Part shown: piece after piece, positions 1-64,000 of the stretch
Numbering within the stretch: the stretch's first letter is position 1
How the letters are laid out: each line of letters starts with the position of its first letter
From: an uncultured Planctomycetota bacterium
Lineage (GTDB): Bacteria > Planctomycetota > Planctomycetia > Isosphaerales > Isosphaeraceae
DNA: 64,000 bases
Assembly (NCBI GenBank): GCA_963823665.1
Contig: CAWGMQ010000010.1
Coordinates: 768,001 to 832,000, forward strand
Direction: 5' to 3'
Position numbers and translations under genes: made by a program
Notes under the pieces: generated by a model
The model's database searches: none
Seen by the model: only the letters and a program-made list of their open reading frames with translations
What the model was told of the DNA's origin: nothing

Positions 1-35
1 GGAGTGGTGTTTTCGGACAACGAGTCAGGCGGGTT

Positions 36-1334
36 TCACGACGCCTCGATCCGCTTCACGAGGATGCGATCGACGCGGTTGCCATCCATGTCGACGATCT
101 CGAACGAGTGGCCCTGCCATTCAAAGCTCTCGGCGACGCGCGGAATGCGGCCGAGCTGGGTGACGACCAGGCCGGCGAGGGTGTGAAAGTCGCCTTCGGG
201 AAGGCTCACTAGCTCGAACAAGTCGCGGAACTCATCGAGCGCCATGCGGCCGTCAAGCAGCCACGATCCGTCCTGGCGCTGGACGGCGGCGGGCTGCTCC
301 TGGCTCTGGAGCTTCGTGGGCATGTCGCCGACGATCGCCTGGAGTATGTCGCTCAGCGTGACCATCCCTAGCACGGTACCGAATTCGTCGAGGACCACGG
401 CGACCCGGCTGGCCGATTTCTTGAACGTCTCGAGAGTTTTCAGGCCGCGAGTCCCTTCGTAGATGAACAGTGGCAACGTGAGACGCCCCTTGATCCGGTA
501 GGGCTCGAGGCTGTTCTGTTCTCCCAGGAGGTCTTTGATCTGGACGATCCCGAGCAAGTTGTCGAGGCTCTGGTCGCAGACCGGGAACCGTGTGTGATGG
601 CTGGAGATGATCTTGTTGCGGATTTCTTCCGGAGGGTCAGCGACATCGAGCCAGACGACGTCGCTCCGGGGTGTCATCAGGGCGCGCGCCCGCCTGTCGC
701 AGAAGCGGAAGACCCGCTTGATCATCTCGTGCTCGCCTTCTTCGAAGACACCGGCCTTGGTGCCTTCCTGCAGGAGCAAGGAGACTTCCTCCTGGGTCAC
801 GGGCGGCTCCTGAGCGGGGTGTATTCCTATCGTGCGCAGGAGGAGATCGGTCAGCCAGCTCGCGAGTCGCATCACCGGAACGGCAAGCAGCGAGAGGCCC
901 CGGACCGGCAAGGCCAGGAGCCCCGCTGTCCGCTCCGGCCGGAGCAAGGCCAGCCGCCTGGGCATCATCTCCGAAAAGAGAATCGACGCGAGTGTGACAG
1001 CCACGACCACAATCCAAAAGATAGCGATTTGTTCCCGACCCGCCAGGCCTCCGGCACCTCCGATCACCCAGCCGAGCGCAGGCAACAGATAGTTGCCCGC
1101 ATAAACGCCAATCGCCACGCTGAGCAATGTCGCGACGAGTTGCACGGTCCACTCCAGGCCCCTGGGGTCGTTCCGCAGCAGAAGCGCGGCCGACGCGGCC
1201 CGATTTCCCTGACTCGACCAGTCGTTCAACTGCGATTTCCTGGCCGCTTCGATCGACGTTCGCGACATCGCCAGAAGACCGTTCAGCAGGATCAAGCCTA
1301 GTATGACCAGAGTTTCCACAGCGATGGCTTGCAT
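36..1334 (-). CDS. Hemolysin-family/CNNM (DUF21)-CBS-CorC_HlyC membrane protein, putative Mg2+/Co2+ transporter
   Basis: N-terminal TM block (ILLNGLLAMSRTS..., ILFSEMMPRRLA), CBS pair (ARALMTPRSDVVWLD, HTRFPV, VVLDEFGTVLGMVTLSDILQAIVGD) and C-terminal CorC_HlyC (WLLDGRMALDE, HTLAGLV, FEIVDMDGNRVDRILV). ATG at 1334 preferred over the ORF-track start at 1433. Confidence 0.92.
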   Translation of the reverse strand: MQAIAVETLVILGLILLNGLLAMSRTSIEAARKSQLNDWSSQGNRAASAALLLRNDPRGLEWTVQLVATLLSVAIGVYAGNYLLPALGWVIGGAGGLAGREQIAIFWIVVVAVTLASILFSEMMPRRLALLRPERTAGLLALPVRGLSLLAVPVMRLASWLTDLLLRTIGIHPAQEPPVTQEEVSLLLQEGTKAGVFEEGEHEMIKRVFRFCDRRARALMTPRSDVVWLDVADPPEEIRNKIISSHHTRFPVCDQSLDNLLGIVQIKDLLGEQNSLEPYRIKGRLTLPLFIYEGTRGLKTLETFKKSASRVAVVLDEFGTVLGMVTLSDILQAIVGDMPTKLQSQEQPAAVQRQDGSWLLDGRMALDEFRDLFELVSLPEGDFHTLAGLVVTQLGRIPRVAESFEWQGHSFEIVDMDGNRVDRILVKRIEAS

Positions 1335-1547
1335 CACGTCGACCTCATTCGGAGACGCCTCGCCGGCGATCGTTGCCGGAACGGCGGGTGCGATCGTCGA
1401 GCGCAGGGGACCAAGGAACAGGGACCTGGTCACCCGTAGAGATTAGGGATTGCGCCGAAAGCCGGACAAGAGAGAACCGGCAGCCGGATCAAGATCGGTC
1501 ACACCTGGCGGCGGGCATCGGCCGCCAGAGCAGCGAGTGTCTACCGG

Positions 1548-1823
1548 TCAGTCGAACAGCTTACTTTCGAGGCGCTTTGCCTCGCTGACACGATCACGTA
1601 ATTTCAAGTCGTTGTGGGCATCCCAGGTGCGGCGGGCGAGTGCGACGTGGTACCCGTCACGTACGGATTCGCGCGCGGCCATGAAGATCGACGCCAGGGA
1701 AGAAGACGAAAGGTCACCGTCGTTCAGCAACTCGTCGATCAATGAATCGACGCGATCCAGAATCGTGGCGGGTGCGCCTTCAGATGATTTCATGGGTCGT
1801 GACGGGTCGCGCAGCGAAAACAT
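1548..1823 (-). CDS. Small hypothetical helical protein
   Basis: 91-aa ORF with natural amphipathic composition (ILDRVDSLIDELL); no motif recognised; true start may be an internal ATG. Confidence 0.5.
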   Translation of the reverse strand: MFSLRDPSRPMKSSEGAPATILDRVDSLIDELLNDGDLSSSSLASIFMAARESVRDGYHVALARRTWDAHNDLKLRDRVSEAKRLESKLFD

Positions 1824-2211
1824 GTACGGAAAACTCCATTTGCGAATCGCGTTTGATCATGCACCTATCGTCCCGAGTGCGTTTAGAATTGTCAAGAAAT
1901 CGTGACGATTGGGCTGAGGCGAGAGCACGTGCATGGTGGTTTTTCACAACATCGTGGGCGTTCTGCGATGATGCAAGTCATGGTGGCCGCATGCTCTAGG
2001 GCGTTTCCACGAAGCGCCGCCGGTCTGGAAAAAAGGTTGGAGCCGCGAACGGGCGCACGTTATGGTAAGCGAGGTCATCATTTCCGGCTTGCGTTGCATC
2101 TGCACGTGATCGCGTTAGTCCCGTTCCGCTACGAAGTGGTGGTTCATGGCTGCATGAGGGTCACCTGAGTTCCGGCTGAGGCGAGGCTGCCGGGAGGGGA
2201 GGTTGGGGGCG

Positions 2212-2787
2212 ATGCCGTACGTGACGTGTCCGACGTGTGGCGAACGCGGCAAGATCCCGCCCAGCCTGATTGGGGCGCGGATCAAATGCCGCAAGTGCGG
2301 GCTCGGTTTTCAAGTCGCCGCACCGGCGGCCAAGAGCGGAGGGCTTGTGAATGCCCCACCGGCTTCGCCGGGGGGCGCTTCGGTCCCTTCCGCGGTTGCC
2401 GAGCCGCTGCACGGCATCGAGGTGGAAGGGCTCGATGCTTCGTCCTGGGCGATTCCTGCGGAGACGGCTGCTTTCTTGAAGGGAGAAGCCGGGGCGCCTG
2501 CTCCGGCCGCGGCCGTGGCTACTGCCCCCGCTGAGCCGGTTGGCCGCGTAGAAAGCACGCCCGCGTTTGTCGCCGCCGACCCGGCGGCGCCCGCCGCCAA
2601 AGAATATAAGCTGCTGACCTCCCGAGACAAGATCTTCGAGGGCAAGTTCGACCTGGCCCGGCTGGAAGAAGCTCTGAATCACTATGCGAAGCACGGCTGG
2701 ACGGCCAAGACGATGCTGGCTCCGCACATGAAAAACTTCACCGGGGTGGTCGAGGAAGTGATCGTCGTGATGCTGGAGCGGGGATGA
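2212..2787 (+). CDS. Zinc-ribbon (CxxC...CxxC) protein with Ala/Pro linker and C-terminal DUF4177-like domain
   Basis: MPYVTCPTCGERGKIP...IKCRKCG; C-terminus EYKLL...LEEALNHYAKHGW...VIVVMLER; purine-rich RBS upstream of ATG 2212. Confidence 0.8.
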   Translation: MPYVTCPTCGERGKIPPSLIGARIKCRKCGLGFQVAAPAAKSGGLVNAPPASPGGASVPSAVAEPLHGIEVEGLDASSWAIPAETAAFLKGEAGAPAPAAAVATAPAEPVGRVESTPAFVAADPAAPAAKEYKLLTSRDKIFEGKFDLARLEEALNHYAKHGWTAKTMLAPHMKNFTGVVEEVIVVMLERG

Positions 2788-3866
2788 ATCGAGAAGCACG
2801 GCTTGACCCGGCGCCTCGGGGGGTCACGACGCTGGACCTTTTGCTCTTCACCGCGGGATTCGCCTGCGGCTGGGTGATGCACCAGGGCTCGGCCTTGCGC
2901 GCCAGCGACTTTTATATCCTGCCGATGTCAAGTGGCGGGTTTCGCTCGCTGTTGGGTTCGGTGTGGGCCGGCTGGCTCTGGGCGGCTGTGATTGGGCTGG
3001 CGTTTTTGATTGTGGGGCGGCGGTTTCGATACGACTGCCGAGATCGCGTCGCCGAGTGGCTGGCTGTTGCACTCGCCATCGTTTTGTTCGAGTCGGTTTA
3101 CCCGGCATTTCGAACCGCACGCGCGAGCGCGATGACCGGCGAAACGGCGTGGATTGAGCCGAGCGCTGCACCCGATTCCCAGTACGCGGTCGACAACTTC
3201 CGCAATCGGGCATACTTGCCGAGAGCGGCTCCGCTCATGTACGAGCTTTGGTGGCCGCAGCCAGGCGAGAGCCTGGCGGACCTCGCGTCGACGGTGCTGC
3301 GATTGACGTTGGCGGCGGTCATCGTTGCGGTTTTCACGTGGCGCTTTCGAGCGAAATTGAGCCGGGGGTTGGCCGTCGTCCTGTTGATTGTGATAGCGGT
3401 GCTCTTCACGCTTGGACCGATGCGGCTCGCCGAGGCAACATCGACGGAAGTCAGATCGTCGGCGCCGAATCCTGCCTATCAACCTCGCGTCGGTGAGAAA
3501 CCCTGGAGCTGGCCGCGGGTGGCGGCTTATTTCGACGCGCGCGCCTGGGCGGGTTACTCGCTTCGAGCGCTCGCGCTCGTGACGGTTGCGATCCTGGCGG
3601 CGGCGAGTCTCGTGAAACGCTGGCGAGCCTGGCTGTGGACGGAGTGGGCGGCGGTTCTTTTTGCGGGGATTATCGCCGGCTGCTGGATTTTCGATGAGTT
3701 CTTCGCGCGCCCAGCGCTCGATCGAACGGTGCGGGTCACCCTGCTGGGTGCCTGGCTGCTTTTGATCGCTTCGGTAGCGGGCGGTGGCATCGGGGTTTGG
3801 ACCAGGTTGGTACGGCGTTCTCGGAACGCGGATGAAGTCGGTCAAAGTTGTCAAGCTAGTGCTTGA
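2784..3866 (+). CDS. Multi-pass membrane protein of unknown function
   Basis: 360-aa ORF with many hydrophobic Trp-rich segments; ATGA overlap with the upstream gene; a diverged relic copy lies at 4460-4789. Confidence 0.8.
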   Translation: MNREARLDPAPRGVTTLDLLLFTAGFACGWVMHQGSALRASDFYILPMSSGGFRSLLGSVWAGWLWAAVIGLAFLIVGRRFRYDCRDRVAEWLAVALAIVLFESVYPAFRTARASAMTGETAWIEPSAAPDSQYAVDNFRNRAYLPRAAPLMYELWWPQPGESLADLASTVLRLTLAAVIVAVFTWRFRAKLSRGLAVVLLIVIAVLFTLGPMRLAEATSTEVRSSAPNPAYQPRVGEKPWSWPRVAAYFDARAWAGYSLRALALVTVAILAAASLVKRWRAWLWTEWAAVLFAGIIAGCWIFDEFFARPALDRTVRVTLLGAWLLLIASVAGGGIGVWTRLVRRSRNADEVGQSCQASA

Positions 3867-3924
3867 TCAACCTGCAATTGACGGGTTGTTGGACGCGGGT
3901 CCTCCCGACCCCGTCGCAGTGTCG

Positions 3925-3943
3925 CCCTTCGCTTCGCGAAGGG
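3925..3943. repeat. Short perfect hairpin (REP-like)
   Basis: CCCTTCGC-TTC-GCGAAGGG, 8-bp stem in the intergenic gap; a related half-site GCGGAGCGAAAGCGAC occurs near 36735-36750. Confidence 0.35.
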
Positions 3944-3971
3944 ACCTCCTCCGGACTTCCGGGACGCCCTG

Positions 3972-4397
3972 GTGAAACCGCCGCGGTTCACGATTGCGAG
4001 CCTGATGATTCTTGTGGCAGTCGCCGCGCTCCTGATCTACATGTTTGGGTTCGCGCCGCTATGGCTTTTCTTCGGGCTGCTTCCCGTGCTTGCTGCGATC
4101 ATGACTCGTGCGTATCGGAAACACACTCATCGCGCTACCGGCCTCAAAAAGTCAGAGCGGCTCGCGGCGCAGACTGCGGTCGGGCTGCTCGCTCTCGGAA
4201 CGCTCACGCCAGTGATCGGACTGCGGATGGCGTCGATGATTGCGCCCATGGCCACTCGTCTCGATATGGCCATGGCGTTTTCTATTGCGATCATGCTCGG
4301 GGCGCCATCGTTCCTTCTCGGCCTTTTCATCCTCTGGCGATTGCGTGCGGAGCGCTCAGTGGCAGCGGCAGCTCGATCGAATCCCGATATCGAATAG
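3972..4397 (+). CDS. Small membrane protein with planctomycete-type N-terminus
   Basis: MKPPRFTIASLMILVAVAALL followed by three further hydrophobic segments. Confidence 0.7.
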   Translation: MKPPRFTIASLMILVAVAALLIYMFGFAPLWLFFGLLPVLAAIMTRAYRKHTHRATGLKKSERLAAQTAVGLLALGTLTPVIGLRMASMIAPMATRLDMAMAFSIAIMLGAPSFLLGLFILWRLRAERSVAAAARSNPDIE

Positions 4398-4423
4398 GGC
4401 ATCTGTTTGGAATCAGGGTCAGG

Positions 4424-4789
4424 CTCGGAAAGGTCGATCCTTGTCTTGCTGGAGCGGGCATGATCCGAGAACCACGGCAAGACCCAGCGCCCCGCGGCGT
4501 CACGACGCTCGATTTCTTGCTGATCACCGCCGGTTTTGCCTGCGGATGGGTGATGCATCAGTGATCCGCATGACCCTTGGGTTTCTGGCGGTTGGAAACT
4601 TATATGAAGCGATGGCGGCACTGGCTCTGGACCGAATGGGCAGCGTTCGCCTCCGCGACGATCATCGCCGGCTACTGGTTTTACAACGAGTTTGTCGTCC
4701 GGCCTGCGCTCGATCGCACGGTCCGGGTAGCAGCATTAGCCGCATTCGTACCTCGCAGAACCTTCCGCTCGTTGTGGCGCTCTGTCTAA
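4424..4789 (+). pseudogene. Internally deleted relic of the DUF4177 gene/membrane gene pair at 2212-3866
   Basis: ERSILVLLERA* matches EEVIVVMLERG*. MIREPRQDPAPRGVTTLDFLLITAGFACGWVMHQ* matches MNREARLDPAPRGVTTLDLLLFTAGFACGWVMHQ. KRWRHWLWTEWAAF...RPALDRTVRV matches KRWRAWLWTEWAAV...RPALDRTVRV. Confidence 0.88.
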
Positions 4790-4951
4790 CTATATTCATG
4801 GCAACTTTGGCTGGACTTCTTTGCCGCAGTCTTCGTTTACCGTGACCGGCCCAGTCGCATCGTCGTTCGTTGACAATTGTAAGACCTCAAGTTAACGTTG
4901 CGTTAGTCTGCGTGCGAGGTGCTTTCATAGACTTGTTGTGAGACAACGGCG

Positions 4952-6159
4952 ATGCGATTCGATCGATTCGGGGCGGGGCAATTGATCTTGATGCTGGCCG
5001 CGGGTGGGGCGCGGGCCGGGGACGACAAGAGCGCCCGCGCGCACGGCTCGCCGAGATCGAGGCTGCCCAGGCGGATGTGCGGAAGCAATTCTCCGAGGCC
5101 ATGCAAAAGGTCGGGCAGGCCGAGCGGGCGCAGGCTGCGCTCGATCAATTCCATTCGGGGCTACAAAAAAACATGGATGCCGCGCTCGAGCTGGCGCGGG
5201 CCAACCCGGGTGATCCCGTGGCGCTCGAGGCGCTCAAGTTCGTGGTCCGGACGAACCGCGCCGGCCCCGGCGACGCCTCGGCGCGGGCCCTCAAAATGCT
5301 TCTCGACGGCAAATACGAGCGCGAATCGGATCAGCGCGGTTATCTGCCGACCGTCGGCCTCACGCTCCGCCAGTACCCCGACGCCGAGAAGCTCCTTCGT
5401 AGCATGCTCGAAAAAAATCCCAGCCGCACGAACCGTGCTCAGGCTTGCTACTGGCTCGCCAATCACCTTCACCAGCAGGCGCGCATGGTGCGCAAGCTGC
5501 GAGAGAAGCCCGAGGAGATTGCGAACTACCGTGACTACAAGGCCGCACAGCCGATCGAAGAGTTCCTGAGCACGCACGACGACACTGCTCTCGAACGAGA
5601 ATCGGAAGCGCTCTTCGAGCGTGTCATCGCCGAATTCGGTGACGAGAAGATTGAAGAAGATTCCAGACCGCTGGGCGTCATCGCCACCGGCGAGCTGTTC
5701 ACGCGGCGGAACTTGAAGTCCGGTATGGTCGCGCCTGACATCGAGGGCAAGGACCACGAGGGCAAGAGCTTCAAGTTGAGCGGCTTCCGCGGGAAGGTCG
5801 TCGTTTTGACCTTCTCCGGCAACTGGTGCGGGCCGTGCAGGGGGATGTACCCGCAGGAGCGTATGCTGGTCTCGGCACTCAAGGACAAGCCATTCGCAAT
5901 GGTCAGCGTCAACACGGATAAGGACCCGCAGACGCTGCGTGACGCAATCAAAGCGGGAGAGATTACCTGGCCGTGCTGGCACGACGGCGGCACCGACGGC
6001 CCGATCACGACCCATTGGGGCATTATCTCATTTCCGACGATCTTCGTGCTCGACCCCGACGGCGTGATCCGCCATCGAGACCTGCGCGGCGAGGAGCTGG
6101 ACCGTGCGGTCGCGACCTTGCTCGCGAATATCACTCCGAAGAATATCGGCGCGAATTGA
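4952..6159 (+). CDS. Exported TlpA-family thiol-disulfide oxidoreductase with helical N-terminal domain (frameshift near 5040-5075)
   Basis: Signal-like N-terminus in frame 4952 (LILMLAAGGARAGDD); frame 5077-6159 has APDIEGKD..FKLSGFRGKVVVLTFSGNWCGPC and WGIISFPTIFVLDPDGVIR. Confidence 0.85.
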
Positions 6160-6621
6160 GTTGCATCGGCGACCTCAGACATGTCGTCGGTTTGAGCGAT
6201 TGTCGAGTTGGGGGGAAAAGTCCCAGCCCGCTTGTTCGTGGGCCTAGACACGACGTATATCGACACAATTTCTTCATACTTGCAATGATGGCGACTATTG
6301 TGGTATGAATTGGCGCATCAGGCCGTGGTTTGTCGCCATCGAATGATAATCTTTCCTGGTGATCGGCTATCCTGAAGACTTGTTCGACGGAGAAGGCGCT
6401 GCTCTCCCCCATCGCCCTCGAGCTCCTCCCACCGGTCGAATGAGTCGAACGCACGAGCGGCGATTGTCCAGAATCCGCACGGAACCTCCTCTCCGCGTCG
6501 CTGGTTGATTGCGCAGCTTTCGTTTGATCGGCTATCGACTTGTTGCTGGCTTGAAAGTCGGAACAAGGTTTTATGATTTTCTTCCGTTCTTCATCTCTTT
6601 CGCGGTGAGGGGGCTTCGTTG

Positions 6622-7785
6622 ATGCGAGTCAATCGTTCTTTCCGCTCTGACGCTCGTTCGGCGTTTACGCTGATCGAGCTTCTAGTCGTGATCGCGATCA
6701 TCGCGGTGTTGATCGCTCTGTTATTGCCGGCCGTTCAGTCGGCCCGCCAGGCGGCTCAGCGCATCCAGTGCACGAATAACATGAAGCAACTGGCTCTCGC
6801 GTGCATGAACTACGAGAGCACGAACCAGTGTTTCCCGATGCAGTCGTCGAATCCGGCCGCGAACACTCAGACCGACCTGACCGTGGGCTGGATGCCGCCG
6901 TTGCTTCAATACACGGAAGCGAATCAGTTTTTTAATGCCATGAACTTCAATGTCGACGTGATGGGGACCGGGTTCGGCGGTTTTGCCAACTCGACGGCGA
7001 CGTGCGCGAACCTTGCGGTCCTGATGTGTCCGTCGGAGAGCCAGTGGACCCCGTTGCGGGTTTGGGACAACGGGATCTATTACGGTATGACGAGTTACAT
7101 GGGCAACTACGGCGGCCCTGGCCCGATCGCGCTCATGAGCGGGACGATCATTCCCGCCAATAACTTCCTCATCGGGTCTGCAACGAACAACACGACGGGT
7201 GGTGCGGGGATCGCCCTGTATGCGCCGCCGGCGTGGGGGCCGGTGAAGTTTGCCTCGGTCAGCGACGGCTTGTCGAACACGGGTCTGATCAGCGAGCGAT
7301 TGCTCGGAATGGCCACGACTCCGGCCAACATCAATTCCGCCGGCGGCAGTGTGAACCGCTGCGCGGTCCACAGCTACACCTCAGGCACCGGTGCGGGCAC
7401 GGGGAGTGCGGGTGCATTGGCCATGTATCAGGCGTGCTCCGCCTTACCTGGGACCACGGTCCTCCGATTCTGCGGTGGCAACGGGCAGATGTGGGCCGCG
7501 ACCTTCCCGGATTGGTTGGTCATCAGCTCGTACAACCACTTCGGCACGCCCAACCAGATCCCGTGCACCAATAGCTCAGACCCGACCGACGGCAACTCGA
7601 TCTGGGCCGGCTACTACGTCACCGCGCTGGGGAGTGCCCCACCGAGCTCTTTTCACCCCGGCGGCGTGAACGTGGCCTTCGGCGACGGCTCGGTCCACTT
7701 CATCAAGAACTCTGTCAACCCGCAGACGTGGTGGGGCCTTGGTAGCCGCAACGGTGCTGAGGTCCTCAGCGCCGACGCCTACTGA
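6622..7785 (+). CDS. DUF1559 prepilin-type N-terminal cleavage/methylation protein with H-X9-DG motif
   Basis: [48 protein letters not shown]-terminal [20 protein letters not shown]. Confidence 0.96.
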
Positions 7786-7818
7786 GATCCGATCAATTGG
7801 TGCGTCCGTTGACTGGCT

Positions 7819-7884
7819 GATGGGCCCAAATCGATAATGGCCCATCCCTGACGGCCCGGAGGGTGGGTTGAGCGCACCCTCCGG
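7819..7884. other. Two tandem intergenic stem-loops
   Basis: GATGGGCC(7819-26)/GGCCCATC(7839-46) and CCGGAGGGTG(7856-65)/CACCCTCCGG(7875-84); no clear U-tract. Confidence 0.5.
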
Positions 7885-7989
7885 CCTCAAGTTGTGGTCG
7901 ATCGTGCTCGCCCGCGCCCGATGGTCTTACCGAGTTCGATCCAATAGCCTCTCTGTGTTTTTCTCCTCGCAACCAAGTAAGGGATTCCA

Positions 7990-8220
7990 ATGAAGCGATT
8001 TGCTCTTCTCTTCGCCTCGTTCGCGCTCGCGCTTTCGATCTCCGGCTGTGGTGGGTCTGGCTCAGCGGGCGCCCGTGTTGAAGACTTGCCGGACGAGGTG
8101 AAGGAGTACGAAGCCAGACGAGAGGCCGAACGCGGCAGCGGCAAGACGCCTTCTGCCAAGACCGTCAGTCCCGCGAAGAACAAAGGCGCCGCCGCTCAAG
8201 GTGAGCCTGGGGCAAAATGA
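7990..8220 (+). CDS. Small lipoprotein partner of the DUF1559 gene
   Basis: MKRFALLFASFALALSISGC lipobox followed by GGSGS and a charged tail. Confidence 0.8.
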   Translation: MKRFALLFASFALALSISGCGGSGSAGARVEDLPDEVKEYEARREAERGSGKTPSAKTVSPAKNKGAAAQGEPGAK

Positions 8221-8348
8221 CGACTGAGCCATCACGCCTTGCGGGATCCGGGAGCGGCCGGCGCCGGCGGTTTGGTTCGCTATCTGAGAAAGTTGCATCC
8301 GTGAAATCGTGGTCGCGAGCGAAAAGCTGTTTTCTGCGGGGGGCATCG

Positions 8349-9341
8349 ATGAGATACGGACTGGCGTTGCTGGTGGTCATTGGTACGGCGGCCGCGGCCG
8401 ATGAACCGCGCCCCAAGGTCGGCGAAAAGTTGGCGCGTTCCGGCGACGAAATCGTCGTCTGCGGACAGCTCTACCACACGACCGCGCGCGTTGTCCTCTG
8501 GACCGATCCCGGCGGATTCGACGCCTATCGCGTGGAACGGCGATTTGCTCCGTTGGCCGTGTCGGGGTGGAGCAAGGATGCCGTGCCGGGCCTGAACAAC
8601 CCCAATCGTTACGGTATGCGGCGTCGCAATTTGACCGCGGTCGAGATCGAGCGCGTGCGCGGTGGGGGCTGGGACCTGCCGCTCTTGCAGAAGGTCGTGG
8701 ACCAGTTCGTTATCCACTACGACGTTTGCGGCACCAGCCGCCGGTGTTTCGAGGTGCTCCATGACATGCGCGGCTTGAGCGTCCATTTCATGCTTGACCT
8801 GGACGGCACGATCTACCAGACCCTTGACCTCAAGGAATCGGCCTGGCACGCCACGATCGCCAATGGCCGCTCGATCGGCATCGAGATCGCCAATATGGGC
8901 GCATACCCGCCCAACGAGACGGCAACTCTGTCAGAATGGTATCGGCCGGATGCCGATGGCAAGATCCGGATCATCGACCCCAAAACCGGGCGATCGCCGG
9001 CCGTCGGCGATTCCTCGATCGAGCTTCGGCCGAGCCGAGCCGAGCCGGTCGTCGGCAAGATTCAAGGACAGGAACTCCGCCAGTACGATTTGACCCCCCA
9101 GCAGTACGACTCGCTCGCCCGGCTCGCGGCCACGCTTTGCACGGTTTTTCCCAAGATCAAGTGCGACTATCCCCATGACGCTAGTGGCGCCGTCATTACT
9201 CAGAAGCTCCCAGACGTCGACCTGGCGTCCTACCAGGGAATTCTCGGCCACTATCACGTCCAGACCAACAAGGTCGATCCCGGCCCGGCTTTTCAGTGGC
9301 AGCGGTTCATCGAAACGACCCGGGATCTGATGAAGAAGTAA
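8349..9341 (+). CDS. Exported N-acetylmuramoyl-L-alanine amidase (Amidase_2/AmpD-like)
   Basis: Signal peptide MRYGLALLVVIGTAAAA; QFVIHYD, GLSVHFMLDLDGTIYQ, AWHA, NGRSIGIEIAN, ILGHYHV, KVDPGPAFQW. Confidence 0.9.
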   Translation: MRYGLALLVVIGTAAAADEPRPKVGEKLARSGDEIVVCGQLYHTTARVVLWTDPGGFDAYRVERRFAPLAVSGWSKDAVPGLNNPNRYGMRRRNLTAVEIERVRGGGWDLPLLQKVVDQFVIHYDVCGTSRRCFEVLHDMRGLSVHFMLDLDGTIYQTLDLKESAWHATIANGRSIGIEIANMGAYPPNETATLSEWYRPDADGKIRIIDPKTGRSPAVGDSSIELRPSRAEPVVGKIQGQELRQYDLTPQQYDSLARLAATLCTVFPKIKCDYPHDASGAVITQKLPDVDLASYQGILGHYHVQTNKVDPGPAFQWQRFIETTRDLMKK

Positions 9342-9379
9342 TTGATAAAAGGCATCAGGAACCATTCGGCCTGCGCCAT

Positions 9380-9604
9380 CTAGCGCACGGCTTCCGCGAC
9401 CGGCGGCGCCGCGCTCGAACCCGCGGCCCGGGCGGGCTTACCTGCCATGAAGCGGTTGCAGCCGCCGTTTCCCGAAATGCGAAGGCGAAAGGGCTGGAGC
9501 TCTTCATCGATGCAAAGCCCCATCGTCAAGTTCTCGATGGCCGCTTTGGGCTCGATCTGCCACCACTTGCAATCGCGGCAAAGGCCCCATTCTTCGTTTG
9601 CCAT
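9380..9604 (-). CDS. 74-aa four-cysteine protein (C-x2-C-x18-C-x17-C), putative metal/Fe-S binding
   Basis: MANEEWGLCRDCKWWQ...MGLCIDEE...GNGGCNRF; AGGAG RBS upstream; a paralog relic at 14642-14752 supports that it is a real gene. Confidence 0.8.
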   Translation of the reverse strand: MANEEWGLCRDCKWWQIEPKAAIENLTMGLCIDEELQPFRLRISGNGGCNRFMAGKPARAAGSSAAPPVAEAVR

Positions 9605-9698
9605 GGCTCTACTCCTGGCATTGAAGGTTCGATAGTTAGCTATCGATGACTCTCCCGCAAACCCCGTACCGCTGCGCTTCAGCGTGCCGATAAAAGGG

Positions 9699-9988
9699 TC
9701 AGGAGCCATTCTCTGACACCTTTGGCCCAAGACCGAACACGTGCTCAGCGTTTGTTCGGAAGACTTCCTCGCGATGCTCTTTGGGAATGATGGTCTCGAT
9801 GAGCCGGCCGTAGGAGGCCATGGGAGCAAGCGGCCAATCGCTCCCATAATGGAAAATCACGGGCAGATGATACTTCTTCGCGAGTCGGTAGTATGGAACG
9901 TAGTTCGGGTGGTCGGGTCCGAAGTACCTGCGAGTTTCAAGAGCGCCCGCCGGGTGAAGCCGCTGTTTGCTGATGCTCTGTCAAGCAA
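9699..9988 (-). pseudogene. Amidohydrolase_2-family gene relic, copy A (two internal deletions)
   Basis: GGAG + TTG start MLDRASANSGFTRRALLKLAG (Tat-like), then YFGPDHPNYVPYYRLAKKYHLPVIFH joined directly to YGSDWPLAPMASYGRLIETIIPKEHREEVFRTNAEHVFGL. Confidence 0.8.
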
Positions 9989-10095
9989 GTCCCGCTCCCA
10001 ATCAGGTTGTGAGCTCGTGGCCAGCCAGGCCGGCGTTTTCGATAGCCCGGTAGTCGGATTGTACAGAAAAACCGGGGAGTGGTGGTCGGTCGCGG

Positions 10096-10203
10096 CTGCG
10101 GCAGCCGCTCGAAGAGGGCGAAGTGATGATCAGCCGGGCGCTGCGGAGCATGACGTTTCCGGCCGAATTCATCCTGGTGGCGGCGATGAACCCGTGCCCG
10201 TGC
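10096..10203 (+). repeat. Internal comM fragment (copy of 18230-18337)
   Basis: Encodes [36 protein letters not shown]; 102/108 nt identical to comM by manual alignment. Confidence 0.93.
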
Positions 10204-10354
10204 AGGTGAGCGTTAGCATTCGAACCACGAGTTCAATGTCACAACCGCGCGAGAAACGGACATCTTCCTTGAAGTGAATGTTGATCGTTTGGCCTTGGCA
10301 CCCCGGTGCAAGGACGGAGCACTCGAAAGACGTCGACGCAGGAGCCTCATCAAA

Positions 10355-13300
10355 ATGAGTGAGCAACCGAGCGAGAACCTCGGCGGGCTCGACGTCGAGC
10401 TGGCCCGCCGGGTCGACGCCGTCTGTCGCCGGTTCGAGGCCGAATGGCGGGCTGGGCGGCGAGCGCGTGTCGACGACTATCTTGGTGACGTTCCCGCGGA
10501 GGGCCGCGCCTCGCTGCGGGCCGAACTCGAGGCCCTGGATCGCGAACTGTGCCAGGTGGGTGAATCGGTGGCGCGTGTGCCAGAGGCTCCACAGGCGACT
10601 CCTCCTGAGCTCCAGGTGACTGCGCCCGCCGCAGCGGCCGACTTGCCGACGATCGCGCCGCCGCTGCCGAGTGGGGCGATCCCACGCGCCGCGGCGTCTT
10701 CGGTGCATGAGGAGGCCACCCTGGTTCCACGGCGTGACGCGACCATCGGGCTGGCACAATTCGAGGCGGCGAGGGCCGGGCGGCGCCCAACTACGGCCGT
10801 CCGCTACTTCGGCGACTACGAGATCATCCGCGAGCTCGCCCGCGGCGGCATGGGGGTCGTCTATCACGCCCGCCAAAAGAGCCTCAATCGCCCGGTTGCC
10901 TTGAAGATGATTCTCGCAGGCCAGCTCGCCGACGAGACAGAGGTCCGGCGGTTCTACATGGAGGCCGAGGCGGCGGCGAGCCTCAATCATCCAGGGATCG
11001 TGCCGATCTACGAAGTCGGCGCGCACGAGGGTCAGCATTATTTCTCGATGGGATTTGTCGAGGGGCAGAGCCTGGGGCAAAAGGTGGCCGCCGGTCCTCT
11101 GCCGCCGCGCGAAGCCGCTCTATTGATGCGGCAGGTTGCCGCGGCCGTGCAGTACGCGCACGAGCAAGGAGTGATCCACCGCGATTTGAAGCCGGCCAAT
11201 GTCTTGCTCGACTCGAAGGGTCAGCCCAAGGTCACCGACTTTGGGCTGGCCAAGAAGCTGGCGGGCGACAGCGGGCTCACCGCCAGCGGCCAGATCATGG
11301 GCACACCCAGCTACATGCCACCCGAGCAAGCCGCCGGCCTGCACGAAAAGGTGGGACCGCTCGCCGACGTGTATGCGCTCGGGGCCATGCTCTATTGTCT
11401 GCTGACCGGCCGGCCCCCCTTTCAGTCGGCCGGCGCGATGGACACGCTTTTGCAGGTGCTCAATCAAGAGCCGGTGCCACCCCGGCTGCTCAATGCAGGT
11501 ATACCGCGCGACCTCGAGACGATCTGCCTGAAAGCCCTGGAGAAGGAAGCTGCCAGGCGGTACGCCTCGGCGTCGGCGCTGGAAGAAGACGTGCGGTGCT
11601 ATCTGGCAGGCGAGCCGATTGCGGCGCGACCGGTCGGCGGCGCAGAGCGCGCCTGGCGATGGTGCCGCCGGAACCCCTGGCTGGCCAGCGCGATCGGCGC
11701 CGCGGCTTCCCTGCTGCTCGCCGTCACTCTGGTTTCGCTGAGTTACGCACAGGACCAGTCCCGACACGCCCGCCAGATCTCCGGCTTGAACACAGATCTG
11801 AAGAAGGAAACTCTCGTCGCCAACGCCGCCGCCCGGCGCGCGAGCGACGCACTGGCCCAGGTCAGCCTGAAACTGGCCGTGATCGATTTCGAGCGCGCTT
11901 CGACTGCATTCCAGCACGACGACACCACCGCCGGGTTGCTCTGGCTGGCCGAGAGCTACCGCGCAGCGGCCGTGGCCAACGATCCCGACTGGCGACGTCT
12001 TACCCGGATGAACCTCGCGTCTTGGAGCCACGGTCATCCCAGCCTCCAAGCCGTGTTCAACGGCCGGAGCATCGACAGTGTCGACGGAAAAACAGTGGTG
12101 CTAGAGCGGAGCGACTCGGGGATGCGGCTGCGCAACGCCCGCACCGGTCAGCTCATTAGCGGCTCGCTCGACGAGAACGATGCCGCCTGGCCCGCGGCCT
12201 CGAGCGCCGACGGCAGCGTCATCCTGTTGGTTGGTCGCGACAACGCGATGCGTCTGTGGGATGTCGCCGCCGCCAAATTCATCGGCCGGCCGATGGCGCA
12301 TCAGCAGCCGATCGCACGCGCGGTGTTCAGCCGCGACGGCAAGGTCATCCTTTCCGGAAGCTGGGACAAGACGGCACGGATGTGGGAGGCGGCCACGGGG
12401 CGGTCGATCGGCGAATCGATGGCGCATCCGGACCAAGTCAGGGCCGTGGCCCTCAGTCCTGACGGCGCGACTGTGCTCACTGGTTGCCAGACCCCCGTGC
12501 GCGGCCGTGGCGCGGGGAACGGGGGCGGCCCCGAGCAGGAATGCACGGTGCGGCTCTGGAGTGCCCAGAGCGGAAAGCCGATCGGCCGGCCGATGCAGCA
12601 TGGAAGAATCGTCACTTGCGTCGCATTCAGTCCCGATGGCAAGTTCGCCTTGACGGGCAGCGCGGACGGCGCGGCACGCCTCTGGGACAGTGCAACCGCC
12701 GGGCCGGTCGGCCAACCCTTGCCCCAAAACGGCTTCGTCGGATCCGTCGCCTTCAGCCCCGACGGAAAACGGATCCTGACCGGCGGTCTCGACAATACCG
12801 CCAAGCTCTGGGATGCCGCCACCTGCAAGCCCATCGGCGGGCCCATGCCGCATTCTGGGGGTGTCTTGACCGTGGCGTTCAGCCCCGACGGCAAGCTTAT
12901 CTTGACCGGAAGCAGCGACCAGACGGCTCGGCTCTGGGACGCCGCGACCGCCCGGCTCATCGCGACGCTGGCCAATCCGGCTGGTGTCGGTCGCGTTTCC
13001 TTCAGCCCCGATGGCCATGCACTATTAACCGAGTCCACCGACAGCCGAGTCTGGAACATCGCGCGGACTGAGCCTGAAATCCCTCCGTTCCCCCAGGGTC
13101 TTGATCATTTCCGCCGACCGATTTGTCAGGCGTACAGCCCCAACGGCAAGACCATTCTGGCTGCTCAGGGCAACTCGGCGGTGCTCTGGGACGTGGCGAC
13201 TGGGGGCGCGCTCGTCCCGCCGAAGTCACATCAAGGCCAGGTGAACGCGGTTGCGTTCAGCCCCGACGGCCAGACTCTCCTCACCGGCGGCTCGGATGCG

Positions 13301-14461
13301 ACCGCGCGGCTTTGGAATGCCGGCACGGGCAAGCTAATCGGGGCGCCACTCGTCCATCCGGGGGTCGTCACGGACGTGGCTTTTGGGCCCGACGGCCAGA
13401 CGCTGCTGACCCTGTGCCTCGTCAAGCCGGAGGTCAGGGAGTCGCGAATGATTACCGCGTCGGTACGGCTATGGGACGCCCACTCGGGCCAACCCATCGG
13501 CTCTGCCCTCGACCGGGAACAGGGATTTCCGGCCTCGCCCACGCCGAACATCCTCCGTGTCGATGGTCGTCTACCTTCCAGTGCGCTGGTCTACAGTCCC
13601 GACGGCAAGACCTTCTTGATCCATGACCAGGCCAATGCCGTCCGGCTCAGGGACGCCCACACCGGCACGTTGATCGGCCAGCCGCTCGAGCACAGGTCGT
13701 TCATCATGGCGGTCGCTTTTTCACCGGATGGCCGGACGGTGCTGACCGGCAGTCTCGATCAGACCGCCCGGCTATGGGACGCCGCCACCGGTAAACCCAT
13801 CGGCGAGCCCATCCCATCGGGCGTGACGATGGCGGTGGCCTTCTCGCCAGAGGGCACACGCGTGCTGACTCTGGGACGTCACGGCCCGGCCCGATTGTGG
13901 GATGCCGCCACCGGAAAACCGATCGGCAAGCCGCTCGAACACAAAGCCGCAGTCCTGGATGCGGCATTCAGCCCGGATGGCAAGATCGTGCTCACCGGCA
14001 GCGCCGATCGGACCGCGCGGTTGTGGAACGCCGCCACGACCGAACCTCTGAGCCCGCCCCTGGCACATCCGGACCGAGTGACGGCCGTGGCGATGAGCCC
14101 GGACGGATCCCTCGCGCTGACCGTCAGCGCTGATGCAGTCGCTCGATTGTGGGAGGTTCGCACGATCATGCCGCTGGGACGTCCATTCCGGCATCAGGCT
14201 GCAATCGTCCATGTCGCATTCAGCCCAGACAGCAAATCCATCCTGATTCACGACGATCAGAACAGGTCCTCTCGGCTGTGGCGGCTCACGCCTGACTTGC
14301 CGGACGATCCGCCGCGCATCACCGGCTGGGTCGAGACCTTAACCGGCGCGGAGCTGGACAAGCAGGGCTCGGTGCAATCGCTGGGCGCGGCTGCGTTCAA
14401 AGAGCGGAGCGAAAGTCTGAACAGTCTGGGCGGACCACTCGGGTTGGAGACCAGACAATGA
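10355..14461 (+). CDS. Hanks-type Ser/Thr protein kinase with TM helix and C-terminal WD40 beta-propellers
   Basis: [60 protein letters not shown], more than 12 repeats of [21 protein letters not shown] 10355 with GGAG upstream. Confidence 0.96.
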
Positions 14462-14619
14462 GGCTTGGGGACCCCGACGGCCGCAAGTTGATTCGGCGCC
14501 TCGAGTGGAGTGACTCCTCGCCGACCCGCGGCTCGTTCAGCCCCGACGGCCGCCGCGCCGCCTGGTGCAGCTCCGGGGGCGAGGTGCGGGTCTATCAGCT
14601 CCCGGCTCGCGGGAAATGA
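14458..14619 (+). pseudogene. Orphan 3' end of a different WD40 gene
   Basis: [53 protein letters not shown], a single terminal WD40 blade overlapping the kinase stop (ATGA). Confidence 0.65.
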
Positions 14620-14641
14620 CGATCGAAAAGCCGCGACCTGC

Positions 14642-14752
14642 TCAGCGCACCGGCTCGGCGACCGGCGGTGCTTCGCTCGATCCCGCGGCCTGGCGGGCTT
14701 GCCGGCCATGAAGTGGTTGCAGCCGCTGTTGCCCGAAACTCGCAGGCGAAGC
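14642..14752 (-). pseudogene. 3' relic of a paralog of the 74-aa Cys protein (9380-9604)
   Basis: LRLRVSGNSGCNHFMAGKPA(-1 nt)AAGSSEAPPVAEPVR* matches FRLRISGNGGCNRFMAGKPARAAGSSAAPPVAEAVR*. Confidence 0.88.
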
Positions 14753-16869
14753 GCGGCCTTGATTCGCGGCGAGTGGCTCTTCGATCAAGCGTTTGCGGGT
14801 GGCCACGTCCCACAGCACGACTCCGCCGGCGCCAGGGAACTTGTAGCCGGCTGCGAGCTTCTTCCCGTCCGGGCTGAACGCCAGGGCGACAACGTTGCCC
14901 TCGTTCATGGCGAGCGGCTCTTCGCCAAGGCGGCTGCGAGTGGCCGCGTCCCAGAGCACCACTCCGCGGCGGCCGTCGCCGGCGACGCTCCGGACGCCAA
15001 AACCGGCCGCGATGACCTTGCCGTCCGGGCTAACTGCCATGCTTTCCACGTAACCCTCGTCCACCGTGAGCGGCTCGTCATTCCGGCGTTTTCGTGCCGC
15101 CACGTCCCAGAACACGACTCCTCCGCCGTTGCCGCTACGCAACGGCGAGCCGTAGCCGGCCACGATGGTCTTGCCGTCCGGGCTGAAAGCGACGCCCACA
15201 ACATGTCCCTCGTTCACGGTGAGGTCCGCGCCGCCCAGGCGATTGCGAGCGCGCGCATCCCACAGCAGCACTCCGGCATCATGATCGCTGACGGGGCCGG
15301 CAGGTCCATGGTAACCGGCCGCGACGATCTGCCCGTCCGGGCTGAACGCCACGCTGGTGATCACGCCCTCGTTCACGAAGAGCGGCTCGTCGCCCAGAAG
15401 CTGATGTGTCGTCGTGTCCCAGAGCCCCACTCCGCCGCCGGTCACGGCATTCACGCGGAACCCGGCGGCGATTGTCTTACGGTCCGGGCTGAAGGCCAGG
15501 CTCATCACGTAGCCGTTATTCACGGCGAAGGATCCGCCGGCAGCGCGTTCGCCGGTGGCCGAGTGCCATAACACGGCCCCGCCGGCGTTGTTCAATTTGG
15601 CCCGGTATCCCGCCGCGATGATCTTGCCGTCCGGACTGAAGGCCACGCTGTTAACCCAGCCCTCGTCGACCGACAAACCCAGGCTGAGGCGCCGTTTGCC
15701 TGTAGCCACGTCCCATACGGCCACACCGGGGTCGACTGCTCCTCCGCCGTGGTATCCTGCGGCGACCGTCTTGCCGTCCGGGCTGAAGACCACGCTCGTA
15801 ATGTTCTCGATCCGGTCGGCATTTGCGTTCGGACCGACTTGGAGGTTGTCGGCGTTGCTGGGCACGAACATCGCCGCGGGCCGTTGGTCCGGCCGGGCCG
15901 TGCGCGCCGCCTTCGTCGTGGGGGCGGGCTGCATCGGCGCCATTCCGCCGCGACTCGGTCCGGGGTAAGGGTTCAAGTTTCTGTTCGTCAATCGATCGAA
16001 GTCGAACGGCGCGCCAAGCAACGGTCCGTAAATGGCCCTCTGTTTCTCGGTCAAGATTTTCTTGATCTCCGCCGCCGGCATCTCCCGGATCCGGTCCGCC
16101 TCGGCGTTCAGCTTTTCGACCTGCGATCGGAACTCGCGATCCTCGACCCTGGCCTTGAGCGCCTGGTAATCGATGCGTCCGCTGGGCTCGATCGCCCAGA
16201 GTGACGCGAACAATCTCGTGCGGGCTGCGTTGTGGTCACTCTTGGCCTGCCACACGTGATATGCAGCCGCCTGTGCATCCGTAAACTGGGCGTTATCCAG
16301 GTTCAGCTTCCCGGCGACCTCGGGGTGGGTGAGCGCGGATACTCCATCGATCTGAAGGTCGATCTGCCGCAGCCGCTCGGTCTGCTTCTCGTCGAGAACG
16401 CTCAACACAATGGCGTCGAATTCCGCAAGTTGTTCGCGCATCTCCCCGGGCCCGCGTGCGCCGGCCATCGCGTTCATGCGGGCGAAGTCGCCCTTCTTGA
16501 GTGGGGCTCCGGGTGCCGGCCGGTTCTTTTCCTGCCGTTTGCGGCGGTTCGCGTGCATCTCGATGATGGTCGGGTCTTGCCCCGTGCGAATTTTCTCGAG
16601 CCTGTTCTTCTGAGCGTCGCTGAGTTTCAGCTCGTCCTGAACGGCCGGGTCAGAGAGCAGCCCGGTGACTCCGCCATTGTTTCTGCCCGCACCGCCGGTC
16701 ATGCCGGGAAGCATGCCCATGGGCGCCATCGGGGCGCCTCCGCGCCGCCCGTCCGCATGCCCTGCTTCTTGCTAACGCCAGGCCCAGTTTGGGCCGATGC
16801 TTCCGGCGGAAGCGCGAATAGAACGACCAACGCGGCATTCGCCAGCGTTGCCACGCGAACTCGATGCAT
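14642..16869 (-). CDS. Exported protein with helical (LTXXQ/Spy-like) N-terminal domain and WD40 repeats; frameshift near 16735; 3'-truncated
   Basis: AAGGAG RBS + signal MHRVRVATLANAALVVLFALPPEASAQ; VQDELKLSDAQK, LDEKQTERLRQI, ILTEKQRA; about 7 repeats ([14 protein letters not shown]...GGVVLWD). The last repeat breaks at EEPLAANQG and runs into a Cys-protein relic. Confidence 0.85.
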
Positions 16870-16977
16870 CGCTGCTTCTCCTTGCGGTCGACTCGCACGA
16901 CGGGGTGCGCCGAAACACGCTCTCGTTGAGCGCGACGCGCATTCCGAAAGTGAAACCGGCATCTTGACCATCATTTC

Positions 16978-17136
16978 TTAGCTTCGAAGACCGAACACGC
17001 GCTCGGCATTGGTTTGGAAAACTTCCTCGCGATATTCTTTCGGAATGATGGCCTCGACTAGCCGGCGGTAGGAAGCCATCGGAGCCAGCGGCCAATCACT
17101 ACCATAATTGTACAGTACAACGAGGCAGGGGTGGTC
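16978..17136 (-). pseudogene. Amidohydrolase_2 gene relic, copy B (putative promoter joined directly to the 3' end)
   Basis: YGSDWPLAPMASYRRLVEAIIPKEYREEVFQTNAERVFGLRS*; 17107-17136 matches 10058-10087 (24/30 nt) and contains TACAAT on the minus strand. Confidence 0.8.
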
Positions 17137-17272
17137 CATCGCATTTTCTTGGGAGGGGTGATCGCTCACGGATCGCGTGGTAGACTGTTGTCGACCGCCA
17201 GCGGTGTCTTCTGGTGGTGCCAGCGCGTTGCCCCGCGTGCCCAATCCAATCGCCTTGGCTCACGGACTTGTC

Positions 17273-18808
17273 ATGCTCGCAAAGCTCGCGTCGTACACAT
17301 TGGTCGGCATCGATGCCACGCCTGTTGAGGTGGAGGTCGATGTGTCCTTCTCATCGATGCCCAAGACGGTGCTGGTGGGTCTGGCGGAGACCGCCGTCAA
17401 GGAGAGTACACACCGGGTCGAGCGTGCCATCGTGAATTCCGGATACCGCCGCGCGATCGATCGGGTGGTGATTAATCTAGCACCGGCTGATCTGAAGAAA
17501 GACGCTGGGGGGTTTGACCTGCCGATTGCGCTGGGGCTGCTCTCGGGCAGCGGGCAAGTGTCGTTTGACCGGCCCGGGTCGTTCGCGGTGGTGGGGGAGC
17601 TGGCGCTCACGGGCGAGACCCGCCCGGTCAAGGGTGTGCTGGCGATGGCCTTGCAGGCTTCCAATGAAAAGCGAACGGGGATACTGGTTCCATCGGCCAA
17701 TGCGCAGGAGGCGGCGGTGGTCGAAGGTCTGAATGTCTACGCGATCGGCAGCCTGGCCGAGGCGGTGGGGTTTCTGTCGGGGCAGGTCGACATCGAGCCG
17801 GAGTCGGTCGATCTCGATGAAGTCTTTCGCGAGAACTCGCACATGGAGGACGACTTCGTCGACGTGAAGGGACAGGATTACGCCAAGCGTGCGCTCTTGA
17901 TCGCCGCGGCCGGAGGCCACAATGTGCTGATGATCGGGCCGCCGGGAACGGGCAAGACGCTTCTGGCCAAGCGGCTGCCGACAATCCTGCCGCCGCTGAC
18001 ACCTGCTGAGAGCCTGGAAACGACGCGGATCTATAGCGCGATGGGGCTTCTGAAGCCGGGCCAGGCGCTGATGGCGGTGCGTCCGTTCCGACCGCCGCAT
18101 CACTCGGTCAGCGACGCGGGCTTGGTCGGCGGCGGCACGACGCCGCAGCCCGGAGAGATCAGCATGGCGCACAAGGGCGTGCTCTTCCTGGACGAGATGC
18201 CCGAGTTCAACCGCAAGACCCTGGAAGTGCTACGGCAGCCGCTCGAAGAGGGTGAAGTGACGATCAGCCGGGCGCTGCGGAGCACGACGTTTCCGGCCGA
18301 GTTCATCCTGGTAGCGGCGATGAACCCGTGCCCGTGCGGTTATCGGTCGGACCCGCGACGTGCGTGTAGCTGCACGCCGCCGCAGGTGGAGAAGTACCTG
18401 AGCAAGATTTCCGGCCCGCTGCTGGACCGCATCGACCTGCACGTGGAGGTGCCGGCGGTGCCGTTCACGCAACTCGCGGAGATGCCGCCGGGGCCGACGT
18501 CGGCCGACCTGCGCGCGCAGGTGCTCGAGGCGCGGGCGCGGCAGTCGAAGCGTTTCGGGCCGCGGGGGCCGCAGGTGAATGGGCGAATGACGGCGCGGCA
18601 GGTTCGGAAGTTTTGCCCGCTCAAGCCGGAGTCGATGTCGCTCTTGAAGGCGGCGATGGAGGATCTCGGGTTATCTGCGCGGGCGCACGACAAAGTGCTG
18701 CGCGTGGCGCGGACGATTGCCGATCTCGACGGGCACGAGGACATCAAGCCGCAGAATATTGCGGAGGCGGTGGGGTATCGGTCGCTGGATCGGAGCGTGT
18801 GGGCTTAG
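17273..18808 (+). CDS. comM: ComM/YifB Mg-chelatase-like AAA+ ATPase (competence-related helicase)
   Basis: [121 protein letters not shown]. Confidence 0.97.
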   Translation: MLAKLASYTLVGIDATPVEVEVDVSFSSMPKTVLVGLAETAVKESTHRVERAIVNSGYRRAIDRVVINLAPADLKKDAGGFDLPIALGLLSGSGQVSFDRPGSFAVVGELALTGETRPVKGVLAMALQASNEKRTGILVPSANAQEAAVVEGLNVYAIGSLAEAVGFLSGQVDIEPESVDLDEVFRENSHMEDDFVDVKGQDYAKRALLIAAAGGHNVLMIGPPGTGKTLLAKRLPTILPPLTPAESLETTRIYSAMGLLKPGQALMAVRPFRPPHHSVSDAGLVGGGTTPQPGEISMAHKGVLFLDEMPEFNRKTLEVLRQPLEEGEVTISRALRSTTFPAEFILVAAMNPCPCGYRSDPRRACSCTPPQVEKYLSKISGPLLDRIDLHVEVPAVPFTQLAEMPPGPTSADLRAQVLEARARQSKRFGPRGPQVNGRMTARQVRKFCPLKPESMSLLKAAMEDLGLSARAHDKVLRVARTIADLDGHEDIKPQNIAEAVGYRSLDRSVWA

Positions 18809-18827
18809 TTAGACGGAGGGGAGACGC

Positions 18828-19226
18828 ATGGCCTCGGATCTTCCGGCATTCTTCATGGGGATCGCGTTTCTGGTGGTGGCTTTTTGGGCTCCGTTTGCAA
18901 TCTTACGCAAGGCAGGCTACTCACCATGGCTCGGCTTGCTGATCGCGCCGACGACGTTTGTGGGGATGATTGTCTTCGCATTTCTCGAATGGCCCATTGA
19001 GCGAGAACTCGCGTGGCTCCGCTTCAAGCAAGGAAACCCAAGCGACGACCTGGTTGGGCGTGTCGAAGGTTATGCGGTCCATCCTGAAAACAGAGGCGAG
19101 TGGCAGTCGGCTGAGGAGGTTTATGAGGAGTTGATAAAGAGAGCCACGACCGAAGAGAGTCGCACTTATTACCGGAATTGCTTGGGACGGCTCACGGATC
19201 AGAGTCGCGATTCCGTGGAGGCCTGA
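18828..19226 (+). CDS. Small membrane protein with C-terminal TPR-like helix pair
   Basis: GGAGGGGAG RBS; two hydrophobic segments (ILRKAGYSPWLGLLI...FAFLEWP) followed by a charged helical tail. Confidence 0.7.
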   Translation: MASDLPAFFMGIAFLVVAFWAPFAILRKAGYSPWLGLLIAPTTFVGMIVFAFLEWPIERELAWLRFKQGNPSDDLVGRVEGYAVHPENRGEWQSAEEVYEELIKRATTEESRTYYRNCLGRLTDQSRDSVEA

Positions 19227-19472
19227 CCCGTTATCGCTCACCATGTCAGGTTCAGGCTGACGAGGGATGGCGATTGTTGTTTCTGGGCAACGTGTGGCGA
19301 ATCGAGATTTTCTTGGGTGGTAATCTGTAGCACCGTATGGCGCGATCGGATAACATCTGTGCTCTTGGCTTCACCGGCCATCCGAAGCAGCCAGCGTGGA
19401 CGCGCAGCCAGATAGGGATCGCTGTTCTTCAGAGCCTAATAGGTTTCCTCTACTGACGCCGGAGTGATTTTC

Positions 19473-20198
19473 ATGCGACGAAGCTTACTCGTGATCGGAT
19501 TCTTGGTGATCGTTCTGGCGGGTTTCGCCGCGCCGGCGCGGGCCGACCTCGTTATTTACCTTCAGGATACAACCGTGCCGAACGCGGGTTACGGGGTGAT
19601 GAACATCTGGCTCGGCAGCACCAGCCCCTCCACCGACGCGTTCAACGACTACTCCGTCCAGCTTCAGATCACCGGGCCGAATTTCCTCGAGTTTGCCCCT
19701 AATAATATCAACGGGCCTTTCCAGCCGACTCCGGGATACCAAAATTACAATTACCTTCTTGCCGCCAAATACATTTTCAGCGGGGACAGCCTGTTTGGGA
19801 TCACGGATACCAATGCCGGTGGACCCGTCGGGGGGACGAACAACCAACAGTTCATCATCACCGATTCATCGCTTTCCGGCAGCTCGTATGTTCCTCCGGG
19901 CAATACGACGAGCACGTTCACTCTGCTTGCGAGCTTGGTGCTGTACGCCTTCGATACGAATCCTACTGATTCTTACACGGTGAGCGTCGTTGCCGGGTCC
20001 AACACGTATTTCAATACAAATTTCGACCCGACGACGAACGTGAGCAACAGTGTTGGCTCCGCCGACGGCTATAACGGAATGGCGAACATCGGGCCTGCGG
20101 CGGTTCCTGAGCCGGCGTCGATCGTCTTAGCGCTCACCGGGCTCGTGCTCGTCACGAGTGTCGCCGGGTATGCTCGTATCCGTCGCACGCGATCGTGA
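19473..20198 (+). CDS. PEP-CTERM sorting-domain surface protein
   Basis: Signal MRRSLLVIGFLVIVLAGFAAPARA; Ser/Thr/Asn-rich body; C-terminal AVPEPASIVLALTGLVLV...RIRRTRS. Confidence 0.92.
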   Translation: MRRSLLVIGFLVIVLAGFAAPARADLVIYLQDTTVPNAGYGVMNIWLGSTSPSTDAFNDYSVQLQITGPNFLEFAPNNINGPFQPTPGYQNYNYLLAAKYIFSGDSLFGITDTNAGGPVGGTNNQQFIITDSSLSGSSYVPPGNTTSTFTLLASLVLYAFDTNPTDSYTVSVVAGSNTYFNTNFDPTTNVSNSVGSADGYNGMANIGPAAVPEPASIVLALTGLVLVTSVAGYARIRRTRS

Positions 20199-20387
20199 CC
20201 TGGCGGCGACAGCCGTCGCTCGAATGCCACGTCGAGGGCGTCGAGCGCTGACCACGACGTCAGGGCCAAGGGCTTCTGTGCTCAACAACCGCCCAACGGC
20301 GGGCATACATGGCCGCCATCGCGGCAACCGTGCCGGCTGATTGAACAGCACACGGCACTGCAAATGACGTCGGCGCTGAGTACCAAC

Positions 20388-20447
20388 CCGCAGAACGTAG
20401 CGGAGGTGGTGGGGGATCGGTCGCTGGATCGGAGCGTGTGGGCGTAG
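20388..20447 (+). repeat. Direct repeat of the last 60 nt of comM (18749-18808)
   Basis: PQNVAEVVGDRSLDRSVWA* matches PQNIAEAVGYRSLDRSVWA*; 54/60 nt identical; GACGGAG follows both stops at the same spacing. Confidence 0.92.
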
Positions 20448-20633
20448 AATGACGGAGTGCCGGATCAGTGACGTGTAAGCTTGCCCTGGGATTCTTGGGT
20501 GGTTGAATCAATTGACTGCCGACCCGGACGCACGGTGGTTTTCGCGTGCACGATACCCCACTCGACCAGCCGATTGGCTCGCCAGATGGCGAACTGACCG
20601 GGCCGCACGGCCCCGAGGCCACGGCCCTGGTCG

Positions 20634-22534
20634 ATGTCCCCGTTGGCGTCTCTTCAGCAGGCCACGCTCAAGAGCGAGCGAATCCGGATCATCGGGCTGA
20701 TCCTCGTGGTCTGCTTCATCCAGGTCGTGATCGCGATCCGAGCCCTGTTCGGGGGCGTGCCGGAACAACTCGACTTGCTGCCTCGTTTCACCGTGCTGAT
20801 GCTGGCCTCCGTGGCCTATGAGAGTCTGATGCTCGGCATGGTGAGCCGGGCAATCAAGAGGGGGAGCGATCTACCCCTCTGGGCCTGGTCGGCCAACGCC
20901 GGGATCGAGGCCTTGATCCCGACGATCATGCTCATCTTGCTCACCGAAAGTCCGTTCATGGGGCCCTACCGGGCCCTGAGCGCTCCGGCGACCCACGGCT
21001 ATTACATCTTCATCATCCTCTCGACCCTGCGGCTTCGACCGGGCCTCTGCTTCTTGACCGGCCTGGCCTCGGCGCTGGGCTTCGCCGCCGTCACGGCTTA
21101 CACATTCGTCGTGCTACCCGGACAGGCCCGGGTTCGGCCGGCCCGGTCTATCCGCTCCAGGTGTACGCCACTTTCGGCATTCTTTACCTGACCTGTGGCA
21201 CGATCGCGGCGTGGCTCTCCAGCCAGTTTCGCCGGCACGTCCTGGCCGCCCTTGGCGAGGCCGCGATCCGCGGTCAGTACGAGCGGCTGGTGCGTGAGAT
21301 CGCCCAGCGCGAACGGGCCGAGCAGGCGCTGCGAGCCTCGGAGCGTCGCTACCGGCAGCTCACGGAAGAAACGCGCGACGCCATCGTGGTTGCCGACCAG
21401 CAGGGATTGATCACGCTCTTCAACCCCGCCGCCCAGACGATCTTCGGCTACTCGGAAGCCTGAGGTCCGCGGTCAGCCGCTCACGATCCTGATGCCCGCG
21501 GAATTCCACGAGGCCCACTGCGGCGGGTTCCAGCGCTATCTGGATACGAGAGAACCCCGGATCATCGGCCGTACGGTCGAGCTGCGCGGCCGGCGCAAGA
21601 GCGGTGAGATCTTCCCTCTGGAGATGTCGCTTTCGGCAATCGATCTGCCGGACGGAGTCGGTTTCCTGGGCGCGATCCGCGACCTGACCGAGCGGGTGCG
21701 TCTGCAAGGGCGGATCGTCCAGGCGGAGAAGCTGGCTTCGCTCGGATTGCTCAGTGCCGGCGTGGCACACGAGATCAACAACCCGCTGGCCTATGTGATC
21801 AACAACCTCGCTGTGCTCGATCGTGACTTCCACGGACTGGCCAGGGTCCTGGCGGAGTACGAAGAGGCCCGGCCGATTCTCGATGACGATCGATCCCGAG
21901 ATGGCGGAACGGATCGCCGGGCTCACGCTGGAGCACGACCTGCCCTACATCCAGGAGAACCTCGGCCCGATTCTGAAGAGCACGCGGCAAGGGGCCAAGC
22001 GAGTGTCCGAGCATCGTGGAGAACCTGCGCGAGTTTGCCCGGCTCGACCAGGCCGCCATCGACCGGGTGGACCTGAATGCGGCGATCGCGCGCTGCCTGG
22101 AGCTGATCCGGGGCCGGCTGGAAGGGCACCAGATCGACGTGGTACAGAAGCTCGGTGAGATCCCTCCGATCGTCTGCGCCCCGGCCCAGATCAACCAGGT
22201 GATCCTGAACCTTCTGCTCAATGCCCAGCAGGCGATCGAGGAGACAGGACGTGACGGTGGTCGAATCGAGATCAGCACTCAGGCAAACCGACGCGAGGTG
22301 TCCTGGAGATCGCCGACGATGGCTGCGGCATCCCGGCGGAGATTCACTCGCGGATCTTCGACGCGTTCTTCACCACCAAACCCGTCGGCGAAGGAACTGG
22401 ACTGGGCTTGAGCATCAGCCACAGCATCGTCGTCCGATCATGGGGGTCGCATCGAGCTCGAGAGCGCCCCCGGCCAGGGCGCTCGCTTCAGTATCATTCT
22501 TCCGCTTGAGCGAAAAGGAACAGACCAGTCGTGA
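20634..22534 (+). CDS. Membrane-bound PAS sensor histidine kinase (multiple frameshifts; possible pseudogene)
   Basis: TM domain, PAS ([26 protein letters not shown]...[16 protein letters not shown]), H-box [22 protein letters not shown]-box [17 protein letters not shown]-box [16 protein letters not shown]; frame breaks near 21140, 21460, 21885, 22010, 22300 and 22435. Confidence 0.85.
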
Positions 22535-22793
22535 AAGCGGCGATGAAAGGCCTGCGCCTTTTCGAATCAGGCGTCGTTTCGAATGGTCGCCTGTGCAAGT
22601 TCCCTATACGTCCACGAAAGAGGTTAGAATAACGTTCGAGCAGGAGGTCACCCTCGACCTTGAACAGACTTACGCCAGGGCGGCCGAGGATGCTTATCAC
22701 ACTTGATGGAACGCCGGACTGACCAAGAACAAGGCTGCGGACCGCGTTTCGGGACAGGAGGGAGATATTTGGGCCAAGTCGCTGACTTCCCGG

Positions 22794-23455
22794 ATGATCG
22801 TCTTATCGGTGGCGCTGGCCGCCGCGGTCCAGACTCGGGATGCCGCGGGCGCGGATGACCCGTCGCTGCCCAAGGAGCCGCGGTTCACCTTGAAAGACCA
22901 CAAGGATGTCGCCTGGTGCGTGATGTTTGCGCCGGACGGGAAGTCGATGATCACTTGCTCGGGCAACCGAGACGCGAGTGCCGGCGAGATCCAGAAATAT
23001 GATATCAGCACGGGTAAGCCGGTACCGGCGTTCGTCGCTGAAGAGGGTCATGACGTTCGCTGGCTTTGTTTCGCCCCGGACGGCAAGACGTTTGCAACGG
23101 CCGAGTATGACGGGAAGGTGAGAATTCGAGATGCGAAGGCCGGCAAGGCGGGTGTCGAATTCGAAGCGCATCAATGGGGCGTGCAATGCCTCAAGTTCAC
23201 CGGCGATCGCAAGACGCTGGTCACGTGCGGCCGGGACGGGACGGCCAAGGTTTGGGACGTTGTCACTCGAAAGCTCTCGTCTGCGGGACCGATGCCGGCT
23301 TGCTCAAGCTGTGGGACGTGGCAGGGTGGCTCGAACGCAACACGATCCAGGCCCACGACGCGAGCGTCCGCGCGATCGCTTTTTCCGCCGACGGCAAGCT
23401 GATGGCGACGGCGAGTCACGATCGAACGGTCAAACTCTGGGATGCGCCGCGTTGA
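22794..23455 (+). pseudogene. Exported WD40 protein, shortened and frame-broken near 23275
   Basis: Signal-like MIVLSVALAAAVQ; only 4-5 blades (FAPDGK, FSADGKLMATASHDRTVKLWD) with a mid-blade junction. Confidence 0.65.
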
Positions 23456-23622
23456 GAATTCTCGACTTGCGCCCCAATTCATCTCAAATCTTAAAGATTC
23501 GAAGTCGCGTCTTTCGATCAAATCCATGACCCTTGTTGAGTGCCCTCGCCGACATGCTTCCCTCTTGACGGCGAAACAGACCCTGGCTGCGTTGAGCGGG
23601 ATCACCCCCGAGGAGCCTCTTC

Positions 23623-24951
23623 ATGATGTTCGCGAAGGCCCGAAAGTTTCCCTCGTCTCGCACGCGTACCCGTCGGATTCTCGTCTCGACCGTCGAGCTT
23701 CTCGAGGTGCGGTCGTTGCTGAGCTCGACCCCGGTCATCGTCTGGCAGATGGATCCGCAGATCTCGCTCGATCCCGCCCACGGGGACGAGCCCGACCTAC
23801 CTAACACGTCGGCGTATGTCAATCCTCCGGGCGGATACGGCTTGACGCTCGACGCCTCCCAGTCGACCGGCATTCTGCCGACTTCCACGTTCGCGTGGAC
23901 GGTGACCGGCCCGGGCCGCCACGTGATGCATCTCACCGGCGAAAGTCCGGCCCTCAGCTTGCCTCAAGGGAAATACAAGGTGAAGCTCGAGGCGAGCGGC
24001 CTTGCCGGCACCACGGATCCCCTCACAACGTCCACCACGATCCAGGTCAAGGACCTCTTGATCGTCTCGATCGGCGACTCGTTCGCCTCGGGCGAGGGCA
24101 ATCCGGTGGTCCCAGCCGACGAGTCACCCGGTGGAGCGCAATGGGCTTACTCATCCGACCCTGCAATGAACCTGCAGAACGCCGATGCCCACCGCTCGAC
24201 CATCTCAGGCCCCGCGCAATTCGCCCTCGAGCTTCAGGAGGAAAACCCACACGAGGCGGTCACGTTCGTCTCCGTGGCCAACTCGGGCGCCTCGATCAGC
24301 CAGGGGTTGCTCGGCACGATGCAGAGCATCGGCAACCCCTCGGTGCAGCTCCCTGCCGAGATCGCCGAGCTCAAGCAGATCATCGGCAAGCGGGCCCCCA
24401 ACGTCTTGACGCTCTCGATCGGTGCCAACGATATCGGCTTCGTCACCCAGGTTGAGGGCCTGATCGGGAATACTTCGACAGGCAGCCCGTCGCTGGCTGC
24501 CATCCAGTCGAACGTGAGCGCTGGCCTGAAGACGCTGCCGGGTCTCTATTCCAAGCTCAACAAGGCGATCAAGCGGCTGCACGCCGGGAAGTTGCTGATC
24601 ACCGATTACCCGGATCAGACGCGCAACCAGAATGGGGTCAGCTCGTCCATCCCCGGGCCGGCCGGAACCACCCTGATCAACACGAGCGACGCCCAGTTCT
24701 TGTCGGCGAACATCACGATCCCACTCAATAACGCGATCTCCGCCGCCGCCAAGGCGAACCACTGGAAGCTCGTCGATATTTCCCCGGCTTTCTCCACCCA
24801 CGGCTATCCTTCCACGGAGACCTGGATCCGCCAGCTCGACCAGTCGCTCGAGATTGAAGGTAACGTCGACGGATTCTTCCACCCCAACGCGACTGGCGAG
24901 CAAGCCATCGGCCAGCTTCTGCTCGCGGCATATCAGGGGACGACTCAGTAG
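23623..24951 (+). CDS. Extracellular SGNH/GDSL hydrolase with planctomycete LEPR-xLL-like export signal and PKD-like domain
   Basis: VELLEVRSLLS; LTLDASQS...FAWTV...GKYKVKL; SGNH blocks SIGDSFASGEG, VANSGA, SIGANDIGF, DGFFHPN. Confidence 0.85.
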   Translation: MMFAKARKFPSSRTRTRRILVSTVELLEVRSLLSSTPVIVWQMDPQISLDPAHGDEPDLPNTSAYVNPPGGYGLTLDASQSTGILPTSTFAWTVTGPGRHVMHLTGESPALSLPQGKYKVKLEASGLAGTTDPLTTSTTIQVKDLLIVSIGDSFASGEGNPVVPADESPGGAQWAYSSDPAMNLQNADAHRSTISGPAQFALELQEENPHEAVTFVSVANSGASISQGLLGTMQSIGNPSVQLPAEIAELKQIIGKRAPNVLTLSIGANDIGFVTQVEGLIGNTSTGSPSLAAIQSNVSAGLKTLPGLYSKLNKAIKRLHAGKLLITDYPDQTRNQNGVSSSIPGPAGTTLINTSDAQFLSANITIPLNNAISAAAKANHWKLVDISPAFSTHGYPSTETWIRQLDQSLEIEGNVDGFFHPNATGEQAIGQLLLAAYQGTTQ

Positions 24952-25006
24952 GCATCCCCGCTCACAACTGATCTCGCTGGGACAGATGAGCAGTCTGAGC
25001 GTCTTC

Positions 25007-28000
25007 TCATCGAGCGCGACGCTGCGCAGGCTCGGCCGGCATTCGAGTTCTGGCAATTTCCTTTCGCCGGCGTCGCCGGTCTTGCGAAAACAGGGATTTC
25101 AGGCGTGGCAGGTGATCTTTCTGCACACCTTCTTCCACGTCAATTAGCTGGGCGCGAAGCTTGTCTGCGGCAGATGTATTCGGGCTGCGCTTGATCGAAC
25201 GGGGCGCGAATTTCGTCCATCCATGGATTAATGTTTCACAGAACTCCGTGATGCCGGGCGTTTCGAAGTGCCGCCACAGGTCGGCGGTCTCGTTATTGCT
25301 CTTCCAGGCGCTCAGACGATTGCTTTCGCCGGCGCGGCCGACGTTTTTTTCGAAGAACAGGAACGCGGTCAGGAACCGTAGCCAGAGCGATTCCACCTCC
25401 TCCCAGCGGATGTCATCGTTCCAACAGAGGTCGACGACGTCGCCGAGTGCCCGCAGACCCTGCTGGATCGAAGTGTCGGTGGGCGAGTCGACGGGAGCTG
25501 GCTCTGCTCTGCGTTTCTTGTCGTCTGCCAGATGGCTTCGTTTCGCTTGCCCGCCGCCGCGCTCCCAGGCGAGGTACAACAGATTCTCGGCCTGAAGGTA
25601 GGCCTCTAACAGCCCGAGGCGCGCCCAGCGTTCTACGTCCGGCCGGCTGCGGAGGAGGGTCGACCGGGCTTGTTCGAGCGCAACAGCCGCGTGATTCAGC
25701 TTGGCCTTCACCTCGGCCTTTAGATTCTCGAACGCTGCCGCCGGACCATTGAGCCACCGCACGCTCGAGCCGGCGAGCTTCGTCAGGCGTAGATTCTTGG
25801 CGCTTTATTTCCGTCGGCGAGCAAGGCCGCGGCGAGAATGAGCGACTCGGCAGCCTGGAGCCGGATGTCCGTCAGGTCGTCGTTATCGCCAGCACCGTGT
25901 CCCGCGAAGACGGCGGCCTGAGCCTCGTCAAGGGCCCGATTGGGGAACGTTCCCTGGAGGGTGAGCAGCCGCGCTTCGAGAAGCAGTTGAGAGGAATGCA
26001 AGTGGGGGAACACGGCGGACGATAAGTCGCAAGGCATTTGCAGGATCTTACCCAGTTCTTGCGAACAGCCTTCCGCCTCCTTGATGCGAACAAGAGCGCC
26101 GGGCGGGCTGACCAGAACGTCTGGTGGCGGCCGACGCTGCCAGTTCCAGTGTTGGACCTGGCGGAGGGAGAGATCGGCCAGGGCGAGCTGGCACTCGCTT
26201 TGGATCTCGGTTGCTTCGCGGAGCTCAAGGACTTGCTGATTCGGCGTGCGTGTCTTTCTGAGCCGGCGCGAGACGCGCACGGAAATCCGGGTTGCCTTCT
26301 CGAGAGACTCTCGCGCATTCGCGAATTCGAGGCGGCCCGACAGGCAGCGGCCAATCTCTTTGTGGAGAACGGCTCGCCTGAGGAGGGTTCCGGGTCCGAA
26401 CCGCGGGCGAGCGTTGCCGCCGGCTTTTTGTGCGCTTCTCGGGGGCGCAAGCTGCTTCCTCCTGATGGCCAGCGACGTTTCGAAATCTGTCACCAGGAAG
26501 TACACGCGGGCTCGCAGCTCATGAAGCTGCCCACGCAAGTTGCGCGTGGCATCGGCGACCTGGTTTTGAGCACGGTGGCCGCCAAGGGGGGGTAGGAAAC
26601 AATCGAGCTGCGAAGCCAGGGCTCGTATCCAGACGACGACGCGGGACGGGGAGCCCATCACCAACGTGGCCGACGTTTGCTTGAGGAGCGCCCTGACCTT
26701 TCGGATCAAACGCGAACGGTCCTCACGGTTTTCGAATCCTGGCTCTCGGGAGGCCGCGACCAGGTGGTAGGCCGCCTCATAAAGGGACGGCAAACTATCC
26801 GACTGGCGGAGCAGGTCCGTGTACTCATCGGCGATCGCTTCGTGGATCTCGGCCCTGCGCACCTCGAGGACGCCACGGTCCCACAGCATCGAGCGGTAGA
26901 TGAAGTCCCGCGTTTGGTTGTGCATCCAGTAGAAGCCTCCTTCCAGGTTGATCAGCAGGCGGAACTGGTTGAGATCATTCATTATCTGGTCGAACTGCAT
27001 GTCCGCCTGCTCGCGAGAGAGGTTGCTGAAGATCTCGAATCTGTCAGCTAAATGGCGGAGGTTGATGATGCTTCGGGGGCGGCGAAACGTGGAAGCGATG
27101 GTCAAGAGTGCGCGGTACGCGGGCTCGGGGACTGCGGTCTTGGACCGAGTGTTCGCCCGACAAATCATCACTTCGTAGAGCGTATGCGTGGTCACCTCTA
27201 GCAGGCGCGGCGTGTCGCCTTCGAGTTTCTGGATTTTCATCTTCGCATCCGAGATCAGCGCTTTGACGTGCGCGTTGCGCTTCAGCTTTCCTCCCGCAAG
27301 TGCGCGTTCGAGGACTGTTGTCAGGTATGCGGACTGGCCCGCCTTGGGGGCGGCGGGCCCGACGATGTCGCATGCGATGTAGTTCAGTTGGGAGACGACG
27401 TAATCGAATAGCGGCAGGGCTTGCGGCACCACTTTGGTCGCCTCCAAGGGGGTCAGTGCGACGCAGAGCTTCGATTCGCCGAGCTGGTCCAACGCACCTG
27501 ACCCACCCTTGTTCCCCGCGATGCACCGCAGAAAAGCATAGAGCAGCAAGGATTGCCAGAGCGCCTCCTTCATGTGTGATTTGAAGCGCCGGTCGTAGAC
27601 GCTGTGTGCGAAGTCGTGGCGGCCGAATTCGCCGGCTGAGTCGAGCGACACCACATACTTGCCACGCCTCAGCGCGTAGACTAACTGATTCGCAAGGGGC
27701 CGGGCGATTTGCTCGGCGATTCCCAGGGCGTCGTCGAAGTTCTGAGCGGACGGCGCTTCTGCTTTGAGGGCGGCGAGCGCCTTCTTCCGTAGCGCCTTTT
27801 CGTGTTTCCCGGGGGGCAGGACAAGGGTCTTTGGGGTCACGCTCGTGTCATAGTGGCGAATCTGGTCGAGGAGCATGGCCACCAAAGCGCGGAGAGTCGG
27901 AATCTCCGCGAGTGCGCACCAGATGGATTGGTGCGAGGCATCGACGTTGCGGACATGCGCGGCGAGCCGCGACGTCGTGCCCGAACCGGCCTTGTAGCAA

Positions 28001-29611
28001 GCGTAGATCGTGACGCTCTGTATCAGTCGTGCCGAGTCGTCCTCTAGAACGCGCAGGGTTGGCTTCGCCGCATCGGTCGCGACACGCAAGGTCGCGGCCC
28101 CTTCGCGGCGGTGCCCGCGGTCGGGATCTTCCTCGAACGGGGGTACCATCTCGAGCGATGGGTACGGCGTTCGGCTGGCGGGATGGAGGCCCACGAGCCG
28201 CGCGTGCAACTCTCGGAGAAATAGTCCGCCGCTACGATATCTCACGACCGACACGGTGCCGCTGTTCGAAGCCAACTGCGCAGCTTGCGACACGCTGTTC
28301 GGGACGCTGTCGCGGTAGACCCACAGGATCTTCGGGACCTTCAACTTCTTGTAGTCGTGGTTCAAGGCGAGACGATCGATCAGGCTCATTACCCGTCGGT
28401 CGGCGCCGCCATAGCCAATGACCAGCACGAGCGCGTCGTTCGGGAAGTAGTCGACGAATCGCGTGAGGTTCGCCTCGTCGAGGGGCACGTCCAAGCTCTC
28501 GCCGACGCGTAACCCAAACGTGCCGCCGTGGAGCTTGACCACCGAGGGATTGTCATCGAAAAGACTCGCATCGGGAATCGGTCCGTTTTCGGGCAATTCG
28601 AAGACGGCAGGGTCGATCATCTGCGCGGAGAGACTGCTCGATCCGTGTGTCAAAATTGGTCGTCAGCCAGAGATTCCAGCGAAGGCTTTCCGTCAGCAGA
28701 GCGAGAATCTGGTAACCGGGCGACGGCAGGCCGTTGCGGACGAGTTGATCAAACAGCGAGTCGGCGAGCGCCGGGTTACCCAAGGTGAGCATGCGCATGA
28801 GCGCCCGCCAGTCGACTCGAAGTTTCCGCAGTGCGCTCGCACGCAGATTGTTCAGCCGGCCGACGATCGTCAGTTCGGTGGACGGGCCGTCGCGTTGTTC
28901 GGACGCATCGATGCGGGTCCCGGCGGTCTCCGGCGGCCCGACCATCGCATTCGATCGGACCGATCGATGGTCTGGCTTGTGATGCTGATATTGCTTGATC
29001 ACTTCGATTAGCGCGTCTTCCATCGCTTCGAACGCGCCGCCCTTGGGGCATCCTTCGTGTGGGGTCTGGGTTGTGAAGACGCCGGTCAGCGCCGGCTGTT
29101 CCCGCTGCAGGTAGTCGTTGATCACCTGGAGCCGGACGCCGCCCAGGGGGTTGCCTGCAGGTTCGGCGAACTGCTTCTGGAACGAGTTGGACGATTTTTC
29201 ATGCGTCCAGTTGGCCAGTGAGCTCGGGTCATTGTGGTATACCGTCAGCAGTTCGGTGTTAAGCAGGTGCAGGTCGGGCCAGCCGGCCTCGAGGAGGTAG
29301 TCGTGGTAGATCGAAAGGGAGGCCGATTCCGCGCTCGGCCCATCGGCATTTTGTCCTTTCTGATTCAAACTTCGCCGGCGCTTCACGTCGATCATCGTCT
29401 TTACCTTGGCGAAGTAGTCGATGAGCATCTCCGTCGTCGGAATACCGGACTCGACCGAGAGTCCGGCCCCGACGAGAGGGACAATCGGCACTCCCTTGCG
29501 TAGCGCGATCGTGATCTGCTCGAAAGCCTCGAGCGGGGTCAGCCTGCGGTAATGAGTGCGCTCACGTTCCTTGTCGCCTGAACGTGCGCGTTGTTGCCGC
29601 GATTCGCCCAT
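25007..29611 (-). CDS. Very large SIR2-family protein with degenerate STAND-like NTPase, winged-helix and TPR-like region (frameshifts near 28625 and 25785)
   Basis: PLVGAGLSVESGIPT, WLTTNFDTRIEQ, VVKLHGG, LVIGYGGAD (SIR2_2 motifs); IYACYKAGSGTTSRL (Walker A-like), YVVSLDSAGEF (Walker B-like); FYWMHNQTRDFI, IHEAIADEY, YEAAYHL; helical repeats. Three consecutive ORFs join without gaps. Confidence 0.78.
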
Positions 29612-29667
29612 AGGATTGCCCTCGGAGAGTACGGCGGGCAGGTTTCGCTTATTCGTCGACTCCGTTC

Positions 29668-30381
29668 TTACTTGCTACCGTCGCGCCACACGCCGTCGCG
29701 ACCGAGGCTCTGGTTGGGCCGGAAGCTCGCCTTGTATTTTAGCGACGGCGAGAGGTCTCCGTGATAGCCGAGATAGACGTGAGGCAGATTGAGCGCCCTG
29801 GCCCGGTCGAGGAGACAGAGCACGTTCCAGATTCCGAGCGAGCGGTCGGCGTGACTGGGGTCGCGAACGAAATAGATCGCCGAAAGGCCACCCGGCAGCT
29901 CATCAACGTAACCGACTCCGACGAGCGCGTCGTCAAGGAAATAACACCACTCTTGCGTGGGGAAGGGGTTCAAGACGAAGCTGCTGGCGAAATCCTTCAA
30001 GTCGCCGGGAGCGTAGGCTGGCCAGCGTCTTGTTTGGGACCGATCGGCGTGGAATCGGTCGAACAGCGTGACCTTTTCGGACGTCACTGCCGGCGTGCCG
30101 ATCTGGAAGCGGACGACCCCCTGGTTCGCCTGTCGAGTTCGGCGCTGACTGCGGTCGGGCCGGAAGCGGGCGGCATCCACTCGCAGCGAGCGGCAGGCCC
30201 CGCTGCCTGAGCAAGTCTGCCGGAAAACCGTGTGACCGAACCGCCGCCAGCCCGCGAGCAGGTGCGCCATATACTCGCTGGGGTCCAGCCTCGATACCCA
30301 CAGATATTCACGCTCGCAAGTGTGGTCAGGCTGATAGGGGCACGGGCTCGCGGGCTCGGTAAAGCGGCTGATGGTCTCCAT
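29668..30381 (-). CDS. bpt: ATE-family aminoacyl-tRNA--protein transferase (bacterial Asp/Glu leucyltransferase Bpt)
   Basis: SPCPY, LLAGWRRFG, CRSLRVD..F.PDRSQRR, LSAIYF..DP, RSLGIWNVL, HVYLGY, LKYKASFRP. Confidence 0.88.
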   Translation of the reverse strand: METISRFTEPASPCPYQPDHTCEREYLWVSRLDPSEYMAHLLAGWRRFGHTVFRQTCSGSGACRSLRVDAARFRPDRSQRRTRQANQGVVRFQIGTPAVTSEKVTLFDRFHADRSQTRRWPAYAPGDLKDFASSFVLNPFPTQEWCYFLDDALVGVGYVDELPGGLSAIYFVRDPSHADRSLGIWNVLCLLDRARALNLPHVYLGYHGDLSPSLKYKASFRPNQSLGRDGVWRDGSK

Positions 30382-30452
30382 GACGAATTTCCCAAGCGCA
30401 GAAGGAACCGTCGCGTCGACGACGAGAACCCCCGGAGGAATGACGCAACAGC

Positions 30453-31169
30453 TCAGAACCATTCGTTCTTAGGTACGTTATAAGGATCGTCGTCGTCGTC
30501 GAACTCATCCGCGTCGAGCGCATCGGCTGAGTCAAATTCACCCTCGATGTCGGCAGCGGAAGCTTCGATCAAGAAGTGCCCGCCCGCAGCCTGGATCCGC
30601 TGCATGATGGCCGCGGCCTCTGCGGACGATTCATGCGGGCCCTGAACATAGAACGGCTTGCCGTTGCGTCCGAACGTGAATTGTTCGGGGCAGGCCGAGG
30701 GATCGATCCCGGCCAGCAGTCTCGCTGCATGGCGGTAGTCGGGGTGGGGCGGCAGGCCGAACGATCCGGCGTAGTCGACGGCTCCCTGCACAATCTTCAC
30801 GAGACAGGCGGGAGCAATGGCAGTCACCTTCTGCGTTTCGTTCATTCGCCCAACCAAGTCGTCGAAGTCTTGCTGCGTGCCTGCTTTCCAGAACGCATTT
30901 TTCACTCCAAGGCAATGCACATCCACGAGGAAAACGGCGAAGACAAGCTGTCCTTCGGACTCGCGCCGGGCGATCGCCAGGGACCCGATCCCGCCCTTCC
31001 AGATGTTGGTCGAGACTACCGCCGTTGTCACGGGCCATTTCTCGGCTGATTGAAGGCGGACATTGGGGTCGATCGAGCTGCGCATTTGCAACTTGGAACG
31101 CTTTGCTGCGCGCTTGGCCTTTTGTTTCGCGACTCGCTTCTGCTGCCGCGCTCCGTGATTACCGGCCAT
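30453..31169 (-). CDS. Conserved hypothetical protein (basic N-terminus, acidic tail)
   Basis: GGAGGAGG RBS; RQQKRVAKQKAKR; FLVDVHCLGVKNAF, GAVDYAGSFGLPPHPDY, FTFGRNGKPFYVQGP. Confidence 0.8.
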   Translation of the reverse strand: MAGNHGARQQKRVAKQKAKRAAKRSKLQMRSSIDPNVRLQSAEKWPVTTAVVSTNIWKGGIGSLAIARRESEGQLVFAVFLVDVHCLGVKNAFWKAGTQQDFDDLVGRMNETQKVTAIAPACLVKIVQGAVDYAGSFGLPPHPDYRHAARLLAGIDPSACPEQFTFGRNGKPFYVQGPHESSAEAAAIMQRIQAAGGHFLIEASAADIEGEFDSADALDADEFDDDDDPYNVPKNEWF

Positions 31170-31384
31170 TTCCGAGCCTCCTCCTGATTTTGTCGACGTG
31201 GCACGTCATTTCCGATTGAACTTGAGCAGCTCGAAGACGAGAGCCGCCGTGGCACCGCAGGCGAACAGCGAGGACGCCCATTGCGGTGAAAGCGACGTGA
31301 TGATACCAAAAGACGCACGCACTCGTGAACCCTCACCGAGGCCGAGGCGGCGGTCAGCGTCGATTATCCGGGGAGCGTACCGGT

Positions 31385-34300
31385 CTACGAAGTAGGATCC
31401 GGGTAAGCAATCGACCGAGGCTGGGCGAGGTGCCGCTCCGCCGAAGGGATCGAAGCGATGGTTGGTAGTTTACTCGCGCGGCCGGCCAGGTTTTGGAACG
31501 TGATGGATGTTTGGTAGTTGGTCCCAGACTCGCCCGCGCCTGCTCCATCCAGGAGAACGCCCGAGGCACCTCTCAATCCCGATGGTGACTCGCCGTTGAC
31601 GGTCAGAGTGTAGCGCTTGTGGATGTTGAGTCGCCCCGCCGGTATGAGCGTCACGGTGTGAGATGCGGAGTCGTAAATGGCTTTTCGGACGACGATCCGG
31701 TCCCCCGCCTTGCTGCGCCGGCGACTCGGGCCAGCGATCGCGTAATTCGCCGCGTTCTCCGCTGAAACGGCCTCGAGCGGGCTGTTGAAGTAGAGGTCCA
31801 GAAACGTGGGCTGCCAGTGGAAGCCGTAGCGATTCACTCGCTTGACTTGCGGGCCGTCTGTCGTGACGACAAGCGACGACGAGCTTGAGGACGAGAGATT
31901 CCCACCGTTGGAGAAAACGGCGCTGAAGGAGTGTGATCCCGCGGACAACGATCCGATCGTCAGCGTCGCGAATCCGTTCGTGACCGGTTCCGTGCCGAGA
32001 AGTGTGCTGCCGTCGCAGAATGCGACGGTGCCGACGACCGGCGGGTTACCCGGCGACGTTGCAACGACGTTCGCGGTAAGGGTCATTCCCTGCGATCCGG
32101 CCGCGGCGCTGAGTGTCGTATTAGTCACAGCCTGGATCACGTCGACGGACACGGGCGCCTCGACAGTGGCGGCTGGATAGTTCGTGTCGCCCGAGTAGAT
32201 TGCCGTGATGATGTGGTTGCCGACGGCCAGAGACGCAATCGGGAGGCTGGCAGTCCCGCTGGGATCGCCCGTCGGAATGAATGGCTCGGTGCCCAGGTAA
32301 GTGTTCCGGTCGTAGAAGGCGACCGACCCGGTCATCGAAGCCGAGCCTGAAGGCGTCGCGTAGAACGTAGCCGTGAGGGTTACCTCCTGGCCGTAATACG
32401 ACTTCGCAAGCGAATTGACGATGACGCCGTAGATCGAACTGGCGTTAACCGTCAGCGCGCAGGTCTGACTTCCCATACCGCCGGCGCTATCTGTCACGGT
32501 CACGTCCACGGTGAATGGCGAGCCAGCGGCGTTCGTCGGTTTTCCGCTCAGCAGTCCGGTGGTGCTGAGCGACAAGCCCGGCGGGAGACCGGTGGCGACG
32601 AAACTGTAGCCGGTGCGCGAGCCTCCGGAGGCTGTGAGTTGCTGGCTATACGCATCGCCCACCGTCCCGGCCGGCAACGTTGCTGGGCCGATCGAAATCG
32701 GTGACGTGGCGGCGACCCTGAGAGTACCGCCGACCGTGGTGAAGTTGTAGTTGGCGGCGGTCAATGTGCCGACCGCGACGGAAATCGGATACTGGCCGGG
32801 AGGGCTGTTGATGGTCGCGGTCGTCGAGAGGACGGGTGCGCCGGTGATCACGCTTTGAGTGTCGCCGTTCTCGAACCCGGAGAACGCGTAAGTCAGGGGT
32901 GGGTTGGCCTCGTTCGGCGGGCGAGTCAGGTCGTTGGCAGCGACGATGAGAATAGCTGGCGTGATGGAGAGTGTTCCATTCACATAGGCGATGGTGTAGT
33001 TGGAATCGACCGCGCCGCCGACGGTGATTTCATACTTGCCGGTATTACCGGTCGAGCTGGCGATCGTGCTCAGGGCCGGTAGCGTGCTGAGATTTGCCGG
33101 TGTGCCACCATTGACGAAGCCCTGGTAGCTTGCGGTGAGTGTCGGGAGCGCCGAGCCGTAGACCATGGTTTGGTTGTCGGCGGTGATGGTCAGAGCGGCC
33201 TGTGTGATGGTCAAGGTTTCGGTGGCGTAGGAGATGGAGTAGTTGGGATCGGCGGCGCCGCTTGCGGTGATGGTGTAGGGACTGCCGGAGACCTGGCTGC
33301 TCGATGAGGCCGTGGTCGTGAGCGTGGGCTGGGTGGTCAAGCTGGCCGAGGTGTCGCCGTTGACAAAGCCTGAGTAGCTCGCCGTAAGGGCCGGTGACGC
33401 CGCGCCGTATGCTTTGGTCTGGCTGTTGGCCGTGATTGTCAATCCCGCCGTGGTGACGGTGAGGCTTCCCGCGACGTACGTGATCGTGTAACTGGAATCC
33501 ACCGCGCCGCTGGCGGTGATGGTGTAAGGACTGCCCGAGACATGGCTGCTCGAGGTGGCCGTGGTCGAGAGCGTGGGCTGGGTGGTCAAGCTGGCTGAAT
33601 TGTCGCCATTGACAAAGCCGCTGTAAGTGGCCGTCAGGGCTGGAATCGCTGCTCCATAGACTTTGGACTGGTTGACGGCGGTAATGGTCAGCGCGGCCGT
33701 ATTGACCGTCTGGGTCAGGCTGGGAGACGTGCTGCCTAAAAAATCCTCCGGTTGCTGTGTAGATGACACTGATCGAATGGATTCCGGCCGTCATCGTCGA
33801 GATGGCGAACGTCGAAGTGGCCGTTGTTCCGCTGCCGCTCAACGTTGTCCCTGCGCCGAGCAAGTTTGACCCGTCATAGAATGCGACGCTGCCGGTCGGG
33901 ACGCCATCGCTGCCGCTTGTGTTCGCAACAGTGGCCGTGAAAGTTACCGTCTCGGCGTAGACAGAAGGGTTGAGCGTCGAACTGACTGTCGACGTGGTGA
34001 CCGCGCCAACGCTCGTCAACGTCACGGCATCGTTCTTGTAACTGATCTGAAACGCCTGCCCGCCGGCGACGAATGTCGACCCTTCCGGAAGAGAAGCGAA
34101 CGTGCCTGAGATCGCGGCCGTACTCTGGATGATCGTATAGGCATTGCCAACGACGGTTATGGGTTTGCCCGGGGAGACCGGGCTGGTCGCATGAGGTGTT
34201 CGATACCGACAGGTCTGCCTACGTGGCGGAGATTGACGCGACCGTCTGGCTGTTGTTGGCGAGGTCGGGGTCGGTGGTCGTCGTGCTCACGTTCGCGACG

Positions 34301-36691
34301 TTCGAGATCGTCGTACCGTCGGGTGTACTGGGCGATGGCATGACGACGACGGCGAAGCTTGCCGAGGCACCCGGGGCCAACGTGCCGATCGTCGCATTGA
34401 TGGTGCCGGTCCCGCCTGGCGGGGGCGTGGTGAGATTGAATGCCGGTCCCGAGATCTGCTTGGCGGAGACGAAGGTGGTGCCGGCAGGCACGACGTCTCT
34501 GAGGGCCACGGTCTGGGCGTTGCTGGGGCCGGCGCTCGAGACCGTGATTGTGTAAGTGATGGGGTTGCCGGCTATTACAGGGCCTGGTGCGATCGTATTG
34601 GTCACCGACACGTCCGCCTGTGCGGCGGTGAGATAGGTGTTGGTCTGGGTGTTGTCGGTGGGGTCGGGATCGGTGGTGGCGCCCGTGATGACTCCGGTGG
34701 TTGTGAACATCGTTCCGGCGGGCGTGCTCGGCGACAGGAGCAGCACCAGGTTGAAGCTCGCCGAGGCGCCGGCGGGCAACGTGGCGATCGACGCGGTGAT
34801 CGTGGAGTTGCCGCCCACCTGGGGGTTGGCGATCGTGAACGTGGGTCCGGACGTCTGGCCGCCGGAGATGAAGGTCAGATAGGGCGGAAGGGTGACCGAT
34901 CCCACGACGGTCTGAGCGTCGCTGGGGCCGGAGTTGGCGAGCGTGATGGTGTAAGTGATCGTTTTTCCCGCTTCGTATGGACCTGCCGAGGTTGTTGCGG
35001 TTGCCGATAAATCGGCCTGAGTGGCCGTGATGCTGGTGGCGATCGCGGTATTGTTGGCGAGATTGGGGTCGCTCGTCGTGGAGGTCACGCCGACGGAGTT
35101 GGCGATCGCTGTTCCGGCCGGCGTACCTGGCGACACCAGGAACACGACGGTGAAGGTTGCGGAGGCACCCGAGGCAAGCGTGGCGATCGAGGCGGTGATT
35201 GAGCCGGTGCCGCCCTGGTTGGGGCTGGTGAGGCTGAACGCAGGCCCCGAGATCTGGGTGACCGAGACAAATGTCGTATCGGCTGGCACGAGGCCGGAGG
35301 CCGACACGTTCTGGGCGTCATCGGGGCCCGCGTTTGCGATCGTGACCGTATCGGCGAGCGCAGAGCCCGCGAGGACTGTGCTGGCCGTCGTCGAGTTGGT
35401 CACTGATACGTCGGCCCCTGTCCCGGCGACGGAGCCAGTCGTGACGGTTGAGGTGTTGTTCCCAAGGTCGGGATCGGTTGTCGCGGTGCTCACGTCGGCT
35501 GTGTTGCTGATGGTCGTTCCGTTTGGCGTGCCTTGTGCGACCATGACGACCACCGTGAAGCTTGCCGAGTCGCCTGCTGGAAGCGTGCCGATCGACCCGT
35601 CGATCGTGCCAGTGCCGCCAACCGTCGGACTCGAGAGATTGAACGCAGGCCCCGAAGTCTGCTCAGCGGAGACGAACGTGGTGTTGGCCGGGACGAGGTC
35701 CGAGAGCGCCACGCTCTGGGCATCGCTCGGGCCCGTGTCCGAAACGGTGATCGTATACGGGATCGGGTCGCCCGCGAGCACTGGGCCGGGCGCGATCGTT
35801 TGATTTACTGACAGGTCAGCCTGCGTGGCGGTGAGGTTTGATACCGTAGTGCTGTTGTTAGCGAGATTCGTGTCGCTCGTGTCGGAGTGAATCGTCGTCG
35901 TGTCGGTGATCGTCGTTCCGGCCGGCGTACTGGGGAGAACCTGGACGACGAACGTGAAGCTCGCCGATGCGCCCGCGGGGAAGGTGGCGATGAACGCAAC
36001 GTCGTTGCTGCCGGGCGATGCCGCGCCGAACGGAGGCCCCGAAGTCTGCGCTTAGGAGACGAAGGACGTATTGGCCGGCACCAGGTTCGACGCGCGCACG
36101 TTCTGGGCGTCGCTGGGGCCGGCGTTTGCGAGGGTGATCGTGTAGGCGATCAGGTTGCCGGCCAAGATCGTGCCGGAGGGTGCCGAGGTCGTCGCCGATA
36201 AGTCCGCCTGCGTGGCGGTCAGATTCGTGATGGTCTGGCTGTTGTTAGCGGGGTTGGGATCGTCGGAGGATGTGGTCACGCTCGCCGTGGCCGAGATTGT
36301 CGTTCCCGCCGGGGTGCTGGGCGATATCAGAACCACGATGTTAAAAGTCGCCTGCGCCTGAGCCAAGCGTGCCGATCGTCCCGGAGATCGCGCCGGTGCC
36401 ACCGGGGGCGGGAGTGGCCAGATTGAACGAGGGTCCGGAGGTCTGTGAGTCGGAAACAAAGGTGGAGTTGGCCGGCACGACGGTCGAGAGCGCCACGGTC
36501 TGGGCGGCATCAGGACCGGCGTTTGCGACAGTGACGGTGTACGAGACATTGTTGCCCGACAGGAAGGGGCCGGACGAGGTGGTCATATTCACCGATAAAT
36601 CCGCGATCGAGAGCAGGACTCGATCTTCACATTCTTCAATTGCTGGTATCGATCGGCGGGTTCGGCGCGAGTTTCGATGTGTCAAAGACAT
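31385..36691 (-). pseudogene. Giant surface adhesin-like gene: LEPR-xLL signal, about 6 DUF11 repeats, Ig-like (Big_3), 4 MBG repeats, putative Ig and planctomycete C-terminal domain; disrupted
   Basis: RRSIPAIEECEDRVLLS; repeats ADLSV...YTITV.N.GP.DAQ.V...FVS..QTSGP; LTITA.NQ.K.YG...LTA.YSGFVNG; tail GPQVKRVNRYGFHWQP. In-frame TAA at 36052-54 and TAG at 34219-21, frameshifts near 36360, 34190 and 33740, and a fusion junction near 34155. Confidence 0.85.
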
Positions 36692-37217
36692 CGGTAAGGG
36701 CTCCCGGTGGGTTGGCTCGTGTGACGCACGTTGTGCGGAGCGAAAGCGACTGGTTTCTCTCAGGAGCGAAGAGAAGCCATTCATGGCGGGCAACCATAGC
36801 CCGGATGTCGCGCTAAAAAGATCCGACGTGGTCTTAGCTTCGAGTGCTGGACCAGGTCGGCTTACGCGTCAACGAGCCGCCCGACCTAGCCGGGCTGCCG
36901 TATATCTCGTCGTCCAACTTAATTCAGTAATGCTGAGATCGGAGCTGCGGGCGAACTTGCGTGAAGCCACGCTCACTCACTGTTAAAGATTGCGAGCATT
37001 CCCGAGGCGACAACCGTGGGAAGCCAATCCGGCTCGAGCGGGCCGAGTTTGTCCAGAAATTCACCTCGCATCCGGCTCGTGGTTTTCGGCATGCGAATTG
37101 CCAGTCTATGAGAACCATGATGTCGTCCCGGTTTCGGCGAACTCTTCGCTCCCGTTTTGTGCGGGGCGGTTGGCACGATTTCGGGCGCAGGGCGCACGTT
37201 TATTGAAGGAGACTTCG

Positions 37218-37346
37218 ATGCTGGTTCTCGCACAGCCGCCAGTGGTGTTCGCAGCGATCGGGTATTCGATTATCTACCTGCTGCTCGGTGGTGGACTCGG
37301 TGGTGCAATTCTCATTTTCATCGTTGCGAAGATGCTGGGTAAGTAG
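37218..37346 (+). CDS. 42-aa small hydrophobic membrane protein
   Basis: Strong RBS GAAGGAG; MLVLAQPPVVFAAIGYSIIYLLLGGGLGGAILIFIVAKMLGK. Confidence 0.72.
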   Translation: MLVLAQPPVVFAAIGYSIIYLLLGGGLGGAILIFIVAKMLGK

Positions 37347-37959
37347 CGAAGTTGCCGACACGGAAGGGATAATGCAATCAGCATCGATGAATGGCTTGCG
37401 GTCGAGGGAGACACCGAGCCGGTGAGGAGAGGCGACGCCGAGTGAGCAGGCGCGCGCCAATTGTGTCGCGTCAACTTTCGGGGTGCGCGCGAAAACTGGC
37501 GCGGCACCCCGTTTGGCTTTTGAGCATGGCGCGACAATGGAGCGAGCCAGTCAGAATGCCATCGAGGTTTCTTCGCCGTCGAAGATCAGTTCTTCGTGGA
37601 TCTGAGCGGTCATGTATCTGTCTCCGCCGCCAATAAGAAAGTTAGTTTGTATTGGCTGCGACCTGGGTGTCGCAAGTCGTGGTTTATGGGTATTCGTGGC
37701 GTGACAAGGTTTCACGTCGTTGGATCAAAGGGTATGATATCCTGACGAGGCGCTCGAGCGAATCTTGTAAATCAACCAGCGCCGGGTGACGATCCGGGTT
37801 GAATCACGCGCACTATTGCCGCTCGCACGGCGGGCCAGCGTGCGGGCGTGCAACTGCTCTGCACGCACGGGATCTCCCGCAGGGTCAGTCGAACGGCCCG
37901 GCTGGGGCTACGTTTGGTGGCGTACAGGCACGGCGGCGACGAGGAGGAGACCGCCCTGA

Positions 37960-39946
37960 ATACGTTTGAAGCGAGCGATGCGGTCTGCCGCGGCTTCGAG
38001 GCTGACTGGCGCGACGGCAAGCAGCCGCGTGTGGACGCCTACCTGGTAGACGTCCCCGCTGAAGCTCGCCCGGCACTTCAGGCAAAGCTTGAGGCACTCT
38101 TAGGCGAGCTGGAGCAGGGCGCCGCGATTCGACAGACCGCGACAACAGCGGCGCCGTCTGGCGGGAGCGCGAGAGTTTCGCCGGGCGCGGTTGCCACTGT
38201 CGACTTCGCGGGCATCGCTCAGCGCATTGACGAAGTCGTAACCCTGGCACGCACCGGTGCCGGCCCGGCGACGGGATATGACACGCCGAGCGGCGGGGCG
38301 CCGGACCTGGGCGAGGAGAATCGGCGTCTTCTCGAAGCGCTGGCGCCGCCGCGGGAGCCGGGGGAGCTTGGCTGGCTGGGAGCGTACAGGGTGCTTGATG
38401 TCGTCGGGGCCGGGGGAATGGGGGTCGTCTTCCGTGCCCAAGACTCGCAGCTTCACCGCGAGATCGCGCTCGAAGACGCTGCGCCCGGAGCTGGCAGTCA
38501 CCCCGGCGAACCTCGCGCGGTTTTTGCGCGAGGCGCGGGCAACGGCCGCTCTGCAGCACGACCACATCGTGACGATCTACCATGTGGGCGAGGAGCGCGG
38601 CGTGCCATTCCTTGCGATGCCGCTGCTCCGTGGCAAGACCCTGGAGGACCGACTTGCCGAGAAGCCCAGGCTGAGCTTCGCCGAGATCCTGCGAATCGGC
38701 CGCGAGGCCGCAGAGGGCCTGGCCGAGGCGCACGGACATGGTCTTGTCCACCGCGACATCAAGCCGAGGAACATGTGGCTCGAGGCGCCGAGCGCGCGGG
38801 TCAAGCTGCTCGATTTCGGGCTTGTTCGCTCTGACGGCGAGGAGCTGGGCGTCACGCGGTCGGGCATGATCCTGGGAACGCCGGCTTACATGTCGCCGGA
38901 ACAGGCCGGCGGGCGCACCGTCGATCACCGAAGCGATCTGTTCAGCCTGGGCTGCGTGCTTTACCGCCTGGCCACGGGGCGGCCGCCGTTTGCGGGGTCC
39001 GATCCGATCTCAACTCTCGTGGCCGTGGCCTCGGCGCACCCGAGCCCGCCCAGCGAGGTCGATCCTGCTGTGCCGACGGCGACTTTCCCTGCTGATCATG
39101 AAGCTCCTCGAGAAGAATCCGGACGACCGTCCGAAGTCGGCCCGCGCTCTGGCCGACGTTCTGGCGTCGATCGAGACGGGATCGCCTGCTCCGGCAGTCG
39201 CCCCTCGTCAACCCGCGGCGCCCCGAGCTCCGACTGTGGTCCAACCGAAGCCCGCGGCTGCACCTGAGCCGGTGCGAACGCGGAAGGAGCCCGAGCCGCG
39301 TCGGCGCGCGTCGGGATGTGTGAAGGCGCTAGCCGGCTGCGGCATTCTGACTCTCGCCTTCCTCATACTGTTCGTGGTCGGTACCGCCATGCTATTGACC
39401 AGGGGGCTTCCGAAACTGATCAACTTCGTCACCGAGGAAACGAAGCGGCAGAATGACTGGGCCAAGGTCGCACGTGAGTGGAGGGCTCCGCCGGAGGACG
39501 CCGGGCCGGACCGACTCTTCCCCGAAGAAGTCGCGGACCTGGACCTTGACCATCACGACACCGACGTCGATCTCTTCTATCTGGGGATCGAGATCCCGGG
39601 CAAACATGCGGTGTATGGCGAGGGAGCGACTGCGGTCGAAGTCTTCATTTTCCGCGTAACAGCGCTGGAGAGGGAGGCCTTGTACAAGAGAGCGCTCGAG
39701 GGACCGAAGGCAGGCGAACAGCCGCCGCCGGGTCAGGTGAATGTCAGGCGGCAGAACTTCCGCGTCACTCACGGGACGCCTCAGGACCCACTTCTTTGGT
39801 ACAGCATGAGCCCGCCCGACGAGAAGGGCGTCTTGTGGTGGGATAAAGGCTGGCTGTTCGTGGCCCGTTCAACCGGCGGCGATGATCCCGAGCCCTTCTT
39901 GCGTGAATTCGTGACAGCCTTGAGCGGAGGCGAAGCCGGGAAGTGA
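37960..39946 (+). CDS. Ser/Thr protein kinase with TM helix and unknown extracytoplasmic domain (frameshifts near 38470 and 39080; start unclear)
   Basis: DAVCRGFEADWRDGKQPRV, GAGGMGVVF, HRDIKPRNM, DFGLV, GTPAYMSPEQ, SDLFSLGCVLY; TM GCGILTLAFLILFVVGTAMLL. Confidence 0.85.
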
Positions 39947-40003
39947 CATTGTCGCGACGCCCCGCCCGAAGAAAGAGCTCGGGAATGGGCGCGCGACCGA
40001 GCG

Positions 40004-40081
40004 TGCTAGGAATTTAGCAGTGAGTGCTTGACACCGCGTCGCCGCCTGCTAGTATGTTAGCAGAGTGCTGCTTTTTTAGCA
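40004..40081 (+). promoter_or_regulatory. Sigma70-type promoter overlapped by three palindromic operator-like boxes
   Basis: TTGACA 40028-33, extended -10 TGcTAGTAT 40047-55; boxes TGCTAggaattTAGCA 40004-19, TGCTAgtatgtTAGCA 40047-62, TGCTGctttttTAGCA 40066-81. Confidence 0.8.
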
Positions 40082-40148
40082 GGATGCGTCGCGGGATTCG
40101 CGGACGCTCCGGAAGAGAGCACGACGGGACAAACGGAGATCGGAGCCA

Positions 40149-40538
40149 ATGACGGGGCACATGCACCAGTCGCTGAGTCGCCGGGAGCGGCAGATCATGG
40201 ACGTTGTCTACCGCCTGGGCCGGGCGACGGCGGCCGAGGTTCAGGAGGCGCTTCCCGACCCGCCGGGCTACTCGGCCGTCCGGGCTTTGCTCCGGATCCT
40301 GGAGGACAAGGGACACATCCGGCACGAACAAGACGGCCCGCGCTACGTCTTTCTGCCGACCCTTTCGCGCGACAAGGCCCGGCGCTCGGCGCTAAAGCAA
40401 CTGGTGCAAACGTTCTTCGAGGGCTCGACGGCCCAGGCAGTCGCCGCGCTGCTGGGCGAGCGCCGCTCGGACCTGAGCGACCAAGATCTCGACCGGCTTT
40501 CCCGGCTGATCGACCAGGCTCGCCGGGAGGAACGCTGA
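40149..40538 (+). CDS. BlaI/MecI/CopY-family transcriptional repressor
   Basis: LSRRERQIMDVVY, YSAVRALLRILEDKGHI, LVQTFFEGS. Confidence 0.95.
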   Translation: MTGHMHQSLSRRERQIMDVVYRLGRATAAEVQEALPDPPGYSAVRALLRILEDKGHIRHEQDGPRYVFLPTLSRDKARRSALKQLVQTFFEGSTAQAVAALLGERRSDLSDQDLDRLSRLIDQARREER

Positions 40539-40591
40539 TACAGCCGCTCTATTGTGGGGTGATTTCGATCGAATATGGGAGGGCCAGGGCG

Positions 40592-43500
40592 ATGCACGAT
40601 CCGTGGGGAATCCTGAGCGCTTTTGGAACCGATGGGACGATGGCCGGGCTATCGTGCGTCGCCAAGGCGGCCGGTATTTTGGCCGGCGCCTGGCTGGTGG
40701 CGCTCGCGTTATCGCGCAGGGCCGCGGCGACGCGGCACCTGGTGTGGTTCCTCGGGCTGGCCGGAGCGCTGGCCGTGCTTCCGCTGGAATACGCACTGCC
40801 TCGATGGGGAGTACCGGTGCTACCGCCGACGGAGGAGGTCAAGCCGGCACTGGCGTCGAGCCCAGTGCCGGAAGCTCAACCCGCCGATAGTCCGGCTGTC
40901 ACCGAACTACGGATCGTGCCGAGCGAGTCCCTTGCTTTGTCGCATTCGCCGCGGGCGTTACCAAGTGAGCCGAACACCGCCAAGGTTCCCCTGCTGGCGT
41001 GGCCGCTGGCAATCTGGGGAATCGGCACGCTCGCGGTGCTCGCCTGGGGCGCGGCCGGGTGGGCTGCAATGTGGTGGTTGGGGCGAAACGCAAAGCGCGT
41101 GACTGACCCGCTCTGGGTCGAAGCAGCCCGCGAGGCGGCCGCGCAACTTCGGACTCGCAGCGTTGTGACGCTGTTGCGCGGTGGAGCGGCGGCCATGCCG
41201 CTCACGTGGGGCGTCTTGCGGCCGATGCTGCTTTTGCCTGACGAGGCCGACGTCTGGCCGGTCGAGCGCCGGCGTGCCGTCCTGTTGCACGAGCTGGCGC
41301 ACGTTCGGCGCCGCGATTGCCTGACGCAATGGCTGGGCCTGGCGGCCTGCGCGGCTTACTGGTTCAATCCGTTGGCCTGGTGGGCGGCGTCGCGGCTTCG
41401 GTGCGAGCGTGAGCAAGCATGCGACGATCTCGTGCTGGAAGCGGGCGAGTGGCCATCGGACTACGCCGCACAGCTCCTCGACGTGGCGCGGTCGCTTCGC
41501 CCCGCACGCCCGATGGCCCCTGGGGTGATGGCGATGGCGCGGCCGTCGGGCCTGGAACGGCGGCTCCTGGCGATCCTCGACGCACACCGCAATCGCCGAA
41601 GCCCGACGCGCTGGCTGGTGGTCTCGTGCCTGGCGGCAGTGCTCGCCATCGCGGCGACGCTTGCCACGCTGCGGCTGGTCGCCAAGGAGCCGCCCCGAAA
41701 GGTGGTCAGCGGGCAGGTTGTCGGTTCCGACGGGAAACCGCTCGAAGGGGCCGATGTGGTCGTGATCGCGTCGCGGTATCAGTGGCGTTACAGCGACTCA
41801 AAGGACCAGTTGCTGGGCCGCGGCCGATCAGACGAGCAGGGGCGGTTTCGTGTCGAGCTCAGCGGCCGACCGGAGAGCGAGCGAGGGCAGGGTCACTCTC
41901 GTGGCCACGGCGCGCGGATACGGCTACGTAGCCAAGGAGCTTGCCGAACTGAATGCCGCGATCGACGGGCGTATTGCGGCTGGATTCCGAACAGCCGGTT
42001 GAAGTCCGGCTCGTCAACCTTGAAGGCGCGCCGATCGCCGGCGCGGAGATCTCGCCTGCCGGGGCCTATCCGGCAAAGGGCGGCACCGGCCTGGCTTTTG
42101 ATATCCCAATCCGCGAGTTTCTGCCCCTGCTCGCTCAGAAATGGAAGAGCGACCAGGACGGCCGGTTCACGATGTTGGGCTACGGGCCGGATCAAACGGT
42201 CTCTGTCGACGGTCAGCGCGCCTGGCTTTGGCAAGCAGGTTTCGGATATTGCCATCAAACCCGGCATGGGCACAACGGCGCTCACGCTCGGGCGTGCCCA
42301 CATCGTCGAAGGCCAGGTGACGCTCGGCAAGAGTGGCCCGCCTGCCGCCGGAGCACGGATCGAGACCCGAAGCATGTCCGAGAGACACGGGATCGGCATG
42401 ACTGTCGGCAATGACGAAGTGACCACCGACAAGGACGGGCGGTACCGGATCGATGCAGCCCCCGGCGCCTCGATCGTACTCATGGCCATCCCACCCCGCG
42501 CCGGAGCCGATGGATACCTGTTGCGCGGCCATCTCGTCGTGCCCGGCGACTCGATCACTTCGCACGTCGATTTCGCCCTTCCCAAAGGCGTATTGGTCCG
42601 CGGCCGCGTGACCGAGGCCGGCACCGGAGCCGGCCAGTCGCCGGGGCGGTCGTCCATCATCAGGCCCATAAACGGAACAATCCATTCTTCATCAAGGGTG
42701 ACCCGGTCGTATTCAATTCGGATGATCAACAAGTGGTCACCGCGGCCGACGGCACGTTCCGCCTGGGCATCATGCCGGGGCCCGGTTATCTGCTCGTGAA
42801 AGGGCCGACGGATGATTATCTTCACGAGGAGATTTCATCGATGGAGCTTGCCGGTCAGCTCCATTGGCCGAACACGCGCACTTATCCCGACGCATTCCGC
42901 AAGCTCAGTCCGACGCCCGACGAGAGCCCGGTTGATGTGGAACTCAAGCTGCGGCGCGGCGCCACGGTGCGCGGCCGTCTCGTCGATCCAAGCGGTCAGC
43001 CGGTGCGCGAAGCGGTGCTTCTCTCCCGCTGGTATCTTTCGTTCAAGGGCATGACGGTCAATCACTGGCCGGCCTGGAAGACGTTGCGCGACGGCCGCTT
43101 CGAGCTGCACGGCTGTGACCCCGACTCATCGACCTCGGTGCTCTTCCTCGACGCCAAGAGACAGCGCGGCGCAGTCGTCGAGCTTTCCGGCAAGCAGTCC
43201 GGAGAAGATGTCGAGGTCAAGATGGAGCCCTGCGGCATCGGCCACGGTCCGCCTTGTGGACGAGCAGGGCAAGCCCTTGCGCGCCGGGCGCAGGGCGGCG
43301 AACCTCGAGGTCGTGCTGACTCCGGGGCCATCGATTGTGGAGGTCATGATGGGAGATCGCAATGACGAGCCCACTCACGGCCGACGCCATCCACTGTCGC
43401 CAACCTCGACCATGACCGCTACCGCGACCTGAAGACGGATGCCGACGGCCGGATGACCTTCCCGACGCTGATCCCCGGCGCGACCTACCGGATCTCCGTG

Positions 43501-43602
43501 TACAACCAGCCGGTCAAGACACAGATCGAGTTCACCGTTAGGCCGGGCGAATTGAAGGACCTCGGCGACTTGAAGGTCCGTAACCTCAGAGATGCGGGGT
43601 GA
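40592..43602 (+). CDS. BlaR1/M56 metallopeptidase sensor with carboxypeptidase-regulatory-like beta-sandwich repeats (several frameshifts)
   Basis: AAATRHLVW, PLTWG, VLLHELAHVRRRD, YWFNPLAW, EQACDDLV; repeats SGQVVGSDGKP, VRGRVTE, VRGRLVDPSGQP; stop TGA 43600-02. Confidence 0.88.
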
Positions 43603-43606
43603 GGCC

Positions 43607-44995
43607 ATGACGAGGATCGACACCACAGCATGGGCGGCGTTCGAGCCCACGCCCGACGACCCGTGGGACCTGCGCAAGGTGGCCCATCTGCATCGGCGCG
43701 CGGGCTTCGGCGCGACGCGCGGCGGAGCTGCGGCGCGACCTCGCCGCTGGCCCGGCCGAGAGCGTGGGACGGCTGTTCAAGCCGCCCGAGCCCTCGGACG
43801 AGGAAAAGGCCGTCTGCGAGGGGCTAAGGGTGGGTGCCGTCGGTTCGTCCGATCCGAGACGGCTGCGCGCGTACTGGCTCTATCGCATGCTTTTCGGCGG
43901 CGACCCGCTCCGCGAGCGATTGACGCTTTTCTGGCACGGACACTTCGCAACCAGCCTGACGAAGGTCGACAGTGTGACTGCTCTGTCCGCGCAGGTCGAG
44001 ACGCTCCGGCGAACACGCGCTGGGCGGCTTCGCCGGGCTGCTCGAAGCGATGATCGCCGACGCGGCCATGCTCGTCTGGCTCGACGGCGGGACCAGCCGT
44101 CGCGAACGGCCCAACGAGAACTTCGCCCGCGAATATCTCGAATTGTTCACGCTGGGGCCGGGCGCTTACACGGAGCAAGATCATCCGCGAGGCCGCCCGC
44201 GCCTTCACCGGCTGGGTGCCCGAAGGGAGATCGCGGACGCCCGGCGATGCCAACCCGAGTTTCGCATTCGACGACGAGGCTCACGACGCTGGCCCTCAAG
44301 ACGTTCCAGGGCCAGACCGGTCCGTGGAAGGCCGCCGACATCGTGCGGATCACGCTCCAACGCCCCGAAGCGGCGCGGCATCTGGCGTGCAAGCTCTACC
44401 GCGCGTTCGTGGCCGAGGAGCCGGAGCCCGCACCCGAGCTGATCGAGCCCCTGGCCGATGCTCTGCGGTCAAGCGACTATTCGATTCAGCGCGTGATGGA
44501 CATGATCTTGCGGTCGAGGCATTTCTACTCGAAAGCGTCGTATCGACATCGCATCAAGTCGCCCGTCGAGTACACGGTCGGCCTGCTGCGCGACCTGGAA
44601 ATCCCGCGGTCGAAGGTCAACCTGATGGCGGCAGCCACGGCCTGCACGAGGCAGGGCCAGGAACTCTTCGCGCCACCCAGCGTGAAAGGTTGGGAAGGCG
44701 GAAGCTCATGGATCAACAGCAGCACGATTCTCGAGCGCCTCAACTGGGCGACGGATGTTGTCTGGGGCAACGCTGAACGCGGCATCGCTGCCGTTCGACC
44801 CGATCGCCTGGCTTCACGACCACGGCGTGAAACGCGATCGAGCCGCCCAAGCGTTCGTGAGCCTGCTGCTTCAAGATGACCTCGCAGCCGAGGCGAGAGA
44901 CTCGATTCTGGCCGCCGGCCGCGACCAGAGCCCCGTCGGGATTCGCAAAGCCCTCGCAGCGCGTGCTTCATTGCCCCGAATTCCAGCTTGCCTGA
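43607..44995 (+). CDS. DUF1800 family protein (frameshifted)
   Basis: [77 protein letters not shown]. Confidence 0.9.
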
Positions 44996-45013
44996 CCGAG
45001 AGGAGGACCGATC

Positions 45014-46274
45014 GTGACAACGACCCGACGCGAACTGTTCCGACTTGGCCTGGGCGGCTCAACCCTCCTGGCGTGCGGCACGACCGTACCGACTTTTCTG
45101 GCGCGGTCGGCACTCGCCCTGGCCGACGGTCCGAAGCGCGAGGCGGGCGGGCCCATCCTCGTCGTCATTCAGCTTGATGGCGGCAACGACGGCCTCAACA
45201 CCGTCGTCCCTCACGGCGACGACATCTACCACAGAAGCCGGCCCAAGCTCGCCTTGAAGGCAAAAGACCTGAAGCCGATCGACGATCACATCGGCTTGCA
45301 CCCGTCGCTCGATGGGTTCGCGAAGCTCCGCGAAGACGGCCGGCTGGCGATCGTGCAGTCGGTCGGCTACCCCAATCCGAACCGCTCGCACTTCGAGTCG
45401 ATGGCCATCTGGCAGACGGCGCGGCTCCATCCGGGCCAGGAAGAACCGGGCTGGCTGGCCCGGGCCATCGACCTGGGTATGAAGCGGCGCCGGGCGGCGA
45501 CGCACCGGGTCTGCATATCGCTGCGGAGGCGCTGCCGCAAGCCTTGCGCGGAGGAAAGCATTTCGTTCCCTCGCTGGCAACCGCCGACCAGCTTCGCCGG
45601 CGCATGGGTGTGCCTGAGCCCGATGGGGCGCATGACCAGCGCTCGGCACTCGACCGGATCGCGAGACGAAGCGCGACGAGCGAGAACCCGTTGCTCCAGT
45701 TCGTCGCACGGAACACCGTCAGTTCCTACGCCAGCAGCGCCCGGCTCGACGCCGTATTTCGAGATCGGTGATGGGGCCGACGACGCGGATTCGTACGCCC
45801 TGGCTCGCCGGTTGCGGATGATCGCCCGGATGATCAAGGCCGGGCTGTCGACGTCGATTTACTACACTCAACTCGGCGGCTTCGATACGCACGCCGAGCA
45901 ACTCAACCAGCACTCCGCGCGGCTTAATCGAGCTAAGTCGCTCGGTCGGGTCGTTCCTGGCCGACATCGAGCGATCAGGCGATGGCGACCGCGTGATCGT
46001 GCTGATCTTTTCCGAGTTCGGCCGTCGCCTGCGCGAAAACGCCAGCGGCGGCACCGACCACGGCACGGCGGCGCCGGTGTTCTTGATCGGCCATCGCGTG
46101 CAGGGCGGCTTGCACGGACCGTACCCCGACCTCGCCGATCTCAGGGACGACGACCCCCAGCACGCGATCGACTTCCGCCGAATTTACGCGACCGCCCTCG
46201 ATCGGTGGTTGAAGCTGCCCGCCGATGGCACGCTCGGAACGCGGTTTGAGCCACTGCCTTTATTTCGCGCTTGA
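45014..46274 (+). CDS. DUF1501 family Tat-exported protein (frameshifted)
   Basis: TRRELF, LVVIQLDGGNDGLNTVVP, YPNPNRSHFES, GGFDTHA, FSEFGRR..EN..GTDHG. Confidence 0.92.
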
Positions 46275-46389
46275 CATCGTCTCCGCGCGCCGGACGAGGT
46301 CACGACCTTCGGCGTTCCGGAACATGCGTCAGTGCGGCGGGTCGTCACAGGGAATTGAGCGGCGCGATGGTTCCGAATGAACCACACCG

Positions 46390-47799
46390 TCAGTCAATGC
46401 GTCGGCCCTGGAAATGGCGCTCGGCGAAGTCGAGATACGCCGTCCAGTCGGCGGGAACCGCCATGTGCCCGCGGCTGTGGTAATGGAAGCCCAGTTCGCC
46501 CGTTGTGACAGGTACGTCGAGGGGCGGCAGCTCGATGACGCCCAGATCTTTTCCCCCGAGCAACCGGTACACGGGACCGGCCGCCACGAGGGCGAGGAAT
46601 TCGCCCTTGGGATCGCTCCACTGGTCGGTAAGGCCGCCATTGACGTAGACCGGCCGCGGGGCGCAGAGCGAGATCAACATGTGCTGATCTACGGGCAGCT
46701 CGTCCCACCGGCCCACCCACTGCTGGAGGTTGCCGGCGAACTGCCAGGGGAAGTTCTGTGCCATATCGTCGAGCGTCTCGCCCCAGTCGCGGCGGATCAA
46801 GGCTGCTCCCATCTCGCCCGAGACGACGGAAAACACCGTCGCAACGCGCTCGTCCTGCGCGGCGGCCCAGAGGACGGTCTTGCCCAGACGCGAAGCGCCG
46901 GTGATGCTGATCCGCTTGGCGTCGACGGCCGGATCGGTTTGCAGGTAGTCGATTGCGCGACTGATGCCCCACGCCCAGGCGCTGATGGTGCCCCATTCCT
47001 CCGCGGCCGGTCGCTTCTGCCCTTCCTTGAGCGTGAGGCCGATAACGCCGTCGGTCCAGCGGTCGGCGCGGTCCGGCTGGATTTCGCCGTAAGGGAGCGA
47101 AGCATAGCCCCAGCCTCGGCCGAGCACCTCCGCCACGGGATCAAAACCGCCTGCGCCGGGCCCGGCCGCCGGATTCGCGGGCGTGGCTTTCCCCGGCGTC
47201 CTGGCCGGCGGCTGTCCGGCCTTTGCGGTTCCCGGACGCGCCGCGGGGAAGCCGAAGGTGATGCTCAGGAGCAGCGGAACCGGGCCGCTCGCCCTGGCCG
47301 GGAGGTAAACGGTGAGGTTCATCCGCGGGCCGTCCGGCTTGCTTCCCATCCGGCCGGTCACGCGTCGCATGACGGCCGCGCCGCCGCGGGCACCGGCGTT
47401 TGTTTCGGCGACCGTCCAGGTCACTGCAGGCGCGTTGGCCGGTACGTGCCCATAGATCTGCTCACGGTAGGATTTCAGAATCTCCGGACGTCGTTCCTTG
47501 AGCCACTGAGCGGCGCTCGCGACGCGCGCTCCGTTCGCAAGAACCAGCGGATCGGGCAAGGTGTAGGCTCGGACTCTTTCCTCGCTGTAGTTCGACACGT
47601 GCCCGGTCGACTTCGCCAGGCGGACCGGGTTGCCGTTGGGATCGCCGCGGCCGATGAAAGGGATGTTGTCAGGATTGCCCCGCGTACCAGGAGCGGGCGG
47701 AGCGGGACCGCCGGTGCGCGTGGCTGGCGGCTGGGCGTGCCCGCTGGCGGAGGCCCACGCGACGAGCATCAAGGCGGCAGCGCAGGTTGGTGTGCGCAT
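46390..47799 (-). CDS. Exported CE15-family (glucuronoyl esterase-like) alpha/beta hydrolase
   Basis: Signal peptide; NYSEE....TLPDPL, WGTISAWAWGISRAIDYL, ITGASRLGKT, LPVDQHMLISLCAPRP, WSDPKGEF, GH. Confidence 0.88.
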   Translation of the reverse strand: MRTPTCAAALMLVAWASASGHAQPPATRTGGPAPPAPGTRGNPDNIPFIGRGDPNGNPVRLAKSTGHVSNYSEERVRAYTLPDPLVLANGARVASAAQWLKERRPEILKSYREQIYGHVPANAPAVTWTVAETNAGARGGAAVMRRVTGRMGSKPDGPRMNLTVYLPARASGPVPLLLSITFGFPAARPGTAKAGQPPARTPGKATPANPAAGPGAGGFDPVAEVLGRGWGYASLPYGEIQPDRADRWTDGVIGLTLKEGQKRPAAEEWGTISAWAWGISRAIDYLQTDPAVDAKRISITGASRLGKTVLWAAAQDERVATVFSVVSGEMGAALIRRDWGETLDDMAQNFPWQFAGNLQQWVGRWDELPVDQHMLISLCAPRPVYVNGGLTDQWSDPKGEFLALVAAGPVYRLLGGKDLGVIELPPLDVPVTTGELGFHYHSRGHMAVPADWTAYLDFAERHFQGRRID

Positions 47800-48081
47800 C
47801 GGAGCGCTCCTCGGAAGCGGCAGTCGCGGTCATTCATTTTCGCACCCGGCCAATAATACACGCGGAAGTGGCCGCCGGCTACGGTCGCGCCGTCGCGCAC
47901 CAGATGGCCCGGCGCTGCTCGAGGCGTTGGGGACAGCCGAATGGGCGCGAACTGATACGCGCCGGATTCCGAGCCGGAGCGGGAGTTGAGTCACCCGATT
48001 GGCGAACCGTGATGCCCGTGCGCTCGAGTCATGCTAGAATTGGTCGGGATGCTGACCGATGAGGAAGGAAGGAGTGCGATC

Positions 48082-48859
48082 ATGACGATAGTTCAGCGCC
48101 AAGAGCGGCAGCGAAAGCCGCACGCCCGCGAAGTTGAATACCCCAGCGGGGATGGAAAACCCATGGCGGAGACTGAGATCCACCTCGAGGCGATGATCGA
48201 CACCATCCAAACTATCGACGACTTTGTCGAGCTGCGGGCGAATGTGCATGTCGGCGGCAACCTCTTGCTCTACTACGTGGAGGGCGATCGGCGCAAGCAC
48301 ATTTCCCCCGACGTCTTCGTAGCCGTCGGCGTGCCCAAGAAACCGCCACGGGATTACTACCTCGTGTGGAAGGAGGGGAAAGCACCGGACTTCGTCGTCG
48401 AGATCACGTCGAAATCGACCAAACGGACGGATGAGACGAAGAAATTTGAGTTATATCGGGACATCCTCAAGGTGCCGGAGTTGTTTCTGTTTGACCCGAC
48501 CGAGGATTATCTGGATCCGCCGCTCCAGGGCTTCCGGCTGGTCCGGGGGCAATATATACGGATCAAGCCGATCAGTGGCAGACTGCGCAGCCGGATCTTG
48601 GGGCTGCATCTGGAGCGTGAGGGAACGAAGCTCCGTCTGTTCGATCCCGCGACGGGCAAACGATTGCTTACCCGGCTCGAGAGGAGCAAGGCGGCCGAAC
48701 GGCTTGTCGAAGAAGAACGCCGGCGCGCCGACGATGAACGCCGGCGCGCTCGAGGAACAGGAGCGTGCCACAGCCGCGGAGCTCGCGCGACAGCGCCTCG
48801 CCGATGAGAACGAGCGGCTGCGACGCGAGGTCGAGGCACTGAAACGTGGTCGGTCTTAG
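48082..48859 (+). CDS. Uma2/DUF820 restriction endonuclease-fold protein with coiled-coil tail (frameshift near 48750)
   Basis: YPSGDGKPMAET..H, SPDVFV, PDFVVEITSKST...D, VPELFLFDP. Confidence 0.9.
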
Positions 48860-48923
48860 GCGTGCGATCGATGCGTCGAGCGGGCGCCGCTTCGCGGTCA
48901 ACTCCAACTGCTTCAAGGCGAGG

Positions 48924-49031
48924 TCATGGGCATCGATCAACTCCGGCACCACGCTCGAGAATCCCGCGCCAGACGGCCGGCATGCCGGCATAGGCCGCCT
49001 GATAAGTCGGCTCGAGCGGGACGTTGATGTA
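48924..49031 (-). pseudogene. Orphan 3' end resembling a DUF4058-type protein C-terminus
   Basis: YINVPLEPTYQAAYAGMPAVWRGILE with no credible 5' part; family call is from memory of the motif. Confidence 0.5.
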
Positions 49032-49131
49032 ACGACGTCTCGTCGTGCTCGCCGTGGTGGCACTTCGGGAACTTCTCGCGAGCTGGCATCGCCTGTCGCC
49101 TTCCGCCTTCCCGGCGAATATCATTGGCGTC

Positions 49132-49686
49132 ATGAACGAGGTCACTCGCTTCTTGAATGCGGCTGCGCAAGGCGACGCAAACGCGGCGGCGCAGCTATTG
49201 CCGCTGGTTTACGACGAGCTGCGCAGGCTGGCCGCGGCCAAGATGGCCAGGGAACGGCCTGATCACACGCTCGAAGCCACCGCATTAGTGCACGAGGCCT
49301 ACCTTCGTCTCGTCGGCGATCGCGCTTACGCCGATCATCGGCACTTCTTCCGCGTCGCCGCCGAAGCGATGCGTCAAATCCTCATCGACCGAGCCCGACA
49401 TCACCGTCGAGCGCGACATGGAGGAGACAGGCAACGAGTTCCGCTTGGCGAGGCCGGGCCTGTCGTCGAGGCACAGCCGGACGAGCTGCTGGCGCTGGAC
49501 GAAGCCCTGGAACGATTCTCCGTGGTCGATCCGCTCAAGGCGGAACTGGTGAAACTCCGCTACTTTGGTGGTCTTTCGGAACAAGAAGCGGCTCTAACCC
49601 TCGGCATCTCTCGGGCCACGGCGAGCCGCTACTGGACGTTTGCGCGTGCCTGGCTGATCAACGCGATCGATGGAAAAATCGAATAG
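49132..49686 (+). CDS. ECF sigma factor, TIGR02999 (kinase-associated) type
   Basis: [71 protein letters not shown]. Confidence 0.95.
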   Translation: MNEVTRFLNAAAQGDANAAAQLLPLVYDELRRLAAAKMARERPDHTLEATALVHEAYLRLVGDRAYADHRHFFRVAAEAMRQILIDRARHHRRARHGGDRQRVPLGEAGPVVEAQPDELLALDEALERFSVVDPLKAELVKLRYFGGLSEQEAALTLGISRATASRYWTFARAWLINAIDGKIE

Positions 49687-49764
49687 TTTTCGTCCGCGAT
49701 GAGGCGCGCGAGCCGGAAAAGTCGCTTATCGGAAAGAAGCGAGTTTTGAGCGAAGGACCAAACC

Positions 49765-52700
49765 ATGCCCGAGACCGCCGATCGCACTGAATCTCTGTTC
49801 GCCGGCGCCGTGGCGCTGCTGCCCGAGGAACGTGGGGCGTATCTGGAACGCGAATGCGCCGGCGACGCAGCCCTGCACGACCGGCTGCTAGCTTTGCTCA
49901 GAGCCCATGACCGTGCCGGCCAGGTGATCGACCGGCCTGTAAACGGCGACCCGGACCAAACGGCGGGGTATTCCCGGACGAGCGAACAGCCTGGCACCAT
50001 CATCGCCGGGCGCTACAAGCTGCTCGAGGAGATTGGCCAGGGGGGCATGGGGACGGTCTGGGCGGCCGAGCAGACTGCCCCCGTTCGCCGAAAGGTTGCT
50101 CTCAAGCTCATCAAGGCCGGAATGGATTCACGTGCGGTTCTGGCTCGGTTCGAGGCCGAACGCCAGGCGCTGGCGCTCATGGACCACGCGAATATCGCCA
50201 AGGTTTTGGACGGTGGACTAACCGATTCGGGGCGGCCCTATTTCGTGATGGAATACGTCAAGGGCGTGCCGATCACCGACTATTGCGACGCCACGCGACT
50301 CAGCGTCGAGGAACGGTTGAACCTGTTCGTTCAGGTCTGCTCCGCACTGCAGCACGCTCACCAGAAAGGGATTATTCACCGTGACCTGAAGCCCTCGAAC
50401 ATCCTGGTCGCGCCTTATGACGATAAGCCGGTACCCAAGGTGATCGACTTCGGTCTGGCCAAGGCGATGCATCAATCGCTGACCGAGAAGACGCTGTACA
50501 CCGCTCATGAAACGGTGCTGGGCACACCGCTCTACATGTCGCCGGAGCAGGCCCAGCTCAATAATCTCGACGTCGATACGCGGTCGGATATCTATTCACT
50601 GGGTGTCTTGCTCTACGAACTCTTGACTGGTACGACGCCGCTGGAGCGACAGCGGTTCAAGGAGGCCGCATGGGACGAGATTCGGCGGATGATCCGTGAG
50701 GAGGAACCGCAGCGGCCGAGTATTCGCTTAAGTTCGACCGACACGCTCCCGTCGTTAGCGACATTCCGTCATACGGAGCCGGCGAAGCTCAAGAAGTTAG
50801 TCCGCGGCGAGCTCGACTGGATCGTCATGAAGGCGCTGGAGAAAGACCGGACTCGACGTTACGAGACGGCGAGCGGTCTCGCCCGTGACATCCAGCGTTA
50901 CCTGGACGACGAGGTTGTCGAAGCGCGTCCGCCGAGCACTGGCTACCGGTTTGGCAAGTTCGTGCGCCGGCATCGAGCGCAGGTGATCGGCGCGGGCTTG
51001 GTATTGCTCGTCTTGCTCGCGGGCATCGCCGGCACGACCTGGGGGTTGGTCCGGGAGGCGCGTGCCACGACACGACTCGCGGAATCACTCCTCCGGGAGC
51101 GGAAGGCGAACGTCGACCTGTCGGCTGCCAACGCCAAGGTACAGGCCCGATACAACCTGGCCGTCGATGCGATCAAGACTTTCCACACGGGGGTGAGCGA
51201 AGACTTTCTGCTCAAGGAAGAGAAGTTCAAGGGCCTGCGCAACCGACTGCTCAAGTCGGCATCGGACTTTTACGGCAAGCTCGGGGCTCTTCTGGGCAAC
51301 GAGACCGACGTCGGTTCGCGGCGGGCGCTGGCGCGATCGAACTTCGAGCTGGCCCGGCTGACCGAGCAGGTCGGGCGGAAGGAGGATGCGCTGGCGGCGC
51401 ATCGGTCGGTGCTGGCGGCGAGGGAGTCGATGGCGGCGGAGCCGGGGGCCGACATCGAGACGAAGGTCGAGGTCGGCCGGAGCTTGACCGAGGTTACCTC
51501 CTTGCTCGACTTGATGGGAAAGGCAGACGAAGCCGTGGCGGTGTACCGGCGGTTGGAGTCGCTGCTGGCGGGCCCGGCGGGTTCGGACCCAGCGGCGCGA
51601 GCGGCGCTGGCCGGCTGCTGCACGCGGTTGGCCCGGGTTCTGGAACACGCGGGACAGCCCACCGAGGCGCTGGCGGCTTGCCTGCGGGCGCGGGCCAACC
51701 TGGAGGCGCTGGCCGCCGCCCCCGGGGGGTCTAACGACGTCCGCCGCGATCTGGCCGAAACGGTCCACCAAATTGCCTGCTACTTGTGGTACACGGGCAA
51801 GCTCGCGGAGGCCGCGAACGAGTTCCGCGCGGCGCTGGCGATCGACCAGAAGCTGGCAGACGAAAACCCCGCCGTGCCGGAGTTCCGCTTCAACCGGGCG
51901 CGAAGGCACGATTTCCTCGGCAAAATCTTGTCGGACATGGGCAAGCCGGCGGACGCGGAGGTCGAACTCCGCAGGGCACTGGCGCTCTACCAGGAGCTTG
52001 TGAACGGAAACCCCGCGGTCACCGTTTTCCGCAGGAACCTGGCGGTCACCCGGCTGTGCATCGGCACTCTGCTGTTGGAGACCGGCAAGCCGGTGGAAGC
52101 GGAGGCTGAGCTCCGAATGGCGCTTCAGATCGAGCAGAAGCTGGTGGACGAAGACCCGGGCGACATCTACTTCCGCTGCGGCCTTGCGGAATGCGACACG
52201 AAACTCGGGCGGCTGCTGTTGCAGATGGGCAAGCCGGTGGAGGCGGAGGCCGAATGCCGGGCGGCGGTGGCGATCTGGCAGAAGCTGGTGGAGGACACAC
52301 CTGGCGTCGCCCTGTACCGTTGCATGCTCGCCCAGTCGGTCCAGAACCTCGGCGACGTGGGCCGTTCGTCCGGCCGGTTCGCCGAGGCCAGGGGGTATTA
52401 CGAACGGGCAATCGGCTTGGAGGAACCGCAGGTCCGGGCGGAACCGACGATCACGGTGCACCGCTATGACCTGGCCTGTTTGATTCGACGGCGCGGGCTG
52501 ACGCTCGTTGATCTTGGCGACGTCGCCGGCGCGGCCGAGGACATCCGGCGCGCGCTCAGGACTCTCGACGGGCTGCCGTTGCTGTCGGCCGGGGAGCTCT
52601 TCCAGAAGGCTTGCTGTCACGCGACACTGGCGGGCCTGGCCGGACGGCCCGGATCGGGTGTCTCGGCGGTCGACGGGGAGGAAGCGGCCGCCAAGGCGAC

Positions 52701-52854
52701 GGAGTGTCTGGGCCGGGCTACCGCCAAGGGCTACCGAAACGCCAACGAACTCCGCATCGAGTCGGCGCTCGACCCGGTCCGCAACCGCCCCGACTTCAAG
52801 AAGCTGATGGCCGAGCTGGAGAAGAAATTCCCGGGCCAACAAGAGAAGAAGTGA
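49765..52854 (+). CDS. Ser/Thr kinase - TM - TPR protein, copy 1
   Basis: [56 protein letters not shown] repeats (GKPAEAE.E.R.AL..QKL..ENP); tail LDPVRNRPDFKKLM. Confidence 0.96.
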   Translation: MPETADRTESLFAGAVALLPEERGAYLERECAGDAALHDRLLALLRAHDRAGQVIDRPVNGDPDQTAGYSRTSEQPGTIIAGRYKLLEEIGQGGMGTVWAAEQTAPVRRKVALKLIKAGMDSRAVLARFEAERQALALMDHANIAKVLDGGLTDSGRPYFVMEYVKGVPITDYCDATRLSVEERLNLFVQVCSALQHAHQKGIIHRDLKPSNILVAPYDDKPVPKVIDFGLAKAMHQSLTEKTLYTAHETVLGTPLYMSPEQAQLNNLDVDTRSDIYSLGVLLYELLTGTTPLERQRFKEAAWDEIRRMIREEEPQRPSIRLSSTDTLPSLATFRHTEPAKLKKLVRGELDWIVMKALEKDRTRRYETASGLARDIQRYLDDEVVEARPPSTGYRFGKFVRRHRAQVIGAGLVLLVLLAGIAGTTWGLVREARATTRLAESLLRERKANVDLSAANAKVQARYNLAVDAIKTFHTGVSEDFLLKEEKFKGLRNRLLKSASDFYGKLGALLGNETDVGSRRALARSNFELARLTEQVGRKEDALAAHRSVLAARESMAAEPGADIETKVEVGRSLTEVTSLLDLMGKADEAVAVYRRLESLLAGPAGSDPAARAALAGCCTRLARVLEHAGQPTEALAACLRARANLEALAAAPGGSNDVRRDLAETVHQIACYLWYTGKLAEAANEFRAALAIDQKLADENPAVPEFRFNRARRHDFLGKILSDMGKPADAEVELRRALALYQELVNGNPAVTVFRRNLAVTRLCIGTLLLETGKPVEAEAELRMALQIEQKLVDEDPGDIYFRCGLAECDTKLGRLLLQMGKPVEAEAECRAAVAIWQKLVEDTPGVALYRCMLAQSVQNLGDVGRSSGRFAEARGYYERAIGLEEPQVRAEPTITVHRYDLACLIRRRGLTLVDLGDVAGAAEDIRRALRTLDGLPLLSAGELFQKACCHATLAGLAGRPGSGVSAVDGEEAAAKATECLGRATAKGYRNANELRIESALDPVRNRPDFKKLMAELEKKFPGQQEKK

Positions 52855-52890
52855 CGTCGAGAGGTGTCAGAATCTCCGAAGGAGCAAACC

Positions 52891-55800
52891 ATGCCCGAGA
52901 CCGCCGATCGCATCGAATCGCTTTTCGCCGGCGCCGTGGCGCTGCCGCACGAGGAACGTGGGGCGTATCTGGAGCGCGAATGCTCCGGCGACCCAGCCGT
53001 GCGAGAGCGCGTAATGGCTCTGCTCAGAGCCCATGATTGTGCGGGTCACGTGATCGACCGGCCCGTAAACGGCGACCAGGGCCAAACCGCGGCGTACGCT
53101 CCGACGAGCGAACAACCCGGTACGATCATCGCCGGACGCTACAAGTTGCTCGAGGAGATCGGGCAGGGGGGCATGGGGACGGTCTGGGCGGCCGAGCAGA
53201 CTACGCCCGTTCGGCGCAAGGTTGCTCTCAAGCTGATCAAGGCGGGAATGGATTCGCGGAGCGTTCTGGCTCGGTTCGAGGCGGAACGGCAGGCGCTGGC
53301 GCTCATGGACCACCCGAATATTGCCAAGGTCCTGGACGGCGGACTGACCGAGTCGGGCCGGCCCTATTTCGTGATGGAATACGTCAAGGGTGTGCCGATC
53401 ACCGAGTATTGTGACGCCACGCGACTGAGCATCAAGGAACGGTTAAACCTCTTCACCCAGGTCTGCGCCGCGCTTCAGCACGCGCACCAGAAAGGGATTA
53501 TTCACCGGGACTTGAAGCCCTCAAACATCCTGGTCGCGCCTTATGACGACAAGGCGGTCCCCAAGGTGATCGACTTCGGGCTGGCCAAGGCGATGCATCA
53601 ATCGCTGACCGAGAAAACGTTGTACACAGCCCATGAGACAGTGCTGGGCACACCGCTTTATATGTCGCCGGAGCAGGCCCAGCTCAATAACCTCGACGCC
53701 GATACGCGCTCGGATATCTATTCACTGGGTGTCTTGCTCTACGAACTCTTGACCGGGACGACGCCGCTGGAACGACAGCGGTTCAAGGAGGCCGCTTGGG
53801 ACGAGATCCGGCGGATGATTCGGGAGGAGGAACCGCCGCGGCCGAGCATGCGATTGAGCTCGACGGATACGTTGCCTTCGCTCGCGACATTCCGTCATAC
53901 GGAGCCTGCGAAGCTCATGAAGCTGGTGCGCGGGGAGCTCGACTGGATCGTCATGAAGGCGCTCGAGAAGGACAGGGCTCGACGGTACGAAACGGCGAGC
54001 GGTCTCGTCCGCGACATTAAGCGTTACCTGGACGACGAGGTTGTCGAAGCGCGTCCGCCCAGCACCGGCTATCGGTTCAGGAAATTCGTCCGCCGACACA
54101 GGGGGCAGGTAATTGCCGCGGGATTGCTGATCGTTGTCTTGCTGGCTGGTGTGGTGGGGACGACCTTGGGATTAGTCCGGGAGGCGCGTGCCAACGCCCG
54201 ACTGGCGGCATCGCTCGCCCGCGAGCGGAAGACGAACGCCGACCTGGCCGCTGCCAACGCCAAGGTCGAGGCGCGTTACAACCTGGCCGTCGAGGCCATC
54301 AAGACGTTCCACACGGGGGTGAGCGAGGATTTTCTGCTCAAGGAAGAGAAGTTTAAAGACCTGCGCAACCGGCTTTTGAAGTCAGCCCAGGACTTTTACC
54401 AAAAGCTCGCCAAATCGGTCGGGAATGCGACCGAGCGGGAATCCCGGCGCGCGCTGGCCGCATCGAACTTTGATCTGGCCGCGCTGACCGAGAAGGTGGG
54501 ACGCAAGGACGACGCGCTCGCGGCACACAGGGCTGTACTGGCGGCACGAGAGGAGCTAGCGGACGAGTCGGAGCCTGACGCCGAGAGCAAGGCCGACGTT
54601 GGCCGGAGCCTGACAGCGGTCGCCGCCCTGCTCGACGACACCGGTAAGAAGGGCGAGGCGCTCGAGGCCTACCGCCGTGCGGAATCCGTGCTGGGCGGGC
54701 TGGCGGGCGCGGATCCCGCGGCGCAAGCCGCGCTAGCGAACTGTCGCACGAGGATGGCACACTTGCTGCTGGCAGAGGGCCGGGCGGACGAGGCCCTGGC
54801 AGCCTGCCGGCAGGCTCGGGTCGCCCAGGAAGCGCTGGCGGCGGCTCCCGGGACCTCGAACGACGCCCGCCGCGACCTCGCGGCCACGATCAACGAAATC
54901 GGCATCGTGCTGCGAGGGAGGGGCAAGTTCGCTGAGGCAGAGGCTGAGTGCCGCGGCGCCCAGGCGATTTTGCGGAAGCTGGTCGACGAGAACCCCACCG
55001 TTGCCGAGAACCGCGGCAGTCTGGCGTCCAGCTACCATCTCCTCGGCGGCCTCCTGGCACAGCTCGGCAAAACAACGAGGCGGAGGCGGAGTATCACCAG
55101 GCGTTGCGCATGTTGCAACGGCTGGCGGACGAGCACCCGGCTGTCACGCGATTTCGACGGAATCTGTCGATTGCTCATCGTTCGCTCGGCAGCTTGCTGA
55201 CCTGGGCCGGCAAGCCGGCTGAGGCCGAGATCGAGCTGCGCACGGCGCTGGCGACCGACCGGAAGCTGGCGGATGAGAACCTGGCAGTCACTGAATTCCG
55301 CGAGCGCCTCGCATCCAGTCACCAGGGACTCGGTGACTGGCTATGGATGGCCGGCAAACCGGCTGAGGCCGAGGCCGAATTCGCGCGGCTCAAGTGATCT
55401 ATCGGCAACTGGCCGACAGCAACCCCGCCGCCGTTGGGTTCCGGGGAGCCCTGGCGAACGGTCACCGCCAGCTCGGGCTCCTGGTGGAGCAGACCGGCAA
55501 GCTGCGGGAGGCCGAGGCCGAGTATCGGAGTGCGATTTCGATTTATCGCGAGCTGGCCACCGAGAACCCAACCGACACCCAATTCCGCAACCACCTGGCG
55601 GAGAGCCACGCCAGCCTCGGCAGCGCGCTTGTACTCTGTGGTCCGCCGGCAGAAGCGGAGGCCGAGCTCCGCGCGGCGATGGCGATCTATCAGAGGCTCG
55701 CGGACGATGATCCCGCCGATGCGCGAGTCCGCAGCGCCCTCGCGAAAACCCACAAGGACATCGGCTTCCTGCTCTGGGTGATGGGCAAGCCGGTGGACGC

Positions 55801-56407
55801 GGAGGCCGAGTACCAGAGGGCGATCGTGATCCTTGAGAAGCTGCTGCATGATCAACCCGGCGAACCCCTTATCCGCCAGCGCCTCGTCACGTCCCTGAAC
55901 TACCTCGGCGGATTGCACCGCTGGGCCAATCGGGCTGCCGAGGCCAGGGGCGTCTATGAACGGGCGATCGCCCTGAATGAACCGACGGTCCGCTCGAATC
56001 CCACCGAATTGACGAATCGCCTCCAATTGCTCTGGTCGATCCGGGGGCGCGGGCTTACCCTCGGCCACCAGGGGGACGCCACGGCGGCGGCGGCGGAGAC
56101 TCGCCGGGCGCTGGCAATGTGCGATGGACTGCCGACGACGGGCTGGGCCCTTGTGGAAACCGCCTGCTGTCACGCGGCGCTGGCTGGCCTGGCCGGGCGG
56201 GATCGATCGGGGATCTCGGCGGAGGAGGGAGAGGCCGAGGCCACCCGGGCAATGGAACTGCTGCGCCGGGCCTTCACCGTGGGTTACCGGCATTTCCACG
56301 CGATCCGGATCGAGACGGCCCTCGACCCGCTGCGCAAACGCGACGACTTCAAAAAACTGATGGCGGAGTTGGAGAAGGCGCCCCCACCACAGCATGAGAA
56401 GAAGTGA
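52891..56407 (+). CDS. Ser/Thr kinase - TM - TPR protein, copy 2 (frameshifts near 55075 and 55390)
   Basis: Kinase domain nearly identical to copy 1; longer TPR array; tail LDPLRKRDDFKKLMAELEK; AAGGAG RBS. Confidence 0.92.
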
Positions 56408-56526
56408 AGTCGCAGTCGCCAGCGGAACTCGCGTCGTCAATAGTCAACAATCATTGCAGCCCGGCAGTGTCTTGCTTGGTCAGCTTGACGATTGGCCACG
56501 CGCGCGAGTGGTTCCTTCAAGCATCG

Positions 56527-56904
56527 CTAATCCTTGACCCGCTTTGCTTCCCAGTCGGCCGAGACGCATTGATCCGGGAGCACGATCGTGGCCGAGCCCT
56601 TGACGGTATCGCCTACGAGCTTGCCTTGGTACATGTGCACCATGCGCTTTCCACCGGGAGTTTTGCCGGGCACGCGGAACGAGATCGCGCCGTCCTTGAA
56701 GATGCCGTCTTCGACTTTCAAGTCCCCGGCTTTGCGAACCATCACGCCGGTCACCTTGTCCCCTTCCAGCTTCAACTTGAGCGTGCCTACACCCCTCGGG
56801 GTGGTCCAGTTCCAGGTTCCGGTCGGATCGTCGTCGTCAGCTCGAGCCAAGCCCACAAGGCCCGTGCACGCTACAACCAGGGCCGCTACTCGCAATCGCC
56901 GCAT
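56527..56904 (-). CDS. Small secreted beta-barrel protein of unknown function
   Basis: AAGGAGG RBS; signal ...GLVGLARA; DPTGTWNW...LKLKLEGDKVTG...YQGKLVGDTVKG...WEAKR. Confidence 0.8.
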   Translation of the reverse strand: MRRLRVAALVVACTGLVGLARADDDDPTGTWNWTTPRGVGTLKLKLEGDKVTGVMVRKAGDLKVEDGIFKDGAISFRVPGKTPGGKRMVHMYQGKLVGDTVKGSATIVLPDQCVSADWEAKRVKD

Positions 56905-57001
56905 CGATGAACCTCCTTAAAAGCGCAGTGCGAACGCGCTCATCACCGGATGAGCAAATCCACCCTGCTTGAGACAGGATTTGTGAGCGTGCAGCCGATC
57001 C

Positions 57002-58243
57002 TCAAGGACCGGCAGGCGGTATCCGCTTGGCGGTATAAACAAGGACGTTCGAGCCGGGAGTACTGGCGAACTCGGTCGGTCGTGTGGCGTCGTCGGGACG
57101 GCAGATCGTCAGAGTGTCGCCCTCGAGGGCGTAGATGGCGTGATAGTTGTCGCCGTGATAACCCTCGGATTCCATGTCCATCGCTTTGGGTTGTTGCTCG
57201 GGATCGAGCCGGAAACGCACTTTCAGCAGGTGGTGAGGTCCCCCCTCGTGAGCGATGGTGTCCTCTCGAATTTTCAAGCTGGTAAACGGGAACTGGTCTT
57301 TCGGTAAGACCCGGCCGTCCTCCTCGACGGCGACCACTTGCCAATCCCCATGCAATCCGTCCAGATCGGATTTCGCTACGGCCTGAACAACTGCCGGGGG
57401 CGTAACCGCCACGGGCGGCACGCGGACAGCGCCATAGCTCAGGAAGCCCACCCCGGCGGCCAGTAGCGCCCCAGAGAGGAGCGATCCGATCGTCCATAGC
57501 CTGGGTCGGAGCATGTCCTTCAGGACTTGCTGGGTCAGCAGCCTGGCCTGGGCGGAGACGGCCGGCCCGCTGCCCGGTAACGATTGCAGTCCCAGGTCGA
57601 GCAAGCCGTCAGGCACCGCTGCGTGGGACGAGGCGGTACGCTCCAGTAGGCTCGCCAAAACGCCGACCGAAAGAGCCAGATTGCGGCGCGAGAGCCGAAC
57701 GCGCAACTGTTCGCGGGCGCGGGCCAGTTGCGATAGAACGGTGCCCCTGGGCAGGCACAGCGCGGTCGCGACCTCCGCGGCGCTCTTGCCCTCAAGGTAG
57801 AACAGTACGATGGGCCTCCGATAGCGCTCGGGCAATCGCCGCAGCTCGTCATCGAAGACAGGTCGAAGATCGCGCCAGCTTGCGTCGTCGTTCGCTTCAG
57901 GAGCCGGGAGATCGACCATAGGAGCCTCCCGCGTGCGCTGCCGATTGTTTGCGGAGCGAATCTTGCTGGAGATTCGATACGCAACTCCATAGAGCCAATT
58001 GCCAAGCAGGTTTGGCCTGGTCAGGGAAGGCGCCTTGCGCATGAGAACAAGAAAGGTCGCCTGGAATGCGTCCTCCACGTCTTGCTCACGCCCGAGGATA
58101 CGGCGGCAGACGCCGGATACCATGCCCCCGTGCCGCCGCACGATCGCCGCGAATGCACCGGCATCGTGGCTCGCCACGTAATCGCACAGCAAGCGCTCGT
58201 CCGTCGGTTCACTCTGGCTGCTTGAGCTGGCAACGTCTTGCAT
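57002..58243 (-). CDS. ECF sigma factor with fused TM helix and TIGR03067 planctomycete domain
   Basis: AFAAIVRRHGGMVSGVCRRIL, DVEDAFQATFLVL, WLYGVAYR, LPERYRRPIVL; tail LHGDWQVVAVE...LDPEQQPKAMD...IYALEGDTLTIC..RPTEF. Confidence 0.93.
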   Translation of the reverse strand: MQDVASSSSQSEPTDERLLCDYVASHDAGAFAAIVRRHGGMVSGVCRRILGREQDVEDAFQATFLVLMRKAPSLTRPNLLGNWLYGVAYRISSKIRSANNRQRTREAPMVDLPAPEANDDASWRDLRPVFDDELRRLPERYRRPIVLFYLEGKSAAEVATALCLPRGTVLSQLARAREQLRVRLSRRNLALSVGVLASLLERTASSHAAVPDGLLDLGLQSLPGSGPAVSAQARLLTQQVLKDMLRPRLWTIGSLLSGALLAAGVGFLSYGAVRVPPVAVTPPAVVQAVAKSDLDGLHGDWQVVAVEEDGRVLPKDQFPFTSLKIREDTIAHEGGPHHLLKVRFRLDPEQQPKAMDMESEGYHGDNYHAIYALEGDTLTICRPDDATRPTEFASTPGSNVLVYTAKRIPPAGP

Positions 58244-58407
58244 GGCACCTTCAACGTCCGCGAAACGTCCCCATCAATTGCGCTGACTACTCACTATACT
58301 GCCTGGCGGGGGACGCGCGATTGCATACTTGCCTGCCAATTTTCGAAACGACCAATGCGGTCGACAGTCGTCGTGCTTCGCTGATTCAGAGCCGCAGTTC
58401 ACACGAT

Positions 58408-61178
58408 CTACTCCGGCAGCGGCGTGGCGTCCCAGATCCGCACGGTCATGTCCAAGGAAGCGGTGATCAAGCGGTGGCCGTCGGGGCTGAACGCAAGATC
58501 GGACACAATCTCGTTGTGTCCGTTCAGCGTCAGGGTTTCCTGCCCCGTCGTTAGGTCCCAGACTTTCAAGGTCCCACCAGGGAGCCCCCCGGCCAGGCGT
58601 TTGCCATCGGGGCTGAATTCAAACCTGAAGGCCGTGAAGTTGTTGAGACGCGGCGAGACCTCGTGGCCGCTTTCCGCATCGAGTATACGCACCCCGCCAC
58701 CGGAGCATTCTACGGCCAGCCGCTTTCCATCGGGGCTGAAGCATAGCCTTTGGAAGAATGCCCCCATCGGCAGTTCGGCCTTGCATAACTCTCGGCCCGT
58801 GGCGGGATCCCAGTTTTTTACCACCCCGCTGTACTCGGCCGCTGCCAGGCGAGCACTGTCTGGGCTGAATGAGAACCACGCAAGACCGCGGAGTACCGGA
58901 AACGTGCGGAATTCGGCGCCTTTGTAAACGTCCCACACCTTCAATCCCCCTCCCGGGCCCTTGCAAGCGAACCATTTCCCATCCGGGCTGAGCTCTGTGC
59001 TCGGCCGATCTTCTGGGCTGTCGTGTTTGAACGCGCGAACCATTTTGCTGGTGGACATATTCAAGATCATGACGTTCTTGCCCTCGTCGGTAAGCGCCAG
59101 ATGCTTCCCATCGGACGCGAAGTCATAGTTCACGGCCTTGCGTCCGAGCTTGATGGGCTCGCCCAACGGTTCGCCGGTCTCGGAGTTCCAAAGGTGAATG
59201 GTGCTTCCATATCTGCCTGTCAGGGCGATGCGTCCATCGGGGGAAAGCGCGATTTCATTTCTCGGTTGCCTGATCCCGGGGATCGGAGTGACATCGCGGT
59301 CGGCTATCACGTCCCACACTTTCACGCGTCCGTCCGTCCCCGCCGAGGCGATGCGTGTGCCGTCGGGACTGAAGGCACAATCGACGACGGACCCATGGTG
59401 CCCCTTGAACGCGCGGAGTCGCTGACCAGTGCCGGCGTCCCAAAGCTCCAGACCAGACTCGAACCCCACGGCCGCCAGTCGTTTCCCATCGGGACTGAAT
59501 TTGAGGCGGCCGCTAATGGGCCCGTCTCCCGGACAAATCTTGACAAGTTTGCCGGTGCCGGCATCGAGGATTTGCACGTCGCGCGTCGGACCTGACACAG
59601 CCAGACGTTTGTCGTCCGGGCTGAAGGCCATGGAAATGACTGAATTTTTCATGTCCTTCACAAGAAGCTCGCGACCGGAGAACGCATCCCATACCTTCAG
59701 CACGGACGGCGCAGCAACAGAGGCCACGCGCTTGCCGTCGGAGCTGAAAACTAGACTCCCGAGGGAAGGAAGCTTATCGATGGACACGATGGCCTTACGT
59801 GTATCCAGGTCCCAGATCCTTATCTCAGCCAAATTATTAAATTCCATTCCACCTGCGTTGAAGTCCTCCGCCCGAGATGCCAGGTGCTTGCCGTCAGGGC
59901 TGAAGACAACCTGCCGGAAGAAGTCGACCGTGTGCCCTTCCAGTGTGGCGATCAGCTTGCCCGATTCGATGTTCCAGATGCGAATCCTCTTGTCGCGGCC
60001 GCCCGCGGCGAGAAGCTTGCCATCCGGGCTGAGAGCGCCCGTGCGAACTTCGCCTGTCGCACCCTCGAGCCCTATGGTCAGCGGTGTCAGTGTCACTGCA
60101 GCCCAGAGCTTGATTTCACCGGGTGCCGGGGAGCCTGTTTCCCTCCTCTCCGTACTCCCGACGCTGAGGAGCCGTTTGCCGTCTGGCGTCCAGGCCACCG
60201 TCGTCGCAAGCCCGACGTGGGCATTCACCGTGCTCAGGCGCGTGCTGGGCCTGGGCGGCTCCTCTTCCTTGATGATGCGGCGAATCTCGTCATAGGCCGC
60301 CGTCGCGAACCGCTGATGGTCGAACGGCGTCGTCCCGGTCAACAACTCGTAAAGGAGCACGCCCAGGCTGTAGACATCGCTGCGAATATCCACGTCAAGC
60401 GCGTTGAGCTCAGCCTGCTCCGGGCTCATGCAGAGCGGAGTGCCGATCATCTGCGTGAACCGGGTGTAGATGGTCTTATCAGTCAACTGCTGGCCAATCG
60501 CCTTGGCGACGCCGAAGTCGATCACCTTGACCACCGGCACGCCGTCGTGCGGGCGACCAGGATGTTCGACGGCTTCAAGTCGCGGTGGATGATGCCCTTG
60601 CCGTGGGCATGCTGGACCGCCTGGCAGACGGCCAGAAACAGATCCAGGCGCTCGCGTGCCGTGAGCTGCTGCCCGTCGCAGTAATCAATGATGGGGATGC
60701 CTTTGACCAGCTCCATCACGAAGTAGGGGAGCCCGCTGTCCGTGGTGCCGGCGTCGAGAACGCTGGCAATATTGGGGTGGTCCATGAGTGCCAGGGCCTG
60801 GCGCTCGGCCTCGAACCGGGCGATGATGTCGCGCGTGTCCATGCCGGGCTTGATGATCTTGAGCGCGACCTTGCGGCGAACCGGGTGCTGCTGCTCGGCC
60901 ACGAAGACCAGGCCCATCCCACCCTGGCCGATCTGTTCCATGAGCTTAAACGGGCCGATGACCGTGCCGGCGCGTTCAAGGATTGGCTCAAAATCCTCAG
61001 TCGCATCGGATTGGGATGAGAGATTCCCCAGAAAACCGCCCGAGGCGTCATGGGCACGCAGCAGTGATTCGATTTCGTGGCGCAGCTCTCCATCGGAGGC
61101 GCAGGCGTGGTCGAGGAACGCCGCTCGGCGCTCTGGAGACAACTTGACGGCGGCCTTGAAGACTGCAGAGTCGGACAT
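58408..61178 (-). pseudogene. Ser/Thr kinase - WD40 gene with a frameshift (~60550) and an in-frame internal deletion (~60230)
   Basis: Kinase motifs to [13 protein letters not shown] run directly into [17 protein letters not shown]; the ELDWIVMKALEKD segment and TM present in the paralogs are missing; GTPLCMSPE has C in place of the usual Y. Confidence 0.8.
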
Positions 61179-61252
61179 GGTATTCTCCCTCGCCTGGATG
61201 GTCTTTCATCATCCAATGCGAGAACGGAGAGCAAAAGCCCGGTGAGTTTTTT

Positions 61253-61837
61253 TCAGTCCGGCGAATGGATTTCCTCATCCCGGCGCCATTGCCGGCGCAG
61301 CCAGGCCTTGGCGTAGGTCCAATCCTCTTCGGCCGTCGCCGGGGCGATGCCCAGAATCTGGGCCGCCTCGGCCATCGTGCAACCGAGGAAGTAGCGGAGC
61401 TTGACCAGCTCAGCCTTGCGGGGCGACTTCAGTGCCAGCCGATCGAGCGCTTCGTGAACGGCCTTGACTTCGAGCGGGTCGCGCGGGTTTGCCACGGGGA
61501 AGTCATCCGGGTCCGTCTCCAGAAGAACCAGGCCGCCCCCGTGCTTGCCGCTCAGTTTGTGGCGAGCGTTGTCGATGAGGATGCGGCGCATGGCCTCGGC
61601 GGCGGCGGAGAAGAAGTGGCCGCGGCTGTTCCAGAGCCGCTCCTCCCCTGGGCCGACCAGACGCAGGTATGCCTCGTGGACCAGAGCCGTTGGCTGAAGC
61701 GTCTGGCCCGGCTACTCCTGTGCCATCCTCTGGGCCGCGAGGCGGCGCAGTTCGTCGTAGACCAGCGGCAAGAGCTGCGCGGCGGCCCCGGCGTCGCCTT
61801 GCCCGATCGCGTCCAGGATGCGGGTGACCTCATTCAT
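61253..61837 (-). pseudogene. ECF sigma factor (TIGR02999 type) with in-frame TAG at codon 42
   Basis: [59 protein letters not shown]...; stop at 61712-14; otherwise a single frame to 61253. Confidence 0.88.
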
Positions 61838-61849
61838 CCATCGTTCCGT

Positions 61850-62090
61850 GGCAATGCAGCTTTACGCCCAGATCGCCGAACCTGACAATCATGGCATCGG
61901 TCTGGACGAGGTGGTGCCGGTGACCAAAGACTGGCGGGAGTACGAATACAAGTTCCAGGCGAAACAAGTCGCGGCCTCGAACAATATTGCTTTCAGCCTC
62001 GGGGAGCGCACGGGGACCGTGTGGGTCGCCGACTTCTCGCTCACCAAGGAAGCAAAGCCCCGGCCTCTCGAAGGCCGTCCAGGCACATGA
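61850..62090 (+). pseudogene. Orphan C-terminal half of a carbohydrate-binding (CBM4/9-like) beta-sandwich domain
   Basis: GLDEVVPVTKDWREYEYKFQA...IAFSLGERTGTVWVADFSL with no N-terminal half. Confidence 0.55.
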
Positions 62091-62164
62091 CACTCCTCGC
62101 CGAAAAGATGCCGAATTTCACCGGCCCCTGGAGACGATCGGCCGTGAAATGCATGTTATAGGGT

Positions 62165-62813
62165 ATGGGCGACACAAAGAATGAGACAGATGGCCAGATC
62201 CTTGAGCACGTCCGGCGGGCCGCAGCCGGCGACGAGGAAGCGTTGCAATCCTTGTTCGGGGCGCACCGCGATCGCCTCAAGCGGATGATTCACCTCCGGC
62301 TCAGCCGCCGGCTGGCAGGCCGCGTCGATGACTCGGATGTGGTTCAGGAGGCATTCGTCGATGCCGCCCGCAAGCTCCCTGAGTACGCCCGGGAGCCCAA
62401 GGTGCCATTGTTCTTGTGGCTGCGGCACCTGACGGCGCTCAAGCTGGCGGAGGTCCACCGCCATCATCTTGGCACGCAGCTCCGCGACGCCGACCGCGAG
62501 GTCACTCTGCATCGCGGCGGCCTTCCCCTGGCCGACTCGGTGTCGCTGGCGGCCCAGTTGCTGGGCACGCTGACCACGCCGTCGCAGGCGGCGATCAAGG
62601 CCGAGACCCGCCTCCTGGTTCAGGAGGCGCTCAACGGCATGGACCCGATCGACCGCGAGGTGCTGGCGCTCAAGCACTTCGAACAGCTCAGCACCAGCGA
62701 GATCGCTCGAGGTTCTCGGCCTGTCCAAGGCCGGGGCCGGCAGCCGCTACCTGCGGGCGATCAAGCGGCTTCGGTCGATCCTCGAGCAAATCCCCGGCTT
62801 CGAGGCGTTCTGA
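62165..62813 (+). CDS. ECF sigma factor, planctomycete-specific TIGR02984-like (frameshift near 62708)
   Basis: HRDRLKRMIHLRLSRRLAGRVDDSDVVQEA, HLGTQLRDADREV, TTPSQAA, DREVLALKHFEQLS; shifted tail ...RYLRAIKRLR. Confidence 0.9.
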
Positions 62814-62868
62814 GCCCGGGAGCCATGTCAGACCGGTACGAGCCACCATGATTGGAGGGAGTACGACG

Positions 62869-64000
62869 ATGTCGACGTCTGGATCGGAGTCGCGTTCGGG
62901 GCTGGTGATGGAGCTGGCCGAGGAGTTCCTCGACCGCTACCGCAAGGGGCAGCGGCCGCCGCTCCGCGAGTATATCGAGAATCACCCCGAGCTGGCCGGC
63001 GAGATCCGCGAGGTCTTCCCGGCCATGGCGATGATGGAGAACATCGCCCTGGCCGACGAGTCGCTCGAGGCGGACAGAACGGGTGATCTTCCAGCACGAC
63101 GTCTGCCGCCGCTGGAGCAGCTCGGCGACTACCGAATCGTCCGCGAGGTCGGCCGGGGCGGGATGGGCGTCGTCTACGAGGCCGAGCAGGTCTCGCTGGG
63201 GCGGCATGTGGCCCTCAAGGTGTTGCCCCCGCAGATGCTCCGCGACGCCAGGACCCGCCGGCGGTTCGAGCGCGAGGCGCGGGCCGCGGCGAAGCTGCAC
63301 CACACCAACATCGTGCCGGTGTTCGGCGTCGGCGAGCAGGGCGAGACGCCCTATTACGTCATGCAGTTCATCCAGGGCCAGGGGCTCGACTGCGTGCTCG
63401 AGGAGCTGAGGCGGCTGCGCGCGGGTGGGGCAGCGGGTCCTGCGGCGGCGGCGGTGCTCTCAACGGTGGGCCGCGACGTGTCCGCGGCCGACGTGGCCCG
63501 GTCGCTGCTGACCGGCCGGCTCGACGCCGGGCCCACCGAGGCGTCCGCGACCGACAACGGTGTCGGCCCGGCCGAGCCGGCCGGCTCGGCCTCGGGCCAA
63601 GCGTCGTCGCTCTCCTCATCGTCGCTCACTCTGCCCGGAGACACCGCCCGGGGCAAGGCGAGGCGGCAGACGTACTGGCAGGGGGTGGCGCGGATCGGCG
63701 TCCAGGTGGCCGACGCCCTGGCCTATGCGCACGCCCAGGGGATCGTCCACCGCGACATCAAGCCGTCGAACCTCCTACTCGACACCCACGGGATCGTCTG
63801 GGTGACCGACTTCGGCCTGGCCAAGGCGGACGACCAGCAGAACCTGACGCACACCGGCGACATCCTCGGCACTCTGCGGTACATGCCCCCCGAGGCGTTC
63901 GGCGGCAAGGTCGACAGCCGGGGCGACGTCTACGCGCTTGGCCTGACGCTGTACGAGATGCTCGCCTTCCGGCCGGCGTTCGACGAGAAGGAGCGCGGCC
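62869..64000 (+). CDS. Ser/Thr protein kinase, runs off the window edge
   Basis: [70 protein letters not shown]. Confidence 0.95.
   Translation, partial: MSTSGSESRSGLVMELAEEFLDRYRKGQRPPLREYIENHPELAGEIREVFPAMAMMENIALADESLEADRTGDLPARRLPPLEQLGDYRIVREVGRGGMGVVYEAEQVSLGRHVALKVLPPQMLRDARTRRRFEREARAAAKLHHTNIVPVFGVGEQGETPYYVMQFIQGQGLDCVLEELRRLRAGGAAGPAAAAVLSTVGRDVSAADVARSLLTGRLDAGPTEASATDNGVGPAEPAGSASGQASSLSSSSLTLPGDTARGKARRQTYWQGVARIGVQVADALAYAHAQGIVHRDIKPSNLLLDTHGIVWVTDFGLAKADDQQNLTHTGDILGTLRYMPPEAFGGKVDSRGDVYALGLTLYEMLAFRPAFDEKERG

Follow-up and report, generated by a model that had tools for sequence, protein, structure and literature searches.

A SIR2-STAND-TPR-like gene family with a decayed ATP motif, likely encoding an NAD+-destroying alarm in bacteria

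The minus strand of a 64,000-nucleotide stretch of DNA from an uncultured Planctomycetota bacterium (hereafter the window) carries a single gene that joins an N-terminal SIR2 domain with its catalytic residues kept, a STAND module whose ATP motif has decayed family-wide and a TPR-like solenoid, and that belongs to a patchily spread and apparently undescribed family scattered across bacteria. Because an enzyme predicted to destroy NAD is joined here to a receptor body with a decayed ATP motif, the gene is likely a self-destruct alarm that would fire without the usual ATP switch. The explanation we favour, with somewhat more confidence than doubt, is a stand-alone, ligand-gated NADase immune receptor on a pseudo-NTPase scaffold: a foreign protein, probably of phage origin, would dock on the solenoid, the STAND module, predicted to be ATP-dead, would relay the change of shape as a scaffold, and the SIR2 domains would come together and break down NAD+, the loss of which would stop the infected cell. 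The NADase activity, ligand sensing, assembly and anti-phage role are suggested by likeness to Avs5 and DSR2. The features, including all motifs named in the first-pass annotation (GAGLS, TTNFD, KLHG, GYGGAD, KAGSGTT, VVSLD and Y-x-MH-x3-R), were located as follows.

25007..29611, minus strand: whole gene, ~1,530 codons with two frame breaks, colinear with intact homologues
28192..29509 (approximate limits), minus strand: SIR2 domain, predicted anti-phage NADase type (Pfam, PADLOC, PDB, paralogue model)
29470-29456, minus strand: GAGLS, SIR2 motif
28810..29270 (approximate limits), minus strand: variable all-helical insertion of ~150 aa in the SIR2 small subdomain (paralogue model, conservation)
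28663-28649, minus strand: TTNFD, SIR2 motif with the catalytic Asn
28617..28625, minus strand: break 1, frame change inside SIR2 at a short GC dinucleotide run, where the tblastn frames switch
28536-28525, minus strand: KLHG, SIR2 motif with the catalytic His
28416-28399, minus strand: GYGGAD, SIR2 motif
27379..28056 (approximate limits), minus strand: predicted STAND nucleotide-binding domain (model and match to the MalT NOD)
27993-27973, minus strand: KAGSGTT, Walker A-like decayed P-loop
27654-27640, minus strand: VVSLD, Walker B-like strand
26884..27336 (approximate limits), minus strand: predicted helical domain and winged-helix domain (model, conserved FRRxR and GGxxWMHxxxR)
27087-27070, minus strand: FRRxR, conserved motif of the helical/winged-helix region
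26931-26908, minus strand: YWMHNQTR, winged-helix motif (GGxxWMHxxxR)
25010..26856, minus strand: arm and TPR-like helical solenoid, predicted sensor (model to break 2, structure matches)
25783..25804, minus strand: break 2, change of frame within a variable solenoid linker beside short A runs, where the open frames overlap

The gene is represented in the window by three ORFs (28553-29611, 352 aa; 25783-28653, 956 aa; 25007-25762, 251 aa), which the first-pass annotation had described as abutting; their stop-to-stop frames were found to overlap (28556-29674, 25786-28662 and 25010-25804). It had also claimed that they rejoin into one gene, and this is borne out: intact single proteins of 1,457-1,668 aa aligned colinearly across frames -1, -2 and -1 (tblastn), the last ORF matched positions 1112-1307 of the family profile, and the homologue-based repair that it had proposed, a read-through of 1,533 aa with an X placed at the breaks, showed 54% identity over 1,530 columns to an intact relative of 1,460 aa (P0055) and 38-44% to four further relatives. 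One full ORF was present in 55 of 77 family loci (GTDB genomes; the best 80 of 281 confirmed stretches, after removal of L080, L082 and L091, which matched SIR2 only, before counting) and the split loci break at differing places, by which three separate genes are ruled out.

Pfam SIR2_2 was found in 17/17 intact homologues (E <= 7e-5; 16 above cut-off), starting at most ~45 residues from the N-terminus in both the window's gene and the homologues. The best PADLOC and PDB matches of this part were to SPARSA-type Sir2, and a Foldseek search with a model of the SIR2 domain of a paralogue gave SPARSA, KomC, DSR2 and ThsA as best matches. In a wide structure search ThsA scored Z 17.5, with deacylase sirtuins near (Z 16.2 and 15.8), and the match to EfAvs5 reached Z 15.2. 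Among 186 non-redundant full-length members the catalytic Asn is kept in 181, the Asp in 185 and the His in 177, and the conserved Asn and His correspond to the residues (N133 and H171) whose mutation abolishes the NADase activity of DSR2 (PMC11087589). None of the 186 members carries a CxxC zinc motif beyond HG, and the small subdomain is helical in the paralogue model. Sequence and model thus point to an N-terminal SIR2 of the anti-phage NADase type, as had been proposed; it is zinc-free and predicted to be active. The distance between GAGLS and TTNFD is 269 aa in the window's gene, compared with about 117 aa in SPARSA Sir2 (taken from the alignment), so that the extra helical stretch amounts to ~150 aa; the insertion of roughly 200 aa described earlier is therefore present, albeit smaller. 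Across the family the same span has a median of 192 (range 97-308), and the insertion, modelled in the paralogue as helices only, is conserved less than any other block, with a pairwise identity of 13% on average.

The remainder of the protein was modelled up to break 2, 260 aa short of the C-terminus (pLDDT 84.5, pTM 0.87 for this NOD-sensor part). Structure comparison of the middle region gave Z 19.2 with 6mfv, Z 17.8 with MalT (NOD; rmsd 4.3, 366 aligned) and Z 11.2 with Apaf-1, and in Foldseek STAND structures came first (6mfv, E 9.5e-7; SAMD9 second, E 1.6e-5; Avs3), with the Avs5 chains at ranks 28 and 49 (E > 0.004) for the same model to break 2. For the NOD, arm and TPR region the structures that matched best came from the MalT / PH0952 STAND clade (PDB 8bob, 6mfv), at a sequence identity to the family of 11-14%. 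Members of this clade are nucleotide-binding regulators and are not known to carry SIR2. The solenoid shows helical pairs at model residues 600-945 and matches TPR structures (e.g. 3gw4, Z 15.2, rmsd 2.5, 193 aligned). The middle is thus modelled as a MalT-type STAND fold (NBD, helical domain, winged helix) followed by a TPR-like solenoid, in agreement with the STAND-like NTPase, wHTH and TPR-like repeats of the first-pass annotation, for which a central region without such a fold would have been fatal. A sequence search with the STAND profile against the PDB returned nothing meaningful.

At the P-loop region the model has a strand-loop-helix (residues 214-237), in which the catalytic Walker A position of the window's gene is a Thr; the Lys of KAGSGTT is non-catalytic, and the profile alignment sets GSGTT on an intact GTGKT, a weak match. 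That Walker A lacks its catalytic Lys had been noted before, and it turned out to be a property of the family: a Lys occupies the column in 1/186 members, the Walker B position holds Asp in 108/186, Asn in 41 and Tyr in 24, and the P-loop varies in length, is shortened in one clade and has no invariant column. The family as a whole thus lacks the canonical Walker A GxxxxGK[ST] with a Walker B acid (1/186 and 108/186). The suggestion that the NTPase is inactive stands as far as motif decay goes, but we can only infer the inactivity itself, since SAMD9, which lacks the same lysine, still binds ATP. This precedent leads to an unlikely alternative in which the immune role is the same and a nucleotide is still held by the STAND module as a lock, SAMD9-like, in a non-canonical pocket where conserved arginines from the helical domain and the winged helix would replace the lysine. 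SAMD9 has a Gly at the Walker A lysine position and yet holds ATP-Mg (10.64898/2026.02.02.703423; PMC5445408), and the family keeps the FRRxR arginines in 171/186 and 173/186 members and the arginine of the winged-helix motif in 162/186 (Trp in 165/186). In SAMD9, however, the GGT loop is fixed, a His compensates for the lost lysine and both Walker B acids remain, whereas the loop of the present family varies in length and sequence, the Walker B Asp is lost in 78/186 and the winged-helix His is kept in only 69/186.

Degenerate P-loops have precedents in KpAvs8, SAMD9 and iSTAND. KpAvs8 (PD-lambda-4 family) is a working STAND-TPR sensor of phage proteins with degenerate Walker motifs that suggest no ATPase (PMC13581612); there the decay concerns one capsid-sensing member (the legend singles out KpAvs8 beside EcAvs8), whereas here it is family-wide and tied to SIR2, in proteins that have no PADLOC match outside the SIR2 part. 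SAMD9/SAMD9L and the bacterial Avs9 share the SIR2-STAND-TPR order and the lysine-free Walker A. SAMD9 binds ATP, its SIR2 was judged unlikely to bind NAD and its effector is an AlbA_2 nuclease (PMC5445408, PMC12680541, 10.64898/2026.02.02.703423); the present family, in contrast, keeps the SIR2 catalytic residues and lacks AlbA_2, for which no Pfam match was found among the intact homologues scanned. The iSTAND and iSTAND2 modules are inactive STANDs predicted to sense invaders in conflict systems, where they form the third component beside MoxR and vWA in an operon (Kaur et al., PMC7159879, PMC8195603), while the family stands alone, with neither a recurrent MoxR/vWA neighbour nor a Pfam iSTAND match. 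With Avs5 it has in common a single gene with an N-terminal SIR2 carrying the catalytic Asn, a NOD in the middle and a sensor at the C-terminus. Avs5 depends on both the lysine of Walker A and the acid of Walker B, the lysine being essential in EfAvs5 and PaAvs5-1 (PMC11897194, PMC12931631), whereas 185/186 family members lack this lysine; at ~1,500 aa, and with a predicted NOD of MalT type and a long solenoid resembling TPRs, the family also appears to depart from Avs5, whose structures rank low for the NOD-sensor model up to break 2. DSR2 and Dsr1 resemble it in the SIR2 NADase with the same Asn and His, the helical solenoid sensor and the lack of a described ATP switch. Dsr1 has no STAND domain and DSR2 consists of a middle domain plus solenoid (PMC12803255, PMC11087589), whereas the family is predicted to retain a complete NBD-HD-WHD fold; the PADLOC and NCBIfam Dsr models gave weak, SIR2-level matches to single members (E about 0.003). 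Avs7 is combined with at least 20 effectors, whereas effector swapping was not seen here: in a weak, word-limited search with the STAND-only profile, 9/9 matches carried SIR2 and other effectors were not found. The phrase 'between Avs and DSR', used in the first-pass annotation, fits as a description of the architecture and makes no claim of evolutionary intermediacy. The family appears, by its sequences, to be a variation on the known SIR2-STAND-sensor architecture.

The family counts at least 186 members that are non-redundant and full-length; most belong to Planctomycetota, Verrucomicrobiota and Acidobacteriota. It spans at least eight phyla, so that the planctomycete system proposed earlier is too narrow a description. 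The distribution is patchy and accessory, unlike that of core genes: the family occurs in 11/400 genomes of the phylum, 8/120 of the host's taxonomic family and 4/7 of one genus, and on a tree from a quick search the phyla interleave (16 changes versus a minimum of 7). Mean identity is 35-37% in SIR2 versus 17-22% in the solenoid, and the language-model neighbours are SIR2-NB-ARC-TPR proteins. Beyond the SIR2 part, which PADLOC recognised as SPARSA-type Sir2, the rest of the protein had no match in Pfam, PADLOC or NCBIfam. Viral contigs yielded 14 short SIR2-only matches and no full-length relative, and no relatives were found in plasmid and phage collections. In the literature searched, which held few subscription papers, no description of a SIR2-decayed-STAND-TPR family was found, and seven supplementary files of Lee et al. 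2026 (589 defence-associated STAND clades, 90 sensor clusters) contained none of the names or accessions tried.

We observed no defence enrichment around the family. PADLOC matches (1e-8; single-profile matches, not whole systems) were found for 28/229 neighbour ORFs (229 of 256 picked, by a simple composition score, from the best 80 of 281 stretches) versus 10/92 ORFs of a small control (twenty 8-kb stretches taken from 10 genomes of the class; Fisher p 0.85), and 8/73 loci (from the same best 80) versus 1/20 control stretches had a specific defence match (p 0.68); homologues in defence islands had been anticipated, and the window itself is no such island, its neighbour genes being unrelated. 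Among the best 80 of 281 loci there was no recurrent partner gene and no MoxR/vWA cluster, and what recurred nearby was generic (kinases, transposases, and proteins of the ABC and two-component kinds). A few loci adjoin integrase, methylase, DruE-like or ICE genes (L021, L065, L027). These housekeeping-like surroundings, the regulator MalT as nearest NOD structure, the fixed SIR2 partner and the absence from phage and plasmid collections would all suit a regulated NAD+-consuming switch of large-genome bacteria that is gated, in the manner of MalT-type STANDs, by a protein or metabolite of the host and acts in dormancy, in death under stress or in conflict signalling of another kind, rather than an anti-phage function. 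We hold such a switch to be improbable, given the patchiness even inside a genus, the interleaving across phyla, the zinc-free NADase type of the SIR2 and the few loci beside mobile or defence-like genes.

The two breaks in the window's copy are probably assembly errors, because at least five other, unrelated genes within the window are split in like manner and both paralogues are also broken. Programmed frameshifting is ruled out, since break 1 parts the catalytic Asn (TTNFD) from the His (KLHG), neither context has a slippery heptamer and the positions are not common to the loci. Split loci made up 9/17 from one assembly series versus 4/51 others (best 80 of 281; Fisher p 2e-4, which overstates the difference because three of the nine come from one genome). 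A decaying pseudogene with real breaks in an otherwise functional family is a rather doubtful alternative: none of the three copies of the gene in the host genome is uninterrupted, an in-frame TAG being the cause in one, and no short-read contig covers either break (11 gapless pieces from four DNA runs of one study, all identical to the window), but the unrelated split genes, the concentration of splits in one assembly series at differing places and the intactness of every catalytic motif argue against it. Promoter and terminator scans gave chance level only.

Very improbable is a helper or executioner unable to sense alone and activated in trans by ATP-using STAND sensors elsewhere in the genome, for which P-loop-independent helper NLRs of plants and animals (PMC3478704), the 13 SIR2_2 matches in the host genome and a homologue (L062) adjoining a SIR2-STAND-TPR gene whose Walker A is intact can be cited, against the lack of a recurrent partner gene and the protein's own variable, sensor-sized solenoid.

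For the stand-alone receptor we counted the full ORF in 55/77 loci (best 80 of 281), the kept Asn/Asp/His, the absence of CxxC (186/186), the STAND-first structure matches, the Walker A Lys in 1/186, the patchy spread, the phylum interleaving, the better conservation of SIR2 than of the solenoid, the SIR2-NB-ARC-TPR neighbours and the KpAvs8 precedent. Counted against it were the lack of defence enrichment, of a defence island in the window and of full-length viral, plasmid or phage relatives, the fixed SIR2 partner, the essential lysine of Avs5, the deacylase sirtuin scores near that of ThsA and the three broken copies of the genome. A bolder and tentative version, which we would sooner doubt than accept, is an old NLR-like family of Planctomycetota, Verrucomicrobiota, Acidobacteriota and Myxococcota, missed by defence-island mining, in which nucleotide binding has been wholly abandoned and the STAND fold serves an active NADase purely as a scaffold gated by ligand; it would be a natural NLR that works without ATP and a surviving intermediate between the Avs and DSR receptors.

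At least 186 diverse proteins retain the active site of the NADase together with a complete STAND fold but have lost the ATP motif, so the family offers a direct test of whether NLR-type sensing can do without the nucleotide switch, and of what holds a lethal enzyme off when that switch is gone. That the family is invisible beyond SIR2 and was not found by defence-island logic points to immune genes in poorly studied phyla that current mining misses. Intact copies are present in the cultured strains Singulisphaera sp. Ch08, Luteolibacter sp. Populi, Nitrosomonas oligotropha Nm75 and Methylobacter tundripaludum OWC-G53F.

The gene is broken into three reading frames:

25007-29611, minus strand: three ORFs of 352, 956 and 251 aa

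The proposal of the first-pass annotation that these form one gene was borne out. The 956-aa ORF found 22 relatives, many of which are single proteins of 1,300-1,670 aa, and in tblastn the single-protein relatives matched the window in frames -1, -2 and -1, with coverage without gaps. The read-through, with X at the breaks, counts 1,533 aa and aligns end to end with the intact relative P0055 (54% across 1,530 columns), and a single full ORF is seen at 55 of the 77 family loci in GTDB genomes, with 13 loci split and 9 partial. All motifs named before (SIR2, Walker-like and winged-helix) could be located in the sequence. The separate pieces score no family in Pfam, because the first break parts the catalytic Asn from the His within the SIR2 domain; the PADLOC SIR2 profiles match both halves of the broken domain.

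The breaks are probably assembly errors, given that splits recur in family loci with 'MFD' isolate names (9/17 versus 4/51 elsewhere, p 2e-4, although one genome supplies three of the nine), in both paralogues of this genome and in five other genes of the window, the latter suggesting that indels are frequent in this assembly:

20634-22411: PAS histidine kinase, split over several frames
22707-23452: WD40 protein, split over several frames
31385-36793: DUF11/MBG adhesin, split over several frames
52855-56404: kinase-TPR gene, split over several frames
58411-61205: kinase-WD40 gene, split over several frames

We take the MFD series to be long-read assemblies. Neither break was spanned by any of 11 short-read pieces identical to the window.

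A full HMMER scan yielded 407 representatives (50% identity) at E <= 0.001, the weakest of which may have only SIR2 in common, and 273 at E <= 1e-10. The family alignment was built from 199 members no shorter than 1,150 aa, of which 186 remained after filtering at 90%, with lengths of 1,172-1,875 aa. The 77 loci are found in Planctomycetota (32), Verrucomicrobiota (16), Acidobacteriota (10), Pseudomonadota (7), Myxococcota (5) and others (7); by profile, the gene occurs in 8/120 genomes of the window's taxonomic family, 11/400 of its phylum and 4/7 of one genus. A quick tree of 60 members has two deep groups, and phyla interleave in it (16 changes, where 7 is the minimum and shuffling gives a mean of 25.6). 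Transfer and old paralogy are each compatible with this pattern, which proves neither. The 16.5-Mb genome carries three copies (profile search). The two further ones are divergent and adjoin Ser/Thr kinase genes: that on contig C6 (L008:8746-13176, minus strand) has one in-frame TAG just past SIR2 and that on C8 (L009:6981-11866, plus strand) three frame changes. Head to head with the C6 copy lies a gene (L008:13479-18104, plus strand) whose 1,542-aa product combines a Ser/Thr kinase with a P-loop that has kept its GK; its C-terminal region looks FGE-sulfatase-like (label by eye).

SIR2_2 was the sole Pfam match above cut-off in intact members, and NCBIfam gave weak sirtuin matches only. The catalytic residues are kept (TxNxD Asn 181/186 and Asp 185/186, HG His 177/186); mutation of the counterparts of this Asn and His in DSR2, N133 and H171, is described to abolish NAD+ cleavage (PMC11087589). 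The N-terminal 488 aa of the C6 paralogue were modelled (pLDDT 84.6), and the first Foldseek matches of this model were SPARSA Sir2 (E 1e-7), KomC, DSR2 and ThsA. In VIA-align, ThsA scored Z 17.5 (rmsd 3.8, 252 aligned) with deacylase sirtuins close (Z 16.2 and 15.8), so fold similarity by itself cannot tell which chemistry applies. A CxxC zinc motif downstream of HG was found in no family member. The insertion noted earlier in the SIR2 domain is present and helical and is the family's most variable block, but its size was put too high at roughly 200 aa, as it adds ~150 aa to the SPARSA spacing. The genome has 13 SIR2_2 matches above the Pfam cut-off, a large sirtuin-NADase repertoire.

The STAND-like fold and the TPR-like region of the predicted sensor were recovered in the model of the 956-aa ORF (pLDDT 84.5, pTM 0.87). 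Its best match was the archaeal STAND-TPR protein 6mfv (E 9.5e-7; Z 19.2, rmsd 12.3, 467 aligned); residues 164-734 matched the MalT NOD (NBD-HD-WHD module) 8bob (Z 17.8, rmsd 4.3, 366 aligned), further best matches were SAMD9, Avs3, Apaf-1 and plant NLRs, and residues 600-945 form a TPR-like solenoid. SIR2 was present in 9/9 STAND-profile hits. Within the NBD, KAGSGTT lies in the loop that leads from the first strand into the first helix. A weak profile alignment (probability 16%, E 0.0015) with a lysine-bearing SIR2-STAND-TPR neighbour places Thr at the lysine position, in line with the Walker A lacking its catalytic Lys in the first-pass annotation, and across the family Lys fills this column in 1/186. 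The Walker B column holds Asp in 108/186, Asn in 41 and Tyr in 24; the second deep group has a short P-loop, often with an aliphatic residue at the lysine position. Conserved in place of the Walker motifs are FRRxR (helical domain) and GGxxWMxxxxR (winged-helix domain). We strongly infer that ATP hydrolysis was lost. In an Acidobacteriota locus (L062), a family member is directly preceded by a second SIR2-STAND-TPR gene with intact Walker A (5402-8938, plus strand), an active form next to a decayed one. The relative P0116 (1,533 aa) has no SIR2 match and two separate STAND-profile stretches ahead of the solenoid; it could represent a fragment that carries a large insertion, or else a duplication.

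Degenerate STANDs as such are known, in KpAvs8 (PMC13581612), SAMD9 and Avs9 (PMC12680541) and iSTAND modules (PMC7159879, PMC8195603), and P-loop-independent plant NLRs are described (PMC3478704). Our literature search found no stand-alone family in which P-loop decay extends to all branches and SIR2 is catalytically intact. None of the names tried occurred in seven supplementary files of a STAND survey (Lee et al. 2026), whose large supplementary tables may hold the family without a name.

By analogy, the proteins would work like Avs5 or DSR2, although the Walker A lysine that defines Avs5 is missing and the STAND fold is present, against the Dsr definition. At rest the solenoid would fold back onto the pseudo-NOD; once a foreign protein binds the solenoid, the SIR2 domains would come together and use up NAD+. 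All of these steps are inferred from what is reported of Avs5 (PMC11897194, PMC12931631), DSR2 (PMC11087589) and the Avs7/Dsr1 pair (PMC12803255), and the scheme as a whole seems to us the most likely, with modest confidence. We are less confident that nucleotide binding as a whole was lost than that hydrolysis was, since SAMD9 is described to lack the same lysine, yet to hold ATP (10.64898/2026.02.02.703423; PMC5445408); a SAMD9-like nucleotide lock is unlikely in our view.

A switch with a non-phage role appears just as unlikely as such a lock. The association with defence islands that was to be checked was negative, because PADLOC matches were similar to control (28/229 ORFs neighbouring family genes versus 10/92 control ORFs; for specific defence matches only, 8/73 loci versus 1/20 control stretches). 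A handful of individual loci (L021, L027, L059, L062, L065) do have a clear mobile or defensive character. No full-length relatives were found among the viral contigs, plasmids and phages searched. No partner gene recurs across the family loci, and a helper role is the least probable option, distinctly so. In the window, the gene's neighbours are an arginyl-transferase-like gene, one for a GDSL hydrolase, and genes for adhesins, kinases and ECF sigma factors. A 238-aa ORF without Pfam or PADLOC match (30453-31169, minus strand, as the sirtuin gene) precedes the arginyl-transferase-like gene on its upstream side. One control stretch of the same genome (L111, G000:C8:200001-208000) happened to fall on a defence island, with type III methyltransferase, AbiU-like and DrmD-like helicase genes.
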